From: an uncultured Erysipelotrichaceae bacterium
GTDB lineage: Bacteria > Bacillota_I > Bacilli_A > RFN20 > CAG-826
NCBI GenBank assembly: GCA_902773005.1
Contig: CACYCS010000128.1
Coordinates: 1,252 to 65,251, forward strand
DNA length: 64,000 nt
Direction of reading: 5' to 3'
Part shown: piece by piece, positions 1-64,000 of the stretch
How the letters are laid out: the number at the start of each line of letters is the position of its first letter
Numbering within the stretch: position 1 is the first letter of the stretch
Notes under the pieces: generated by a model
Database searches by the model: none
The model's input: the letters and a program-made list of their open reading frames with translations, nothing else
What the model was told of the DNA's origin: nothing
Program-made: the position numbers and the translations under genes

Positions 1-625
1 CATAAGGGCAATCCAAATCGATGTTCGCGGTGGGAAAGCCGATCTTCGTGCCGTTTTGGAAGCCCTTTACGACCTTTCCGTGGATTTCATAGGCTCGCCC
101 TAGCATCGAATTGGCCTTGGCGATGTCGCCTCTAGCAATCGCTTCCTTGATCGCGCTGGAGCTGATTTTCTCTTCGCCTTCTTTAAGTAGCGGGATGACT
201 CTGGTTTTTAGTTTCGAGGAAAGCCAATTCGCATCCCCCTCCCCTCCGCGGCCGAAGCGATAATCCTCGCCGACGACGGCAAGCTCAACGCCCAAATTCG
301 ATAGCACGTCCTCAACGAATTGCTCTTTTGAGAGGGAAAAGAAGTCCTGATTCGCTTCGACCACATATGCGTAATCGACCCCCATCCGATTGAGGAATCT
401 GATCTTGTCGTCTAGCCCCATCAAAACGGATTGCTTTTTGCCTGAAAGCACTTCCGCGGGCGAAGCGGAGAATAGCAATGCGCCAGAGTGGGCTGGTGCG
501 TGGAAGCGGGCCTCAACAAGAAGCTTCTGATGGCCTTTGTGGAAGCCATCGAAGGTCCCTAAAGCTAGGGCAAGGCCCTCCTTTCTTTCTGGGAGATGCC
601 GAATGTCAAAGCGGATTACCTCCAC
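1..625 (-). CDS. ribF: Bifunctional riboflavin kinase / FMN adenylyltransferase (RibF), N-terminal ~208 aa; the 3' end lies beyond the window edge
   Basis: Not in the ORF track because it is partial. Minus-strand translation from GTG at 625 gives VEVIRFD..LALGTFDGFHKGHQKLL (GxFDGxHxGH nucleotidyltransferase motif) and later GKVVKGFQNGTKIGFPTANI (riboflavin kinase motif). The start overlaps the truB stop by 1 nt, matching the classic truB-ribF order. Confidence 0.75.
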   Translation of the reverse strand, partial: MEVIRFDIRHLPERKEGLALALGTFDGFHKGHQKLLVEARFHAPAHSGALLFSASPAEVLSGKKQSVLMGLDDKIRFLNRMGVDYAYVVEANQDFFSLSKEQFVEDVLSNLGVELAVVGEDYRFGRGGEGDANWLSSKLKTRVIPLLKEGEEKISSSAIKEAIARGDIAKANSMLGRAYEIHGKVVKGFQNGTKIGFPTANIDLDCPY

Positions 626-1467
626 TAGAATAGCCCCCTCTCGGAATGGTAAAGGCCATCCTCTTGTTTGCGATATACCGCGATGGCCTCGCCTTTATGG
701 GAAAGGCAAAGCTTCGCCTCGGCTGAATCTAGCTTCATCTTCACCCCGTTTTTGGCGAGAGCCAATTGGGCTTCGCTTAGCTCGAATTTCGGCAGGGCAA
801 TGAATTCCAGCGGGGACAGTAGGTCGCTTTCCTCCACTTCCTCTAAGGGCTTGGTCTTTGAGATGTCGAAGCTTCCGACATTGATGCGGCGGAGGTTTGC
901 TAGGTGCCCAACTGTGCCGAGCTTCTTGCAGAAATCCTCTGCCAATACGCGGATATAGGTGCCGCTAGAGACGCTCGCGATGAAGTCGACTTGCTTTCCT
1001 AAGCGGAACAAAAGCTTGATCGAATAGACTTCGATCGGGCGAGGTTTCCGCTCGATCTCCTGCCCCTTGTGGGCAAGCTTATAGAGGGCTTGGCCATCGA
1101 CTTTGATTGCGCTGGTCATGGGAGGAATCTGCATCGAGGGGCCTAGCATCGACTCGAGCGCTTCCTTGATCTCGATATCGGTTATCGCGCGGAGAGGCTG
1201 CTTTTCCACCACTTCGCCGTCTTTGTCTCCGGTCGAGGTCTTCTCGCCCAAGACGCAGCTAGCGATATAGGTCTTCGGGGAATCGGAAAGGTATGGGAGG
1301 CATTTGGCCCCTTTGTTCACCGCGACCACAAGTAGCCCGGTCGCGAATGGGTCTAGGGTCCCTAGATGTCCCACTTTCCTCGTATGGAAAATCTTTTGGA
1401 TTTTGTTATCTACCGCGCGGCTAGTCAAACCCGCCGGCTTATCGATCAATAGGATTCCGTCTTGCAT
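625..1467 (-). CDS. truB: tRNA pseudouridine(55) synthase TruB
   Basis: Track ORF 625..1545. The likely start is ATG 1467 (MQDGILLIDKPAGLTS). It carries the GHLGTLDPFATGLL catalytic-Asp motif and a C-terminal PUA-like region. Confidence 0.9.
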   Translation of the reverse strand: MQDGILLIDKPAGLTSRAVDNKIQKIFHTRKVGHLGTLDPFATGLLVVAVNKGAKCLPYLSDSPKTYIASCVLGEKTSTGDKDGEVVEKQPLRAITDIEIKEALESMLGPSMQIPPMTSAIKVDGQALYKLAHKGQEIERKPRPIEVYSIKLLFRLGKQVDFIASVSSGTYIRVLAEDFCKKLGTVGHLANLRRINVGSFDISKTKPLEEVEESDLLSPLEFIALPKFELSEAQLALAKNGVKMKLDSAEAKLCLSHKGEAIAVYRKQEDGLYHSERGLF

Positions 1468-1513
1468 AGCGTTGCAATTATACACGAAAGAGAATCGAGT
1501 CGCCTTGGAAACG

Positions 1514-2872
1514 CTACAAAAGGAAGGCCATATAGAAAGGCACATTGACCTTCGACTCGTCTTCTTGGAACGGCTTATTGCTCACGACGATCGGCTTGCG
1601 TGAAAAATCAGAGAAGCGCGCTTTGAATCTCGTCAGGGAATTCGCGCGCTTCGTCGATGACGATTTGCATTCGATCGGCTGGACTTTTCCGTATTTGGAG
1701 AACAGAAAGTCTATCTCGTAATAAGAAAGCACCGGCTTTTCCTTCGTTCCGCTGTTTTCCGACCAATAGCCATAATAAAGCGAATGGCCCGAGGCGCGTA
1801 GCATTTGGCAAAGCAGGTTCTCGTAGAGGTAGCCCTCGTTGCTTCGAAGCTCATCGGAAAGAAATTTCGAATAGAAGGAACGCGCATCCGCTACGGTCAG
1901 ACCATAATAATGGCTGAGCCCCAGGCCGATGTCATTCATATACACCTTGAAGGCAGAAGGATCGACGCCGGATTTCAATCCGACCTCGAAATTCGCGGTT
2001 CTAGGGACAAGCGAGAATATCTTGCTTTCGCTCGCTTTCTCCTTGGTTGAATGGAATAGGGATGTCCTAGGGTCGATGCCAAGCAGATTCAATGGCGTTT
2101 TCCCAGATTGGCGCGCCATCAAGGTAGGAAGCAAATCGTAAATGGCGCGCGTATTGGTTTTGTAGCTTCCATCGACTTTCGCCAAATCCTCTTCGTATAG
2201 GCCTAATATCTCGCGCTTCTTCCGCTCGACCATCGACATGTCGTTAGTCGATACGAACGCGCTTACGGCTTGAGGCATTCCCCCGATTGCCATATATAAG
2301 CGCAAATCGGCAAGTAGCGATGAGGAAGCCGGGGCATCCAAAAGGTAGCGGCGGCCGAGGTAAATTTCCCGCAGCAAATCAGATTTCGCCTTTTTTCCAA
2401 TCGCCCATAGGAATTCCTCGAAATCCATGGGGAAAAGCTCCATGCGCTCCTCTTCGCTTGGGATTTGGATTTGCTTTGAGTTCTCCTTGATTGAGATAAG
2501 GGACCCGGTTTCGATGTAATGGTACCTTCCGTCAAGGACCAGCAATTTGATCGCTTCGCGCGCTTTGACGCAGAACTGGACTTCGTCGAAGACCAGAAGC
2601 GACCCCTTTGGCAAAGGCGCGATGCCTAACGCTAGGAAAAGGCTCACGAAGAAGGCGTCCAAATCGCTGACATCGTCAAAGCATTTGGCAACATTAGCCG
2701 AGGCGTATTTGAAATCGATGATCTTGTAGTTCTTGCCATAATTGGCCTTGGCGAATTCGTCGCATAGCGTGCTTTTACCGACGCGTCTAGCGCCTTCAAT
2801 CAGCAAAGCGGAAGAACCGTTTGAGGCATTTTTCCAATCCTCAAGTTGCTTCATTGCCTTTCTTTCAAACAT
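1514..2872 (-). CDS. AAA+ ATPase of the AAA_14 + DUF4143 type (COG1373-like) with a C-terminal nuclease-like E..D..ExK block
   Basis: 452 aa. Walker A is GARRVGKST and Walker B is LLVFDEVQ. The C-terminus reads YENLL...YYEIDFLF...IECKSS. A GGGAGG RBS precedes ATG 2872. Confidence 0.75.
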   Translation of the reverse strand: MFERKAMKQLEDWKNASNGSSALLIEGARRVGKSTLCDEFAKANYGKNYKIIDFKYASANVAKCFDDVSDLDAFFVSLFLALGIAPLPKGSLLVFDEVQFCVKAREAIKLLVLDGRYHYIETGSLISIKENSKQIQIPSEEERMELFPMDFEEFLWAIGKKAKSDLLREIYLGRRYLLDAPASSSLLADLRLYMAIGGMPQAVSAFVSTNDMSMVERKKREILGLYEEDLAKVDGSYKTNTRAIYDLLPTLMARQSGKTPLNLLGIDPRTSLFHSTKEKASESKIFSLVPRTANFEVGLKSGVDPSAFKVYMNDIGLGLSHYYGLTVADARSFYSKFLSDELRSNEGYLYENLLCQMLRASGHSLYYGYWSENSGTKEKPVLSYYEIDFLFSKYGKVQPIECKSSSTKRANSLTRFKARFSDFSRKPIVVSNKPFQEDESKVNVPFYMAFLL

Positions 2873-2903
2873 TGTTCGCCTCCCATCGCATCTTTTTCAA
2901 GTC

Positions 2904-3019
2904 AAATGCAAATTTTGGTACAACAATTTTACACAAAAATGCAAATTTTGGTACATGTTTTTAGGTCGAAAATGCAAATTTTGGTACAACAATTTGGTTG
3001 AAAATGCAAATTTTGGTAC
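2904..3019 (+). repeat. Four direct 18-bp iterons AAATGCAAATTTTGGTAC at 33/33/32-bp phasing, in the promoter region of the DUF4143-type ATPase
   Basis: Exact copies at 2904-2921, 2937-2954, 2970-2987 and 3002-3019. Copies 1 and 3 extend to ...ACAACAATTT. Confidence 0.95.
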
Positions 3020-3025
3020 GAGAGT

Positions 3026-3427
3026 TTACATGAACAAAACCCATGGAGCGTCGTAAGAGGCGATTTTCTGGTCGTGCGTTAGAAATTTCATCCGCATGGC
3101 GGTCGACGCTCCAAGCAAAAGGCGGTCGAAAGGATCATGATGGTCCAAACCTTCTGGTTGGGCAATGCTCATGCTTGCTAAAAGCTGGTCTTGGGCAATG
3201 GGGAGCACCACTATGCCGGTTTCGTTGCAGCCTTCGATGAATTCCTCGGCGGTGAGGGTTATGGAGTCTGGCCTTTTCGCGTGCTTGATGCCGATTTCCC
3301 AAGCCGAAGCGAGGCTCACGAAGACATTGTTGCTTCGATCGGCAATCAATTCTTTGGCAAGCCTTGGCATCTTCTTTTCGCCAAGCAGATACCAATACGC
3401 CATATGCGTGTCGAGCAGGATGTCCAT
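3026..3427 (-). CDS. vapC: PIN-domain toxin, VapC family
   Basis: 133 aa. Motifs are MDILLDTH (N-terminal Asp), SLASAWEIGIK and HHDPFDRLLL. The start lies 2 nt after the antitoxin stop. Confidence 0.85.
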   Translation of the reverse strand: MDILLDTHMAYWYLLGEKKMPRLAKELIADRSNNVFVSLASAWEIGIKHAKRPDSITLTAEEFIEGCNETGIVVLPIAQDQLLASMSIAQPEGLDHHDPFDRLLLGASTAMRMKFLTHDQKIASYDAPWVLFM

Positions 3428-3429
3428 CG

Positions 3430-3675
3430 CTATTCCCCTTCGAACTCATTCGCGATTTCTTGATCTAACTCGAAGAAATCCGTTTTGGATCCTTTTGCGT
3501 TTTTGCCTTTTAGCACTCCAAAAGGGCGCGGCTCCTCGGGGGCAGGAGAAATAGGGACGCAGCGGGCGATTGGCTTGCCGCGGTTGCAGAAGATGATCTC
3601 CTTTTCCGCGCCGGACTCAAGCAGTTGCATGAGCTTCGACAAATTGGTCTTCGCCTCGTACACATTCACGGTCAT
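3430..3675 (-). CDS. Phd/YefM-type antitoxin
   Basis: The MTVNVYEAKTNLSKLMQLLE N-terminus is typical of Phd/YefM. AGGAGG sits 8 nt upstream of ATG 3675; the track start at 3681 is too close to the RBS. Confidence 0.8.
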   Translation of the reverse strand: MTVNVYEAKTNLSKLMQLLESGAEKEIIFCNRGKPIARCVPISPAPEEPRPFGVLKGKNAKGSKTDFFELDQEIANEFEGE

Positions 3676-3764
3676 ACGCATTCCTCCTGGTCAACTTGAC
3701 CAGCTTGATTATAATGTCTCACCCGGTCTACATCGATAGGAAAGCGTCTCGCTTAGAAACCTTT

Positions 3765-4700
3765 TTATATTTCGCTAGACCTTGCTAAAAGAAATTTGTC
3801 GCAAAGGTAATCCTCAGCCTCTTGGTCGCCGTATATTCTTTCAAGCACCACCGAATCGCGATGGGGATAGATCTCAGGGGCTGCATTGGCCTTGCGGAAT
3901 TCCTTGGGGGTGCAGCCATATCTCTTCTTGAATAGTCGCGTCATGTATTTGGGGTCGGAGAAGCCGGCCTCATAGGAGATGTCGATGATGCTTTTGGAGG
4001 AATTCCGCATCAGAAGCACCGCGGTTTCAAGCCGCTTCTCGGCAAGATAATCCTGGTATCTCACCCCTAGCCCTTCCGAGAATAGATGCGAAAGATGGGT
4101 TGGGGTGATGCCTTCGCTAGAGGCGATTTCATCTAGCGAAAGCGGACCTTGGTGATGGGCGTCGATATAGCTTACGATCCTTTCTAGCCTCTCCGCGTTC
4201 TTGCGCCTGCTATCGAGATCCCTCTGCTTCAGGTCTTCGTGAGGCACGCTAACGAAAACGAGGCTTAGAAGGCGAAGGCAGAAGTCGATTGATTTCGCAC
4301 GATAATCCCCTTCTTCTTTGAAATATGTTGAGGCGATTTGCAGCGCCTCGCGATAGGTTTCTTCATAACGTTCCCCTAGGTATTCCCTCAGGTTGCAGTT
4401 CCGATAGCTTTTGGAGTGCAATTCCGGAAGGTAGGAGGCGAGGAAGCGATTCGAGATCTGAAAGAATAGTCCAATCATTGAGCCTTCGATCGAATGGGCC
4501 GCGTTGCTATCCAAAAACGCGGCATCTCCTGCGCAAACCGTCAGATTTCCGCCTAGATAATGGAACGTCGCTTCCCCTTCGAGGACAAAGCAGATCTCAT
4601 AATCCCCGTGCAAGTGCTGGGTGCGGTATTTGACTTCATCGACGAAAACGCGGATATGCCTTACCTTCGGGTAGCGGACGATCTCATATTCCTGGCTCAT
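3765..4700 (-). CDS. AraC-family transcriptional regulator (cupin sensor + HTH_18)
   Basis: N-terminal cupin ([19 protein letters not shown]) and C-terminal AraC HTH ([21 protein letters not shown]...[24 protein letters not shown]). Divergent from the sugar operon. Likely start is MSQEYEIV at 4700. Confidence 0.85.
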
Positions 4701-4801
4701 GGATGAATTATGGGGCTGACAAAGCAAAATCGCAAGATTGTCATATTAATTTCATTCATTCGTCATTGTTTGAAACTTCGGATAGGCTACTATGTAGGCA
4801 T

Positions 4802-7072
4802 ATGAAGAAATACCTAGGAATCGAATTCGGTTCAACCCGCATCAAGGGCGTTTTGATCGACGAGAACCACAACATCATCGCAAGCGGATCCCATACTTGG
4901 GAAAACGTTTTGCGCAATGGCGTCTGGACCTATAGCCTAGATGACGCCAAGCAGGGACTGAAGAACTGCTACTCTGCGCTAAAGCGGGAATACGAAGTCA
5001 AATACGATGAGACGCTTTCCCATATCGATGCGATTGGCATCTCGGGGATGATGCATGGCTACCTCGTATTCGACAAATCGGGGAAGCAGCTTGCCGAATT
5101 CCGCACCTGGAGGAATACCATCACCGAGGAGGCGAGCAATCGGCTCACCAAGGAACTCGGATTCCACGTCCCGCAAAGATGGTCCGCCTGCCACGTTTAT
5201 CAAGCGATTCTAAATGGCGAGCCCGAGGCCAAAGAGATCGCCTTCATGACGACGCTTGCCGGATATTTCCATTATCTTCTCACAGGCCGCAAAGTGCTTG
5301 GCATCGGCGAAGCTAGCGGCGTGTTCCCAATCGATGAGAACGCGAAAGACTACAACCAGAGAATGGTTGAGAAATACGATGAGCTTGTGAAGAATGCGGT
5401 TCCTTGGACCTTCCGCGAAATCGCGCCTAAGGTATTGGTCGCTGGCGAAGATGCCGGATCCTTGACCGCGTTTGGACGCGACTTGCTAGACGCTAGTCAA
5501 GACCTTGAATGTGATATCCCCTTCTGCCCGCCCGAAGGCGATATGGGAACCGGCATGGTCGCGACCAATTCACTAGGCATCGGAACCGGCAACGCCTCCA
5601 TCGGCACAAGCTCCAACCTTACGATCGTCACTGGGCGCGACATCGGCATCTATCCTGAGATCGATGTCATCACTTCCCCTACTGGCATTAACGCCGCGCT
5701 TGTCCACGTCAATAACGGCACAAGCGAAATCAACGCATGGGAGAAGCTCTTCAAGGAAGTTGTCTCGAACTTCGATGAAGACGCATCCGATGGGGACGTG
5801 TATTCGTTAATGTTCAACAAAGCCCTAGAGGGTGATAAGAATGTCAAAGGCCTATACGGGGTCGATTACTTCTCAGGCGAACCCGTAACTCGGGTCAACG
5901 AAGGCAAATTGCTATTCATGCGCGAGCCCGACGCCAAGATGGATTTAGCCAATTTCATGCGTCTCCATATCGACGCCCTCCTTGCAACCATTCGGATTGG
6001 AGCAGACATCCTGAGAGTCAACGAAGGCGTCAAGCTCACAAAGGTCGTTGGGCATGGCGGGTTCTTCAAAACCCCGAGAGTCGGACAATTGCTCCTAAGC
6101 GCATCCTTGGATTGCCCGGTCGCGACCTTATCTAGCGCTAGCGAAGGCGGACCCTATGGAGAAGCGATCCTCGCGGCGTATCTTATCGAGAAGCAAGAAG
6201 GCGAGACGTTAGAGAACTACGTAGAAAAGAAAGTCTTCGCGAAGCAGGATTCCCTTGAAATCATGGCGGAGCCCGCCGATGTAGAGGGTTTTGAATCATT
6301 CCTGCTCGATTACAAGAAATCCCTTCATATAGAAAAAGAAGCGATACGTGCATTCAAAAAGAAACAGGATGACTCGCTTGAAGCGATGAAGCAGCGCGTC
6401 TATGAGCAGAATATGCGCCTCGTCAAGGAAGGGCTAGTGACCCTCACTTGGGGCAACGTATCCGAGATTGACCGCGGCAAAGGAATCGTGGTCATCAAGC
6501 CTTCTGGCGTCCCATATGAGAAAATGAGCAAAGACGATATGGTCGTCCTTGATCTAGATGGCAACGTGATCGAAGGAAGGCTCAATCCTTCTAGCGACAC
6601 CCCCACTCATCTTGAGTTGTACCGCAAGTTCCCTAATATCGGCGGCATCGTCCATACACACAGCACCCATGCCGTTGCATTCGCTCAGGCAAAGCAATCA
6701 ATCGTAAGCCTAGGCACCACCCACGCGGATACCTTCTATAAAGAGATTCCCTGCACGAGGGCCCTCACGAAGGAAGAGATCGAAAGCGACTACGAGCTCA
6801 ATACGGGCAAGGTCATCGTTGAGACCTTCGCTAGTCGCGACCCAATCGCCACCCCTGGCGTCATCGTCGCATCCCACGGTCCCTTCAGCTGGGGGAAATC
6901 CGCGAAGGAGGCAGTCGACCACGCGATTGTCCTAGAAGAGGTCGCCAAGATGGCGATCCTAACTCGAATAATCGATGCACGGGTCGCTCCAATTGATCCG
7001 AATCTAGAAGAAAAGCACTATCAAAGGAAACATGGCAAAAACGCCTATTATGGCCAAAAGGAGGAAAATTGA
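4802..7072 (+). CDS. Fusion protein: FGGY-family sugar kinase (ribulokinase-like) + L-ribulose-5-phosphate 4-epimerase (AraD, class II aldolase fold)
   Basis: The N-terminus [20 protein letters not shown] is an ASKHA/FGGY phosphate-1 motif. The C-terminal ~230 aa are near-collinear with E. coli AraD ([61 protein letters not shown]). It is one uninterrupted 789-aa ORF in the track. Confidence 0.8.
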
Positions 7073-7073
7073 C

Positions 7074-8555
7074 ATGAACAACATCCCACACGCGAAAGTC
7101 GGCATCGTCGCCGTAAGCAGAGACTGCTTCCCGCTTGAGCTTTCCATCAAGCGCAGGAAAGCCTTAGCCGAGGCGTATCGCCGCAAATACGACGAAAACG
7201 ACATCTATGAATGCCCGATCTGCATCTTCGAGAGCGAGATCGACATGGTGAATTCGCTCAAAGACATCAAGGAGCATGGCTGCAACGCGCTTTGCGTGTA
7301 TCTAGGCAACTTCGGACCCGAGATCAGCGAGACCCTCCTCGCCAAGCACTTCGACGGACCCGTGATGTTCTGCGCCGCCGAAGAAGAAAACGTCGGCGTC
7401 CTCTCTAGCGATAGAGGCGATGCCTATTGCGGCATGCTGAACGCCTCATATAACCTAAAGCTTCGCAACGTCAAGGCCTATATCCCCGAGTCGCCCGTAG
7501 GCGATGCCGAGGATTGCGCGGACATGATCCACGATTTCCTGCCGATCGCCCGCACCATCATCGGGCTTAGCAAACTCAAGATCATCTCCTTCGGGCCTCG
7601 CCCCCAGAACTTCCTCGCCTGCAACGCCCCGATCAAGCAGCTCTATAATATCGACGTCGAGATCGAGGAGAATAGCGAGCTCGACCTCTATGAAGCCTAT
7701 CTAAAGCATGAGGGCGATCCCCGCATCCCCGAGGTTGTCGAGGACATGAAGAAAGAGCTAGGCGAAGGGAACAAGATCCCCGCGGTCCTGCCAAAGCTCG
7801 CCCAATATGAGCTCGCGCTGCTAGATTGGATCGAAAAGCACAAAGGGTATCGCGAATACGTCGCGATCGCCGGCAAATGCTGGCCCGCATTCCAAACGAT
7901 GTTCGGCTTCGTCCCCTGCTACGTCAATAGCCGCCTTACCGGAAGGGGCATCCCGGTGTCCTGCGAAGTCGATATCTATGGGGCCCTAAGCGAGTTCATC
8001 GGGACCTGCGTCTCGGAAGAGCCCGTCACATTGCTAGACATCAATAACACCGTTCCGAAAGAGATGTACAAAGCCTCGATCGAAGGCAAATTCGACTATT
8101 CCCTCAGGGATACCTTCATGGGCTTCCATTGCGGCAACACCTGCTCGAAGCTCATCTGCCACCCGGAGATGAAATACCAGAAGATCATGGCGAGGTCTTT
8201 GCCTAGGGAAGTCACTAACGGCACCCTCGAAGGCGACATCAATCCAGGCGACATCACCTTCTACCGCCTGCAATCTACCGCCGACAACCATCTCTATGCC
8301 TATGTCGCAGAGGGCGAGATATTGCCAGTCGCCACCCACTCCTTTGGAAGCATCGCCGTCTTCGCGATCAAGGAGATGGGCCGATTCTACCGCCACGTCC
8401 TCATCGAAAACGGCTTCCCCCACCATGGCGCGGTCGCCTTTGGCCACTATGGGAAGGCGATGTTCGAGGTCTTCAAATACCTTGGCGCCGAGAAAATCGG
8501 CTACAACCAGCCCTCTGGCGTCCCTTATCCTAGCGAGAACCCCTACGCAAAATGA
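7074..8555 (+). CDS. L-fucose/L-arabinose isomerase-family sugar isomerase (COG2407-like, not canonical AraA)
   Basis: 493 aa from ATG 7074, with RBS AAAGGAGGA at 7057-7065. The length and the N-terminal KVGIVAVSRDCFP...GNFGPE layout resemble the FucI-like family. It sits in a sugar operon. Confidence 0.6.
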   Translation: MNNIPHAKVGIVAVSRDCFPLELSIKRRKALAEAYRRKYDENDIYECPICIFESEIDMVNSLKDIKEHGCNALCVYLGNFGPEISETLLAKHFDGPVMFCAAEEENVGVLSSDRGDAYCGMLNASYNLKLRNVKAYIPESPVGDAEDCADMIHDFLPIARTIIGLSKLKIISFGPRPQNFLACNAPIKQLYNIDVEIEENSELDLYEAYLKHEGDPRIPEVVEDMKKELGEGNKIPAVLPKLAQYELALLDWIEKHKGYREYVAIAGKCWPAFQTMFGFVPCYVNSRLTGRGIPVSCEVDIYGALSEFIGTCVSEEPVTLLDINNTVPKEMYKASIEGKFDYSLRDTFMGFHCGNTCSKLICHPEMKYQKIMARSLPREVTNGTLEGDINPGDITFYRLQSTADNHLYAYVAEGEILPVATHSFGSIAVFAIKEMGRFYRHVLIENGFPHHGAVAFGHYGKAMFEVFKYLGAEKIGYNQPSGVPYPSENPYAK

Positions 8556-9157
8556 AGATCTATAGTGTTTATGATCCCGAATTCGCTAGATTCGGGCGGA
8601 TTCTAGAAGGCGACCATTCTCGGATTCTGAAACTGCTGGAAGACACTCCCTTGCCAGAAAACGGAACGATCTATTGCCCTAGCGATCCAAAGCTTGAAGA
8701 GGAGGGGATCCTCGCCCACTTCGAAGATGACATCTATGGCGGGATGCCCGTGCAGATCGGCTATTGCAATGGCTTCAACCAAAAGCTCAATTGCCTCGAA
8801 TACCATAAGAGCAACGAAGTCAATATGGCCAACGAAGACTTCATCTTAATCCTAGGGAGCTACTTCGATATCGAAAATGAGAGATTCGACACCAAAAACG
8901 CCATGGCGTTCAAGGTGCCCGCCAAAGTCGCGGTGGAAATCTATTCGACCACCCTCCACTACGCTCCCTGCGGGATAAATGGGTCATCATTCAAGGTCCT
9001 CGTCGTCCTCCCGAAAGGGACGAACGTCGAAAGCAAGAGGAACGAAAAGGACAGAACGTTATGGGCGACCAACAAATGGCTCTTCGCCCACAAGGAATCC
9101 AAAGAAGCCTCCGAAGGAGCCTATATCGGCTTGCTTGGCGAGAACCTCGAAGTGTAG
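8552..9157 (+). CDS. DUF4867-like small protein commonly linked to sugar isomerase operons
   Basis: 201 aa starting MKIYSVYDPEFARFGRILEG. The start overlaps the isomerase stop by 4 nt. The family call is from memory only. Confidence 0.45.
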   Translation: MKIYSVYDPEFARFGRILEGDHSRILKLLEDTPLPENGTIYCPSDPKLEEEGILAHFEDDIYGGMPVQIGYCNGFNQKLNCLEYHKSNEVNMANEDFILILGSYFDIENERFDTKNAMAFKVPAKVAVEIYSTTLHYAPCGINGSSFKVLVVLPKGTNVESKRNEKDRTLWATNKWLFAHKESKEASEGAYIGLLGENLEV

Positions 9158-9166
9158 CAAATGGAA

Positions 9167-9198
9167 CACGCGCCGCGACAAATGCGGCGCGTTTTCTT
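9167..9198 (+). terminator. Rho-independent terminator of the sugar operon
   Basis: Stem CGCGCCGC (9169-9176), loop GACAAAT, stem GCGGCGCG (9184-9191), then TTTTCTT. Confidence 0.8.
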
Positions 9199-9586
9199 GC
9201 ACATTAATCAGTATGACGTGAGCCTTTCTGGGTTCATGGGCTTCTTTTGAACCTCAAGAACTAACTCACGCGCCTTTGAATCCGCCATTCCTTTTCTTGG
9301 CGCTCTTTCAAGCGTGTCACCTCAGTAGATGAGATTGGGGGGTGAGCAAATACCAATGTCTCCCAACAAGCAGCGCATTATCCAATAGGCAGGCCACGGT
9401 GGGGTAAGCCTATTCTAGCGATACGCTCATTAGTCTAGCCAACTTGCGCTAAGCGAAGGGGAACAATCGCTCAATTCCTTCTGGCACATTGGAAATATCC
9501 GGCGATCGAGTTTGATTTGGGATGCAACTTCTTTGGAACTTAAGTTATCATTATTTAGGATTCGAAATGCAGAAAGGAGGCTTCCT

Positions 9587-10975
9587 ATGACGGAAGAAAA
9601 AATCAGAGAACTTCTAGACCGCGGCGAAGATTTCACCATCGAGTACAAAGAATGCACAGACGCTTTGAGCCATTCGGTCTTCGAGACTGTTTCCTCCTTT
9701 TCCAACAGATATGGAGGGTACTTGCTCCTAGGTGTGGAGGAAGTCGATCATAGAGGCGTCGTCAAAGGTGTCAACCGCAACGCGGCGCCTTCGATCAAGA
9801 AGAACTTCATCAACGTGCTCAATAACCCAGAGAAGATCTCGCCATCGCTATATCTGACCTTGGAGGAATTTGAGATCGATGGGAAATTGATTCTATGGGT
9901 CTATATCCCGGTCAGCTCACAGGTTATTTTCTGCGGCGGCAGAATCTATGACCGCAATGGCGATGCCGACCAAGACATCACGGATTCGACCGATTTGGTC
10001 GCGCACCTCTATGGCAGGAAGTCTCAAACATACCACGAAAGGAAGGTGTTCCCGTTTGCGACGACCGAACATCTCCGAATGGACTTGCTCCCGAAAATCC
10101 GCCAGATGGCGCTATCGAGAAGACCCGACCATCCTTGGAAGGATATGGACGATATGCAGCTTTTCAGAAACGCGGGCCTTTACGAAGATAACATACTGAC
10201 CGGCGAGAAGGGATTCAACTTGGCCGCAATCCTCCTTTTGGGAAAAGACGAGGTCATCCAATCCGCCTGCCCCGGATACCGCACCGATGCCATTTACCGC
10301 AACGAGAACCAAGATCGCTACGACGACCGCCTGATCGTTGAGACGAATCTCGTCGAGAGCTATCAGTTGCTCAAGGACTTTATCGCCAAGCATACGGACG
10401 ATAAGTTCTTCCTTGTGGATAATGTATCCACGAGCGTGCGGGATATTATCGCAAGGGAGATTGTGAGCAATGTCCTCGTCCATCGGGAATTCAGCAGCGC
10501 TTTTCCCGCGAAAATCATCATCGATCCGGAACGCATCGTAACGGAGAATTGGAACCGCCCCCAATTTCCCGGGAGAATCGATCCAAGCGCCTTCACTCCT
10601 TACCCGAAGAACCCGACGATCGCGAAGTTCTTCGTGAACATCGGGCTCGCCGATACTCTCGGCTCCGGTGTTCGCAATCTCTATAAGTATTCCAAGATAT
10701 ACTGCGGTGGTGAGCCCGAATTAGAGGAAGGGGACGTTTTCAAAATCTTCGTTCCTTTGAAGGCTAAGGCAAACGGCGAGACAAACCGCTACGGGCTGAC
10801 CGAGCGCCAACAGGGTATTCTGTCCTTGATTAGGGCCAACCCCACCATTAAAAGATCCGAACTGGCTGAAAAACTCGAGACGTCCGATAGAACGATTGAC
10901 CGAGAGATTTCGGAAATGAGAAAGAGGGCGTTGATTACTTTTGACAAGAAAACTCAAAAATGGATCTTCATATAA
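9587..10975 (+). CDS. AlbA_2 (Schlafen-like) DNA-binding domain protein with HATPase_c_4-like region and C-terminal wHTH (RecG-C-terminal-like putative regulator)
   Basis: EDFTIEYKEC...FSNRYGGYLLLGVEE is the AlbA_2 signature. ...REIVSNVLVHREF is HATPase_c_4-like. The C-terminus LTERQQGILSLIRANPTIKRSELAEKLETSDRTIDREI is an HTH. RBS AAAGGAGG precedes ATG 9587. Confidence 0.75.
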   Translation: MTEEKIRELLDRGEDFTIEYKECTDALSHSVFETVSSFSNRYGGYLLLGVEEVDHRGVVKGVNRNAAPSIKKNFINVLNNPEKISPSLYLTLEEFEIDGKLILWVYIPVSSQVIFCGGRIYDRNGDADQDITDSTDLVAHLYGRKSQTYHERKVFPFATTEHLRMDLLPKIRQMALSRRPDHPWKDMDDMQLFRNAGLYEDNILTGEKGFNLAAILLLGKDEVIQSACPGYRTDAIYRNENQDRYDDRLIVETNLVESYQLLKDFIAKHTDDKFFLVDNVSTSVRDIIAREIVSNVLVHREFSSAFPAKIIIDPERIVTENWNRPQFPGRIDPSAFTPYPKNPTIAKFFVNIGLADTLGSGVRNLYKYSKIYCGGEPELEEGDVFKIFVPLKAKANGETNRYGLTERQQGILSLIRANPTIKRSELAEKLETSDRTIDREISEMRKRALITFDKKTQKWIFI

Positions 10976-11007
10976 TGAACCGACTAGGATAAACCGTGGG
11001 GCCGCAG

Positions 11008-11300
11008 CAAAAAATCGTCGATCACACCGTCGGTCTCATAGGAGTCGCCAAGGAGTCGCCAAGGAGTCGCCAAGGAGTCGCCAAAAAAGCGTTAGTTCCA
11101 ATGGAAATCCGCATAGGAGTCGCCACGGAAAACCATCGATCACATCGCTGTTTTCATAGGAGTCGCCAAGGAGTCGCCAAGGAGTCGCCAAAAAAGCGTT
11201 AGTTCCAATGGCAATCCGCATAGGAGTCGCCACGGAAAACCCTCGATCACGCCGCTATTTCGTATGAATCGCCAAGGAGTCGTCATGGAGTCGCCAAGGA
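11008..11300 (+). repeat. Compound repeat array: about 2.5 units of ~118/108 bp, each containing tandem 11-mers GGAGTCGCCAA (about 12 GGAGTCGCC-like copies in total)
   Basis: GGAGTCGCC occurs at 11041, 11052, 11063, 11074, 11116, 11159, 11170, 11181, 11223 and 11287. Degenerate copies are at 11265 and 11276. Unit boundaries are marked by TCGATCAC(A/G)(C/T)CG at about 11016, 11135 and 11243. Confidence 0.95.
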
Positions 11301-11671
11301 TTGCGTTTCCATATGACATCTTTTATTAAGGAAAGCGACTCATATAGACAAGAGCCGCCTTATGGAAAGGGAGTGCCATCACCATTGGTTATGCCTTTTT
11401 TTAGACATAGAGATCCTTGATGGCGTTCCCCAAGAAATCAACGAGATGCCGCAATTGAACGCAAAATAGCTTAGGCGGTTATAACTTTTCAATTAGCTTT
11501 TGAAGCTTGCGGAATTCCCGCGGCGTCCTAACTTTCTTTGCGTCCTTGCCCCGCTTCGACTATGAAAACGCGGAAGCGCTGGCAAAGAAATCAGTTCGCT
11601 GCATAGGGCTTAACGAAATCAGTGTAGTGTCCTGATTTGCTGAAAAAGCGACACAATTTGGGACTTTGCCA

Positions 11672-12696
11672 TCACAAAAGGCGATCGATGGCCTGATATA
11701 TTGACATCGCGGCGTCTTTGGCGCGGCCGACGTCGAATTCAGGCTGATGGTTGGTAAGGCGGAGGACCAATAAGGCGACGACAGGAAGCGCGACGATGAT
11801 GGCGTTGATGGTCATCCGAATTCGGGTCTTTCTCCATTGCTTCACCGTTAGGCCAGCAGACTTTGGCACCTGAAGCAACGCAAGCACCACAACCGAGGTC
11901 ATGAGAATGAAGTAGGCATTGATCGCGAATAGATACCCCGCGGCCGCCATCGCGATCCATTGCCCATTCGCAAGGGCATATCCAACGGTGCAAAGAGGCG
12001 GCATAAGCGCGGTCGCGATGGCAACCCCTGGAATGACGTTCGAATATTGGCTTTGCCTAGTCGAGCGAGGATGCCCGCGATTCCGCCCGCGGTCGCGATG
12101 ATCACATCGAACACCGTGGGACTTGTCCTCGCTTTGAGTTGAGCGGTGAATTGGGTTACCCCGCAAGCGCGGCAGATCAAGAAGAAGATGGTCGCGATGG
12201 CTAAAGACGAGGCCACTTGGATGGCAAATCCCGCAAGGTGGCGGAAGAATAGATGCCTCTTTCCGGTGCAGATATCATAGGCAAGAGCCAGCAAAGTCCC
12301 CATTAAGGGCGAGATGAGCATCGCCCCGATGATGACGGCGATCGAATCGGTGATGAGGCCCACGCAGGCGATGAGTATCGCGCAAAGAAGGATCGTGGTG
12401 TTGATCCCCGTGATTCGGCCATTGCTCAATAGCCTTTCTCCAATCTCTTCGTGGGCCAAGGCATCATCGCGGATCGAGAAGGTCTTGCGAAGGAGGTATT
12501 TGAAATGGCGCCAGCTCGATTTCTTCGCGGCCCTATCGCGCATCGTGAGGATCTTGTCGGCTTCCTCGATGTCGGTGTCGTCCGTAACGTCGCGGTGAGA
12601 TATCTCCTCCACCGCTTCCGCGCTTATCTCCTCGTCCGAGACGAATTGGTCCAAGACATGCTTTTCGTGTTTCTCTTGCTTATCGTCTTCTTGCAT
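11672..12696 (-). pseudogene. DUF389-family membrane protein split by a frameshift near 12030-12075
   Basis: ORF 11899..12696 (...ISPLMGTLLALAY...VIIATAGGIAGILA) and ORF 11672..12166 (...NVIPGVAIATALMPPLCTVGYALANG...) are consecutive parts of one DUF389-like protein in two frames. Confidence 0.6.
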
Positions 12697-12810
12697 TCGT
12701 TTACCTCAAAAAACAACGGAATAAGTTAAACGCAGCGTTGCAAAATTGGGAGTGCTTTTTATGCATTTCAAAAAATTGGTTGAGGACGTGCATGCGTTTT
12801 CGCCTTTAAG

Positions 12811-13701
12811 CTATGCATCTGGGATATCGAAATGCTTCGGGGTCTCGCTTAGGGCGGGCTTCAGGCGATGGACCGCTTGCTCAAGCTTTTCGAATAGCCC
12901 CTCTTCCTTCAATATCTTCTCCATCTCATTCGTTAGGAATGCCGATGCATCGAAATCGCCATAGGCATCGATGTAGCTTAACGCGGCCTCGGGCTCATAA
13001 TAAGTCGCGAGCAGGACAAGGAACGCTTCGTAGATCGTCCGTCTGTCCTTCTCCGCCTTGCGCTTCTCCTCATCGACTTTGACGTCGACCCCAAGCTCTT
13101 TCGCGACCTGCTTCTCGTGTTTGAAGTAATTCTTCATCTCGCGGGTCATATAATCGATTTCATTTTCACGTTCGATGTCCAAAGGCTTATCGAAATCGCC
13201 GAACTTCTCAATGTGGACGTTCCAAGGGAAATAGATGCCTTCGTCCTCGTCTTCCTCATCGAGATTAGGATCGATTTCGCCATCCAATAGCGCATATAGG
13301 CTCCCGATATTGTCTTCCCATATCCCTTGGCCTGCGCCTTCTAAGACGATGAGGGGCGCTTTGGAGTCGCGCTCAACGCGCTTCTTGTAGGCTTTGAAAT
13401 GGAAATCCCATCCGTCTCCCATGTCATAGGTGAAGTCGAATTTATCGCCGAGCTCCTCTAGCTTGTAGCAACCCATCCAGCGGTCCTCGAATCCCGGCAT
13501 GGCGTCTTTCATGAAATCGGCAGGCTGGAAGTAAAACTTCCCTTTGCTAAATTGGAACAGATGCTCCATCTCGCCGTGCACCGCGCAGACGAACCTCCAA
13601 CCGAATTCCAATAAGTCGATGTCTTCCTTCACTAGGATTACGCGGTAAAATCGCCCTTTCTCGGCATGTTCGAAGTCGGCGCGAAGCTTGATGTATTTCA
13701 T
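12811..13701 (-). CDS. pRiA4b ORF-3-like (PF07929-type) protein
   Basis: 296 aa. YRVILVKEDIDLLEF...FTYDMGDGWDFHF resembles the YDFGDxWxH signature of this family. The call is from memory only. Confidence 0.45.
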   Translation of the reverse strand: MKYIKLRADFEHAEKGRFYRVILVKEDIDLLEFGWRFVCAVHGEMEHLFQFSKGKFYFQPADFMKDAMPGFEDRWMGCYKLEELGDKFDFTYDMGDGWDFHFKAYKKRVERDSKAPLIVLEGAGQGIWEDNIGSLYALLDGEIDPNLDEEDEDEGIYFPWNVHIEKFGDFDKPLDIERENEIDYMTREMKNYFKHEKQVAKELGVDVKVDEEKRKAEKDRRTIYEAFLVLLATYYEPEAALSYIDAYGDFDASAFLTNEMEKILKEEGLFEKLEQAVHRLKPALSETPKHFDIPDA

Positions 13702-13843
13702 GAGGTTTCTCCTTGTTCTTCTAATTATCCCACCGAAACCTCCATTCGTTTAGTCCCAATTTCTATTTCCCTTTCGAAGCCAATTCCGCTTCGCTTTATG
13801 GTAAGATAGCCCTAGTTCTCAAAGGAAACCAGGAGACCAGCAT

Positions 13844-14254
13844 ATGAAGAAAATTAGAGCCGCCGCATTGCTATTAGGGATCGTGCCCCTTTGCGCCTGC
13901 ACTGCCATTAGCCCCGACAAAGCCAAGGAAAAGCTAGAAGGCGAAGGATATAGCGTCAAGATCATGGACGAAAGCGAATACGAGAAATCATCCTTTGCTG
14001 ACACCGCCCTCTATTGGAGCCCGAGCATGGATTACTTCCTATCGGCTGAAGATGGGGAAAAGACCAACTACCTTTTCGCTTGGTATTTCATGAGCAACAA
14101 CGCCGCTTCCAACTGGAACGACCTCAATAGCCCTTGGTTCAATGACATCAAGGTCGAAGGCAACGTTAGCCTTACTAGCGGAATGAAGAACAATGTCGTC
14201 TGGGTCGGCACCAATGCCGCCGCCGGAGTCGTCGGATTCAATTCGCTGTTCTGA
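13844..14254 (+). CDS. Small putative lipoprotein
   Basis: The signal peptide MKKIRAAALLLGIVPLCAC has a lipobox-like Cys. Confidence 0.5.
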   Translation: MKKIRAAALLLGIVPLCACTAISPDKAKEKLEGEGYSVKIMDESEYEKSSFADTALYWSPSMDYFLSAEDGEKTNYLFAWYFMSNNAASNWNDLNSPWFNDIKVEGNVSLTSGMKNNVVWVGTNAAAGVVGFNSLF

Positions 14255-14626
14255 TTCTTCGGCTGTGGGCGAAATATCGATACACGTCCCTATCGGATTG
14301 CTTTCATTCGACAAATTTAGGCGTAGATAGCAAGTCGGCTTGTTCATTAAAACAGGCCGATTTCTTTTTGCGGAGCAAGAAGAAGTTAAGGCTGAGCACC
14401 ATATTCACATGCGCGAATGCTTCGGCAAGCCCCCGCGTTTGGCGTGCCTAAACCAAGGCAAATCGCGCCCAGTGCGTTTGTCATGCATCGCTTTCAATAA
14501 CGGAGAGGAAAAGGACGATGTGGGGAGTGCGAATCCTCCTATTTTCGGTCTTGGTCATGTCTCCCACTTGGTGAGTATTTGAGCCGACGGGGTTAGGATT
14601 GCTGCGTGGCAGAAGATAGTAAGTAT

Positions 14627-14697
14627 TATTGAAGTTACTTCAACAACATATTGAAGTGTTATTGAAGTTGTTATTGAAGTGTAATTGAAGTAAAATC
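14627..14697 (+). repeat. Left copy of a 70-bp direct repeat flanking the second AlbA_2 gene; built from six TTGAAGT half-sites
   Basis: TATTGAAGTTACTTCAACAACATATTGAAGTGTTATTGAAGTTGTTATTGAAGTGTAATTGAAGTAAAATC. The first two half-sites form the palindrome TTGAAGTtACTTCAA. Confidence 0.95.
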
Positions 14698-14716
14698 TTT
14701 TGCGGAGGAAAACCGC

Positions 14717-16159
14717 ATGATCCTTACTGAATTATTTCCGTCCTACACATTAGAGGATGGCAATTTTGAAGCGAAACTTATTTTGGAAAGAGACAAGCCA
14801 TTAAGCTGGTTAAAGACAGTTGACGGCTTCGCGAATGCCAAAGGCGGCACTCTTGTTTTAGGCGTGGAAGATGACGGGAAGACCGTCATTGGCTTTGACT
14901 TAGAAAAGTTAGCCAGCGAAAAGGATTTTTTCCTCAAGACCGTCCGGGAGCACTTCAAAGTTGCTCCGGTGGTCGATATTAAGCCCGTTCCTTATGAGAT
15001 ACACGGCAAGACGAGGTATCTTCTGACGATTTTCATTCCTTCGTCAAAAAGCAAACCCGTGATTCTTTCCTACGAGGGCTTGGGTTTGATCTTCATGCGC
15101 AGAGACGGATTCACGAGTCCTGCCACGGCCGAGGAAATCCGCCAAATGGCCGTCTCCACCCCTGCCGTAGCTTTCGACAGGCAAATCACAAATGTGAACT
15201 ATAATCCGGAAGATTTCCGAGGCTTCTATGCCTTTTTCCAAGAAAGAAACGAAGGGAAAATACCAAGCGAGAAAGGGTTGAAGTCTCTCCCGTTTTTCTC
15301 CGATGATGGCAAACTCTTTATGGGCGCTTATTTGTTCTCGGATTCTTTTTCCGGAGGAGAAACCAAAGTCGTATGTACCCAATACCCAGGGAAGAACCGC
15401 GGTTCGAGGGAGGTCATCGCGACACAAGAATACGAGGGTGGCCTTATTGGTGCTTATCACTTCATCGACGATTTCGTACGCTCAAGAGAAAATCACGGCT
15501 ACATCAAATATGCCACGGGCCGCAAGGACGTGGATAGCTATCCTAACCGCGCCCTTTTCGAGGCGATCATCAACGCCCTGGCCCACCGCGACTATCTTCT
15601 TTCTGGAGAGCAGATAAGCGTGGATATGTTCGTCGATCGGCTTGTGATTTCCACGCCCGGTAATTTCTACGAAGTGGGGAACCTCCCTGTGACCTATGAA
15701 ATCAAGGACCTCCTATCTAGGAAAAGGAACGAACTTGTTTGCAGTATCTTCGTCTACGCCCATGCGATGGAAGCAAGAGGGAGCGGTTTTGAGTTGATTC
15801 AGGAAGAATATGCCGAGCAAGACCGTGCACACCGTCCATGCGTTTACTCCCATTCAAATCAATTCACGATCATCCTTCCAGACATCACTTATGCACCCGG
15901 TGTGGACATCGCCAATGAAAGCATCGAGGTTCTCGGTGAAATCCAAAATGAAACAGAACGCGACACCGCGATCTTGGCTTTTTGTTTTGATCAGCCCAAA
16001 TCCAGTCGCGAGATTGCCACCTACTTAAAGATCAGTGACTCCTCCTTCCTTAGAAAACAGTTGCTTGCAAGACTCGAAGAACAAGGGTATCTCATCAAAA
16101 AGAGCCAAGGAAGAACAACGCTGTATCAATCAAACCCCGCCAGAATAAAGCTTCGTTAA
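14717..16159 (+). CDS. AlbA_2 (Schlafen-like) domain protein with HATPase_c_4-like region and C-terminal wHTH
   Basis: FEAKLILE...VDGFANAKGGTLVLGVEDDG is the AlbA_2 signature. ALFEAIINALAHRDY is HATPase_c_4-like. The C-terminus is SSREIATYLKISDSSFLRKQLLARLEEQGYL. Confidence 0.75.
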   Translation: MILTELFPSYTLEDGNFEAKLILERDKPLSWLKTVDGFANAKGGTLVLGVEDDGKTVIGFDLEKLASEKDFFLKTVREHFKVAPVVDIKPVPYEIHGKTRYLLTIFIPSSKSKPVILSYEGLGLIFMRRDGFTSPATAEEIRQMAVSTPAVAFDRQITNVNYNPEDFRGFYAFFQERNEGKIPSEKGLKSLPFFSDDGKLFMGAYLFSDSFSGGETKVVCTQYPGKNRGSREVIATQEYEGGLIGAYHFIDDFVRSRENHGYIKYATGRKDVDSYPNRALFEAIINALAHRDYLLSGEQISVDMFVDRLVISTPGNFYEVGNLPVTYEIKDLLSRKRNELVCSIFVYAHAMEARGSGFELIQEEYAEQDRAHRPCVYSHSNQFTIILPDITYAPGVDIANESIEVLGEIQNETERDTAILAFCFDQPKSSREIATYLKISDSSFLRKQLLARLEEQGYLIKKSQGRTTLYQSNPARIKLR

Positions 16160-16165
16160 GAGGCT

Positions 16166-16235
16166 TATTGAAGTTACTTCAACAACTTATTGAAGTGTTA
16201 TTGAAGTTGTTATTGAAGTGTAATTGAAGTAAATC
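16166..16235 (+). repeat. Right copy of the 70-bp direct repeat flanking the second AlbA_2 gene
   Basis: Identical to 14627-14697 except for one A/T substitution and one A indel. It starts 7 nt after the stop codon. Confidence 0.95.
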
Positions 16236-16548
16236 TATCATTTGGATTTCAAACCATTTTCGCACCAAGGATCCTGCGGGTTTCCATTGCCCCACAATCA
16301 TATAAAGGATAGTCATGGTTTCCTAAATTCATGCTGAGGAAAAAGTCCATGATGATGAGCTATTGGCCGCAATCGAGAAGACTAGCGAATCTGCAAAGGC
16401 GCCCTTAAATTCCGCCACAAGAGAAAGCAGGGCAAGAATCCATTAAGGCTGTGCACCATATTCGCGATTTTGATTCGCATCGAGCAATAGAATCTCGCAT
16501 CAATTTTCTAGGTCCGCCACAAAACAAGTTTGGCTTGCTACTATCGGG

Positions 16549-16583
16549 TCGAAATAGAAAAGCCCGCCGATAGTTAGGCGGGC
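16549..16583 (-). terminator. Rho-independent terminator of the MIP channel gene
   Basis: Stem GCCCGCC (16562-16568) pairs with GGCGGGC (16577-16583). On the minus strand it is followed by TTTTCTATTT. Confidence 0.75.
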
Positions 16584-16605
16584 AGATAGGCGATACGTGT
16601 ATCGA

Positions 16606-17313
16606 TTATTCAGCTTTTTCAGCGTGGAGAACTTTGTAGAGCAAAGCGGCCAAAGCACCGCCCACAAGAGGTCCAACGATGAACATCCAAACCTGGGCAA
16701 GGGCAGTCGCATCGCCGTTATAGATAAGGGCACTGAAGGCTGTCGCGATGCTACGGGCAGGGTTGACCGAGGTGCCGGTCAAAGTGATGCCGATGAGGTG
16801 GACGAGGGTGAGGGTGAGTCCGATCACGATTCCCGCGATCTTGCCGTGTCCTGCCTTTTCGTCGGTGACGTTAAGGATGACGTAGACGAAGATGAGGGTC
16901 AAGACGATTTCGGCGATCAACGCCCCGAAGATGCCGCCGGCAGTCAGCCCATTCGCAGCATAGCCGACCGCGTAGTTGCAGGCATCGCCAACGGGAGTGA
17001 CGCCAGCCATCTTGAAGATTCCAAATACCAAGATCGCACCGAGGAATCCGCCGACGATCTGCGCGCAAACGTAGACGAGGAATTCCTTGAGGGTCATGCG
17101 CTTGGCGAGCAAGCAGCCAAGGGAGACCGCGGGGTTGATGTGGCAGCCGCTGATGCGACCGATCGAATAGGCCATCGCAACGATGGTAAGGCCAAAGGCC
17201 AAGGACGTGGCGACTAATTCACCGCCGGTCCAGCCTGCGACGCCGCAGGCAGCGAAGACGAGCACGAATGTTCCAATGCATTCCGCGATTGCCTTCTTGA
17301 GCAAATCATTCAT
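16606..17313 (-). CDS. MIP-family channel (aquaporin / glycerol facilitator)
   Basis: 235 aa with two NPA boxes (GCHINPAVS and GTSVNPARS) and a six-TM profile. Confidence 0.9.
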   Translation of the reverse strand: MNDLLKKAIAECIGTFVLVFAACGVAGWTGGELVATSLAFGLTIVAMAYSIGRISGCHINPAVSLGCLLAKRMTLKEFLVYVCAQIVGGFLGAILVFGIFKMAGVTPVGDACNYAVGYAANGLTAGGIFGALIAEIVLTLIFVYVILNVTDEKAGHGKIAGIVIGLTLTLVHLIGITLTGTSVNPARSIATAFSALIYNGDATALAQVWMFIVGPLVGGALAALLYKVLHAEKAE

Positions 17314-17473
17314 TCAATTTACCTCCAGAATGGTTCAAACGGGAGATATTATAGTCACCTTTTGGACGGTTGATTAAAAATTTTTATGTTGCGCGCGCGA
17401 AAAAATGCGTTCGAGAGAAATATGTAGAGCCCACTCGGCTGTGTTGAAGGGAATGCCCCGTTTTCGGCAAGTC

Positions 17474-18505
17474 TTATTGCCGGTTCACGCCTTCTGGCGG
17501 AGTGATGGTCACCCCACCGAAATTAGAGAAGACGATCGAGGTTTCGAATCTCGCGTATTTCGAGATATTGAAGTCCACTTTCCCAGAATTGCCATATTCG
17601 CCCCACACCGCTTTCGCGTTGTAGGTGATGGTCAATGTGACGATCTCGCCTTGTTCTATGTCTGGGACGATCTTGAAGTCATCAAGCTCCCAATCAGGAT
17701 AGGATTCCTTCGCAAAATAAGAGAAGCTGGTCCAATCGGATTTCCTCGCGTATTCCGCCGCGAACTCAAGGTCAAAGGGTATTTTAACAGAGTCCGAAAC
17801 AAACGCGTCCTGTCCTTCGTCAGAAATCGCTTCAAACGAATCCTCGAATTCGCTTAGAAGCGAGGACAGCGTCTTTGTCATGAATCCATAATTGTAGCCC
17901 GAGATAAAGAAGGCCGTATTGAATTTGGGATAGGCCCAATATTCCTTATGGTCGTTAAATCCCGCGCCATAGCTAAGTTCATAGTAACGGTGATTGGTCC
18001 CATCTTCATCAAGAACCATATAGACGGGATAATTTGGATCATCGTATCCAAGGTATTCGTTACCGTTAGCAAATCCCGTCTCGTGGCTGGTTTCCGTGGA
18101 TCCACCGCCATAATCCGTGATGCGATTGAATTCGATCTCGAAATTGGCGTTCTGGTCCAAAGTGTTCGCAACCTCGATAACATTCGCAAGCGCGATGCCT
18201 TGATCCGTCGCGACCTCAGAGGATGCAGGTTCGGAAACGATTTCGATGGGCGACTCGCTAGAAGCGATTTCCATTTGCCCATGCGAAACTTCTGTGGTCT
18301 CAGGCTCGGATTCGATTTCTTCCTCGCCTCTAGAAAGGTCAATAGACTCGATTTCCGGGGATCCGCTGGAGACGGCTTCTGGCTGAACGCTTGAAGCTGA
18401 TTCATTTGAGTGAGACAAGTTGTCTTGGCTCGATTGCGTAGAATCGCCGCAAGAGGCTAATAGCGTAACGGAAAGTGCGCTAATAAGAACTAGGGACTTC
18501 TTCAT
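17474..18505 (-). CDS. Lipoprotein of unknown function
   Basis: MKKSLVLISALSVTLLASCGDS is a signal peptide with lipobox. It is followed by an S/E-rich linker. Confidence 0.7.
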   Translation of the reverse strand: MKKSLVLISALSVTLLASCGDSTQSSQDNLSHSNESASSVQPEAVSSGSPEIESIDLSRGEEEIESEPETTEVSHGQMEIASSESPIEIVSEPASSEVATDQGIALANVIEVANTLDQNANFEIEFNRITDYGGGSTETSHETGFANGNEYLGYDDPNYPVYMVLDEDGTNHRYYELSYGAGFNDHKEYWAYPKFNTAFFISGYNYGFMTKTLSSLLSEFEDSFEAISDEGQDAFVSDSVKIPFDLEFAAEYARKSDWTSFSYFAKESYPDWELDDFKIVPDIEQGEIVTLTITYNAKAVWGEYGNSGKVDFNISKYARFETSIVFSNFGGVTITPPEGVNRQ

Positions 18506-18614
18506 AATGGATATTCCCTCCTAACTACATATAAGGATAAACCCTTATCGGCATCACATTAAGAGAAAATAGGGTCCTAAGATGAACGAAAAGCGCCCGC
18601 AGAGAAAACAGCCG

Positions 18615-18720
18615 AACCGCTGGGTATAACGTCATTTTGAAGGGATAGCCAGCGGTTTTATTCAAATTTTAGGCAAAAACCGCTGGGTATAACGCATTTT
18701 CGGTGGGATAACCAGCGGTT
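18615..18720 (+). repeat. Two 43-bp imperfect palindromes (AACCGCTGGGTATAACG..N..GGGATA(G/A)CCAGCGGTT) directly upstream of the ATPase promoter
   Basis: Copies at 18615-18657 and 18678-18720. The 9-bp arms AACCGCTGG/CCAGCGGTT are perfect. A TATAAT -10 box lies at 18749-18754. Confidence 0.95.
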
Positions 18721-18773
18721 AGCACTTTTATGTTTTTAGGTATAGGGCTATAATTTTTCCGGAGGTTTACGCA

Positions 18774-20201
18774 ATGATTTTAGTCGGAAGAGAAAACGAA
18801 AGGTCCATGCTGTTGAACGCTTATAGCAGTTTCAAACCGGAATTTGCCGTCATATATGGCAGGAGAAGGGTCGGCAAAACTTATCTTGTGGATGCGACTT
18901 TCGATGGCAAATACGCTTTTCGACACAGCGCCCTACCGCCTGCTACCGATGTCGGGCAAAGTGAGATGAGCCCGCTTCAAAGGCAACTCACGCATTTCTA
19001 TTACTCATTGCTTTCCTTCGGTCTGAAGCCTACGAAAAAACCAAAGAACTGGGCCGAGGCGTTCTATTTGCTGGAAACAATGCTTTCTAAGAAAGAAAAC
19101 GAACGACTCGTCATCTTTTTAGACGAACTGCCTTGGTTCGACACGCCGAAGTCTGATTTCGTTTCCTATTTCGTCGGGTTCTGGAACAATTGGGCTTGTT
19201 TCCATAACGTCTTACTGATCGTTTCGGGTAGTTCAATTAGCTGGATAACCAACAAAATGTTCCTTGATCATGGCGGATTGTATGGCAGGCCTACGCTTCG
19301 CATTGGTCTATTGCCCTTCACCCTCAAGGAAACTGAACGGTTTCTCATTCAAAAGGGCGTCGTTCTTTCGCGTTACGACATCGCGCTTGCCTACATCTAT
19401 TTCGGAGGTATCCCTTATTACCTCGACATAATCCAGCCTGGGTTATCGCTCCCTCAAAGCATAGACCAAGCGTTCTTCGCTGAAAACGCACCGCTTCGAA
19501 ACGAGCTCGACAATCTCTTCAAGGCAAGTTTTGGACGTCCCGAAGCAATTCGAGACATTGTCTTGGCACTGAACACTAGGCGCGATGGCTTAACACGCGA
19601 CGAGATCCTGAAACAAATCGGCAAAGAAGACGGAGGCACGTTCTCAGAGAATATCAAATCCTTGGAACAAGCCAATTTTGTTTCGTCATATAAGCGCCTT
19701 GGCGAAGCGGACAAAAGATACCGTCTAATCGATGCGTTTTCAAAATTCGCGCTCCTATTCCAAGAAGGATTGGAAACCCATGACGAGCACTACTTCAGTA
19801 ACAATTCCAGCTCAGGCTCACTAAACGCGCTGAAAGGCTATGGCTTCGAAAATCTTTGTTTCAGCCATGTGCCGCAAATCAAATTTGCTTTAGGAATCAG
19901 CGGCGTAGCGTGTTCGGCCTACTCCTACTCGCTTAAAAAGGATGGTGCCCAAATCGACATGGTCTTGCAAAGGAAAGACAACATAGTGAATCTCTGCGAA
20001 ATGAAGTTCACCACCGAGCCTTATCGCCTCTCCAAGGAAGACGAAGAATCGACGCATCAAAAAGTAAGCGCGATAGAAAAGCTGATTCCTGATTCAAGCG
20101 CAGTCCATCCTGTATTGGTCACTACCTATCCAGTTGGCTCAAGCAGATACCAATCGTTATTCGCGAAAACAATCACTCTCGATGATCTATTCGCCATCTA
20201 A
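18774..20201 (+). CDS. AAA+ ATPase (archaeal-ATPase/PF01637-like) with C-terminal DUF234-like E..D..ExK block; paralogue 1 of 5
   Basis: Walker A is YGRRRVGKTYL and Walker B is VIFLDELPWFDT. Further blocks are IVSGSSISW, GGLYGR and GGIPYYL. The C-terminus reads GFENLCFSH...AQIDMVLQRKDNIVNLCEMKF. A GGAGG RBS is present. Confidence 0.8.
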   Translation: MILVGRENERSMLLNAYSSFKPEFAVIYGRRRVGKTYLVDATFDGKYAFRHSALPPATDVGQSEMSPLQRQLTHFYYSLLSFGLKPTKKPKNWAEAFYLLETMLSKKENERLVIFLDELPWFDTPKSDFVSYFVGFWNNWACFHNVLLIVSGSSISWITNKMFLDHGGLYGRPTLRIGLLPFTLKETERFLIQKGVVLSRYDIALAYIYFGGIPYYLDIIQPGLSLPQSIDQAFFAENAPLRNELDNLFKASFGRPEAIRDIVLALNTRRDGLTRDEILKQIGKEDGGTFSENIKSLEQANFVSSYKRLGEADKRYRLIDAFSKFALLFQEGLETHDEHYFSNNSSSGSLNALKGYGFENLCFSHVPQIKFALGISGVACSAYSYSLKKDGAQIDMVLQRKDNIVNLCEMKFTTEPYRLSKEDEESTHQKVSAIEKLIPDSSAVHPVLVTTYPVGSSRYQSLFAKTITLDDLFAI

Positions 20202-20315
20202 ATATAATCTTCAAAGATTGAAATACGCCCCGAGTTCCATGACGTTGGAATTCGGGGTATTTTTCATGCGATATTTGTCAAAATTAATAAATAGTAACAG
20301 CAAAAAATGGAAATG

Positions 20316-20370
20316 AAAAAATGCAATTACCTGTTTTTCCATAAGTTACTTCAAAGTAATTGCATTTTTT
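20316..20370. terminator. Bidirectional terminator hairpin between convergent genes
   Basis: Perfect 15-bp arms AAAAAATGCAATTAC (20316-20330) and GTAATTGCATTTTTT (20356-20370), with A/T runs on both sides. Confidence 0.6.
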
Positions 20371-20406
20371 ACGTGAATATTTAACAGGAAAACTGATTAA
20401 TTTGAA

Positions 20407-21594
20407 TCAGAAATACTTGAGCGTGACGACCTTGCCCATCTTCTTTAAAGCGGATGCAAGTTCGTCGACAATCTTCATTTTTCTCTTGAAGCCAAACCCG
20501 AATTCCTCATCTTGATGAGCAGGATTGACCGCGTAGCCGACGTAGAAGACAATGTCCGTCGCGTTGTCGAAGAGGATTTTGGCGATAAGCGAGGCCCCAT
20601 CGTCTTTGAGGTTCCAAGAAGCATATTCGTGAGCGCTTCCAATGTAATCGTTTGCATACGCCAATACTTTGCTCAAAGTTACGATTCCCTCTGTCGCAAG
20701 GTCAACGCCTTTGATATCTGAAATCGGCGGAATGTCGGGATCTCCTGACTCATAGCCACCTTTGATTTCTGAATGGAGATGATTCGCAACGACTTGGCAA
20801 GTCGTCCCGCCAGAAACAATATGGAATCCCGGAAGCTCCAAAAATCCGCCTATAACGGCTTCATCATCTTCTTTCTTTGTCGGTGGGCCAAATAGGATAT
20901 TTGCCTGATATGGTTCTCTTCTTTTGACGGTGAGGCAAGTTGTATCATCGCCTGGCTTTCCGTCATAAAGCGACGCGCAATGATCGATTAGGATCGTCGC
21001 AACGCTTTTCGCGGAGATCCACTTGCTGTAATTGGCTTTGAGGTAAGCCGCAATCGCATCGCGGTCCCACAAGAAGTTCAGCGTCTTCTCGTTCCCGGCG
21101 TAAACCGCGCCGTCAGAGAACATCGAAAGCTGGTCGCCAACTTCCAAATAAGTTACGGCCTTGTGTATCCTTTTGCCAGAAAGTTCCATCTCTTTGTAAT
21201 GGAGATCCATAATCTGGCCGTTCTTGATAAATACAGGGTCAGGATTATCGAAATTGTAGATGGTCGTTAGATAATCCCGGTCGATCTTGCAGATCGTGAA
21301 GGTACAATAGGCCACATTGCCCCTATCGCGGGCAAGAGGCAAAGTCTCAATGAGCGAGCTCACGCATTCTTCAAGCGGAATCCCACCCTGAACCATGCGC
21401 GAAAGCATCGCCGAAGTAAGAGTAGACAAAATGGAGGCTACAACACCTGACCCGATGCCGTCCGCCAAAACTAGGGTTAGGCTACCATCATCGCCACGAG
21501 CGACTTGGACATGATCCCCGCAAAGCTCCTCGCCTGCGTGATTAATGGAAAGGTAGCCGTAATCGATTCTCCCTTCCTCATTCATCGTCTTCAT
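20407..21594 (-). CDS. PP2C/SpoIIE-family protein phosphatase with an extra C-terminal domain
   Basis: GEELCGDHV...LVLADGIGSGVVASILS...MFSDGAVYAG...DDTTCLTV are SpoIIE-type metal-binding Asp motifs. The start overlaps the hydS-like stop by 17 nt. Confidence 0.8.
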   Translation of the reverse strand: MKTMNEEGRIDYGYLSINHAGEELCGDHVQVARGDDGSLTLVLADGIGSGVVASILSTLTSAMLSRMVQGGIPLEECVSSLIETLPLARDRGNVAYCTFTICKIDRDYLTTIYNFDNPDPVFIKNGQIMDLHYKEMELSGKRIHKAVTYLEVGDQLSMFSDGAVYAGNEKTLNFLWDRDAIAAYLKANYSKWISAKSVATILIDHCASLYDGKPGDDTTCLTVKRREPYQANILFGPPTKKEDDEAVIGGFLELPGFHIVSGGTTCQVVANHLHSEIKGGYESGDPDIPPISDIKGVDLATEGIVTLSKVLAYANDYIGSAHEYASWNLKDDGASLIAKILFDNATDIVFYVGYAVNPAHQDEEFGFGFKRKMKIVDELASALKKMGKVVTLKYF

Positions 21595-23266
21595 CCTCCT
21601 GAAGCGATTTCTCGAGGTTTACCAAAGCGATTTTCGTCTCAGCCGCAGACTCGCCAAGCAGCTGCGCTATCTCTTGTACGGCGCGCATATTCTTGCTGAT
21701 GATTGACGTTGTGATCTCCGCCGTTTTTTCAATTCTTTCCGCCTTTGCTTTCTTCGCTTTTTCTTCGTTTGTAACGTCGCGGAACATCGCGATTAGAATG
21801 TGATATCTAGTTTGGAACGAAAGCGTGATTTCAAAAATCTTATCACTGCCTAAAAGTTCAAGTTTCATCGGAGGAATATTCTTTCCGTCAAACGCATCCG
21901 CGAATGGAGCGACGTCAAAATATTCAAACACTGGCGTTGAAAGCAACTCATCCTGTTTTTTGCCCATCATTTTAGCAAGGGAAGGATTGACTAAAGTGAA
22001 CTCAAAAGTCTCATTGATGACCGCCATCCCGTTCTTACTTCCCTCCACGACGGTTGAAGCGAAGGAACGCTCCTTTTCCATGAGATAAGGCAGACACATC
22101 TCTAGGCTCGCTTTGCCTTGCAAAACCGCGATCGCCTTCTCTCTGCAGGAAGCGTAACCGCAAGAAGAGCAATTGAGTTCATCCTTCTTGCTGGTCTTTC
22201 CGATCTTGCGAAGGATCTTCGCGATATCTTCTTCCTTGGGCGTCGCAACGTAGAAAGCCTGATTATGGAACGACTTGGCTAAATCATTCTCTTCGTAGTC
22301 GGCTGTCCTAAAGTCTTTCTTGCCCGCGGAACGTTTGACTTCGATCAAAGCCGCCGCAAAGCTTCTGGCTGCGGGCCTTATCGCTGGGCCGTTGATGCAA
22401 GAGCCGGGGCAAGAAGACATCTCGATGAAGGCGCGATGCACCTTTCCTTCGATCACGTCTTTGAGCGTGGTCAAACAGTTCTCCATCCCCGATACGGCGA
22501 TATATTCGTAATCGGGGTTGTCCTTGACCATCGTCTCAAGGATCCCTCCTTCGATCGGGAATAGCCTCGCTAAGCTTTCTTCGACTTTCTTAGGATCTTC
22601 GTCCTTCCTGACCTTAATCCCTTTCTCTTCGAGCAATTCGTCTAGCTCAAGATAAGTGAGCACGCAATCGTCATAGCCATCATATCGATCGAGTTCGTTC
22701 TTCTTCGAGATGCAGGGCCCAAGGAATATGACGCTGCAGCCGGGGTGACGGGCTTTGATATCCTTCGCATGCGCCTGCATTGGCGAGAGGATATGGGCCA
22801 AATACTTCTCCGCGGCGGGGAAATGCTTCTCCACCAATAGGTTGACCGAGTGGCAGCAGGTCGAGATGATCACGTCTTGCTTCGCGGAATCCACGAGCTT
22901 GTCATACTCTTTCTTGACGATCGTCGCCCCAATCGCGGTCTCCTCGGCATCCATAAATCCTAGCTTCAGAAGCGCTTCCTTCATCGTAACGAAAGAGGCG
23001 CCTGGATAAGAAGCCAAAAAGCTAGGCGCGATCGAAGCGATGCAATTGCCTTTTGCAAGCAGCGACTTCGCTTCCGCCTTATCGTCCCTTATCTTCTTGC
23101 ATTGCTGGGGGCAGGCTAAGTAGCATCTCCCGCAATAGACGCATTCATCGGGAATGATCGATGCTTGCCCATTCTGAAACGATATCGACTTCGTCGGACA
23201 GGAACGGATGCATTTATAGCAACTCCTGCAATCGTTCTCTAGGCTAGTGAGTGCGAGGCTTCTCAT
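21578..23266 (-). CDS. hydS: Sensory [FeFe]-hydrogenase-like protein (HydS / group C type): 2x[4Fe-4S] ferredoxin + H-domain + Cx2Cx4Cx16C + PAS
   Basis: Ferredoxin motifs are CRSCYKCIRSCP and CVYCGRCYLACP. H-cluster motifs are STCCHS, GPCISKKNE and EMSSCPGSCINGP. The extra cluster motif is CSSCGYASC-x16-C. A C-terminal PAS-like region follows. RBS GGAGAAACC precedes ATG 23266. Confidence 0.8.
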   Translation of the reverse strand: MRSLALTSLENDCRSCYKCIRSCPTKSISFQNGQASIIPDECVYCGRCYLACPQQCKKIRDDKAEAKSLLAKGNCIASIAPSFLASYPGASFVTMKEALLKLGFMDAEETAIGATIVKKEYDKLVDSAKQDVIISTCCHSVNLLVEKHFPAAEKYLAHILSPMQAHAKDIKARHPGCSVIFLGPCISKKNELDRYDGYDDCVLTYLELDELLEEKGIKVRKDEDPKKVEESLARLFPIEGGILETMVKDNPDYEYIAVSGMENCLTTLKDVIEGKVHRAFIEMSSCPGSCINGPAIRPAARSFAAALIEVKRSAGKKDFRTADYEENDLAKSFHNQAFYVATPKEEDIAKILRKIGKTSKKDELNCSSCGYASCREKAIAVLQGKASLEMCLPYLMEKERSFASTVVEGSKNGMAVINETFEFTLVNPSLAKMMGKKQDELLSTPVFEYFDVAPFADAFDGKNIPPMKLELLGSDKIFEITLSFQTRYHILIAMFRDVTNEEKAKKAKAERIEKTAEITTSIISKNMRAVQEIAQLLGESAAETKIALVNLEKSLQEDEDDE

Positions 23267-23447
23267 ATGGTTTCTCCTTCTAGGGCTTGGACCCAAACTT
23301 AAAACGCACTCGCATGTTACTCCGCGCGTGCGTGTGATTCAATTATCGGATAAACAAATTCTAGCGGCGAACAGCCTGCCATTAAGCGCAAGCCAATTAC
23401 CGATAAGGGATTCTCGGCGTCTATCGAAGCTAGGCCAAAACACGGCT

Positions 23448-24092
23448 CTAATCAAGGCCTAATCCTTCCATATTCGCCTCGCAAAACTCGATTACGCGCC
23501 TCATTTGTTGCTCCTGTTCTTCCAGTGCCTGCAGATTGCCTTTCAAAAGAGCGAGTCGCTGCATGGCAACCTCTGATCGGATTTTTCCCGCATCAAATTC
23601 ACGTTGAATCGCTTTTGCGCCCGAACGGATTCGATCCTTCTGTTGCTCCATCAATCGTAGCTTAACCCTGTTTGAAAGGATATCAGCCGCTACACTTGCG
23701 ACTTTCGGTGATTCGAATAGCATTTGGTAACGTGTCTCACTCAGCCGATCCATCTGATTCATAAGGAAGCCAAGTTTTTCATCAAGCACGCAAGGATCAT
23801 CGTGGAGAGATAAAGATTGAGCGATGGAATTAAGGGTCTCCATTAGGAATCCCTCGATTCCTTTTAGCGCTTCCTCAGTGCAGGAGAACTTCAAGTCGCT
23901 GAATGTAGCGTTAGCAGCCTGCAGACGCTCCGCCGCCTCAAGCGAATCCGCGCTACTCGCAATGCCTTTCAGGCGAATGATCTCGTCCGTCACTTTCTTT
24001 CGGACTTCATTTTCCGCGGATTCATCCGCGATTATCGCATAATCGATATGCTCGACAGATTTGTTCCGGTCGCGCTTTCTAAAGAAACTCAT
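23448..24092 (-). CDS. Hypothetical coiled-coil protein
   Basis: Likely start is MSFFRKRD at 24092, with AAGGGGA upstream. It is helical and coiled-coil rich with no TM segment. Confidence 0.5.
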   Translation of the reverse strand: MSFFRKRDRNKSVEHIDYAIIADESAENEVRKKVTDEIIRLKGIASSADSLEAAERLQAANATFSDLKFSCTEEALKGIEGFLMETLNSIAQSLSLHDDPCVLDEKLGFLMNQMDRLSETRYQMLFESPKVASVAADILSNRVKLRLMEQQKDRIRSGAKAIQREFDAGKIRSEVAMQRLALLKGNLQALEEQEQQMRRVIEFCEANMEGLGLD

Positions 24093-24190
24093 ATTCGTCC
24101 CCTTTTTGTGTATTGTAACGCTTAAGAAGTTATCCGTTAACACGTTGAAACTATATCGCTACAGCGATACAATTTAATTGGAGAAAAACG

Positions 24191-24865
24191 ATGAGAATCT
24201 ATCATGGATCAAATCACATCATTGAGACCCCAATCTGGAACGGTAGCAAGCCAAGGAACGATTATGGGCCTGGCTTTTACGCGACCGAAAGCATTGAACT
24301 CGCCAAGGAATGGGCTTGCGGAAGAGGGAACGATGGATTTGCGAACGCCTATGATTTCGATATGGATGGGCTGAATGTCTTGCGCCTGAACGAAGGGGAC
24401 TACAATATCCTGAATTGGCTTGCGGTTCTCGCCAAACACCGCACCTATTGGCAAAACGGGAGCATCGCTGAAGAGGCGAAAGACTATCTAGAGGCCCATT
24501 TCGGCATCGATCTATCGCCTTATGACGTCATCATCGGCTATCGGGCGGATGACTCCTATTTCTCGTTTGCCCAGGATTTTGTTTCCAACGTGATATCCCT
24601 TAGAAAGCTATCCGAGGCGATGCGCCTAGGGAAGCTAGGGGAGCAAGTCGTGCTCAAAAGCAAAGCCGCGTTCGAAAGAATCCGCTTCGTTTCATCGGAA
24701 ATCGCCCCTGCGGACATCTATTACCAAAGGAAGGTGCAACGAGATCTAGAGGCCAGAAGGCAATACCGGTTCGATGTGAAGGCGAAGAAAGACACCATCC
24801 GCGATCTATTCATGATCGACATCATGAGGGAGGGCATTGAAAATGGCGATCCGCGCTTACGATGA
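24191..24865 (+). CDS. DUF3990-family protein (copy 1)
   Basis: MRIYHGSNHIIETP...NDYGPGFYATESIELAKEWA...IIGYRADDSYF are the characteristic YHGS, GFY and GYRADDSYF blocks. Confidence 0.75.
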   Translation: MRIYHGSNHIIETPIWNGSKPRNDYGPGFYATESIELAKEWACGRGNDGFANAYDFDMDGLNVLRLNEGDYNILNWLAVLAKHRTYWQNGSIAEEAKDYLEAHFGIDLSPYDVIIGYRADDSYFSFAQDFVSNVISLRKLSEAMRLGKLGEQVVLKSKAAFERIRFVSSEIAPADIYYQRKVQRDLEARRQYRFDVKAKKDTIRDLFMIDIMREGIENGDPRLR

Positions 24866-25508
24866 AGTCTATTTGGGTTCCGCCCAAAAGATATTGGGCG
24901 AGGCGTTTGATTTCGCGATCGTCGCTTTAGGGATTGAGCCAGGCGTTTTCGCCCAAGCGTTCTGCGCTTCCGCCGCCTCCAAGCAATTTGCTCGTGGCAA
25001 TCCGCGCTACATCGCCGGCAGTAACGGATGCGAATTCGCTAGGGAAGTGCTATTGGGCGCAGGGATTTCTTTTTCCGATGCCGATGACGATATCCCACTA
25101 GACAAAAGCCCGGAATATTGGGCTGGGTGGGCGCTATGCTACTACCAGTGGCTAAGGGCTTTTAGCTTTGAAGAAATCTTCGAAGCGGTCGATCTCGTTT
25201 GGGTTATCAGCCTTTACCCCGCCTATCATGAGATGGACGTTTCGCAGTTCGTTGATCTATTGGATTCGATGCTGGAGAAGGCGCGTCTCAAGACGCGACT
25301 TGCCAAGGCGCGGCAAAACTGTGGGATGTCGCAAAGCGCGTTGTCGCGCGAAAGCGGGGTTCCGATCCGTCAGATCCAGCTTTTCGAGCAGCGGCAAAGA
25401 GACATCAGCAAAACCTCGGGAGCCACCCTTCTTCGGATGGCGAAAGCCCTCCATTGCGATATCGAGGATCTATTGGAACGTAGCGAAATTCACCCTATAG
25501 GAACATGA
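24837..25508 (+). CDS. DUF3990-partner protein: DUF3791-like N-terminal region + C-terminal XRE-type HTH (copy 1)
   Basis: EYWAGWALCYY...LYPAYHEMDVSQF is followed by ARQNCGMSQSALSRESGVPIRQIQLFEQRQRDI. It overlaps the upstream gene by 29 nt. Confidence 0.65.
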   Translation: MKMAIRAYDEVYLGSAQKILGEAFDFAIVALGIEPGVFAQAFCASAASKQFARGNPRYIAGSNGCEFAREVLLGAGISFSDADDDIPLDKSPEYWAGWALCYYQWLRAFSFEEIFEAVDLVWVISLYPAYHEMDVSQFVDLLDSMLEKARLKTRLAKARQNCGMSQSALSRESGVPIRQIQLFEQRQRDISKTSGATLLRMAKALHCDIEDLLERSEIHPIGT

Positions 25509-25879
25509 TCGCGTAGATGGTTATCCTCTTTCTTTTGGTGCTCAGCCTAAATCAAAAGGCGGACACGCCCCTTAAGGTGTAACAATCATTCTGCAGGCAT
25601 CCGAATGGATTAGCTCTTCTTCGGGCGGCGCAGGCCAAGGCGGCCTTCGGGGCCATGGGCTACGAGATCCCGAGCGAGGTCAGGCTCGCGGATTTCGCCG
25701 CGATGGTGCTCGAGGGGAAACGCGAGGAGAAGCCCGAGAAGGCGAAGAGGGGGAGGAAGAAAAAAGCCCCTCGCCTCAGCTGAGGGCATGTAGTGTTGTG
25801 TTCGTCGCTCACGCTAGGCTCATTGTGCAAATAATGTCGGGACGCAACTCATAGAGCCCAAAAAAGCGGTATCGGCTTC

Positions 25880-26761
25880 CTAGAAGAGCAAGCCGTTAGA
25901 GAGAATATCGAATGTCTTCGCGGTTTTATACACCGCAAACCGCAGCAATAATTTCAGTTCATGGTCTTCGATGACCTTAACTTTGCTTTGATATACCAAT
26001 CGATTCGGAATGCCTAGCACCAAGCAAAATTCCCCGTCTTTCTCGTAGGACACCTTGAGATGTTCTTTTGTCTCAATCGAGAAATAGTCGCAGACGATAT
26101 CGCCTAAAACCTCAAGGAATAGTCCATCCTCGATAAGGGCATAGGTCAATAGGACAAAGGAGGTGTTCCTATGGAAATACACCTCATCCGCCCCAAGGGC
26201 TTCCTTGATTTTCGTAATCGAATCATAAGAAGCGGAGAATAGATGCTCATTGTCTTTCGCGTAATAACGTAGTGTCGTCTCGGCAATTCCAGTGAGCGCG
26301 CTCAAGGAAGAGACGCTCAAGTTATTTTTCCTTAGAAGCAACCTCAAGACAGGATTATCTTCCTCAATCTCAAGATAACGTTCTAGAAGACGAGACTCCC
26401 CCATCTCATGGTAGGGTTCATATAAGTCGACCATCGTGGATAATGGGCAACAGAGGAACGCTCTTTTTAGGGGTATGCCAAGATTCAAGAAGATGTTCAT
26501 GTATTGAATCCCTGCCCAATAAAGCGGCCCCATATCCTCTTTTTCTTCGTCTAGATACCTGCAGCCAAAGATCTTGAACACGATATCCTCAAGATTGCTG
26601 TTCATGAATTCTTCAGTCGACCCACCCTCAAAGAAATCGAAGTTGCTTAGAAGCAATTTCGCATTCATCGCTTCTAACGAAATATGGCAAAGGTGATAGG
26701 CATTAGAAAGAAGCTTTCCGAACCTGCGCTTCAGTTTATGCGCATCGATCATCTCAATCAT
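25880..26761 (-). CDS. DUF3990-partner protein with internal HTH (copy 2)
   Basis: LYWAGIQYMN...LYEPYHEMGESRL is followed by NNLSVSSLSALTGIAETTLRYYAKDNE, plus an extra ~110-aa C-terminal domain. It overlaps DUF3990 copy 2 by 4 nt. Confidence 0.6.
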   Translation of the reverse strand: MIEMIDAHKLKRRFGKLLSNAYHLCHISLEAMNAKLLLSNFDFFEGGSTEEFMNSNLEDIVFKIFGCRYLDEEKEDMGPLYWAGIQYMNIFLNLGIPLKRAFLCCPLSTMVDLYEPYHEMGESRLLERYLEIEEDNPVLRLLLRKNNLSVSSLSALTGIAETTLRYYAKDNEHLFSASYDSITKIKEALGADEVYFHRNTSFVLLTYALIEDGLFLEVLGDIVCDYFSIETKEHLKVSYEKDGEFCLVLGIPNRLVYQSKVKVIEDHELKLLLRFAVYKTAKTFDILSNGLLF

Positions 26762-27402
26762 CGCTTGCTCTCCCTTCTAATTAAGTCGCGGAGAAAGGTA
26801 TTATCCTCCGAATCAGCAACCCGTAGCTTTCTATATTCCGCGCGGGCTTTCGCGCGGAATAAGCGATACTCATCGCTAGGTTTTACTTCCTCGTGATTTA
26901 TATAACGGATGCGAGAAAAAACGCGCTCGCTGATAAGAACCGTCTGCATCCCTAACTTCCCTAGATGCATCGCTTCCTCGAGGGATTCTAAGGAGAGGTC
27001 ATCCGCCATAAAATCAATGGAATAGTCGAAATAGCTATCGTCCGCCCTGTAGCCAACGATCACATCATATTCGGATGTGTCGATCGGGAAACGCTCCTTC
27101 AGCCAATCGATTCTCTTTTTATAAGTCGCCCGTAGTTCCTTCGAGAAGCGATGCTCCACAAGTATTGCGATCCAAGACAAGACATCCTTCTCCGTAAGGG
27201 TATTGAGATAAAGCACCTTCAGTCCATTTATGTCCACATCGTATTCCATGAGGTAACCGGTGTGGCTTGACTTCGATGCCCATAATCTTGCAGCTTCCTT
27301 GTCCTTAGTTAGATAAAAGCCCACCCCATAGTCATTCGTGGGGTTGCCCACCCCGAATACAGGCTTTAGTAGCAAACTTTCCGATCCGTAATAGAATTTC
27401 AT
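26758..27402 (-). CDS. DUF3990-family protein (copy 2)
   Basis: MKFYYGSESLLLKP...NDYGVGFYLTKDKEAARLWA...IVGYRADDSYF. Confidence 0.75.
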   Translation of the reverse strand: MKFYYGSESLLLKPVFGVGNPTNDYGVGFYLTKDKEAARLWASKSSHTGYLMEYDVDINGLKVLYLNTLTEKDVLSWIAILVEHRFSKELRATYKKRIDWLKERFPIDTSEYDVIVGYRADDSYFDYSIDFMADDLSLESLEEAMHLGKLGMQTVLISERVFSRIRYINHEEVKPSDEYRLFRAKARAEYRKLRVADSEDNTFLRDLIRRESKR

Positions 27403-27495
27403 GGGATTATTCTAAATCTTTGATAGTGTGCTATCAAGATTTCTAGAGATTCAATTGTTCTATTATGCAATCGTGATACTAGGCTATTAGACGCA

Positions 27496-27525
27496 ACCAA
27501 AAACAAAAGGCGGACACGCCGCCTT
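27496..27525 (-). terminator. Rho-independent terminator of the XRE-lipoprotein operon
   Basis: Stem AAGGCGG (27507-27513) pairs with CCGCCTT (27519-27525). On the minus strand it is followed by TTTTGTTTTT. Confidence 0.7.
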
Positions 27526-27543
27526 AAGTTATGGTGATTGCCT

Positions 27544-27921
27544 TTAGAGAAGCTCAGCAGCTTCATTTACGACCGCATCCATTTGCAATTGTAGTCTGTT
27601 GTTATGGGAGTCGATCTTCTCTTTCTGCGAGTTCTTGGCCAGCAGATAGATGACGAGGGGAAAGACGAAAAGGAAGAACAGGGCGATGCCGATCAAGGGA
27701 TCTGCAGGTTCATAGGTCTTCTTCTGCGCCTTGAGCGAGAAGTATTTGGCTTCTAACGCCGCAAGGAGGCGATAGTTCTCGCGGTCCATGTCGCGCGCAA
27801 CGACGTATTCGGTGTGACTCGACCTGCCGCGATGCACTCTCCTGGTTTCGCTTTGCTGCCATCCGAATTTCTCGTATTCGGCAACCGTGTTTTGCCCAAT
27901 GGTTTTCGTTTCGATTCTCAC
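27544..27921 (-). CDS. Small single-pass membrane protein
   Basis: 125 aa with a TM segment LIGIALFFLFVFPLVIYLL. The start lies 1 nt after the lipoprotein stop. Confidence 0.55.
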   Translation of the reverse strand: MRIETKTIGQNTVAEYEKFGWQQSETRRVHRGRSSHTEYVVARDMDRENYRLLAALEAKYFSLKAQKKTYEPADPLIGIALFFLFVFPLVIYLLAKNSQKEKIDSHNNRLQLQMDAVVNEAAELL

Positions 27922-27922
27922 C

Positions 27923-29716
27923 TTATTTCACCTTATCCACGGATGCGGCCGGCTCATAGGAGGCGCCTGCGGTCGTGACTTTCAAGGTGTATTCCAGCTT
28001 GAAGGATGCGTTTTGGACGCCATTAAAATCCCTAGAGCCGGGGAAGGATGCTTCGAATCCTCCGTTCATCTTTAGCGAGATCTCGGAGAAGGAACCGTTG
28101 AGGATGGTGATCTGGAACTTGAAGTCCTTGATCGCAACGGAGCTCACGTTGAACGACCCAAACGCCTTAACGTCTGCGCTCGATTCGCCAAGCCCGTTCA
28201 GGCGAAGCGCATCGTTGAAGCCCTGCAAGACGGAAACCGCGCCTTCGTCGGTCGAGCCTAGGCCATAGGCGATCGTGCCCTTCCCGGAATCGGTGGTTTT
28301 CTGGATGAAGGTGATGTTGCTGAACATGTCTATCACGTCGAGCAGATAGTAATCGTCGATCGAGCCCTTGACGTAATCGGTGACCGTCTTGACGTCGCTA
28401 TATCCGCCAAGCACTTTCTTCTTGAGGTCATGGACTTCGCCACTAGAGAGTTTGGCCCTGCCGCCATGGTAATCGCCTAATCCGGTTGCTTTATATAGAT
28501 CGGCGTTCTTGTGGTCGGTATCCACTTCGTAGTCATTGAGGAAATAGACTTCATCCCCGCTCACCTTGCGCTTGGTGAATCCGTCGATCGTGGCATTGAT
28601 CGCGTTCTTGTTTGGGAAATCGACCGCGGTTTTGACCTTGTAGTCATAAGAGGAATGCTCCATGGCTTTAAAGGCATTCAGATACCCGTCGATTTCGCCT
28701 TTCTTCGCGGTGACGTCCGCGCTGGAAACATAGGTGTCGCCGAAGACCCTTGGGGTAATCGTCGGAGCTTTGCCTTGGTTTTTGAAGTCAAGCGAATAGG
28801 TCAGATCGAACTTGACCCCGGTCACATCGATCTTCATCGTGTAGCGGTAGGTATTGAGCTTATCGCCAGCGAAGGTCACATACATCCCAGTCGCGACGCT
28901 AGTGGAAGGCAATTCGCCGATCATCTTTTCGACGATTGGGTGATTGACGTATTTGCCAACGAGGGCGATGGCGGCCGAGGGGTTGAAGGAGACGTCGAGC
29001 TGGTATTCGTTCGCGACGCTCGTCGGCTTGATCGATTTCAATTTGTCCTCAGAATACTCGAAGACCGCTTTGGCGAAGGAGGAAGAATCGAATTTGTAAT
29101 CCTCTCCCACTTCCTGGATTTTGTATTTCTTGATCTTGTCGTTCTCATCCAGGGAGATCTCATGTAGTTCGCGGCCCTTCTTGATCTGGTACTTGCTGCC
29201 GTCATAGAACAAGGCGCCGGAATTCGTGTGCGCGTCGTAGAAGGAGACGTCAGCTGCGTTAGCGACATACTTGGAATTGCCATCGGTATGGCCAGTAAGA
29301 GTTGCGGCCATGTAGCCCACGGAAACGTCGAGGGTGTAATCGTATTCGTATCCGGGAACGGATTCGCCGATGGTATTCTTTCTCGCCTTTTGGAAGGCTT
29401 CTTGATGCGAATAGAAATTCGCGTAGATCGTGGTGTTGGCGGTGATCGTAAGCGGGAAGGAAACTTCGGAAGTGAAGGCGGCGTCAAGGAACCATCCGAC
29501 GAAGACCGCGTTGGCTTTGGATGGATCGGCGGGCTTAGCGAGTTGCTTTCCAGCCTCGACTTGGACATCGGGCATAGAGGTGTTCGCGAAGGTCACCGTG
29601 TACTTGACGACCTGCTGAGAAGAGGTGCCCGCAGGAAGGGAGGACGGGGCGTTCGACCCTCCGCATGCAACGAGCAATAGAGAGGCGGCTAGGACTAGGA
29701 ATGCTTGCTTTTTCAT
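27923..29716 (-). CDS. Lipoprotein with an N-terminal Listeria-Bacteroides (InlB B-repeat-like) repeat
   Basis: MKKQAFLVLAASLLLVACGGS is a lipobox signal peptide. YTVTFANT...AVFVGWFLDAAFTSEVSFPLTITANTTIYANF is the repeat signature. Confidence 0.7.
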   Translation of the reverse strand: MKKQAFLVLAASLLLVACGGSNAPSSLPAGTSSQQVVKYTVTFANTSMPDVQVEAGKQLAKPADPSKANAVFVGWFLDAAFTSEVSFPLTITANTTIYANFYSHQEAFQKARKNTIGESVPGYEYDYTLDVSVGYMAATLTGHTDGNSKYVANAADVSFYDAHTNSGALFYDGSKYQIKKGRELHEISLDENDKIKKYKIQEVGEDYKFDSSSFAKAVFEYSEDKLKSIKPTSVANEYQLDVSFNPSAAIALVGKYVNHPIVEKMIGELPSTSVATGMYVTFAGDKLNTYRYTMKIDVTGVKFDLTYSLDFKNQGKAPTITPRVFGDTYVSSADVTAKKGEIDGYLNAFKAMEHSSYDYKVKTAVDFPNKNAINATIDGFTKRKVSGDEVYFLNDYEVDTDHKNADLYKATGLGDYHGGRAKLSSGEVHDLKKKVLGGYSDVKTVTDYVKGSIDDYYLLDVIDMFSNITFIQKTTDSGKGTIAYGLGSTDEGAVSVLQGFNDALRLNGLGESSADVKAFGSFNVSSVAIKDFKFQITILNGSFSEISLKMNGGFEASFPGSRDFNGVQNASFKLEYTLKVTTAGASYEPAASVDKVK

Positions 29717-29727
29717 TTTGTTTCTCC

Positions 29728-30780
29728 TTATTCATAATGGGTTTTGTTATAGATAAGCAAAGGCACGAAACTAAATATGGATAGGAACGCGGATATGCTT
29801 AGCGCCAACAGGAATACCGAGACGCTAATCAAGATTCCGAGAACGAAGAAGAGGATCTTCATGGCGATAAGCCACATAAATCCATCGAGGTCCCACGTAA
29901 AGATGAGCCCAGGGAAACGAACCGACCAACTCGCGACGCTCATGAAGACGTCGGAGATATAACTCAAAGTGAAGATGCAATAGATCGTGGCCATGACAGC
30001 ATATCCACCTAGAATCGGGCCTCCGATCGTCCAGCCAATTCCGACGGTTTCGAAATTGACGATGCAGACGATCAATATGATGGCTAAGCTGGCGATGCCT
30101 GCGACGATCGACCAAATCAGGGGCACCTTGTCGTTGCGGCTAGTGATCTTATGGAAGATGCCGGGCTTCTTCGTATCATCCTTCTTCGGCTGTAGGGATT
30201 CCTCGATTTCCTTTGCGCGCGCTTCCATTTCAGCTTCGTGCTTCTGGAAGCATTCATCGCATACGGAAACGGTTTCCTTTGTTCCATTAGGGCTTTTGCG
30301 AAGAACGTTATGGACAACGTCATTGCCATGCAGCGTCTTTCCGCAATCGCGGCAGACGCCGATAGCCCTTCCCCCTGCGGAATCGAAGCAATTATCGCAA
30401 ACGTGAACACTCGTCTTAATTCCATTCGGGCCATCCCTTTCCACATTATGGAACGCGTCTCCTTCGTGAAGGACTTTATGGCATTCGACGCAGAATCCGA
30501 TGATTTTAGGCTCCGGCGCAGGGGCAGGCTCCTCAGATTCTTCTAGTTGCGGGGCATCATCTGACTCTTTCGCTTCTGCCTCCTCGTCATCGCTGATCAG
30601 GTATTCGATCTTGCACCCAAGCAGCTTTGCGAGTGCCCTCAAAGTAGATAGATCTGGTTCAGTGGTGTCGTTCTCCCATTTGCTTACGGTTTGAAATGTT
30701 ACGTTCAATTCATCCGCCAACGTTTTCTGGGTCAAATTGGCGTCGGTCCGTGCTTTTTTGATTCTTTGTCCAAGTGTCAT
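29728..30780 (-). CDS. Membrane-anchored XRE-family regulator: HTH + two CxxC...CxxC zinc ribbons + ~4 TM helices
   Basis: The HTH is LGQRIKKARTDANLTQKTLADELNVTFQTVSKWEN. The duplicated zinc ribbon is CVECHKVLH..VCDNCF and CRDCGKTLH..VCDECF. The C-terminal third is hydrophobic. Confidence 0.75.
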   Translation of the reverse strand: MTLGQRIKKARTDANLTQKTLADELNVTFQTVSKWENDTTEPDLSTLRALAKLLGCKIEYLISDDEEAEAKESDDAPQLEESEEPAPAPEPKIIGFCVECHKVLHEGDAFHNVERDGPNGIKTSVHVCDNCFDSAGGRAIGVCRDCGKTLHGNDVVHNVLRKSPNGTKETVSVCDECFQKHEAEMEARAKEIEESLQPKKDDTKKPGIFHKITSRNDKVPLIWSIVAGIASLAIILIVCIVNFETVGIGWTIGGPILGGYAVMATIYCIFTLSYISDVFMSVASWSVRFPGLIFTWDLDGFMWLIAMKILFFVLGILISVSVFLLALSISAFLSIFSFVPLLIYNKTHYE

Positions 30781-30813
30781 TTCACGGCCCTCCTTTCGTT
30801 AACGCCAATATGT

Positions 30814-30873
30814 TCGCTTTTTAGGCGAGTGAGGTAAATAACTCAATAAGCGAGTGGCTCGCTTTTTAGGCGA
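30814..30873. promoter_or_regulatory. Two copies of TCGCTTTTTAGGCGA (candidate operator) upstream of the XRE-membrane regulator
   Basis: Exact 15-mers at 30814-30828 and 30859-30873, with inverted TCGC/GCGA ends. They lie 34-93 bp upstream of ATG 30780. Confidence 0.4.
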
Positions 30874-31188
30874 ACGCTCGATTCCGCCGAAAGTTTTTTG
30901 AAAAACGTAATGCTTAAAAAATTTCAAAAAGAATGATAGCCCCCCCCCAATCGAATTTCAATAAGCTAAGTCGAAACGGCGAGCTTGCGTAGCCTCCCGA
31001 ATGTATTTTTCGCCTTCTGCTTTTTTGAATGCCGCAAAACGGAGAATCGGATACACGCCTCCCCTACTTCGATATTCAACCTATTGCTTGTACTTCAATC
31101 GATACCCTTCGCAGGTCGCATTTGGGTTATTGCTTCTAATGCAACCATATATGGCCGCAGGTATTACGTGAACTTCAACCGCTGCGCC

Positions 31189-31536
31189 CTACGCAGAAGG
31201 CCATTCCTTGATGATGTTATTTGATGCGTACAATCCCAAAAACGAATACACGGGTCGCTTCTTTTTATTTATGGGCATTTGTTTAGCGCCTTTGTAGCGA
31301 AAGCGATAGCCCCTCGCTGCATATCCCAGCAAAAGGGAATCCTCAATCGCGGATATCCCAATCGAAAGATTCTTTGACGCGGCGGTCAAACTGGGGTACG
31401 TCCTCGGCTCTTTTGCCTTCTCGTTAATTGCAACGATTGCTCTTTTCGAACCAGGGGTGCCTTTGTTTAGCTTTTCTAATGGCATCCCCTCATATCCCCA
31501 TCTATAGCCATGGGAGGCGAAGCCGGTCGCGGCCAC
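31189..31536 (-). CDS. Hypothetical protein; possible remnant of a homing-endonuclease-type DNA-binding module (NUMOD1-like)
   Basis: GYRWGYEG and ...YPSLTAASKNLSIGISAIEDSLL..ARGYRFRYKG resemble HTH...GY-F-RY modules of phage HNH/GIY-YIG endonucleases. No catalytic domain is seen. Confidence 0.3.
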   Translation of the reverse strand: MAATGFASHGYRWGYEGMPLEKLNKGTPGSKRAIVAINEKAKEPRTYPSLTAASKNLSIGISAIEDSLLLGYAARGYRFRYKGAKQMPINKKKRPVYSFLGLYASNNIIKEWPSA

Positions 31537-31571
31537 AATAGAAGCGCTTGATATTCATTTATCAAAATTTG

Positions 31572-31690
31572 ATTCCGCTTCATTTGGTAGCAAAAACATA
31601 CAATAATCAGCGGAATACACCCGTTTTTGCATGGCATTCCGCTGAATTTGGTATAGAAAACCTACAATAATCAGCGGAATTGAATTTTAT
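31572..31690 (+). repeat. Two 45-bp elements with inverted termini ATTCCGCT...AGCGGAAT at the 3' end of ATPase paralogue 2
   Basis: Copies at 31572-31616 and 31636-31680 (39/45 identical). Copy 2 plus TGAATTTTA overlaps the stop codon at 31687-31689. Confidence 0.9.
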
Positions 31691-33141
31691 ATGCCTGCTG
31701 GTGCGAATAGCGCGTCCAGGGTAACGGCCTTGCGGAAATCATCCGCGTATTCGCCTCTAGAAAGGCCAATGGTCGTGATCAATGTCGGGACGACCTGGAC
31801 GTCTGGCTTCGTTTCCTTGGCGAAGATCGCTTTTCTTTTCTCAAGCACGCAATGATAATCGTAGCTCACCGAGAAAATGCCAGAACGGTATTTCATCTCG
31901 CAGAGATTGATGATGCCGTCTTTCCTTTCGATCACCAAATCCACCTGCGTCTTCTTCGACTTCTCCTCGGCGATGAACCAGGAGAATTGCATTGTCTCGA
32001 TACCAGATATGCCTAGCGCGGCCTTGACCTGGTCGAGATGAACGAAGACGAGGTTTTCGAATGCACGCCCCTTCCATTCGTTCTCCTCACCCATGGAAAC
32101 TTCGTCTTCCCAGACGTTTCCGTTTAGGCTTACCCTGCCTTCGACCTCGCGAAGGTAAAATAAGCAATACGGGTCAATCAATTTGTAATAAGGGATGTTC
32201 TTCTTTTGCCCATACGGCGTGTAGCGCAAGACGAAACTGCCAAATTCTAGCGCGCGCAAGGCTTTCGAGAATCGATCTCCGTCTTTCAATGCAACGGCAA
32301 ACAAAAGCTCCTCTCTAGTCATCCCCTGCTCGGATGTCGATAGGACCCTCACGATGGATTCACATAGGGAAGACGCATCGAACATCGAGGAGAATAGGCT
32401 CGCGAATTCGCCTTCGAGTTTTGGCGATTTCCCGAAGAAAATCGCATCGATGTTCTCGGCGAAGCTCATATCGGCATCGAATTGCTTCAGGTAGAACGGA
32501 ATCCCGCCAAGGCACATGTAGGCCGCGGCGATCCTAAGGCGAGGCAAATTCCCCATCCCGCAGGATCGAAGAAGCGATTCGGCTTCGAAAAGCTGGAATG
32601 GCTGAAGGTGCAGTCTCAAAGTCGCCCGATCATAAAGCCCGCCGCTATCGGCGACGATGTTATCGATCATCCAGGATGTTGAGCTACCCGCCACAACGAT
32701 GAGGACGTTGGCATCGGACTCCATGATATTGTTGATGAACCAGCCAAACGACTCGAGGAAGAGGGACCTCGGGGTATCCATCCACGGTATTTCGTCGAAG
32801 AAGATTACCTTTCTTGTTTTCCCGCCGTCAGCGCGGATTTTTTCGATAAGAAGCGCAAACGCTTCAAGCCAGCTCGTCGGCGTTTTGATCGTTTGACCAA
32901 AATAAAGCCGGAACGACAATGCGAACGCCCTTAGCTGAACGTTGAGTTTCCTCCCTTTCGTCTCCAGCATCCGTTTTGGCGAGACGCCGAGGTGCCTGAA
33001 AAAGAATTCGCGGTCAAAGGCCTCTTCGATGAGGGTCGTTTTTCCAACACGAAGGCGGCCATCAACGACGATAAGTTCATTCTCCTTTGACCGGAATCGA
33101 TTTCTGAGCTTCGTCAATTCCTTCTTTCTTCCAACGAACAC
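31687..33141 (-). CDS. AAA+ ATPase with C-terminal E..D..ExK block; paralogue 2 of 5
   Basis: GTG start. Blocks are DGRLRVGKTTL, VIFFDEIPWMDT, VVAGSSTSW, GGLYDR and GGIPFYL. The C-terminus is AFENLVFVH...TQVDLVIERKDGIINLCEMKY. Confidence 0.8.
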   Translation of the reverse strand: MFVGRKKELTKLRNRFRSKENELIVVDGRLRVGKTTLIEEAFDREFFFRHLGVSPKRMLETKGRKLNVQLRAFALSFRLYFGQTIKTPTSWLEAFALLIEKIRADGGKTRKVIFFDEIPWMDTPRSLFLESFGWFINNIMESDANVLIVVAGSSTSWMIDNIVADSGGLYDRATLRLHLQPFQLFEAESLLRSCGMGNLPRLRIAAAYMCLGGIPFYLKQFDADMSFAENIDAIFFGKSPKLEGEFASLFSSMFDASSLCESIVRVLSTSEQGMTREELLFAVALKDGDRFSKALRALEFGSFVLRYTPYGQKKNIPYYKLIDPYCLFYLREVEGRVSLNGNVWEDEVSMGEENEWKGRAFENLVFVHLDQVKAALGISGIETMQFSWFIAEEKSKKTQVDLVIERKDGIINLCEMKYRSGIFSVSYDYHCVLEKRKAIFAKETKPDVQVVPTLITTIGLSRGEYADDFRKAVTLDALFAPAGI

Positions 33142-33200
33142 GAGTGGAGATCTCCTGATCTAGGTCTATTATCGCGCGGGACGAGGGCATATCAAATCCA

Positions 33201-33257
33201 ATTCCGATACGCTTGGCTGTCAAAACATGCAATGTTGGTGGCGGAATTGAATTTTAG
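33201..33257 (+). repeat. Third, more diverged copy of the ATTCCG...GCGGAAT element, at the 5' side of ATPase paralogue 2
   Basis: ATTCCGATACGCTTGGCTGTCAAAACATGCAATGTTGGTGGCGGAAT + TGAATTTTA. The 16-mer GCGGAATTGAATTTTA is identical at 31674-31689 and 33241-33256. Confidence 0.75.
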
Positions 33258-33537
33258 GTTGCGAACCAAAAGAGGCTCGCCTCAATGATTCGTCGAGGTT
33301 CAAAAAGAATCGCATACTTCCTCGCATTTAGTCTTTTCAAGCAAACGAATAACATTGAAAAGTGTCGATAAACAGGTATTTTCGACCTTTAACGAATCAT
33401 TTAACGCATCGCGCGCGTTAAAATTTTAAAATCTAACGCTCGCGATGCGTTAAAATTCAAATAAGCCTTTCATAGACCTGCCCACACAAACCTCAAAGCA
33501 AATCCTATAAGTATCAATTTTAAACGGAAAATGCCGT

Positions 33538-33609
33538 TATTTTTGACACGTATAAGGCAAATTTGGCTTATATCTATCAAAAATAAAGACAAAATGGCTC
33601 TAAAATTGA
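33538..33609 (+). repeat. Downstream copy of a 72-bp direct repeat flanking ATPase paralogue 3
   Basis: TATTTTTGACACGTATAAGGCAAATTTGGCTTATATCTATCAAAAATAAAGACAAAATGGCTCTAAAATTGA. It ends 15 nt before the gene's 3' end. Confidence 0.95.
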
Positions 33610-33624
33610 TAGATATAGGTTTAT

Positions 33625-35070
33625 TTAGCGGAATAGGTCTTCAAGGGTTATGACCTTGTCGAAATCCGAATGGTAACCGCTATAGGAGAGGCCGAAGCAA
33701 GTGATCAATATCGGCGAGACCTGACAGCGGGGATTCTTTTCCTTTACTCGTTTGATTTTGTTTTCTAGATTCAGGTGGTCAGCTTCGGATTGGCGGTAGA
33801 TGTCCTGGCGGAATTTGGCCTCGCATAGATCGATGACTTTGTCTTTCCGCTCGATAATCAGGTCGATCTGCGCGCCGGGCTTATCCCCTTCTCTTTCGAT
33901 TGAGTAAGAGAAGCGCATCCCACGGACGCCAGATACGCCTAGGGCTCTTTTCACGTTATCCAAATGCATGGCGATGAGGTTCTCAAACGCCCCTCCGACG
34001 AACTCGTTTTCCTTTTCTGAATCGAAATAATCCGTGTCGAGGGTCGTTTTGTTCTTCCCAAAGCGCATGTAGAATCGCACGAATGGATCGCTGAGCTTGT
34101 ACCTCGCTTGCTTCTTAGATTCGCCATAAGGGACGTAACGAACGATGAAATTCCCTTCCTCCAATGAGTCAAAAACCCGAGAAAACGCTGCACCATCGGC
34201 TTTTTTAAGTCCTTCGACGATTTGTTTCCTCGTGTATCCCTCGTTACGTTTCCCGATGTATTCCGCCACCGCTTTCGCAAGCTTATCGCTATCGAAGGAA
34301 GACCGGAATAGCCTGCCGTATTCCTTCGCTAGCTTCGCATCTCGGGCGAAAAGCATCCGGTTGACGAACTCGGGAAGCGATTCGCCGCGATGGAGGAAAT
34401 TCAAATAGAAGGGAATCCCGCCGAAGACCATGTATATCCTAGCGACGTCAAGGCGACTCATCTCCATCCCCTTGTTCCGGAAATAGGATTCGGTCTCCCT
34501 AAGCGAGAAAGGCGAGAGGTGGATCGGGTTGGTGACGCGGTCATAAAGCCCGCCGGTTGAATGGATCACCTCATCCAGCATCCATGAAGTCGATGAGCCA
34601 GCGACGATTACCAAAGTATTGGGAATGACAGATGATGCGGTGTTGATGAACCACGAGAAAGCTTCGATGAAGCGTGATTTTCTTGTGTCAAGCCAAGGAA
34701 GCTCGTCGATGAAGATCACCTTCTTCCCGTCGCCTTGTTTCCCTTTTAGAAACCCTAGAAGCGCGGTGAATGCCTCGACCCAGTTCGCGAAGGCCTTCTT
34801 CTGCGGATATCCCCATAAAAGCAAAGAGGCGCGGAATGCCTGAAGTTGCATCTCTAGTGGGCTTTTCTGCCCGTTTCTAGGCTCCTCATCCTCTTCGTCA
34901 GAGGTCGACAAAGCAACGTGATGGAAGCAAAGCCGTTCGCGGAATAGACTCGAGACCAGATACGTTTTCCCGACCCTTCTCCTTCCATAGATCGCCGCGA
35001 AGCGGAACCCGTCCCCGCGATAGGCGTCTTCCAGTTCAGCGATCTCTTTTTCTCTTCCGACGATTTCCAT
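33625..35070 (-). CDS. AAA+ ATPase with C-terminal E..D..ExK block; paralogue 3 of 5
   Basis: Blocks are YGRRRVGKTYL, VIFIDELPWLDT, IVAGSSTSW, GGLYDR and GGIPFYL. The C-terminus is AFENLIAMH...AQIDLIIERKDKVIDLCEAKF. Confidence 0.8.
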   Translation of the reverse strand: MEIVGREKEIAELEDAYRGDGFRFAAIYGRRRVGKTYLVSSLFRERLCFHHVALSTSDEEDEEPRNGQKSPLEMQLQAFRASLLLWGYPQKKAFANWVEAFTALLGFLKGKQGDGKKVIFIDELPWLDTRKSRFIEAFSWFINTASSVIPNTLVIVAGSSTSWMLDEVIHSTGGLYDRVTNPIHLSPFSLRETESYFRNKGMEMSRLDVARIYMVFGGIPFYLNFLHRGESLPEFVNRMLFARDAKLAKEYGRLFRSSFDSDKLAKAVAEYIGKRNEGYTRKQIVEGLKKADGAAFSRVFDSLEEGNFIVRYVPYGESKKQARYKLSDPFVRFYMRFGKNKTTLDTDYFDSEKENEFVGGAFENLIAMHLDNVKRALGVSGVRGMRFSYSIEREGDKPGAQIDLIIERKDKVIDLCEAKFRQDIYRQSEADHLNLENKIKRVKEKNPRCQVSPILITCFGLSYSGYHSDFDKVITLEDLFR

Positions 35071-35125
35071 GAGCTACCCCTCTTTCTAATTACTATATTA
35101 GTCAAAAATAAAAGGAATTTCGACT

Positions 35126-35197
35126 TATTTTTGACACTTATAAGGCAAATTTGGCTTATATCTATCAAAAATAAAGGCAAAATGGCTCGAAAATTGA
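35126..35197 (+). repeat. Upstream copy of the 72-bp direct repeat flanking ATPase paralogue 3
   Basis: 69/72 identical to 33538-33609. A partial third start (TTGACACTTATAAGG) follows at 35194-35208. Confidence 0.95.
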
Positions 35198-35647
35198 CAC
35201 TTATAAGGTATTCGAGTCGTATTACAACCGACATCCCGCGGTCAATTACCTATCGTTGCAATTGCGTTGCCGGATAACGTCAATCGAAATAGCAATGTTT
35301 CATGATGTCTCCTTTTGATTGGGCTCACCCCTGCTTCATTTTGGCGAATCGCCCGTCCGCAAAATGCGCGATGTCCCTTCTCGCGGTTTTCTTTCGCGCC
35401 GGGAAACGTCCCCCTCGGATTAAAAGCGCATAATGAGATAAAGCTTCGACCCATCCCTCGAAAAAGGGAAACGTCAAAGGGGCCCATAATGCCAAAAAAT
35501 CGCTAAGAAAACCGAAATTGCATATCCCAGTTTCCTATTGTAACCGCTTTCATTCCCTTGTTTTAAAAAACAAGAAATCTTTTTCTTTATTTTTTTCGTT
35601 TCGCATGTAACATACCGGCATTCCAAGTGCGTAACGCGCACGGAGGT

Positions 35648-38275
35648 ATGCATATGAAGGAATTCGAGCGTTTCAAGAAAAAACTCCTCAGGGAGCACAT
35701 CCTCAAGGCAGTGCTCGTAGGACTCGGCGTCGGCTTATTCGGTGCAGGGCTAGCGGTACTGTTATTCCGCCTCGTCGCTCCTAGCGCCGCTGTCGTTGCA
35801 GGGATCGTCGCGGGAGTCGTGTTCGCCGGACTCGCATTCGCCCTTTATTTCCGCGGGGCCCGTCCTAGCGACAAGGAAATCGCCCTCCGCCTCGACAAGG
35901 ATCTCGGCCTCCGCGAGAAGACCGCGACCATGGTCGAGTTCGAAGGCCAGGACAACCTGATCCTCGAGAAGCAGCGCGAAGACGCGAGAAGTAGCCTCGC
36001 GGCCAAGCCCACCGCCGCATTGAAGTTCAACGTCTCGGTCCTCGGCGTCATCGCACTCGTTATCGGAGGAGGCGGATTCGCAAGCTCGTTGCTTCTTCCC
36101 GTCCACCAGCTGAATCATGATGATCAGCCGGGCGAGAATTCCTCCAATAACTGGGATAGCATCGTCGATAGCATCGTCAAATCCGTCGATAACGACATCG
36201 AGAATAACGATAGCATCAACAAGAGCCTCGGCGACGAGATCCAATCCATCCTCGACGAGCTTCAGAATAGCCTCGAAGGCAATACCAACGTCGAAGAACG
36301 TTCTTCGCTCGTCGATGAAGCCAAATCGAAGATCGATGAGGCCGTCGATAACGCGAACACCAAAGAAGAGATCGGCGAAGCGCTGAAGCACCAAGAAGAC
36401 CAGGCCCTCCAAGACCTTGGCCAAGCCCTTATCGATGGCGATAACCAGGCGGTCAACGACGCCCTTCAAGAGCTCATGGACGAATTCAACGCGATCGATG
36501 ATCCCCAAGAGCTCGCCGAGAAGATGCATGACATCGCCGACCAGATTCGCGACGCGCTAGAAGAAGCCAAAGAGAACGGGGTCGATCCTAACGATGGCCT
36601 CTACAAATCCCTCGAAAACCTCGCGAACCGCCTCGACGGCCAAGCCGAGAAGCTAGAGAACTCGGAGCAAGAGCAGCAAGAGCAGCAGGTCATCTTGACC
36701 TACACCACTTCCTATGCTGGCGACGTCTATCTCCATGACGTGAGCTACACCTCTTACGACGGCAAGGATTGGTCCGCCCCGATCGCCTATAATACACCTG
36801 CAGGCGCGAGCAATCCGCTCTATTACACCGCCGATAAGCTCGAGAACGTCGGCATCACCACCTATTCGATGGATTTGGACTGGGATGCGGATTATCTCGC
36901 CGCGCTCGCTCAATATGGATATTCGCCGCGCAACCTCCTCCCGCTATACGCAACCACTGAGTTTGCCGCCGACGCAACCGATGCCTATCTGACCGAGACC
37001 TTCGCGGCCCATCAGGAATATCACTTCCACCCCTACGCCCTCACTGCCGCTACCGCCGCCCAGCTAGTGGCCGCGTCCTACTCGAAATCCGCGACCACCT
37101 CAGCCGAGGTAAACTACCGTAGCTTCGTAAGGAGCAACTACCTCACCGTCTCCGCGGATGAGAAGGCCTATTTCGATACGGTCATCGCTAGCGAAAACCT
37201 CACAAATTCGATCGACGGCATGCTTAGCGCGACAGACTACATCATGAACGCAGCCGAGTACGACATCGAATACGTCGAAGGCGGCTCGAAGACCTATGAT
37301 GGCGACGACCATATCCTCGACTTCCTGCAGGACAAGAAGGCTGGCGTCTGCGTCCAGTTCGCGGGCGCGCTAACCTTATTATTAAGAAGCTTAGGCGTCC
37401 CTGCCCGCTACACCGAGGGCTGGCAATCCGTCGCGAATGGCGACATCACCAAGCCCGTCGAAGTCACCGAAATCGGCCACGCTTGGACCGAGGCCTACAT
37501 CGATAACATCGGCTGGGTCGTCCTTGACGCCACCCCTGCCCAAAATGGGGAAGGCCAAGGCGAAGAGCAACCAGGCGAACAGCAGTCCGGCGAAGAGCAA
37601 TCCGGCGGACAGCAATCCGGTGGCGAGCAGCAATCGGGCGGACAGCAGCAATCCGGCCAGCAAGGCTCGCAGAACCAAGACGCGGAAGATGCAAAAGACG
37701 CCGCGCAAGAAGCGATCGATAGCGCCCAGCAGCAGATGAATTCCGAAGTCGACCAGCAGAACGCGAACTCGCAAGCTGGCGAGCAGGCAAAATCGGCGAT
37801 GGACGAAATGGTCCAGCCCTCCGATTCCGGCGAAGAATCTAGCGCAGGATCTGGCCAAGGGTCAGGACAAGGCTCCCCGACTTCAGGCGAAGGGTCCGGA
37901 CAAGGATCCGGCGAAGGCTCGGGACAAGGGTCCGGCGAAGGATCTGGTGAACAGCCTGGGTCTGGCGAAGGATCCGGTGAAGGCTCTGGCCAAGGGTCTG
38001 GAGAAGGTTCAGGCTCTGGCTCGGGATCCGGCTCTGGCGAAGGTCAGGGCGAAGGCGAAGGTGAAGGAGAGGGCGCTGGCTCCGGACAAGCTGGCGAACA
38101 CCACACCGACACCATCTACACCAAGGATGGCACCGCCGAATACGGCGACGTCATCAACGATTACCAAGGCGATGCCGCCAAGGACGCGGACGAGGCCGGA
38201 GACGATGACCTCACCGAGACCCAAGGCGATTACTTCAATAACCTATACGGCGAAGGCGGAGGAAAAGGAAACTGA
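35648..38275 (+). CDS. Membrane-anchored transglutaminase-like protein with long acidic coiled region and G/S/E/Q low-complexity tail
   Basis: Two N-terminal TM helices. The transglutaminase core is [13 protein letters not shown] (Cys), IGHAWTEAY (His) and VVLDATP (Asp). The start is ATG 35648 or 35654, after GGAGG. Confidence 0.75.
37847..38090 (+). repeat. Degenerate tandem 12/18-bp repeats encoding (GEGSGQGS)n inside the transglutaminase gene
   Basis: Reiterated GGCGAAGGNTCNGGNCAAGGNTCN units. A second Q/G/S/E tract ([11 protein letters not shown]) lies at about 37553-37680. Confidence 0.85.
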
Positions 38276-38325
38276 TCCGCTAACGAGCATCGCACCCAAA
38301 ATCACAATCAGAAAGGCATTCAATA

Positions 38326-39342
38326 ATGGAAGAAAACAACATCAAAAACCAGGCTTCCGGCAAAGAGCAGCTCATCAAGGAATTCGCTGACTCGGTCGCG
38401 AAGATCAAAGCGGAGCTCCACAAGGACATCATCGGCCAGGAAGAGGTCATCGACGACGTCGTCATCGCGATCATCGCCGGCGGAAACGTCCTTCTCGAAG
38501 GCGTCCCGGGCACCGGAAAGACGCGTCTAGTCCGCTCTCTTGGCCAGACACTCGCCCTCCCCTTCTCCCGCATTCAGTTCACCCCTGACCTCATGCCGAA
38601 TGACGTCACGGGCACCAACATCATCCGCAAGGACGATAACGGCAACCTCGTCACCCACTTCCAAAAGGGCCCGATCTTCGCCCAGATCATCCTCGCCGAC
38701 GAAATCAACCGCGCGACCCCGAAGACCCAATCGGCGCTTCTTGAGGTCATGCAAGAGCACCACGCCACGATCTCCGGCGTCACCTACAACATGGATGAGC
38801 CCTTCTTCGTCCTCGCGACCCAGAACCCGATCGAGCAAGACGGCACCTATCCGCTTCCTGAGGCCCAGATGGACCGCTTCATGTTCAAGGTCTCCATGGA
38901 ATTCCCCTCCATCGCTGAGCTTGGCGACATCGTGAACCTCACTCAGCACTCCCAAGCCGAGAACGCGACCAAAGTCGTCGATGGCCCGACCATCCTCAAG
39001 ATGCGTTCCCTCGCCCAGGACGTCCCCTGCATCAAGGAAGTCATCGATTACGCGATGCATCTCGTCCACGCAACCCACCCCGAGATGGAGAATCCAAGCG
39101 AAGTCGCGAAGAAATACATCCGCTACGGCGCTTCTCCCCGTGCGGGACAGGCGATCATCACCGGCGCGAAGATCCGCGCTTTGATCCATGGCTCCTATAA
39201 CGTGGCTTTCGAAGACATCGACGCCCTTGCTTACCCAGTCCTCCGCCACCGCATCAAGATCAATTACAACGCCATCAACGAAGGCCTTTCCATCGACAAG
39301 GTCATCGGGCTCCTCATCAAGGAAAACGCGAAATACCGCTAA
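38326..39342 (+). CDS. MoxR-family AAA+ ATPase
   Basis: 338 aa. Motifs are LLEGVPGTGKT (Walker A), IILADEINRA (Walker B), VLATQNPIEQDGTYPLPEAQMDRF and YGASPRAGQA. Confidence 0.9.
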   Translation: MEENNIKNQASGKEQLIKEFADSVAKIKAELHKDIIGQEEVIDDVVIAIIAGGNVLLEGVPGTGKTRLVRSLGQTLALPFSRIQFTPDLMPNDVTGTNIIRKDDNGNLVTHFQKGPIFAQIILADEINRATPKTQSALLEVMQEHHATISGVTYNMDEPFFVLATQNPIEQDGTYPLPEAQMDRFMFKVSMEFPSIAELGDIVNLTQHSQAENATKVVDGPTILKMRSLAQDVPCIKEVIDYAMHLVHATHPEMENPSEVAKKYIRYGASPRAGQAIITGAKIRALIHGSYNVAFEDIDALAYPVLRHRIKINYNAINEGLSIDKVIGLLIKENAKYR

Positions 39343-39348
39343 TCGATT

Positions 39349-40224
39349 ATGAGGGCAGTCATCGACGAACAATTCCTGGCCAATCTTGACCTGTTTTCGC
39401 TTGCGGTCAAAGACAACGTGGCCGGTCTTTTCGGTGGCAACCACAAATCCAAACGGTTCGGCTCCTCCTCCGAATTCGCGGATTACCGCGACTACATCGA
39501 AGGAGACGACATCACCAAGATCGACTGGAACATCTACGGACGCACCGAGAAGATGTTCCTGAAGCTCTACCTCGACGAGCGTCAGATGCAGACCCGCATC
39601 TACATCGACGCCTCCTCTTCGATGGGCTTCTACAAGAAAGACGAGATGGCGATCAAGCTCGCCGCCGCCTTCGCCTACCTTTCCATCAAGGAAATGGACC
39701 GCGTCTCGATATTCGCGATCCGGGGGCGCATCGTCGAGCCGATTCTGGAGAAAGTGGTCGGGAAGGATTCCTTCCTCAACGCCATCGGCGCGATCAATAA
39801 GATCAATTTCGATGGCGGTTCAAGGATCTCCGACGCCATCACCAATTCCACCGTCGGCTATGGAGACGGTCGCTCAATCATCATCAGCGACTTCCTGACC
39901 GACGACAATTTCCTCGACGCGATCGATCATCTTCGCGGCAAGAAGCGCGACGTGCTCTGCCTCCAGATCCTCGCAGACGAGGAGATGCATCCGCAAATCC
40001 GCGGCAAAACCATCATCCGCGACTCCGAGGATATGGGCCGCTTCTACAAGGACAACATCGGGCGCGACATCCTCGATGCCTATCGCAAAGCGCTCGATTA
40101 CATCACCAAGCGCATTGAGGACCACTGCATTTCGCGCGAGGCCGATTACCAATTGGTCTCGACCAAGGATGAGCTCAAGGACATCCTCCTGAACTCGCTC
40201 GCGAAGAAAGGAGTCATCAAATGA
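39349..40224 (+). CDS. DUF58-family protein (vWA-like, MoxR partner)
   Basis: GNHKSKRFGSSSEFADYRDYIEGDDITKIDWNIYGRTEKMFLKLY is the canonical DUF58 signature. Confidence 0.85.
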   Translation: MRAVIDEQFLANLDLFSLAVKDNVAGLFGGNHKSKRFGSSSEFADYRDYIEGDDITKIDWNIYGRTEKMFLKLYLDERQMQTRIYIDASSSMGFYKKDEMAIKLAAAFAYLSIKEMDRVSIFAIRGRIVEPILEKVVGKDSFLNAIGAINKINFDGGSRISDAITNSTVGYGDGRSIIISDFLTDDNFLDAIDHLRGKKRDVLCLQILADEEMHPQIRGKTIIRDSEDMGRFYKDNIGRDILDAYRKALDYITKRIEDHCISREADYQLVSTKDELKDILLNSLAKKGVIK

Positions 40225-42068
40225 CATTCCTTTATCCATTCGCATTGCTTGGCCTCATCGCCATCCCAATCCTCATCATCATCTACATCATCCGCAACAA
40301 GTACAAGGAAGCGACCGCCCCTACCACTTATATTTGGGAGCTCGCGGCCAAGTTCCTCAAGAAGAAGAACCCCTTCAGCAGGTTCGAGCACTTGCTTGCC
40401 TTGATCGTTCAGATCCTAGCGATCACGATTTTGTCGCTAGCCCTCGCTCACCCGGTCTTCACCTTGAAGGAAGGGGCCGACAACATCGTCTTCGTCCTCG
40501 ACGCTTCCGCCTCGATGGGCATGGAGCACGATGGCAAGACGCGCTTCGAAAGGGCCAAAGGCCTCATCGCCGAAAAGGCCGAAGCCGCCGCCTCGGGATC
40601 GACCTACACCTTGATCCTCGCCGAAAAAGAGCCGCGCATCGTCTGCCAGAAAGTGGATGACATCACCCGCTTCGAGATGTATCTGGATAGCGTCTCCGCA
40701 ACCGATGTCGCTAGCCCCCTCCTCGACGCGATCGCCTCGGCTCAGGTCCTCTTCTCTAGCGGCGAATGCAACCTCTGCTACCTCGCAACCGACCAATCTT
40801 GCGGCGAGATGGCCAATATCTCCTTCTTAGACGTTAGCGACGACGAGGAGAATTACGCGGTCACCTCACTTGAATTCGAGCTCTCCGCGAGAAGGCTCTA
40901 CTTCACCGGCACCCTCATGAGCTACGCCTCCGATGCCGAGATTGAAGCTGAGATCCTCGTCAATGGCGAGCATTACGCCGATCTCACTTACCCCGTCGTC
41001 AAAGGCGAGGCCTATGCCTTCACCACCACCCCGTCCAACTTTGCGGGCGAAGTGAATTCCGTCACCTTGAACGTCAAAAACATTGACGGCTTCATGAAGG
41101 ATAACACCTACACGGTCTACGCCAATGACACGACCGTCAAGACGAAGGTCCTCGTGGTAAGCAGCGCTTCGACTTACTTGCGCGCCATCTTCGACGCGAT
41201 GAAAGACGTCACCTACACCGTCATTAGCCCCGCTTCCTATCACGATAACGCGGGCTATGACCTCTACGTGTTCGATGGCTATTCCCCCGCGGTCTTGCCT
41301 AGCCAAGGCGCGGTCCTGATGCTTGGGCTCACCCATACCGTCGCCGGAAGCGGCTTCCTCTCTTCTAGCACCGCTACCCCGACGGGCGAAGGCGTGCTCC
41401 AGTTCGCCGAGAACGACTCCCTGCTCTATGGCCAGCTCACCGCTGGAGTCCTCGGCAAAAGGGACATCGTGATCTCCAAGTATCAGCGCTACTCGCTCTA
41501 TAAGGACTTCACGACGGTCCTAACCTGCGACAACATCCCCGTCCTCTTCGCCGGGCGAAACGAGAACGGCCAGCGTCAGGTGGTCTTCGCATTCGACCTC
41601 CATGACTCGAACTTGCCGCTACTATTCGATTACGTCGCCTTCATGCGCAATTTCGTCGATTACGCGAACCCGCGCCTAATGAATCTCTTCGACTACGAGA
41701 TTGGCGATCAGGCGATCTTCACGATCCCTGACGAAGTCACCACGTTGTCGATCGAGATGCCTGACGGCACGGTTGAGCCGATCCGCTATGGCGGGGCAGA
41801 GACCTTCGCCTATGCCTTAGACCAGATCGGAAGCTATGCGCTCACGGCAAATTATGATGGCGGCTCCTCCAAGGTCGTCCGCTTCTATAGCCATAACGAC
41901 TACCGCGAATCTGACCCTAAGCCAATGCCAGAAGGCACCTATGGCCTAACCGTCAGCGAAAAGACCGTGCGCCAGGATGGATTATGGGACAACATCCTGC
42001 CAATCGTCATCGCGGCCGCCCTATTCTTTGTGGGAGATTGGATCCTATACGCTCATGAACAATATTGA
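40221..42068 (+). CDS. BatA-like protein: N-terminal double-TM domain + vWA domain + C-terminal TM
   Basis: MTFLYPFALLGLIAIPILIIIYIIRNKY is Bat N-terminal double-TM type. The vWA MIDAS start is IVFVLDASASMG. Confidence 0.75.
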   Translation: MTFLYPFALLGLIAIPILIIIYIIRNKYKEATAPTTYIWELAAKFLKKKNPFSRFEHLLALIVQILAITILSLALAHPVFTLKEGADNIVFVLDASASMGMEHDGKTRFERAKGLIAEKAEAAASGSTYTLILAEKEPRIVCQKVDDITRFEMYLDSVSATDVASPLLDAIASAQVLFSSGECNLCYLATDQSCGEMANISFLDVSDDEENYAVTSLEFELSARRLYFTGTLMSYASDAEIEAEILVNGEHYADLTYPVVKGEAYAFTTTPSNFAGEVNSVTLNVKNIDGFMKDNTYTVYANDTTVKTKVLVVSSASTYLRAIFDAMKDVTYTVISPASYHDNAGYDLYVFDGYSPAVLPSQGAVLMLGLTHTVAGSGFLSSSTATPTGEGVLQFAENDSLLYGQLTAGVLGKRDIVISKYQRYSLYKDFTTVLTCDNIPVLFAGRNENGQRQVVFAFDLHDSNLPLLFDYVAFMRNFVDYANPRLMNLFDYEIGDQAIFTIPDEVTTLSIEMPDGTVEPIRYGGAETFAYALDQIGSYALTANYDGGSSKVVRFYSHNDYRESDPKPMPEGTYGLTVSEKTVRQDGLWDNILPIVIAAALFFVGDWILYAHEQY

Positions 42069-44715
42069 TATCAAAAATCCATGGCTTGGCCTCATCGCCA
42101 TCCCGATCATCATCCTCGTGATCGTGTTTTTCTTCCGCATCCCCAAGCAAAAACGGAAGTTCCTCAAGAACAAATTGTCCCTTGGCCTCCACATCCTTAT
42201 GGCGGTCACATTGTCCCTTGCCTTCATGGACATCCGCTTCCTCCACTCGGGCAAAGACACCGAGCTCTACATCCTCGCCGATTGCAGCGACTCCGAAAAA
42301 GTCTCTAGCGACCGCATCGATTCCCTCATCAAAGAGGTTTACGACAAACATCTCGTGAACACCAAGATCGGGGTCATCGCCTTTGCCAAAGACTATCGCG
42401 TCGTCACCCCGATCGGAACTAGCTACGAAGGCATCTCCAAGATCTTCGACGACGAAAGTTTCGATGGCTCCGCCACGAACCTCGAGTCGGCCCTCAATTA
42501 CGTCGAAACCCTCTATAGCGAGGAATCCGTCCACCGCATGCTCATCATAAGCGACGGCGTCGAAACCGACGGCAACGCGGTGGATTCGCTCGATAAGCTC
42601 CTCCATAACAACGTGAGCATCGATTGCGTCTACTTGACCGAGGAAGGCGAAGACGAGATCGCTGTCACCGACGTCTCTTACGTCGAGAAGGCATTCTATG
42701 GCCGCAAACAAGAGGCGAAAGTCTCGATCCGCAGCCGCAAAGAAGCCCAGATCTTGGCGCGGCTCACCCGCAATGGCGAGAGGGTCGCCGACTTGCCTAG
42801 CCAAGTCAATCGCGGTCTGACCGTCTTGACCTTCAGCCTTCCTAGCGACGAGGTCGGGACCTTCGAATACAAGATCGAGCTCCTGAATGAAGATGGCTCC
42901 CCGATTCCCGAGGAAAAAGACCTCTTCGCGGAGAATAACCGCAAATCCTTCACTCAGGAGATCCACGATGACTTCAAGGTGCTACTCATCGACTCCGGCG
43001 AAGCCGATCGCCGCGCGATCGACGCGCTGAAGCTCTTCACAAGCAATACCGACATCACCGAGTATCTCTATACCGCCACGAACATCCCCTACTCCCTCGA
43101 GCAGCTCATCCAATTCGACGAGATCATCCTCTCCGACGTCAATCTCTCGATCATGAGCCACTACGAGGAATTCGTCGAGAACCTCCGCCTCGCGGTCTCG
43201 GTATATGGCAAGACGCTCATGAATTACGGCGCCACCAATATCGGCGACGCCTCAAGCGACGCGATGTCGATGTTCGCCGACATGCTCCCCGTCCAATACC
43301 ATTCTGACGATAAGCAAGCGGTCATCCTGAACATTGACGTCTCGGGCTCGATGGATGGCGACCGCCTCGTCAAGGCCAAGCAAGGCGCGATCGCCTGCGT
43401 CGATATCCTCGACGAAGACGATTACATCGGAATCGTGAGCTTCTCTGACGAAGGCATCGTCGTGCAGCCGCTCACCTCGGTCAAAAACCGTGCCACAATC
43501 GTTGCGAACATCAACTCGATGGAGACGATCGGCGGCACCAACATGGCGCCGGGCTTCGACCGCTGCACCGAGCTTCTCCGCAACGCCGACTTCGAATATA
43601 AGCAAGTCATCACCCTCTCTGACGGCGACCCGTTCGACGATCCTTCCGCCCTTAGGACCCAGGTCACCCAGATGGCGCAGCAAAACATCATCTCCTCGTT
43701 CATCAACATTCAGAATAAGTCGGGCGAAGCGCTTCTCAAGAGCCTCGCTAGCGCAGGCAACGGACGCTACTACTACGCCGAATCCGCCGCATCCCTTGTC
43801 AAGGTCATGCTTAGCTCCGTGACCGATGACGTCGCTAACACCGCGATCCAAGGCCGCTCCCCCATCCAGATCAGGGAAACTGACGATCCATCCTTAGAGG
43901 GCATCGATTCTCTCCCGGACCTCATGGGCTACAACTATTGCCGCATCAAGCAAGACGCCACCACCGTCCTCACCACCCAATACACCGCCAAGGAGCAAGA
44001 TGGCGAGGCCGTAGGCGTAGCCGCCGTCCCGATCTATGCCTATTGGTCGTTCGGCCGGGGGAAGGTCAGTTCCTTCACTAGCGCCATCGGCTCCTCTTGG
44101 ACCGCCGGCATCCGCTCGATCGATAGCGGCAAACGCTTCTTCCAGAACGCGGCCAACGAGATGCTCCCTGAATCCGCCTCCAACGATCAGATCACCTTCG
44201 AATACGCGCTTAACGGCACCACCGTGCTAGCGAAGATCAACGCAAACGACGGCGATACTGCAGCCGAGGTCAAATTGACCCTTACCTCCCCAGAAGGCGT
44301 GGAAACCGAGTATACGCCATACTTCGATGGCTCCGCCTATAGCGTCCTCCTCGATACCCCAACCGTCGGGGACTACAAGGCCCACATCGTCTATTCCCAC
44401 CACGTCACCTGGAACAATGGTGAGGTCCACATGGAGAAGCTCGGCGAGATCGATTACCCCGTCCACTTCGATTACTCGAAGGAATATAACCTCTTCGAGC
44501 AGCATGATGGGGAGTTGCTCTATCGCCTCTCTAGGTCAACTGGCTCCACAAGCGTCAACGAGATCAACTACGAGACCCTCTCAAGCGAAATCGAGTTCAG
44601 GAGCTACCGCTCCACCATGATGTGGTTACTCTTCGCAAGCTTAGCGATCTTCTTGGTAGACATCTTCATCCGCAAGAGCGAATTCAAGAAGAAGAAGCCG
44701 CTAGAAACGGCCTAA
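42055..44715 (+). CDS. Large BatB-like protein with two vWA domains and terminal TM anchors
   Basis: Likely start is MNNIDIKNPWLGLIAIPIIILVIVFF at 42055. The vWA motifs are LYILADCSDS and ILNIDVSGSMDG..GGTNM. A C-terminal TM is present. It overlaps the upstream gene by 14 nt. Confidence 0.75.
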   Translation: MNNIDIKNPWLGLIAIPIIILVIVFFFRIPKQKRKFLKNKLSLGLHILMAVTLSLAFMDIRFLHSGKDTELYILADCSDSEKVSSDRIDSLIKEVYDKHLVNTKIGVIAFAKDYRVVTPIGTSYEGISKIFDDESFDGSATNLESALNYVETLYSEESVHRMLIISDGVETDGNAVDSLDKLLHNNVSIDCVYLTEEGEDEIAVTDVSYVEKAFYGRKQEAKVSIRSRKEAQILARLTRNGERVADLPSQVNRGLTVLTFSLPSDEVGTFEYKIELLNEDGSPIPEEKDLFAENNRKSFTQEIHDDFKVLLIDSGEADRRAIDALKLFTSNTDITEYLYTATNIPYSLEQLIQFDEIILSDVNLSIMSHYEEFVENLRLAVSVYGKTLMNYGATNIGDASSDAMSMFADMLPVQYHSDDKQAVILNIDVSGSMDGDRLVKAKQGAIACVDILDEDDYIGIVSFSDEGIVVQPLTSVKNRATIVANINSMETIGGTNMAPGFDRCTELLRNADFEYKQVITLSDGDPFDDPSALRTQVTQMAQQNIISSFINIQNKSGEALLKSLASAGNGRYYYAESAASLVKVMLSSVTDDVANTAIQGRSPIQIRETDDPSLEGIDSLPDLMGYNYCRIKQDATTVLTTQYTAKEQDGEAVGVAAVPIYAYWSFGRGKVSSFTSAIGSSWTAGIRSIDSGKRFFQNAANEMLPESASNDQITFEYALNGTTVLAKINANDGDTAAEVKLTLTSPEGVETEYTPYFDGSAYSVLLDTPTVGDYKAHIVYSHHVTWNNGEVHMEKLGEIDYPVHFDYSKEYNLFEQHDGELLYRLSRSTGSTSVNEINYETLSSEIEFRSYRSTMMWLLFASLAIFLVDIFIRKSEFKKKKPLETA

Positions 44716-44726
44716 TCATCCTACTT

Positions 44727-44759
44727 AGCCGTGGCAAAACCGCCACGGCTTTTCCTTTT
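44727..44759 (+). terminator. Rho-independent terminator of the MoxR/vWA operon
   Basis: Stem AGCCGTGGC (44727-44735) pairs with GCCACGGCT (44742-44750), followed by TTTTCCTTTT. Confidence 0.85.
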
Positions 44760-44953
44760 CCTAGATCCTTATTATTTATATAGGCGCTTAGCCAATTAGA
44801 TATGGGCCATAGCCTATCGATTCCATCCGCCTATACGCGAACGTATGTGAATTGATGTGGCTGTATGTGGTTTTCCCCACTTGCTTAGTAGCGAAACTCG
44901 GTCGCGCGGCGCCTTTCCTTTCACCCTGCGCCACACGGCATTGAATTTAGGTG

Positions 44954-46381
44954 TCAGGCCATTAGATCGGATAAAGTAATCACAAAGGGATAATCGCTGC
45001 TATAGGCGCCTTGGTTAAGCCCGAAGGACGTGATAAGCACGGGGTAAATGCCGCCTTTCTTTTTGATATATGGCGATAGAGAAGCGATTTTGCGCTCCAG
45101 ATCCAAATGACTTTTCTCGCTGCAGGAATACTCTTTCGAATAGAATTTCATCTCGCAGAGGTTAAGCCCCCCATCCTTCCTTTTGATGATCAAATCGATT
45201 TGCGCCCCAGGTTTGTCTTCATCCCCTGCCACGGTATAGAAAGTCGCTTCTGTTTCAATCCCTCCGATGGATAGTTTGCTCTCGATGCGATCAAGATGGT
45301 TGAAGCAGAGATTTTCGAAACTGAATCCGATGGGGGAATTCGGCGAGGTGGCGAAATGGTGCTTTTTCTCCTCGTTGCCCTTGACTCGCTTGAGATAGAA
45401 GAAGCAAAACGGATCGATGAGTTTGTAATGGACTTCCTTTTTGCTTTTCCCAAACGGCACATAACTTAAAAGGAAATCGCTCCTTTCAAGCGCTTTGAGC
45501 TTCTGAAAGAAAGCTCCATTGGCATCAAGTTTCAATTTCGATGCGATCTCATTCGCCGTATACCCGAGGTTTCTATTGGAGAGCAATTCTATGATGGATT
45601 TCATCGTATCGGGATCGGAGAATTGCGAAGTGAAAAGATCCTCGAATTCGTCTTCTAGCTCGCGGTCAGGCCCAAATAGGAGGAAATCGATGTTCTGCTT
45701 TGCGGAGAAACCGGCCTGGAAATAGTCCAAATAATACGGGATGCCGCCTAAGGCCATATAGGACAAAGCAACTTCGTAAGGAGAATAATGGCAGTTCTTA
45801 TATTCCAGGAATTTGCCACATTCTCCTAGAGTAAATGGGCTTAGGCGTATTTTCCTAGTGATTCTCCGGTAGAGTCCTTTGTTTCCATGGATGAGCTTAT
45901 CGCTGATCCAAGAGCTGGCGCTTCCGCAAACGACGAGAATCATATTATCCAAATGGCAAAGATAGCCATTGTAAAAATCGGAAAAGGCGCTCAGGAATCC
46001 TGATTTCGGCGTGTCCATCCATGGCATTTCATCGATGAAGACGACATGATGCCTATTGGGGTCAGTATGGTTTAGAAGCTGCTCTAGTCGCGAGAAGGCT
46101 TCATTCCAACTCTTGAGGCGCCCTCTTTGCTTCTTAGCACCATATCGGAGCAAGCTCCTTTCGAAGGCGTTCAGCTGCCTTTGCTTCTTATTGACCGCTA
46201 AGGCGCTATCGTCTAACGGCTCTGAGCCAGTATGGCTGAAAGCGAAATGGCCCTTGTAAGTCTCGTCGATCAAAAACGTCTTGCCAACTCTTCTCCTGCC
46301 GTACACGGCGACGAATTCGCACTTCTCGCTGCTCAACAAGGAAGTCAGCAGCCTGACTTCTTTTTCTCTGCCGATAATCAT
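44954..46381 (-). CDS. AAA+ ATPase with C-terminal E..D..ExK block; paralogue 4 of 5
   Basis: Blocks are YGRRRVGKTFL, VVFIDEMPWMDT, VVCGSASSW, KGLYRR and GGIPYYL. The C-terminus is SFENLCFNH...AQIDLIIKRKDGGLNLCEMKF. Confidence 0.8.
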   Translation of the reverse strand: MIIGREKEVRLLTSLLSSEKCEFVAVYGRRRVGKTFLIDETYKGHFAFSHTGSEPLDDSALAVNKKQRQLNAFERSLLRYGAKKQRGRLKSWNEAFSRLEQLLNHTDPNRHHVVFIDEMPWMDTPKSGFLSAFSDFYNGYLCHLDNMILVVCGSASSWISDKLIHGNKGLYRRITRKIRLSPFTLGECGKFLEYKNCHYSPYEVALSYMALGGIPYYLDYFQAGFSAKQNIDFLLFGPDRELEDEFEDLFTSQFSDPDTMKSIIELLSNRNLGYTANEIASKLKLDANGAFFQKLKALERSDFLLSYVPFGKSKKEVHYKLIDPFCFFYLKRVKGNEEKKHHFATSPNSPIGFSFENLCFNHLDRIESKLSIGGIETEATFYTVAGDEDKPGAQIDLIIKRKDGGLNLCEMKFYSKEYSCSEKSHLDLERKIASLSPYIKKKGGIYPVLITSFGLNQGAYSSDYPFVITLSDLMA

Positions 46382-46433
46382 TGTTATGCTCCTTTTCCAC
46401 GCTTATTATGACATGTCATAAATTTATAATCCA

Positions 46434-46545
46434 CGATAATTAGCGTTATTCAAGCATTTTTGGTCGGATAACGCTGTTTATCCAGCGATTTCAGCCCGAT
46501 AATTAGCGTTATTCAAGCATTTTTGGTTGGATAACGCAGTTTATC
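46434..46545 (+). repeat. Two 49-bp direct repeats (63-bp period), each with inverted AGCGTTAT / ATAACGC arms, upstream of ATPase paralogue 4
   Basis: CGATAATTAGCGTTATTCAAGCATTTTTGGT(C/T)GGATAACGC(T/A)GTTTATC at 46434-46482 and 46497-46545. Confidence 0.95.
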
Positions 46546-46835
46546 TGCCATATTGAACATTGGCCGCAACAAACATGATGAAACCAAGGAACGCGCTATG
46601 CCTATGCACCGTTTTTTCGATACGCGCAAATGGGATTGCCTCGTTTGAATCGAATGGCTAGGCGTTGCTCCATAAATAGCGGAGAGCAAAATAAAATCGA
46701 GTAGGGGCTATTTATTAATTTGGTGCCCAGCCTGTACCTATCTAACGTCCTTGTTTTTATAGCGGACAAAACGCGTCCGCGCGCCTAGCCTAGGGGTTCC
46801 GCTATGCTAATGAATGATGAACAAGGAGATGCAAA

Positions 46836-48122
46836 ATGAACCTAGGAAAAGAGCCTGTGCCCATTGGAGTCAGGGATTTTAGATTGATGGCCAGTAGCCC
46901 TCATTACATCGACAAAACCGGATTTATCGCAGACGTTTGCAAGTGCCCAGGATGCGTAATCGCTTACCATAGGCCGGACGGATTCGGCAAAAGCTTGGCC
47001 CTATCGATGCTAGAATGCTTTTTCTCGATGGACGAAGATAGCCGGAGCTATTTCAAAGGCAAAGCCATTGCGAAGCTAAATGGAGGGGTCTGCATGGAGG
47101 AAATGAATGCCTATCCCACGATCCATTTGGACCTAAGCGCGCTGGATGCGCCCGATTACCCATCCATGATGGAATACGTCGCAAATATGATGGCTTCCGC
47201 TTACGAAAAGGCAAACGTCTCGTCCTTTAAAAGCATTTGGGAATACGATAGGAAAAGTATCAAAGCGATTCTAAGCAAAGCCGCTAATGAGGTCGAACTG
47301 GAATTTTCTTTGCAACGCCTCAGCATGTATTTGAAGGAAGAAACCGGCAAAAGGGCAGTGATCCTGATCGATGGCTATGACGCGCCTGTCATAGCGGGTG
47401 CGAAACACGGCTACGCCAAAGAGGCGGGCGGATTCTTCCAGGCGTTCTTCGGCGCGGCGCTAAAGGGGAACGAGGCTATGGAGCGCGGCGTATTGGTCGG
47501 AGTCGTTCCAATCATCTACGCCTCGGATTTCTCGGGCTTCAATAACCTTATCTATAGGTTTGGATACGATGACATAGGAGAAGAAAGATTCGCCTTCACG
47601 CGTAAAGAAACGATGGATTATCTTCGTTTATACGATAAGAATTTCGAAGAAAAAATGGTTCAAGAATGGTATGGGGGATACCGTTTGTCCAACCAAGAAA
47701 GTTTCTGCCCACGTTCGATTCTTGCCTTTGCCAATGGCGATTTTGAATTCAAATCATATAAGGAATCATCGAGTATTGACCCTCTTTTGCTAAGGAACGA
47801 AGACCCTGCCGAAGTCGTCCAATGCGTAGAGGGATTGATTTCAGGAAAACCGACAGTTTGCCTCACACCAACGACGATAGGGCCAGACTCTATAGCGGAA
47901 CAGCCAAAGTTCAGGGAGTTATCGCTATATTCTGGATACTTCACCGTCGACGATATTGATACGCGCGAGTATCATCTCTTCACGCGCATCAAAATACCCA
48001 ATATCGAATCAAGAAAAGCACTCGAAAAGAACGTTCTTGGCGCACTTATGATTACTCCCCAAACGGCATCGAAAGCTAAGCGCCAAAAACCATCTTCAAA
48101 AGCAACGAAAAAAGCTGCTTAG
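46836..48122 (+). CDS. Predicted AAA-ATPase (PF09820-like) lacking the usual C-terminal PD-(D/E)xK_9 domain
   Basis: PIGVRDFRLMASSPHYIDKTGFI...YHRPDGFGKSLALSMLECFFS is the family N-terminal signature. It ends in a K/A-rich tail with no ExK block. Confidence 0.7.
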   Translation: MNLGKEPVPIGVRDFRLMASSPHYIDKTGFIADVCKCPGCVIAYHRPDGFGKSLALSMLECFFSMDEDSRSYFKGKAIAKLNGGVCMEEMNAYPTIHLDLSALDAPDYPSMMEYVANMMASAYEKANVSSFKSIWEYDRKSIKAILSKAANEVELEFSLQRLSMYLKEETGKRAVILIDGYDAPVIAGAKHGYAKEAGGFFQAFFGAALKGNEAMERGVLVGVVPIIYASDFSGFNNLIYRFGYDDIGEERFAFTRKETMDYLRLYDKNFEEKMVQEWYGGYRLSNQESFCPRSILAFANGDFEFKSYKESSSIDPLLLRNEDPAEVVQCVEGLISGKPTVCLTPTTIGPDSIAEQPKFRELSLYSGYFTVDDIDTREYHLFTRIKIPNIESRKALEKNVLGALMITPQTASKAKRQKPSSKATKKAA

Positions 48123-48234
48123 AAATGCTTAAAAACGCCTCAGATTAAGGGCTCTTTTTCGTATAGAAATAACTCTTGTTTGGCAACCGAAAAATGAGTT
48201 GAGCAATATTCATTAATGCGTTTGTTGTGACTAT

Positions 48235-48264
48235 GAAAAAGCACCGACTACGCGGTGCTTTTTC
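48235..48264. terminator. Bidirectional terminator between convergent genes
   Basis: Stem GAAAAAGCACCG (48235-48246) pairs with CGGTGCTTTTTC (48253-48264). Confidence 0.8.
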
Positions 48265-48282
48265 ATATATTGCTTAATCGAC

Positions 48283-49311
48283 TTAGTTCGCAACGCAAGT
48301 GACGCGGAGGAACGGGGTCTTCGGAGTGCTTGAATAATACGAATCCGAAGTCGATCTGCCATAGAGGGCAGCCTTGACCGTATAGCCATCGCTGAAGGTC
48401 TTGGAGAAGACCGTGGCAGAATAGGAATTAGTGTAATACCCGCTTCCGCTAGTGATGGTCTCGCTCGTCTCGGTCCACTTCTTTGAGCGCGGGAATGCGC
48501 TTCTGGCAGCGGCCAAGATTTCATTTTGGTAGGTATCCCAGCCTTGTCCAACGCCTTGGATCTCGACGGCGTTGCCATTAGTTAGCGTGATAAGGGTCGC
48601 TTCTTCGGCCAAGGTGCCAAGGTAGACATAGGGAAGCATATGCGGAGATTCGACGCCAATTGAAGCGAGAACCTGAACGGTCGCGTTGCGCCACGCGCCA
48701 TCCGCGGGGATGATGAACGGCTCATTGTAATAGACGTCGACCTGTGGATTCGTCATCTTGTCGTTCTCATCGTAGATCCCATAGAAATCGACTTTGATGC
48801 CAAGATCGGGTTCTTCGGCGTGCAACTTGACTTTTTCGCGGTCGAACGCGACGTTCCAGCCCGCTTTTTGATAGGTGAGCTTCGCAGCGCCTGCGAGGGC
48901 GTTATCAAATCCGCCGGTCGAGATGATGCTAAGATGAGCTTCTTCGGTCACATAGCCGCCGTAATTGTAATCATAAGAGGAAGAAGCCTCGATCCAGGTT
49001 GCAAGGAGGCGACCAGGCAAATCGATGAAGGGGATCGCGTGGCCACCTAGATGAGGAACCATCACGTCGAGGATATCCTGCGTCCAGCCGATCGTGTAAT
49101 CGATCGAAACCTCAGGCTCCGAGGAAGATTCTGCCGGGGCGGGATTGCTTTCGATGGGCATCGAATCGCTTTTAGTGGGCTCAGAACTGACGCTCGTCGT
49201 AGAGGAATCTTGGGCGGGAGCGCTACTAGCGCTATTCTCGCCATTCCCTCCGCAAGCGGCCAAAAGCAATGCCGATGACAGCAACAATAATCCGTGAACG
49301 CTCTTTTTCAT
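48283..49311 (-). CDS. Lipoprotein of unknown function
   Basis: MKKSVHGLLLLSSALLLAACGGNG is a lipobox signal peptide. It is followed by an S/P/E-rich linker. Confidence 0.7.
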   Translation of the reverse strand: MKKSVHGLLLLSSALLLAACGGNGENSASSAPAQDSSTTSVSSEPTKSDSMPIESNPAPAESSSEPEVSIDYTIGWTQDILDVMVPHLGGHAIPFIDLPGRLLATWIEASSSYDYNYGGYVTEEAHLSIISTGGFDNALAGAAKLTYQKAGWNVAFDREKVKLHAEEPDLGIKVDFYGIYDENDKMTNPQVDVYYNEPFIIPADGAWRNATVQVLASIGVESPHMLPYVYLGTLAEEATLITLTNGNAVEIQGVGQGWDTYQNEILAAARSAFPRSKKWTETSETITSGSGYYTNSYSATVFSKTFSDGYTVKAALYGRSTSDSYYSSTPKTPFLRVTCVAN

Positions 49312-49722
49312 ATCAAAAGCCTCCTAAGCCACGCCCGTGGGCGGCATAGATAATATACGTGCGAGAAGAAAAAAGAAAAGAGATTTTGAACGGAGAAGGC
49401 TTGTTTCATGAAAATATTTTCAATGGAAACTGGATTAGAAAATATTAGTTTCCATTTTTCGTTTTACCATTGAAACGAGGCACGAAACCCCTAATCCATA
49501 TTCTCAATAGATTTCGGCAGAGCGAAGCAAGTTGAGAGAAGGAAACGGAAACTGCCTATAGCGATGCCTTATGTTGATTCTTGGAAACGAATGTAAACGC
49601 TTTCGTAAAATTGCGAAAACTTTGACGCTATTTTTCTGAAAAGTTTGCTCAGTATCGCGCAAATTTTACATTTTCAATCTTTTTAAGATGGGTCAATGAA
49701 AAAATGAGAGCAAAATTGGCAA

Positions 49723-49750
49723 TTGAAAATTAGTAACTCGCCCCTATAAT
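49723..49750 (+). promoter_or_regulatory. Sigma-70-like promoter of the giant lipoprotein gene
   Basis: TTGAAA (49723-49728), a 16-nt spacer, then TATAAT (49745-49750). The GGGAGG RBS is at 49764-49769. Confidence 0.45.
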
Positions 49751-49775
49751 ACGCGTATTTCAAGGGAGGTTTCAC

Positions 49776-52700
49776 ATGAAAGAAAAGAAAACCAAAATCC
49801 TACTCTTGAGCGCGTTGGCCGCGATGACCCTTGCTTCCTGCGGCGGCACTCCTCAAGTTTCATCCAATCCGTCTAATTCCTCTGCAGATCCTGCAAGTGC
49901 ACCCGCTTCGTCTGAACCTGTGCAAGAGAGCAAATCCAGCCAGGCTCCAGTCGATGATTCTAAGCCCGCCGAGCAATCCGAAGATTCAGTTGTGATCTCT
50001 GATGATCAGCCTGCGCAATCCATCCCCGAGCAGCCCTCTTCCGAGGAGCAGGAACTCCAGGATTGGGTCGGTCAGGCCTTCGTCGGCCAATACCAAGGCG
50101 GATTCACCGGCCTCATCATCAATGAGGACAAATCCACCAGTTGGGACACCGACAAGACCCACTATCCCGCCATCCTCGAAGTCCTCGATAATGGCATCTA
50201 TCACATCTATTCCGCCGACACCGTTCCTAGCGACGAGAAAGTCGACGTCTACACCGACGGCACCATGGCCTATTTGACCCATGACGCGGTTGAGAAAGAC
50301 GCATTCATCGTCGATAAGGGCGCTGAATACGAAGCTGCCAACGCCATGGCTAAAAAGGCCGATGGCTCCTTGATTTTCGGCAGCATCATGGCCGGCAACA
50401 AACTCAAATTCTTCCGCGCTGCCAATGGCGTCTTCGACTTCGACATCAAAGTCGATGTGAACTACGGCGCCTCGATCGAGGCCCTCGGCGCGATCTTCGA
50501 CGTCACCGTCGGAGATGTGACCGCCACCTACCGCACCACCGTCGCTGGCAACGCGGCGGCTGGCCAATACGCGATCATCGAAGACTATCAGATCGTCATC
50601 ACCGCCTATGGCGGCATGGAAGGCGACCTCGTCGTCGCAAGGAACCAGGGCGAGATCGTCTACGTCACCCTCGATGGCGTGGCAGTCGATCCTGAGCTCA
50701 TCTCCGAAGAGGATGGCGCGATCACCATCAAAGGTGCTGAGCGTGTCCTCGATCAGACCGACGTGAGCCACATGCAGTGGGTCTACTCCGCCACGAAGTA
50801 CATCCTCGACGAGGCGAGCCACACCTACGAAAGCGAAGATGCGACTAGCCGCGAAGACGTCTTCCACGTTCTCGACATGAACGAGACTCAATTCACCGCG
50901 GAAGTCGGCGCAGACGGCAACCTCTGGGCGACCTTCACCCCGAGCGTCAGCGGTTTCTTCAACGTCAACATCATCACCGGCACCGGCGACAATGACTACT
51001 ACGGCAGCTACGACTACATCGCGATTTATCGCGCGGATGCGGATTCCTATGGTTCTCCGTATACCTACGCGGAAGACTATGCGTATTACTATGAAGATTA
51101 CTATGGCTATGACACCGAAGAGGCGGCCATCGAAAACTTCTTGGTCACCGCGGGCGTAACCTACGTCATCAAGGCGTCCAATAACGACGACATCTATAAC
51201 GTCCTAGGTGATGACGATTCCGAGCACGAAGGCGAATCCATCACCATCGGCTACAGCTACACCGCCTTCGATATCGTCACCTATAACGGCGATAACGGCG
51301 CCCTCGTCATCGAGTCCTATAACGGCACCTTCCGCAGCGCGATCTTGAACGGCCAGCCTCTCGACAAGGCGACCTTCGTCAATAACGTCTTGACCGCGAA
51401 GGCCACCGTCATGGACTTCTCGAACCCCGCCAATCCGCAAAGGACCATCACCACGATCACGATCACCGTCGATCCGGCCACCAGCACCTACGTCTACGAA
51501 TCCGCTTCGGAGACCGACAGCGTCTTCCATGTCCTGACAGAGGAAGATTCCGGTAACATCTATCAAACCATCGTTGGCGAAGACGGCAACCTCTGGGCCA
51601 TCTTCACTCCGACCAGCGGCGGATTCGTCACCGTCGAAGAAACAGTCACTGCCTCCACCGGCGGCTACTACAGCAACGACGGCTACATCGCGATCTATGA
51701 TGCCACCGCCGCAAGCTACGTCACCGCGAACGCTTTGGCGAAGGCCGACGGCGGCTCAACTGTCGCGAACAGCATGGGCAGGATCGAGAACTTCGTCGTC
51801 GAGGCCGGAAAGTCCTACATCATCAAGGCCGGCGCCTACGCCGATAGGGACAAAGACCTAGGCGCGACCGGATCAACCTACGCCGGCAACGCCGAAGCCA
51901 TCAGCTTCACCTTCTCCTCCGTCCTCACCAGGACCTTCGCAGGCGACAACGGCAACCTCGTCCTATCGACCGACGAGGGCGAATTCGTTAGCGCCAGCAT
52001 CGGCGGAAGCACGATCTCGAACGTCAACTTCGTCGAAAACGATGATGGAACCTTGACTTTGTCCGTCATCGGGGCAGGCACGATCGACAACACCGATCCT
52101 CTCGACCCGATTCGCAACTCCACCGACACTGTCTACACCCTCGACCCCGATCAGTTGACCTATGAAGTCGCTCAGACCGCTTCTTCCGTCCATATCTTCC
52201 AGGAAGTCACCTCCAACTCGGCCGTGATCACCGCCACCGTCGGCGAAGACGGCAACCTCTGGGCGAAGTTCACCGCTCCTAGCGATGGCTTCCTAAGCGT
52301 CAGCGAGCTCGTCGCGGTCGCCGATGATCGCCTTTCCATCTTCCCGACCTCCGCTGCGCCGTTCACGAGCTACTCGAGCGCCATTGCCACGGCCGACAAA
52401 GCATATTCGGGCGGTCTCGAGTCCCTCGAAGCAGTCGCTGTAACCGCTGGAACGACCTACATCATCAAAGCCGGCTATTACTCCGATGCCTCCAAGGCAG
52501 TGACCGACACAGGCTCCGCCCACAAAGGCAAAACCGCGAGCATCAAGGTCGAATTCAACACGCTAGTCACCGCAACCTATACCGGCGATAACGGCGATCT
52601 TGTTGTCTCAAGTCTCGGTCAAACCATCACCTCCGCTACCCTGAACGGCACTGCCATCACGGGAGCGAAGTTCGACGAGGACGGCAACATCCTGGTCGAA

Positions 52701-53888
52701 GGCGCCGCGACGATCGATAACGCTGATCCTCTCAACCCGACCAGCACCTCGACCAACACCACCTATGTTCTCGACGAAGCTAGCGGGAGCTACACCGTGA
52801 GCGTTGATACCCACACCGCCAACATCTTCCACGAAGTCACTGGAAGCGAAGTCGTTACCGACGTCGTTGGCAAGGACGGCAACCTCTGGATCAAGTTCAC
52901 CGCGCCTAGCGAAGGCGAGATCACCGTCGATGAGCTCGTCGCCTGTCACACCGACAACTACATCCAGATCTATGCTTCCACCGCGAATTCCTTCACTAGC
53001 AGCAACGCCGCGGCAACGGCCGATAATGGCGGAACTGCCGCTGGCAGCGGAAAGATCTCCAACTTCGTCGTCCACCAAGGCGAGACCTACATCATCAAAG
53101 CCGGCGCCTGGGCCGATAGGGACAAACTCGTCACCGCGACGAATTCGAGCTACGCTGGCAAGACCGAAAGCGTGAGCTTCACCTTCGACGCTTATGACGA
53201 AAAGGTCTATACCGCGGAAGGGCAGCCTGATCTCAAAGTTGTCCTGAAAGGCGATGCGCTGCAGAGCGTTACCCTCGGTGGCGAAGCCATCGAAGGAGCC
53301 GCCCTCAAAGATGGCAACATCGTCGTTGAAGGCGAAATCGAAGTGATCGAAGGCGCTTGCTACCAGCCCGTCCTCACCTACGTCCTCGATGATGAAAACG
53401 GAACCTATGCCATCCAGAAGGACTCCATCCCCTACGTCGAAAGCGACGCTTACTCCATCGAGCAGGGAAGTCCTTACGGCTTTACCCATGACGAGGAGAA
53501 CGGAACCTATACCTCCAGCAACGCCGGCGTGAATAGTTCCAACGCGACCATGACCATCACCTTCGACGAAGACGGCTACTTCTTCTTCGACTACGATGTC
53601 GTTAGCGAAGGTACGACCACTCCTTGGGATTACCTGACAGTTACCCTCAACGGCGTAACCGTCGACGGATTCACCAAAGTTGGCGGCGAGAGCGGAAAAA
53701 CCGGTCGTGCCATGATTACCGTGAAAGCGGGCGATATCCTCGTGATCAAGTACGTAAAGGATTTCGGCGGCGAGAGCGGACGCGACTCCGCGATCATCTC
53801 CGGACTCTCCTTCCTCGTCCAGCCTTCTGAAGAAGAGGAAGTGCCTGAGGAGAACCCCATCGAAAATCCGGATCCATCCAACGAGTGA
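49776..53888 (+). CDS. 1370-aa surface lipoprotein with four ~210-aa internal repeats and a distinct C-terminal beta-rich domain
   Basis: MKEKKTKILLLSALAAMTLASCGG is a lipobox signal peptide. The recurring block is (F)H(V/I)(L/F)..V(G)(E/K)DGNLW(A/I).FT(A)PS.GF..V.E ... (Y)I.IY ... F.V.AG..YIIKAG. It occurs four times between about 50860 and 53150. Confidence 0.8.
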   Translation: MKEKKTKILLLSALAAMTLASCGGTPQVSSNPSNSSADPASAPASSEPVQESKSSQAPVDDSKPAEQSEDSVVISDDQPAQSIPEQPSSEEQELQDWVGQAFVGQYQGGFTGLIINEDKSTSWDTDKTHYPAILEVLDNGIYHIYSADTVPSDEKVDVYTDGTMAYLTHDAVEKDAFIVDKGAEYEAANAMAKKADGSLIFGSIMAGNKLKFFRAANGVFDFDIKVDVNYGASIEALGAIFDVTVGDVTATYRTTVAGNAAAGQYAIIEDYQIVITAYGGMEGDLVVARNQGEIVYVTLDGVAVDPELISEEDGAITIKGAERVLDQTDVSHMQWVYSATKYILDEASHTYESEDATSREDVFHVLDMNETQFTAEVGADGNLWATFTPSVSGFFNVNIITGTGDNDYYGSYDYIAIYRADADSYGSPYTYAEDYAYYYEDYYGYDTEEAAIENFLVTAGVTYVIKASNNDDIYNVLGDDDSEHEGESITIGYSYTAFDIVTYNGDNGALVIESYNGTFRSAILNGQPLDKATFVNNVLTAKATVMDFSNPANPQRTITTITITVDPATSTYVYESASETDSVFHVLTEEDSGNIYQTIVGEDGNLWAIFTPTSGGFVTVEETVTASTGGYYSNDGYIAIYDATAASYVTANALAKADGGSTVANSMGRIENFVVEAGKSYIIKAGAYADRDKDLGATGSTYAGNAEAISFTFSSVLTRTFAGDNGNLVLSTDEGEFVSASIGGSTISNVNFVENDDGTLTLSVIGAGTIDNTDPLDPIRNSTDTVYTLDPDQLTYEVAQTASSVHIFQEVTSNSAVITATVGEDGNLWAKFTAPSDGFLSVSELVAVADDRLSIFPTSAAPFTSYSSAIATADKAYSGGLESLEAVAVTAGTTYIIKAGYYSDASKAVTDTGSAHKGKTASIKVEFNTLVTATYTGDNGDLVVSSLGQTITSATLNGTAITGAKFDEDGNILVEGAATIDNADPLNPTSTSTNTTYVLDEASGSYTVSVDTHTANIFHEVTGSEVVTDVVGKDGNLWIKFTAPSEGEITVDELVACHTDNYIQIYASTANSFTSSNAAATADNGGTAAGSGKISNFVVHQGETYIIKAGAWADRDKLVTATNSSYAGKTESVSFTFDAYDEKVYTAEGQPDLKVVLKGDALQSVTLGGEAIEGAALKDGNIVVEGEIEVIEGACYQPVLTYVLDDENGTYAIQKDSIPYVESDAYSIEQGSPYGFTHDEENGTYTSSNAGVNSSNATMTITFDEDGYFFFDYDVVSEGTTTPWDYLTVTLNGVTVDGFTKVGGESGKTGRAMITVKAGDILVIKYVKDFGGESGRDSAIISGLSFLVQPSEEEEVPEENPIENPDPSNE

Positions 53889-53925
53889 TCCGTCAATAGC
53901 TTGGCGCTAAAACCGTCAGGCAGTT

Positions 53926-53956
53926 AGCCCCCGGGAGACCGGGGGCTTTCTCGTTT
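53926..53956 (+). terminator. Rho-independent terminator
   Basis: Stem AGCCCCCGG (53926-53934), loop GAGA, stem CCGGGGGCT (53939-53947), then TTCTCGTTT. Confidence 0.8.
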
Positions 53957-54123
53957 GGGTGGGGATTCGTCTAATAGGTTGCGCACCAAAAAAGAAACAC
54001 CCTTACTCGATGAAAGTCTGGATTTGGGGACCATGACCGCCAAGATCTCCGCAGCCCCATGTTGCAACTCTGTTGCAATCATCTTACTATCATTTGATCA
54101 CCTCAAAGAGTAAGGAGGGGTTT

Positions 54124-55149
54124 ATGCCCATCAAAGACTATCCTATCTACCATAACGTCAGCATCGCCGAGCTCAAGGAAGGGATGAATTCGCTCGAAAG
54201 GCTCGATGATAAATTCGATTTCATGTCCATGTATCTCCTAAGCCACCAAATGGACGAAGAATCGCCAAGCTGCACCTTCGAGGAATTGCTCCACGCCGCG
54301 AAGGAGGAATTCACAAAGGCCTCCGTCGCCTTGCGCAAAGAATACCTTTCGAATCATCCTTCGGCCAACAATGACCCGACCATGCTTAACCCCTATGGGG
54401 CAACCGCGGAGACAGAGGCCATGATGACCGCTTTCCTCGCCGATCCCACCCGCTACATGAAGGAAATGGCAAGAAGCGTCGCCAAATCTAGCCTCAACGA
54501 CCCTAGCCTCAATCTGGAGGAGCAGGCGACCGTCAAGAAATGGAAGGACAACTGCGCAAGGTTAAGTGAGGACATCGTCGCGGACAAGAAGCTCTTCGCT
54601 GCCTACGAAGAGGAGATCGACGGGAAGAACATCCTGCAGAACGTCGCCAAAAAGGTCTACGATAACCCCGATCTCACGACCGCGGACATCATCGACCGCA
54701 ACAAAGGCGGCTTCTTCGAGAGGATGCGCGGGTCGACCTCGCGGCAATATAGGGACTTCGCCGCCGCCTTAAGCGGATTCGAATCCCCCGATGATCCGTC
54801 TTTCAATAACAAAGAGCATCTCCGCGGTGCGGCCATGGATTACATCCGCCACAAGTTCCCTAAACTCAAACCGGGAGAGCTTCCGACGAAAGAGCAGATC
54901 GACGCCATCAAAAACCCCACCGCGAAAGGCCGCATCCTATTGACCGTGGCGGTCGTTCAGGAAGTCGACCCAAAGCTAGAGGAAGAGGCCTTCACCGCCC
55001 CCTTCGAGGCCATCGACCTTGACGCAGCCAACGTAGAGCAGCAAGAATTCCAGCAATCCCTCGCCGAGGACCTTAACGAAAAAGCGGACCTCGACTCTCA
55101 AGAGATCGAAGAGAATTCCATCGCCATGGAAAACAAGATGGAGATGTAA
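54124..55149 (+). CDS. Hypothetical cytoplasmic protein
   Basis: RBS AAGGAGGGG at 54112-54120 precedes ATG 54124. About 341 aa, helical with an acidic tail. No recognisable motif. Confidence 0.55.
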   Translation: MPIKDYPIYHNVSIAELKEGMNSLERLDDKFDFMSMYLLSHQMDEESPSCTFEELLHAAKEEFTKASVALRKEYLSNHPSANNDPTMLNPYGATAETEAMMTAFLADPTRYMKEMARSVAKSSLNDPSLNLEEQATVKKWKDNCARLSEDIVADKKLFAAYEEEIDGKNILQNVAKKVYDNPDLTTADIIDRNKGGFFERMRGSTSRQYRDFAAALSGFESPDDPSFNNKEHLRGAAMDYIRHKFPKLKPGELPTKEQIDAIKNPTAKGRILLTVAVVQEVDPKLEEEAFTAPFEAIDLDAANVEQQEFQQSLAEDLNEKADLDSQEIEENSIAMENKMEM

Positions 55150-55263
55150 ACCTGGATCGACCGCTATAAAGCAAAACGCGGATTTCGCGCGCTATTCCTG
55201 ATTTAGGGCGATTCCGCTATCATTATGGGGACAGCAAGAGATTCATCGAGAGGAGGTCTCATC

Positions 55264-55734
55264 ATGAAAGCAATGCAAGAGAAAACCGATAACCGCGTCT
55301 ATTTCGCCTGTCCGATGTTCTCCGCGATGGAAAAGGAATATAGCCTGCGGATCGTCGATGTCTTAACTAAGCACGAGTATGACGTATTCGTGCCATTTCG
55401 CGATGGCTACGAGGCGGCCCAGCTAGAAGGCAAAAGCGAGGATGAGCTCGTCGAGATGATCTTCAAAAAGGACCTCGAGGAGGTCAAAAAAGCCGACATC
55501 CTCTTCTTCCTTCTCGATGGGCGCGCGCCCGATGAAGGGGCCTCGGTAGAACTTGGGATGGCCTACGCCTATGGCAAAAGGTGCTACGGCTTCAAAACCG
55601 ACACCAGAGCGGTAGAGAATGGGCTTGACCTAAATCCCATGATCGCGGGCGCCCTCATCAAGCTATTCAAGGACTTCGATGGGGACAAGGCGATCGCAAG
55701 CCTAGAGGAATATCTGGCTGATCACCGCTTATGA
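55264..55734 (+). CDS. Nucleoside 2-deoxyribosyltransferase-family protein
   Basis: VYFACPMFS...FVPFRDG...ADILFFLLDGRAPDEGASVELGMAYAYGKRCYGF is the Rossmann-like NDT signature with the catalytic Glu context. Confidence 0.6.
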   Translation: MKAMQEKTDNRVYFACPMFSAMEKEYSLRIVDVLTKHEYDVFVPFRDGYEAAQLEGKSEDELVEMIFKKDLEEVKKADILFFLLDGRAPDEGASVELGMAYAYGKRCYGFKTDTRAVENGLDLNPMIAGALIKLFKDFDGDKAIASLEEYLADHRL

Positions 55735-55779
55735 ATCATCCTTATTATATATAGGGGGATGCGAGATCTTATCCAAGCA

Positions 55780-55815
55780 AAAACGGCCGCGAATGAAATC
55801 TATTGCGACCGTTTT
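55780..55815. terminator. Imperfect bidirectional terminator hairpin
   Basis: AAAACGGCCGCGAAT pairs with ATTGCGACCGTTTT, with one mismatch and one bulge. It lies between convergent genes. Confidence 0.45.
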
Positions 55816-55826
55816 TGAGTATTGGC

Positions 55827-56723
55827 TCACTCCTTCAGGATGAAGTCCTTGATGTCGTTATAGGGCTTTTCCTTGCCGTCTTCGTTTAGGATCTCATGCC
55901 TCATGTGAGGATAGAGGATCATCGTGACGTCTTCGATGCCTTGGGCGCGATAGGTTTCTTCTAGCCACTTCACGCCTTTGCCGTTTCTTCCGACCGGATC
56001 ATCTTCCCCAGCGATCAATAGAATCTTCTGCTTCTTGGAGATCTTGGCGATGTTCTCCTTCTTCCAGATGGTCTTCATGCCGGCGGTGAACTCGACCCAG
56101 AATCCACCTGTGTTAGCGTGGCCGCAGTAAGGGTCATCGATGTATTTCTTGACGTTTTCCTCGTTATAGGAGAGCCAATCGAAATCGGTCTTCCTGTCTT
56201 TGACGGCCTTGGTGTATCCGCCTAGTCCTAGGTTATCCATCGTCTTGTTCGGGAGGTCGCGGTTTTTCTCGTTCACGATCGATTTGGCGATGGTATTGGC
56301 CATCCTCATGAGGCCAAGCTGGCCTCCGTTGGAGCCGCAGAGGATGACTTTGTCGACAAGCCCTGGATGCCTTTCGATGAGGCACTGGGTCATGAAGCTT
56401 CCCATCGAGTGGCCCATGTGGGTGGTCGGAAGCCCATTGGATTTCGCGAGCTTGATCATGTTGGCGATGCCTTCGACGTTCGCGAAGAATGCGCCTACGG
56501 GCCAAATCTCTTGCTTTTCGGGGTCATCGACGTTAAGCCCCTGCCCGAAGGCATCGAGGCACCAGACGTTCACGCCATGGGCATTGAGGAATTCCGCAAG
56601 CGGGGCATAACGCTCCGAATGCTCATCCATGCCCGTGATGATGGTGAGGTTCGCGACTGGCTTTTCGGATGGCCAAAAACGACCTTTCAGAAATTCTCCC
56701 GTGGGGACGCTGAATTGTTCCAT
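55827..56723 (-). CDS. Alpha/beta hydrolase (lysophospholipase / monoacylglycerol lipase-like)
   Basis: GHSMGS nucleophile elbow. The C-terminal HEILNE supplies the catalytic-His context. Likely start is MEQFSVP at 56723. Confidence 0.75.
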   Translation of the reverse strand: MEQFSVPTGEFLKGRFWPSEKPVANLTIITGMDEHSERYAPLAEFLNAHGVNVWCLDAFGQGLNVDDPEKQEIWPVGAFFANVEGIANMIKLAKSNGLPTTHMGHSMGSFMTQCLIERHPGLVDKVILCGSNGGQLGLMRMANTIAKSIVNEKNRDLPNKTMDNLGLGGYTKAVKDRKTDFDWLSYNEENVKKYIDDPYCGHANTGGFWVEFTAGMKTIWKKENIAKISKKQKILLIAGEDDPVGRNGKGVKWLEETYRAQGIEDVTMILYPHMRHEILNEDGKEKPYNDIKDFILKE

Positions 56724-56807
56724 ATAAAATCTCCTAGCAACCAAATATTGGGTTCGTTATATGGGATTATAGCAAAGCGCGGGCGAAAATAAAGCGCCTT
56801 AGGCAAC

Positions 56808-57374
56808 CTACTTGCTCGCGTTGACGCGATAAACGACGCCCAAGGTGAACGACATGATGGTCGGAACGAAGATCGAAAGGTACATCGAAACGTAGGTAAA
56901 CCACTGCTCCGAGACGGGGCCAAGGAACTGGGTATTGGCGGTTATGGCGGAATAGATTGAGAAGGCAAGCGAGGCAACCATCATGCCAAGCAATAAAGCG
57001 TAGTCGAGCTTTTTGGCGTCATGGCTTGCCATAAGGGCGAAGGTGAAGGCGAACAGGATCGCTAGCGTCCCGACTTGGAATGCGCTGCGGTTAGGAAGCA
57101 GGATATTCACGAATATCGCGGCGAGGAAAGGCAGGATGATCGCCTTGAAGCCCAAATTCCCTTCCTTGTAGCCGATCGCCCCATAGGCGACGATCGAGAG
57201 GGCGGATAAGGTGATGCAGATATAGGAGGCGATCATCCATCCGCCTAAGGAATTGGCGCTTACGAATATCAATAGATACATGGCAGCCACCAATATGATC
57301 AAGGTGAGCAGCATCTGAATGAAGAGCAGGACCGCATGTCCTTTGCGCAGTCCGAATCGTTTTTCCGTGTCCAT
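56808..57374 (-). CDS. Polytopic membrane protein of unknown function
   Basis: Six predicted TM helices. The start is ambiguous, at 57374 or 57410. Confidence 0.55.
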   Translation of the reverse strand: MDTEKRFGLRKGHAVLLFIQMLLTLIILVAAMYLLIFVSANSLGGWMIASYICITLSALSIVAYGAIGYKEGNLGFKAIILPFLAAIFVNILLPNRSAFQVGTLAILFAFTFALMASHDAKKLDYALLLGMMVASLAFSIYSAITANTQFLGPVSEQWFTYVSMYLSIFVPTIMSFTLGVVYRVNASK

Positions 57375-57731
57375 GTGCGTAATTATAAACCAGCGGGAAT
57401 ATTTTGGCATGAAGTTCCGCGAAATGGGGAAAATCTCGATTTTCTATATCTAAACGCCCGGAAAAATCTCGATTTTTATGCGCGAATAATCGATTGTTTT
57501 TCGATTTCTATCCGTAATTTCGAATAGAAAAAATTTCTATCCGTAATTGCGAATAGACTTTGCGGATAGAATTCGGATTGGCCTAATGGGGACTTATGTA
57601 GACCCTGGCGAATGGAATCAACTGCTGATACACCGCTATCCAAAGCTGGAAATAAAAACAATTTAAGTATTACTTACTTAATCAGTATCGCGAGCTATCG
57701 CCTTTGTGGTAATCTATTGTGGGTAAAAACG

Positions 57732-59681
57732 ATGTACGCCATCAGCTTTGAGATATCTGCCTTCCTGCTGTCATTGCTTTGCTTTGTCTATTGCTTGACC
57801 GCGAAAAGGAAGCAATACGTCCCGCCGAAAGGGTTTTTGAATCGCCTGTTCCACCAGCATTTCCAGTTCCTGATGATGCTTTTGACCAACATGGTCTCCT
57901 CGATCGCTTCCGTCACCGGCGTCTATTTGACGCAAGTATCGGGGGACGGCATCGCCTTCTGGCAGTATTTCTTCCACGCGATGTACTTCGTCTTCCACAC
58001 GACCCTTTCCCTCGCCTTCGGCTTGTACGTGATGTCCGTCACCGGGACGAACCTCAAGAAGAACAAGGCCTTCTTCATCCTTTTCTTCATCCCTTACGTC
58101 GCAGCCGAGATCCTCATCCTCACCAACCAATGGACGCGGCTAGCCTTCTCTATGGATCCCGAAACCGGATACAACCGCGGCACCCTCATGCCTTTGCTAT
58201 ATGGGCTAGCCGCCTTCTACGTCGTGATGGGCGTCGTCTTCTTCATCAAGAACATGAAGCTCATCACCCGCGCCGATAGAATCGCGGTCATAACCTTCGT
58301 CATCATCGCTGCTGCCGGAATCGTCACCCAAGCCATCAAATCCGATTGGCTCGTGGAGCTATTCTGCGAATCTCTCGCATGTCTGTTCATCATGATGGTG
58401 CTTGAAGAGAAGGCTGGGCACATCGATCAGATGACGGGGCTGCTCAACCGATTCGCATTGTCCGATGCCGGAAGGCGCAAGATCGCGAACAAGGAACCCT
58501 TCGACCTCGTCCTCATCAGAGTGAGGGGCGTCGGAGGCTTAGCCAAGCGATTTGGGGAGCGTGCCGCGGATGAGGTTCTCGTCCAATTCGCCGCATACCT
58601 GTCGCAGATTTCGGGCCAAGGCACCCCTTATGCCTATAGGCGCGGCGAGTTCGTCACCTTGTTCCCGAGCGTAGATGGAGGCGAGCCCGCGAAGCAATTC
58701 GCAAACCAAGTATTAGAGAGGCTAGCGTCCAATTGGAAGCTAAGGAACTTCGAGACGACCCTAGACGGATTCCTCGCGATCGCGAATTGCCCTATCGACA
58801 TCCAAAACGAAAGCCAATTCGAAGACCTGATGGTCGCCTACGCGACTTATGAGCCGGTGGAGGAGACCCCTTGCCTCATCGCGAATTCGGAAGTCGGGAC
58901 CATGGTCCTCACCAGAAGCTACGAGGAAGAGCTCCGCCAGGCGATCGCGAACAAAGAGCTCGCCGTATACTACCAGCCGATCTACTCCTTGAAGAAGAAA
59001 GCGACTCTCTCAGCCGAGGCCCTACTACGTATTCCAAGCGGAAAATTCGCACACGTATCCCCTGAAATCTATATTCCGATCGCCGAGAAGACCGGGCTCA
59101 TCAAGGAAATCGGCCTATTCGTGTTCGAGGAGGTCTGCCGCTTCCTCTCCAGCCAGGAGGCGAAGGAAAGCAAGATCGAATACATCGAATTGAACCTCTC
59201 GGTCTACCAGTTCCTCGACCCCGACCTCGTCAAGAGCTTCGAGGACATCAGGAAGCGTTATGGGGTGCCTAGCTCCTCGATCAACCTCGAGATCACCGAA
59301 ACCGAAGGGGCGATCGATAAGGAAGAGGTCCTCAAAACGATCGAGGTATTCCGCGAATTGGGCTACACCCTCTCGCTCGATGACTTCGGGACCGGGTATT
59401 CCAATTTCGTGAGGATGGTGCGTTGCAAATTCGAGAACATCAAGATCGACAAATCGATCCTCTGGAGCCTACCTAGCGACGACAACGGGCTCATGATCAT
59501 CAAAAGCCTTACCTCCTTCATCAAGAACCAGGGTTCGAACATCATCCAGGAAGGCGTTGAGACCAAGGAGCAGCTGGATCTTGTGGAATCCTGCGGCTGC
59601 GATTACGTCCAGGGGTTCTACTTCAGCAAACCTCTGCCCGAAACCGAGTTCCATCAATATCTGGCAAGCGAAGCGCGATGA
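57732..59681 (+). CDS. Membrane sensor with degenerate GGDEF (RRGEF) and intact EAL domain; probable c-di-GMP phosphodiesterase
   Basis: About 7 N-terminal TM helices. The GGDEF-like domain carries YRRGEF at 58638-58652. EAL motifs are SAEALLRI, ELNLS, LEITE, LDDFGTGYSNF, IKIDKS and QEGVET. Confidence 0.8.
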   Translation: MYAISFEISAFLLSLLCFVYCLTAKRKQYVPPKGFLNRLFHQHFQFLMMLLTNMVSSIASVTGVYLTQVSGDGIAFWQYFFHAMYFVFHTTLSLAFGLYVMSVTGTNLKKNKAFFILFFIPYVAAEILILTNQWTRLAFSMDPETGYNRGTLMPLLYGLAAFYVVMGVVFFIKNMKLITRADRIAVITFVIIAAAGIVTQAIKSDWLVELFCESLACLFIMMVLEEKAGHIDQMTGLLNRFALSDAGRRKIANKEPFDLVLIRVRGVGGLAKRFGERAADEVLVQFAAYLSQISGQGTPYAYRRGEFVTLFPSVDGGEPAKQFANQVLERLASNWKLRNFETTLDGFLAIANCPIDIQNESQFEDLMVAYATYEPVEETPCLIANSEVGTMVLTRSYEEELRQAIANKELAVYYQPIYSLKKKATLSAEALLRIPSGKFAHVSPEIYIPIAEKTGLIKEIGLFVFEEVCRFLSSQEAKESKIEYIELNLSVYQFLDPDLVKSFEDIRKRYGVPSSSINLEITETEGAIDKEEVLKTIEVFRELGYTLSLDDFGTGYSNFVRMVRCKFENIKIDKSILWSLPSDDNGLMIIKSLTSFIKNQGSNIIQEGVETKEQLDLVESCGCDYVQGFYFSKPLPETEFHQYLASEAR

Positions 59682-59694
59682 TGAAGCGCTTCGC

Positions 59695-59964
59695 TTTTCA
59701 TATGCGCCTATCGATAAGCCCAATGCCTCCAATCATTCGGCGGGGCGAAATGCCCTTCTCCCGCTCAGGAAAGGAGAAAATCCGGCGCTCGTGATCGAGC
59801 TGAAGGTGAGCGATTCCGCGGATTCCGCGATCGAGCGGATCAAGGCCAAGGAGTATTACAAGCCACTAGAAAGCTATTGCGGCGAGGTCCTGCTCGTCGG
59901 GATTAGCTTCGACAAGGAAACTTTGAAGCACGCCTGCAGGATCGAACGCATCAAAATAGGATAA
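59695..59964 (+). pseudogene. Orphan C-terminal fragment of a PD-(D/E)xK_9 (DUF1703-type) nuclease domain
   Basis: ...SAGRNALLPLRKGENPALVIELKVSDSADSAIERIKAKEYYKPL...VLLVGISFDKE matches the C-terminal half of PF09820/PDDEXK_9 proteins. There is no ATPase part and no credible start. Confidence 0.55.
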
Positions 59965-59979
59965 AACACAAAACCGATT

Positions 59980-60017
59980 AGCCCGTCTTGGATTCGCTCC
60001 CAAGGCGGGCTTTCCTT
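59980..60017 (+). terminator. Rho-independent terminator
   Basis: Stem GCCCGTCTTGG (59981-59991) pairs with CCAAGGCGGGC (60000-60010) including one G-U pair, followed by TTTCCTT. Confidence 0.6.
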
Positions 60018-60027
60018 ATCCTCGCCA

Positions 60028-60081
60028 AATTATAATCCCCCAAAAGTCGATGTTTTGATTGAGTTTTGGGGGATTATAATT
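60028..60081. repeat. 54-bp palindromic element, copy 1 (18-bp perfect arms AATTATAATCCCCCAAAA / TTTTGGGGGATTATAATT)
   Basis: Arms at 60028-60045 and 60064-60081, with an 18-nt loop. Confidence 0.95.
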
Positions 60082-60195
60082 TCCGCGCTTATAGTGAATA
60101 GTGTCAGTTTAAAGCAGATTCCTAAGGTTTCATCATGTGTTTTTTTCTTTTTCTAGCCGCATTATTTTTACTTGTAGAAATATTGCTTGAAAAAC

Positions 60196-60245
60196 ATAAT
60201 CCCCCAAAAGTCGACTTTTACACCGACTTTTGGGGAGTTATAATT
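60196..60245. repeat. Palindromic element, copy 2, ending 29 nt before the ATPase paralogue 5 start codon
   Basis: ATAATCCCCCAAAAGTCGACTTTTACACCGACTTTTGGGGAGTTATAATT. Confidence 0.95.
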
Positions 60246-60273
60246 GATTGACCAAAGTCGTGGGAGGTGCCCA

Positions 60274-61755
60274 ATGAGCTATATATATGGTAGAAAACCG
60301 GAAATGGCGGAGCTAGAACGCCTCAGCCAATCCAAGAAAGCCGAATTCCTAGCGGTATATGGGAGGCGAAGAGTTGGCAAGACCTATCTGATTACGAGAT
60401 TCTTCGAGAATCAGTTCGCTTTCTTCCATACGGGTTTGCCCCCGTACAATGAAGGGGATGGCCTCGATTCAAGTGGCGATGGGAGGAAAGACCACCGCAA
60501 GATGCGCGAACAATTGAATCACTTCGCCGAATCGCTAGCGGAATATGGCTATGCATCCAAAGGGCCTTTGAACTCATGGCTTGATGCCTTCTCCGCGCTC
60601 AAAAGCCTTCTCAAACCCCTGCTTAACAAAGGAAAGAAAGTCGTTGTCTTTTTGGATGAACTCCCTTGGATGGATACGCCGAAAAGCGGATTCCTCCAAG
60701 AGTTTCAGGCTTTTTGCAATTCGTTTGCATGCCGATTTGACGACATCCTTCTCGTCGTCGCAGGAAGCAATATCACCTGGATCAGCAGCGAGCTCATCAA
60801 CGGCTATGGTGGGCTATATGACCGCCTGACCGCCGAGATGAAGCTTTCGCCCCTTTCCTTAGGGGAATGCGAGGATTATCTGCTGCGCGGAAAAGGGATA
60901 CGCTTCTCCCGTTACGATTTGGCTTTCGCTTACATGGTCTTTGGCGGCGTCCCCTACTACCTCGACAAATTCAAGACGGGATTGTCATTGCCTCAGATCA
61001 TCGATTCCTGCTTCTTCGGCAAAAACGCAACGCTCCGAAACGAATTCCATAGGCTTTTCCTCTCCTCTTTCCGAAACGGGGAGAAGATTCAGCAAATCGT
61101 TACGGCGTTATCGGAGCGTTCATTGGGGCTTACGCGCGAAGAGATTGCATCCTCTCTGGGGCTGACTTCAGGAGGAAACGTAAGCGAATACCTTTCCTCT
61201 TTGGAGAACGCGGACTTCATCGTCTCATATACTCCGCTAGGCGAAGCGAAGAACGCCGTCTACTATCGCTTGATCGACCCGTTCTGCCTGTTTTATCTCC
61301 GCTTCGTACTTGGCTCGACCAAATTCGACGAAAAGCTCTTCTCAGGGCTATCGGCGGGAGGAGCCATCAATTCATGGAGGGGCTTTGCGTTTGAAAACGT
61401 CTGCTTCAATCACATCGCCTCCATCAAAAAGGCGCTTGGCGTAAGCGGCGTTTTCAGCAAGCAATATGCTTTCATCGACACGAAGGACAAGAAGAAGCAA
61501 GCCCAGATAGATATGGTAATCGACAGGGCGGACAATATCGTGAACCTATGCGAGATGAAATTCACGAAGTCAAGCTATGAACACGACAAAACCGAGCATG
61601 ACCGCCTATTGAATCGCGAGAATCGTCTAGAGGCGCTTATTCCGAAGCGAAAAGTTATTCGGAAGGTCCTCATCACCTCAATCGGGCTCAAAAACGGCAT
61701 CCACTCGAGCGATTTCGACAAAGTCTTGGTGCTGGACGATCTCTTTGACGAATAA
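60274..61755 (+). CDS. AAA+ ATPase with C-terminal E..D..ExK block; paralogue 5 of 5
   Basis: RBS GGGAGG precedes ATG 60274. Blocks are YGRRRVGKTYL, VVFLDELPWMDT, VVAGSNITW, GGLYDR and GGVPYYL. The C-terminus is AFENVCFNH...AQIDMVIDRADNIVNLCEMKF. Confidence 0.8.
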   Translation: MSYIYGRKPEMAELERLSQSKKAEFLAVYGRRRVGKTYLITRFFENQFAFFHTGLPPYNEGDGLDSSGDGRKDHRKMREQLNHFAESLAEYGYASKGPLNSWLDAFSALKSLLKPLLNKGKKVVVFLDELPWMDTPKSGFLQEFQAFCNSFACRFDDILLVVAGSNITWISSELINGYGGLYDRLTAEMKLSPLSLGECEDYLLRGKGIRFSRYDLAFAYMVFGGVPYYLDKFKTGLSLPQIIDSCFFGKNATLRNEFHRLFLSSFRNGEKIQQIVTALSERSLGLTREEIASSLGLTSGGNVSEYLSSLENADFIVSYTPLGEAKNAVYYRLIDPFCLFYLRFVLGSTKFDEKLFSGLSAGGAINSWRGFAFENVCFNHIASIKKALGVSGVFSKQYAFIDTKDKKKQAQIDMVIDRADNIVNLCEMKFTKSSYEHDKTEHDRLLNRENRLEALIPKRKVIRKVLITSIGLKNGIHSSDFDKVLVLDDLFDE

Positions 61756-61756
61756 C

Positions 61757-61806
61757 ATAATCCCCCAAAACTCGACCAATACATCGACTTTTGGGGGATT
61801 ATAATT
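61757..61806. repeat. Palindromic element, copy 3, starting 2 nt after the ATPase paralogue 5 stop codon
   Basis: ATAATCCCCCAAAACTCGACCAATACATCGACTTTTGGGGGATTATAATT. Confidence 0.95.
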
Positions 61807-61901
61807 TCCATTCTTCCAATATATTGGATCGAGTTCGCGCACGTTTAAAAGAATCTGCTGAATGCAAAATCGACATATCCGAATCGAATGCAAATCGTTC
61901 C

Positions 61902-62219
61902 TTATACCAGCAATATGCGATCTATCACTTCTTTCACGGCATCGCTTGCCCGCTCATACGCCTCGATTACTTTCCTGTCGTGTGGGGACAATTCCCGATA
62001 AGAGGATTCCTGAATGCCAATCAGATAATAGAGCGACATGTCCAGTGTGTTGGCAATGATTTTCAGCTGAGCAAGAGAGGGAAACGGGGCTCCGCCTAGC
62101 ATTCTTGAAACGCTAGATTGGGTGATGCCCAAAGATTCCGCAAGATCATCCTGCGTGATGCCGCGGGCCCTCATTCCTTCGCGGATTTTGGATAGGGTGG
62201 TGATTTCGTTTTCGTCCAT
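61902..62219 (-). CDS. XRE-family HTH transcriptional regulator
   Basis: LSKIREGMRARGITQDDLAESLGITQSSVSRMLGG. Divergent from the downstream two-gene unit. Confidence 0.8.
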   Translation of the reverse strand: MDENEITTLSKIREGMRARGITQDDLAESLGITQSSVSRMLGGAPFPSLAQLKIIANTLDMSLYYLIGIQESSYRELSPHDRKVIEAYERASDAVKEVIDRILLV

Positions 62220-62328
62220 GGTCCAATTATATGCGGTATGCGCATATTCCTAAAGCAAAAGATTCTATTCTTGCATTGCATATTGTGTAATGCTAATATG
62301 CATTATACGCATTTTTGGAGTATTTGAT

Positions 62329-62862
62329 ATGCCACATCGTTATGTCATCGCGGACACGCATTTCCACCACGCCAACGTCATCGCCTACTGCGGCAGGCCT
62401 TTTCGCGACGTGAATCACATGAATGAAATCTTGATCAGGAACTGGAATAACACAGTCGGCAATCAGGATCTCGTCTATATGCTTGGGGACTTCTGCTTGT
62501 CCAGCAAATTCGAAGTGAACGAAGCCCTTTGCTCACGCCTAAACGGGAGGAAGGTCCTCGTTATGGGCAATCACGACCGGATGCAGCCGATCAAATATCT
62601 GCAAGCGGGTTTTCGCACGGCCACGCGAAAGCCAATCATGGTCGATCCCGGCGTCATCTTGATGCACGAGCCATTCGCGGACCCCGCCGCTTACGTCGAC
62701 CCGAAATCAATCTACATCTTTGGGCATGTCCACGATAAGCATTGCCCAATGGACGATTATCCGAATTGCTTTTGCGTCAGCGTGGAGCGAATTGGATACC
62801 GGCCGATTGATCTCGACAAATTGATCGCGGATATCCGCAAAGGGAGGAAAAATCATGACTGA
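62329..62862 (+). CDS. Calcineurin-like metallophosphoesterase (small, phage-type)
   Basis: Motifs are VIADTHFHH, MLGDF, VMGNHD and FGHVH. GGAG precedes ATG 62329. Confidence 0.75.
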   Translation: MPHRYVIADTHFHHANVIAYCGRPFRDVNHMNEILIRNWNNTVGNQDLVYMLGDFCLSSKFEVNEALCSRLNGRKVLVMGNHDRMQPIKYLQAGFRTATRKPIMVDPGVILMHEPFADPAAYVDPKSIYIFGHVHDKHCPMDDYPNCFCVSVERIGYRPIDLDKLIADIRKGRKNHD

Positions 62863-63913
62863 AGGGACTCTCGTCATCATCGAAAACGATAAAATCTACG
62901 AATACCCAACCCTTCGCGGGGACATGTACCCAAAAGGGAGAGGGCAGGCCATCATCCTTTCATATTTGGCGGGAAAACTCAAATCCGTTGAGGACGTGAC
63001 ATCGTTTTTCGAGTCAATTCTTTATGAAAGCGAGAAGGAGCTGCGCTTCAAGCCACGGGAACTACCGGCCGAAAAAGAAGTCGAGGTAGGCGATGGCGAA
63101 TGGGTTTACGTCATAAACAATACTATTGAAACTCGCTCGCTGCGCTATTTCGGCGATGCGATTGAAGCGAAGGGAAAATGCCTCTCGGGGTATAAAGAGG
63201 GGTCGTTGATGTTCTGTCTGGAACAAAATAGTCCCATCCAGTTGACTTTCCGCGGCGCAGAAATCCAAACCGCCATAGATGCGCTTGACCAGTATTGCCG
63301 AATGCACTTGGGCCAATTCACCCACGTGTTTTTCTACTACCGCTTCGGCTTGAGGCGTCCTAAAAAGGAGTATCTCGACTGCTATTGGAAAAACCTGCTT
63401 GCAGCAATACGCGACATCCTCTTCAAAGACGACGAATTGTCCTCCTATGGCGATCGTGGGAACTATGGGATAGGCCAAGACAAAGTGAGTCAAGAAGGGA
63501 AAATGGCCTACGAGATTCTAAAAACCATTGAAAGCGCACGCGCATATTTCTTGAAGCCAGAAGGCGGATATACCGTCGACTTTGACGGCCCGCTCAAATT
63601 GACTGGCATCCCCTTCCCAAAGGCAAGCGTACATTGGGATGGGGACGAAATCGTTGAGACCGTGATATTCCAAGGGGAGCATCTATTGGTTTTGCTTGAC
63701 GCCTTGAAAGCGAATCGCGCCTTCTGCGAATTCCGCTTTGACGAAATGTTCGCATCTTTGAAACCAGACGATGACGCGATCACGCTGCTTGAGCTGCTTT
63801 CTTGTTCCGCGAGTGATGAGCTTGAGGGCGAATCGGATGTTCCCGATCCGAAATGCGCGAAAGACCTAATTCAAGGAATCATCGACTCCGTCATCAAGAG
63901 CGAGTGGGAATAA
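62855..63913 (+). CDS. Hypothetical protein, translationally coupled to the metallophosphoesterase
   Basis: 352 aa. It overlaps the upstream stop by 8 nt. No motif recognised. Confidence 0.5.
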   Translation: MTEGTLVIIENDKIYEYPTLRGDMYPKGRGQAIILSYLAGKLKSVEDVTSFFESILYESEKELRFKPRELPAEKEVEVGDGEWVYVINNTIETRSLRYFGDAIEAKGKCLSGYKEGSLMFCLEQNSPIQLTFRGAEIQTAIDALDQYCRMHLGQFTHVFFYYRFGLRRPKKEYLDCYWKNLLAAIRDILFKDDELSSYGDRGNYGIGQDKVSQEGKMAYEILKTIESARAYFLKPEGGYTVDFDGPLKLTGIPFPKASVHWDGDEIVETVIFQGEHLLVLLDALKANRAFCEFRFDEMFASLKPDDDAITLLELLSCSASDELEGESDVPDPKCAKDLIQGIIDSVIKSEWE

Positions 63914-64000
63914 AGGTGGAGGGCGATTCCTTCGGTACGGATTGGCCTTCCTTATGGGGCATTTAAGCCCGAATTTCCTCATCAGGCGCCTGATTTTCTT

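Follow-up and report, generated by a model that had tools for sequence, protein, structure and literature searches.

Most sampled genes of the PDC-S27 family are accompanied by long palindromes: one stands upstream and often contains the putative promoter, a copy is often repeated at the stop codon, and an outer box recurs across phyla. This bracket is an element new to the literature we searched, in which no description of it was found. The case analysed here lies in a 64-kb stretch of DNA from a ruminant gut bacterium (the window), where, as an initial annotation had claimed, three palindromes of about 50 nt occur with the gene at 60274-61755 in between. We read them, with a little less than even confidence, as the cis-acting bracket of a self-contained PDC-S27 expression module, one that would act as double-stranded DNA and not as RNA hairpins. 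A conserved palindrome of this kind is a concrete regulatory or recombination element open to testing, and its signature could improve the annotation of PDC-S27 genes and their boundaries. The bracket is also a possible explanation for the silencing and insulation of a nuclease-ATPase wherever it is inserted.

The gene (plus strand) encodes a 493-aa protein with an ORC/Cdc6-like AAA+ ATPase, a winged helix and a predicted PD-(D/E)XK nuclease, the nuclease fold being assigned from its motif and from PMC12988326. The protein matches Pfam ATPase_2 (8.6e-13) and the PADLOC PDC-S27 profile PDLC04984, the latter at full length (E = 9.2e-165; residues 1-491 align with 1-473 of the 474 profile positions). 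Against this profile, those further paralogues of the window that were tested reach 4e-145 and 9e-152. Walker A (G30-T37, with G30, K36 and T37), Walker B (D128, E129) and the nuclease residues D413, D420, E427 and K429 are invariant in 13 sequences. An AF2 model (pLDDT 86) has 2qen and Orc1/Cdc6-DNA complexes as its top Foldseek matches, which cover the N-terminal two thirds, and searches of NCBIfam and of PDB sequences with the protein gave no match. Exact look-ups of the ATPase, with either of two start codons, and of a neighbouring gene's protein likewise returned no record. PDC-S27 is reported to rank, by abundance, near the top of the candidate defence genes of archaea and of rumen microbiomes (PMC12988326, PMC13356809), and validation is pending for most such PADLOC candidates (PMC12988326). 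By its profile match, the gene studied here is a candidate for an antiviral role.

Copy 1 (60027-60082, no strand assigned) is the resident upstream copy; its 6-nt loop is enclosed by 25-nt arms whose pairing includes one G.T pair and is broken by one G.G mismatch. Its layers run from an outer box (AAATTATAAT) through a shell (CCCCCAAAA), the G.G mismatch and an inner stem to the loop, GTTTTG. Copy 2 (60196-60241, extending to 60245; plus strand) has a 10-nt loop and can be drawn either with 18-nt arms that hold two mismatches or with 12 perfect pairs. Copy 3 (61757-61802, extending to 61807; no strand assigned) has 19-nt arms with one C.C mismatch and an 8-nt loop. The tight enclosure of the gene by these elements is real, but the distances first given for it shift slightly. 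Copy 2 ends 28 nt before the ATG, not 29 (end 60245, ATG 60274), and copy 3 follows the TAA at 61753-61755 after one base (C) if counted from its ATAAT arm, or after two if counted from TAATCC. The further-upstream copy exists as described, but 113 nt and not 115 nt from copy 2; these 113 nt (60083-60195) form an AT-rich spacer (33% GC) that belongs to the two-palindrome allele only. A Shine-Dalgarno sequence, GGGAGG, lies 5' of the ATG at 60262-60267.

The arm ATAATCCCCCAAAAGTCGA has six matches at three or fewer mismatches in the 64-kb window, all of them within copies 1-3; 0.06 would be expected, and six were reached in 0 of 100 shuffles. Copies 2 and 3 stand in direct orientation to each other and are 86% identical, and copy 1 is the reverse complement of copy 3, loop included (51 nt, 94%). 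This inverse orientation had escaped the initial annotation, whose expectation of very stable hairpins is borne out for every copy. For copies 1, 2 and 3, respectively, RNA folding energies are -33, -22.6 and -25.3 kcal/mol (z = -8.9, -6.0 and -7.4), and DNA folding energies are -20, -13.1 and -15.3 kcal/mol (z = -9.0, -5.1 and -6.7).

Far from being a peculiarity of this gene, which we call paralogue 5, the palindrome is a trait of the whole gene family. The window holds five ATPase_2 paralogues, each with its own long palindrome near the start codon and all with different palindrome sequences. Such a palindrome stands 0-60 nt before the start codon (74 nt in L132) in 5/5 of these paralogues and in most of about 17 other sampled members. 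Six of the eight strongest hairpins in the 64-kb window lie within 200 nt of an ATPase_2 paralogue. At 10 independent IMG/VR loci, 2.5 kb of upstream flank holds 6 long hairpins and the other 25.6 kb holds 4 (p = 8e-5); the upstream hairpins have loops of 12-27 nt, whereas those elsewhere have terminator-type loops of 3-7 nt. An upstream palindrome is present in five lineages besides these loci (L144, L155, L156, L157 and L159).

About 40% of loci have a related copy 0-15 nt 3' of the stop codon. For example, the same palindrome is found at both ends of the gene, in direct orientation and abutting the stop codon, in paralogue 5, 33625, L097, L132, L155, L156 and L157. The outer box TTATAATC...GATTATAA (also given as ATTATAAT) and a GC-rich shell are common to at least eight lineages, including Prevotella and a Clostridiales MAG. 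Most copies have a T-run in the loop on the sense strand, so loop composition is orientation-biased. L144, a locus of Bacteroidales type, has a 68-nt palindrome that reaches right to the ATG and contains TTTG...TATCTTTG.

The initial annotation raised the question of whether this palindrome is a common REP-like element next to many unrelated genes, and the answer is no. There are no further copies elsewhere in the 64-kb window, and in gene-blind pattern scans that took in 185,579 species genomes, JGI metagenomes and IMG/VR, the palindrome turned up nowhere but at the same syntenic locus. One homologous cassette elsewhere, L097, is 65% identical and came from contigs fetched through a protein search. 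Because the scans recover this locus only, with L097 as its homologue, the paralogue-5 palindrome is not REP-like. It shares with REP/BIME elements and MITEs the form of an imperfect palindrome in intergenic DNA, but it is not dispersed, each sequence type in the family being private to one gene. No duplicated bases that could be a target-site duplication flank 60027 and 61807.

Our first genome-wide pattern, ATCCCCCAAAA..TTTTGGGGGAT, was too generic: most of its 95 matches were hairpins of no relation, spread over many phyla. Of 27 loci from the metagenome scan, three have the real element, all at the same locus, and viral scans with the extended palindrome and with the L156-type palindrome gave 0 matches each. 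With the outer-box pair alone as the query, there were 29 chance matches, none palindromic past the forced bases and none near a family gene. An Rfam search produced sub-threshold miRNA-hairpin noise only.

Copy 2 contains a sigma-70-type promoter candidate, TTTACA-16-TATAAT (60217-60244, plus strand), with the -35 in its loop and the -10 in its right arm. At 11/12 consensus positions, this is the best match in 59600-62400, and it lies 30 nt before the ATG. L097 has TTGACA-16-TATAAT (12/12) and L156 has TTGACG-17-TATAAT (11/12), so in all three the hexamers have sigma-70 spacing (16-18 nt) at a suitable distance from the start codon. Copy 1 has a poor -35 (TTTTGG-16-TATAAT, 8/12), as does L096. 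Matches of at least 10/12 occur on the sense strand in 6/12 upstream regions and on the antisense strand in 0/12. The palindromes of L144, L155, L156 and L159 stop 0-17 nt short of the true ATG; their promoters must therefore overlap them, with the left arm excluded from the gene's own transcript. Candidate RNA runs behaved like DNA contigs, and no usable transcript ends came from them. Between the window and L097, DNA identity is 64% in coding sequence and 81-86% in the palindromes, with near-invariant outer arms; at 65% protein identity, the arms are conserved more strongly than the coding sequence.

In the reading we prefer, the upstream palindrome would overlap the core promoter, with the copy 2 loop supplying the -35 and the right arm the -10, and the two conserved arms would together make up a dyad recognised by a sequence-specific DNA-binding protein, most likely the gene's own ORC/Cdc6-like winged-helix product. 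Such binding would hold a potentially toxic ATPase-nuclease under tight control and shield it from read-through transcription. The copy abutting the stop codon may be the same site reused as a transcript stop or insulator, possibly as a second binding site. The long perfect arms would make the element structurally unstable, such that its core flips and its copy number changes between strains. The ORC/Cdc6-type DNA-binding fold of the protein speaks for this reading, as do the recurrence of the palindromes across the family, their overlap with promoter matches and a constraint that acts on sequence and not on structure.

Dyad-symmetric operators over the promoters of autoregulated genes include toxin-antitoxin operators, restriction-modification C-protein boxes and BrxR-type sites upstream of defence islands. 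The PDC-S27 arrangement resembles these in its gene-private palindrome over the -35/-10 of a potentially toxic gene, in a product with a DNA-binding domain and, for some paralogues, in tandem upstream copies. However, a copy also stands right after the stop codon, the outer box is common across phyla, and binding is putative. The arms (14-25 bp) and loops (6-27 nt) are far longer than usual, and arm length counts against the preferred reading, as do several other observations. Copy 1, with its poor -35, is the sole upstream copy in most related strains, and a strong upstream palindrome is absent in about a fifth of the sampled family genes (L125, L127, L128 and L135). A promoter/operator role alone leaves the many stop-proximal copies unexplained, and it does not account for the direct repeats that flank some units (see below). 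The idea of self-recognition is weakened because winged-helix similarity does not follow palindrome class: in that region, a Prevotella protein with a similar palindrome is 34-35% identical to paralogue 5, while P_18774, with an unrelated palindrome, is 53% identical. A winged helix that tracks palindrome class is thus not supported.

The locus varies between strains. Siblings L096, L115, L123, X2, X3, X4 and X11 have a one-upstream-copy allele, in which copy 1 alone stands 28 nt before the ATG, and the window, X6, X7, X9, X17 and X19 have the two-palindrome allele with the spacer. The copy 2 loop and the 28-nt leader (GATTGACC...) resemble L097, not copy 1, and identity between the window and L096 is 74% over 60196-60295 versus 93-100% elsewhere. 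The copy 3 core is inverted in the window relative to most related strains; it is the exact reverse complement of the core in L119, with identical flanks. Both orientations coexist in sample X10 (depth 3.1 of 5.99), X17 has an 'opposite strands' joint at 61757/61803, and the L149 loop is flipped in 1/10 strains. The flips and copy-number shifts probably arise via hairpin-mediated template switching or arm-arm recombination, and strain-level flips indicate that such elements are dynamic in natural populations. Short-read assemblies break at exactly these palindrome sites; for example, the X6 contig breaks at 61770, within copy 3.

Invertible-promoter phase-variation switches, such as fimS and those of Bacteroides capsule loci, likewise have inverted repeats that flank an asymmetric promoter element, with both orientations in one sample. 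However, the segment here is 8-26 nt (10-18 nt between perfect arms, up to 26 nt if the A/T runs are counted), which is too short for recombinase synapse, there is no recombinase gene near the locus, and the flips so far are in copies without a good -35. Hairpin-associated 'minute inversions' are known from plastid spacers such as trnH-psbA (PMC2903610, PMC6824564), and they too involve a segment between inverted arms that is exactly inverted between close relatives and polymorphic in populations, as seen in copy 3 and the L149 loop. As described for those plastid spacers, minute inversions are a mutational phenomenon and not a function. Here, in contrast, the flips hit an element with promoter-like asymmetry, and the direction of transcription could therefore change.

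The live rival to a promoter/operator with a stop-proximal copy, though we consider it rather improbable, is that the palindromes are recombination sites of a hairpin-bounded cassette. The unit would be excised or inserted at hairpins or cruciforms in an attC-like manner, either by a recombinase in trans or by the cassette's own ATPase-nuclease. This would fit the occurrence of the same palindrome at both ends in independent lineages with unrelated palindrome sequences, and it would fit the unit's sharp edges. Homology between the window and L097 begins and ends at the outer palindrome edges while the flanks differ, copy 1's right-hand edge marks the exact breakpoint of one- versus two-copy alleles, and the L156 unit is wedged between two host genes with no spare bases. 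L014 and L025 have the same palindrome-plus-gene unit between different neighbours, and in Prevotella a similar palindrome follows an unrelated dfx-like gene and marks a synteny break there. Long direct repeats flank the units of L025 (32 bp, exact), L126 (about 50 bp) and L144 (23 bp), though common regulatory sites (L144) or remnants of a duplication could also account for them.

Integron gene cassettes carry attC sites, and clusters of these sites without an integrase are known as CALINs. An attC site resembles the PDC-S27 palindrome in that both are imperfect palindromes of 45-70 nt that start at or just after a stop codon, with a gene tightly packed between two of them. Each gene has its own palindrome sequence within a shared architecture, and there is a conserved unpaired position, here a G.G mismatch that recurs in several palindrome families. 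However, the R''/R' core motifs of attC (RYYYAAC ... GTTRRRY) are absent: the arms end in ATAATCC.../...GGATTAT, with no AAC/GTT at equivalent positions in 11 aligned copies. Nor are there bulged extrahelical bases of the attC type or a central spacer left unpaired on one strand, the sole conserved irregularity being the symmetric 1x1 G.G mismatch that a flip turns into C.C. No integron integrase or other recombinase gene was found among the ORFs and Pfam matches of 57-64 kb. Integron cassettes are promoterless and diverse, whereas the cargo here is always PDC-S27 with promoter-like hexamers of its own, and the upstream and downstream sites are of the same type.

A recombining cassette also sits poorly with the lack of presence/absence polymorphism. 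The check for an empty-site allele proposed in the initial annotation found no empty-site contig in 12 runs at this locus, and no excision was seen. P0107, in which several genomic contexts were sought as a test of mobility, has a single context in all 10 places shown (24 contigs covered). This stability in place speaks for the promoter/operator reading.

Read as RNA, the palindromes would insulate the gene by strong termination, partly in both directions, and their 5'/3' stem-loops would shield the mRNA from exonucleases, which we think unlikely. They would be very stable as RNA, copy 3 has convergent genes on its two sides, a setting in which bidirectional terminators are frequent, and a GC-rich stem with an A-rich 5' flank (AAAUUAUAAU) and a U-rich 3' flank (AUUAUAAUUU) resembles a bidirectional Rho-independent terminator. 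In addition, inverted repeats are generally enriched just after stop codons (PMC6060812), and the Prevotella palindrome mentioned above is 3' of an unrelated gene. However, the stems, whose length the initial annotation had called unusual for simple terminators, are two to three times longer than those of ordinary ones, and a consensus scan called 0/3 copies as terminators on the gene's strand: copy 2 was called on the minus strand only, and copies 1 and 3, each followed by ATTATAATTT, were not called. The accompanying claim that no U-tract follows is roughly right only, since the 3' flank AUUAUAAUUU is U-rich but interrupted; its conserved form is AUUAUAAU and not a plain U run.

The pattern of variation also runs against the RNA-processing role that the initial annotation implied. 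Stem mismatches divide into 9 sense, 10 antisense and 23 other, so there is no mRNA-strand G.U bias, and 12 of 24 stem pairs never vary, with one compensatory change only, so sequence is conserved without covariation. Arm sequence has been kept over an evolutionary distance at which drift would be expected of a stem under purely structural constraint. Unlike a Rho-independent terminator, the element is also present in the promoter region, and those upstream palindromes that stop 0-17 nt short of the ATG coincide with the promoter and hence lie outside the transcript. A terminator role gives no cause for the sequence shared by the 5' and 3' copies.

It is similarly doubtful that PDC-S27 units are a new kind of hairpin-bounded module, in which the ATPase-nuclease recognises its own palindromes in cruciform form and uses them both as structure-dependent switches and as recombination sites. 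If this were true, cruciform extrusion or a core flip would silence the embedded promoter or point it the other way, which would equip a defence nuclease to sense supercoiling of the DNA or damage to it. A single-gene cassette could then move, by cleavage or recombination at its two palindromes, without a conventional transposase or integrase.

We regard it as very unlikely that the palindromes have no function and arose as by-products when variable defence-island DNA underwent hairpin-prone duplication or template switching. Their flips and copy-number changes do mark them as mutationally active sequences, but they are more conserved than coding sequence, recur at matching places across many lineages and phyla, share an outer box, and have the orientation-biased loops noted above. 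Scarcely credible is a small replication origin, with the palindromes as ORB-like sites beside an ORC-like initiator gene: the protein's fold fits the archaeal arrangement of an ORB beside orc1/cdc6, and in the window allele two palindromes flank the AT-rich spacer directly 5' of the gene, but spacer and second palindrome occur only in the two-copy allele and are missing in most sibling strains, there is no GC-skew change at the locus, and a conserved nuclease domain and several paralogues per genome are a misfit for an initiator.

The convergent gene to the right of the module (61902-62219, minus strand) encodes an XRE-family HTH protein (Pfam HTH_3, 1.3e-9) and is probably not part of the module. 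We considered and rejected it as a conserved partner: its resemblance to a similarly placed HTH gene in L156 is no more than generic (28% over 57 aa), and other family loci have no such neighbour. To the left lies a truncated C-terminal remnant of a PDDEXK_9-type (AAA-ATPase_like/PD-(D/E)XK) gene (59683-59964, plus strand), whose match to Pfam PDDEXK_9 falls below the gathering score (E = 5e-4, profile positions 43-101 of 105); it is kept in the sibling strains L096, L115 and L123. A hairpin at 59980-60011 (plus strand) has a 12-pair stem with 8 GC pairs, an 8-nt loop and the tail TTCCTTATCC, like an intrinsic terminator. It is the ordinary terminator-like end of the upstream remnant and stands outside the palindrome family.

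The ORF of paralogue 5, with GGGAGG as its Shine-Dalgarno sequence, opens with an ATG at 60274 and closes with a TAA at 61753-61755, and its 493-aa product belongs to the ATPase_2 (PF01637) family. The PADLOC profile of the phage-defence candidate PDC-S27 matches the product over its full length (E = 9e-165), and the 13 family members compared show no variation in the Walker A, Walker B and D...ExK nuclease residues. The closest structural match to its AlphaFold model (pLDDT 86) is 2qen, an ATPase_2 protein of P. abyssi; origin-DNA-bound Orc1/Cdc6 and STAND NTPases come next. PDC-S27, in which an ATPase is joined to a PD-(D/E)XK nuclease, is described as abundant in archaea and rumen MAGs (PMC12988326, PMC13356809). 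The PDC-S27 literature we found reports no experimental test of it, and the literature searched makes no mention of flanking palindromes.

The initial annotation described three palindromes around this gene, and all are present: copy 1 at 60027-60082 (25-nt arms, one G.G mismatch), copy 2 at 60196-60245 (18-nt arms, two mismatches) and copy 3 at 61757-61807 (19-nt arms, one C.C mismatch). The arm motif has six matches in the window against 0.06 expected, every one at these copies. RNA folding bears out the very stable hairpins it proposed, predicting -33, -22.6 and -25.3 kcal/mol for copies 1-3 (z = -6 to -9); predicted DNA folding energies are -20, -13.1 and -15.3 kcal/mol. The enclosure is as tight as described, with spacings slightly corrected: copy 2 ends 28 nt rather than 29 nt before the ATG, and copy 3 lies one base rather than 2 nt after the stop. 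Judged by loop and flank, copies 1 and 3 are reverse complements (51 nt, 94%), and copies 2 and 3 are in direct-repeat orientation.

A gene-blind search of genome, metagenome and viral collections gave no sign of a common REP-like element beside many unrelated genes. Among 185,579 species, each represented by one genome, the matches were mostly unrelated hairpins. A metagenome scan gave 27 loci, with the ATAAT-flanked element only in L115, L119 and L123, which are the paralogue 5 locus itself in related strains, and the palindrome was not found in the viral collection. The nearest protein relatives have it too: P0001 (97% identical, at the syntenic locus L096) and P0002 (65% identical), whose locus, L097, is on an AT-rich contig with other flanks. 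In L097 a 31-nt stretch containing AGGAGG separates the first palindrome from the gene, and 2 nt separate the gene from the second; the homology of this locus with the window is bounded on both sides by the outer palindrome edges.

The remaining four ATPase_2 paralogues of the window have their own palindromes, each of a different sequence. Upstream of 18774-20201, by 53-158 nt, lie tandem 43-nt palindromes (18615-18657 and 18678-18720; arms AACCGCTGGGTAT / ATARCCAGCGGTT); a TATAAT also stands 20 nt ahead of its ATG. The minus-strand gene at 33625-35070 lies between two direct-repeat copies of 73 nt (96% identical; 33537-33609 and 35125-35197), each containing a 50-nt palindrome, TTATTTTTGA...TCAAAAATAA, and is thus a second palindrome-gene-palindrome unit. 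Its tandem neighbour at 31687-33141 (minus strand) has tandem palindromes, ATTCCGCTGA...TCAGCGGAAT, from the stop codon on (31572-31616 and 31636-31680) and a related arm, AATTCAATTCCGC, upstream (33196-33256). The spacer between these two genes also holds a palindrome of 55 nt (TTTAACGCATCGCGCGCGTTAAA..., 33400-33454; stem of 21 bp), unrelated in sequence to the bracket of either. Tandem 48-nt palindromes (46435-46482 and 46498-46545) lie upstream of 44954-46381 (minus strand); nearer its start, a perfect 16-bp palindrome, TTATGACATGTCATAA (46406-46421), has the look of a classical operator. Of the eight strongest hairpins across the 64 kb, six are within 200 nt of an ATPase_2 paralogue, and the other two are small-loop terminators.

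The association extends to distant homologues. At 10 independent IMG/VR loci, whose homologues are 33-42% identical, 2.5 kb of upstream flank contains six long hairpins, as against four in the other 25.6 kb (p = 8e-5), with upstream loops of 12-27 nt. L132 has the same 39-nt element both upstream and overlapping the stop codon. An upstream palindrome is present in each of five further lineages (L144, of Bacteroidales type; L155; L156, from a Clostridiales MAG; L157; L159), with a related copy 0-12 nt past the stop in L144, L155, L156 and L157. An outer box, TTATAATC...GATTATAA, followed by a GC-rich shell and a variable core, is common to at least eight lineages. This shared box (ATTATAAT) is self-complementary in its own right and explains the earlier likeness to the Prevotella loci L014 and L025 and to L139.

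Loci outside the window show further arrangements. In the Prevotella MAG locus L025, an exact 32-bp direct repeat (4684-4715 and 6339-6370) surrounds the palindrome-plus-PDC-S27 unit; it is the 3' end of an upstream AAA_14/DUF4143-like (PDC-S01-type) ATPase gene, and the palindrome has a short third arm (TTTTGGGGATT) ahead of it. In six other Prevotella loci (L048, L055, L073, L081, L083 and L084), a conserved 124-aa ORF, desulfoferrodoxin-like by eye only, stands ahead of a TATAATCCCCCAAAAC...GTTTTGGGGGATTATA palindrome; the sequence beyond the palindrome differs among species, so it marks a synteny break. L125 (3033-3078) and L134 (1401-1448) share a palindrome family, AAAAATCAGCCATTTTCGAG...GAAAACGGCTGA, 95 nt downstream of one PDC-S27-family gene in L125 and, with opposite core orientation, directly upstream of another in L134, a different contig. 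Upstream of P0107 (L144-L153, ~2600-3400), the intergenic region varies by up to ~390 nt among strains and has several short CACCGCAC/GGTGTG-type hairpin repeats, and a perfect 30-bp-stem hairpin (L144 3275-3341) has only 15 bp in L145.

We compared strains using contigs of 12 public ruminant-gut runs (samples numbered X) and four fetched contigs. Two upstream alleles occur: a one-palindrome allele of copy 1, a 28-nt leader and the ATG (X2, X3, X4, X11, L096, L115, L123), and the two-palindrome allele of the window (X6, X7, X9, X17, X19). Window-L096 identity is 93-96% to ~60600, 96-100% over the rest of the gene and 87-96% over its final 60 nt plus the downstream flank, falling to 74% only across copy 2 and its leader. 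Such confinement, and the resemblance of the copy 2 loop and leader to their L097 counterparts, indicate that the control region has been exchanged as one block. At copy 3, the core in the window is an exact inversion of that in L119, L096, L115, X4, X9 and X11; X10 has both orientations, X17 has the corresponding opposite-strand joint, and one of ten strains at the P0107 locus has an independent 10-nt loop flip. No empty-site allele, i.e., a contig joining 60027 to 61807, was present in the 12 runs and four fetched contigs. The strains also differ 3' of the HTH gene (window 62290-63913, L096 3466-6141): in L096 the metallophosphoesterase gene is mostly absent, and ~1.9 kb carrying an AbiEii-type gene interrupts the counterpart of ORF 62855-63913.

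Within the paralogue 5 family, the stem (88.6% of cells paired, 12 of 24 pairs invariant, one compensatory change) is kept by sequence conservation, not compensation. Between the window and L097, coding DNA is 64% identical and the palindromes 81-86%. Wobble-type stem mismatches in 26 palindromes do not favour the mRNA strand (9 vs 10); the remaining 23 mismatches are non-wobble. Promoter-like hexamers oriented as the gene lie within copy 2 (TTTACA-16-TATAAT, the region's best match) and the palindromes of L097 (TTGACA-16-TATAAT) and L156 (TTGACG-17-TATAAT), and the 68-nt palindrome of L144, which reaches the ATG, encloses a Bacteroidetes-type TTTG/TATCTTTG pair. Promoter matches of at least 10/12 occur in six of 12 upstream regions on the sense strand and in none on the antisense strand. 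A palindrome with only 0-17 nt between its end and the ATG necessarily overlaps the core promoter. Most loops have a T-rich sense strand, consistent with a -35 region facing the gene. Together, the stem conservation, lack of wobble bias, embedded hexamers, ATG proximity and T-rich loops favour a double-stranded DNA element that would overlap the promoter.

We therefore tentatively prefer, at somewhat under even odds, to read the palindrome-bracketed PDC-S27 gene as a self-contained expression module. Its upstream palindrome would overlap the promoter and offer a dyad that a protein would bind sequence-specifically, the likeliest candidate being the gene's own ORC-like product, and the stop-proximal copy could serve as transcript stop, insulator or second binding site. 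The weak points of this reading are the poor -35 of copy 1 and the fact that winged-helix similarity does not track palindrome class; nor does it account for the copy near the stop or for the long direct repeats flanking the L025 (32 bp exact), L126 and L144 units. These last two features keep alive a model of cassette recombination at the palindromes, which we consider unlikely; it comes without attC cores, an integrase at 57-64 kb or presence/absence polymorphism in the strains compared. Less likely roles are those of a pure RNA hairpin or terminator, improbable beside the stem evidence favouring DNA, of sequence without function, more doubtful still, and of an origin-like element, which we regard as highly improbable.

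Inverted repeats are generally enriched past stop codons and in promoter regions (PMC6060812), and hairpin loop inversions are a mutational class described in PMC2903610, so neither position nor flipping is new in itself. As far as our literature searches show, the new features are the tie to one gene family, the 14-25 bp arms with large loops, the outer box common to different phyla, the embedded promoter-like sequence and the matching palindromes at both gene ends. For PDC-S27, a very common and uncharacterised defence candidate, the palindrome bracket provides a testable handle.

The window also contains two Schlafen/AlbA_2-HTH genes (9512-10975 and 14717-16159) and one AAA-ATPase_like (PF09820) gene (46836-48122), so that families of the ATPase/nuclease 'defence island' type are plentiful in the region; at the threshold used, all three genes lack a long palindrome. 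An ORF beginning MERKYYQYLVKWLNNPLRKPLII, downstream of the L097 cassette (2096-2163), looks by eye like the N-terminus of AAA_14/DUF4143 (PDC-S01-type) ATPases, and three ~33-nt direct repeats (TTGAATTAAAAAACGTGCAAC...) lie ahead of it.
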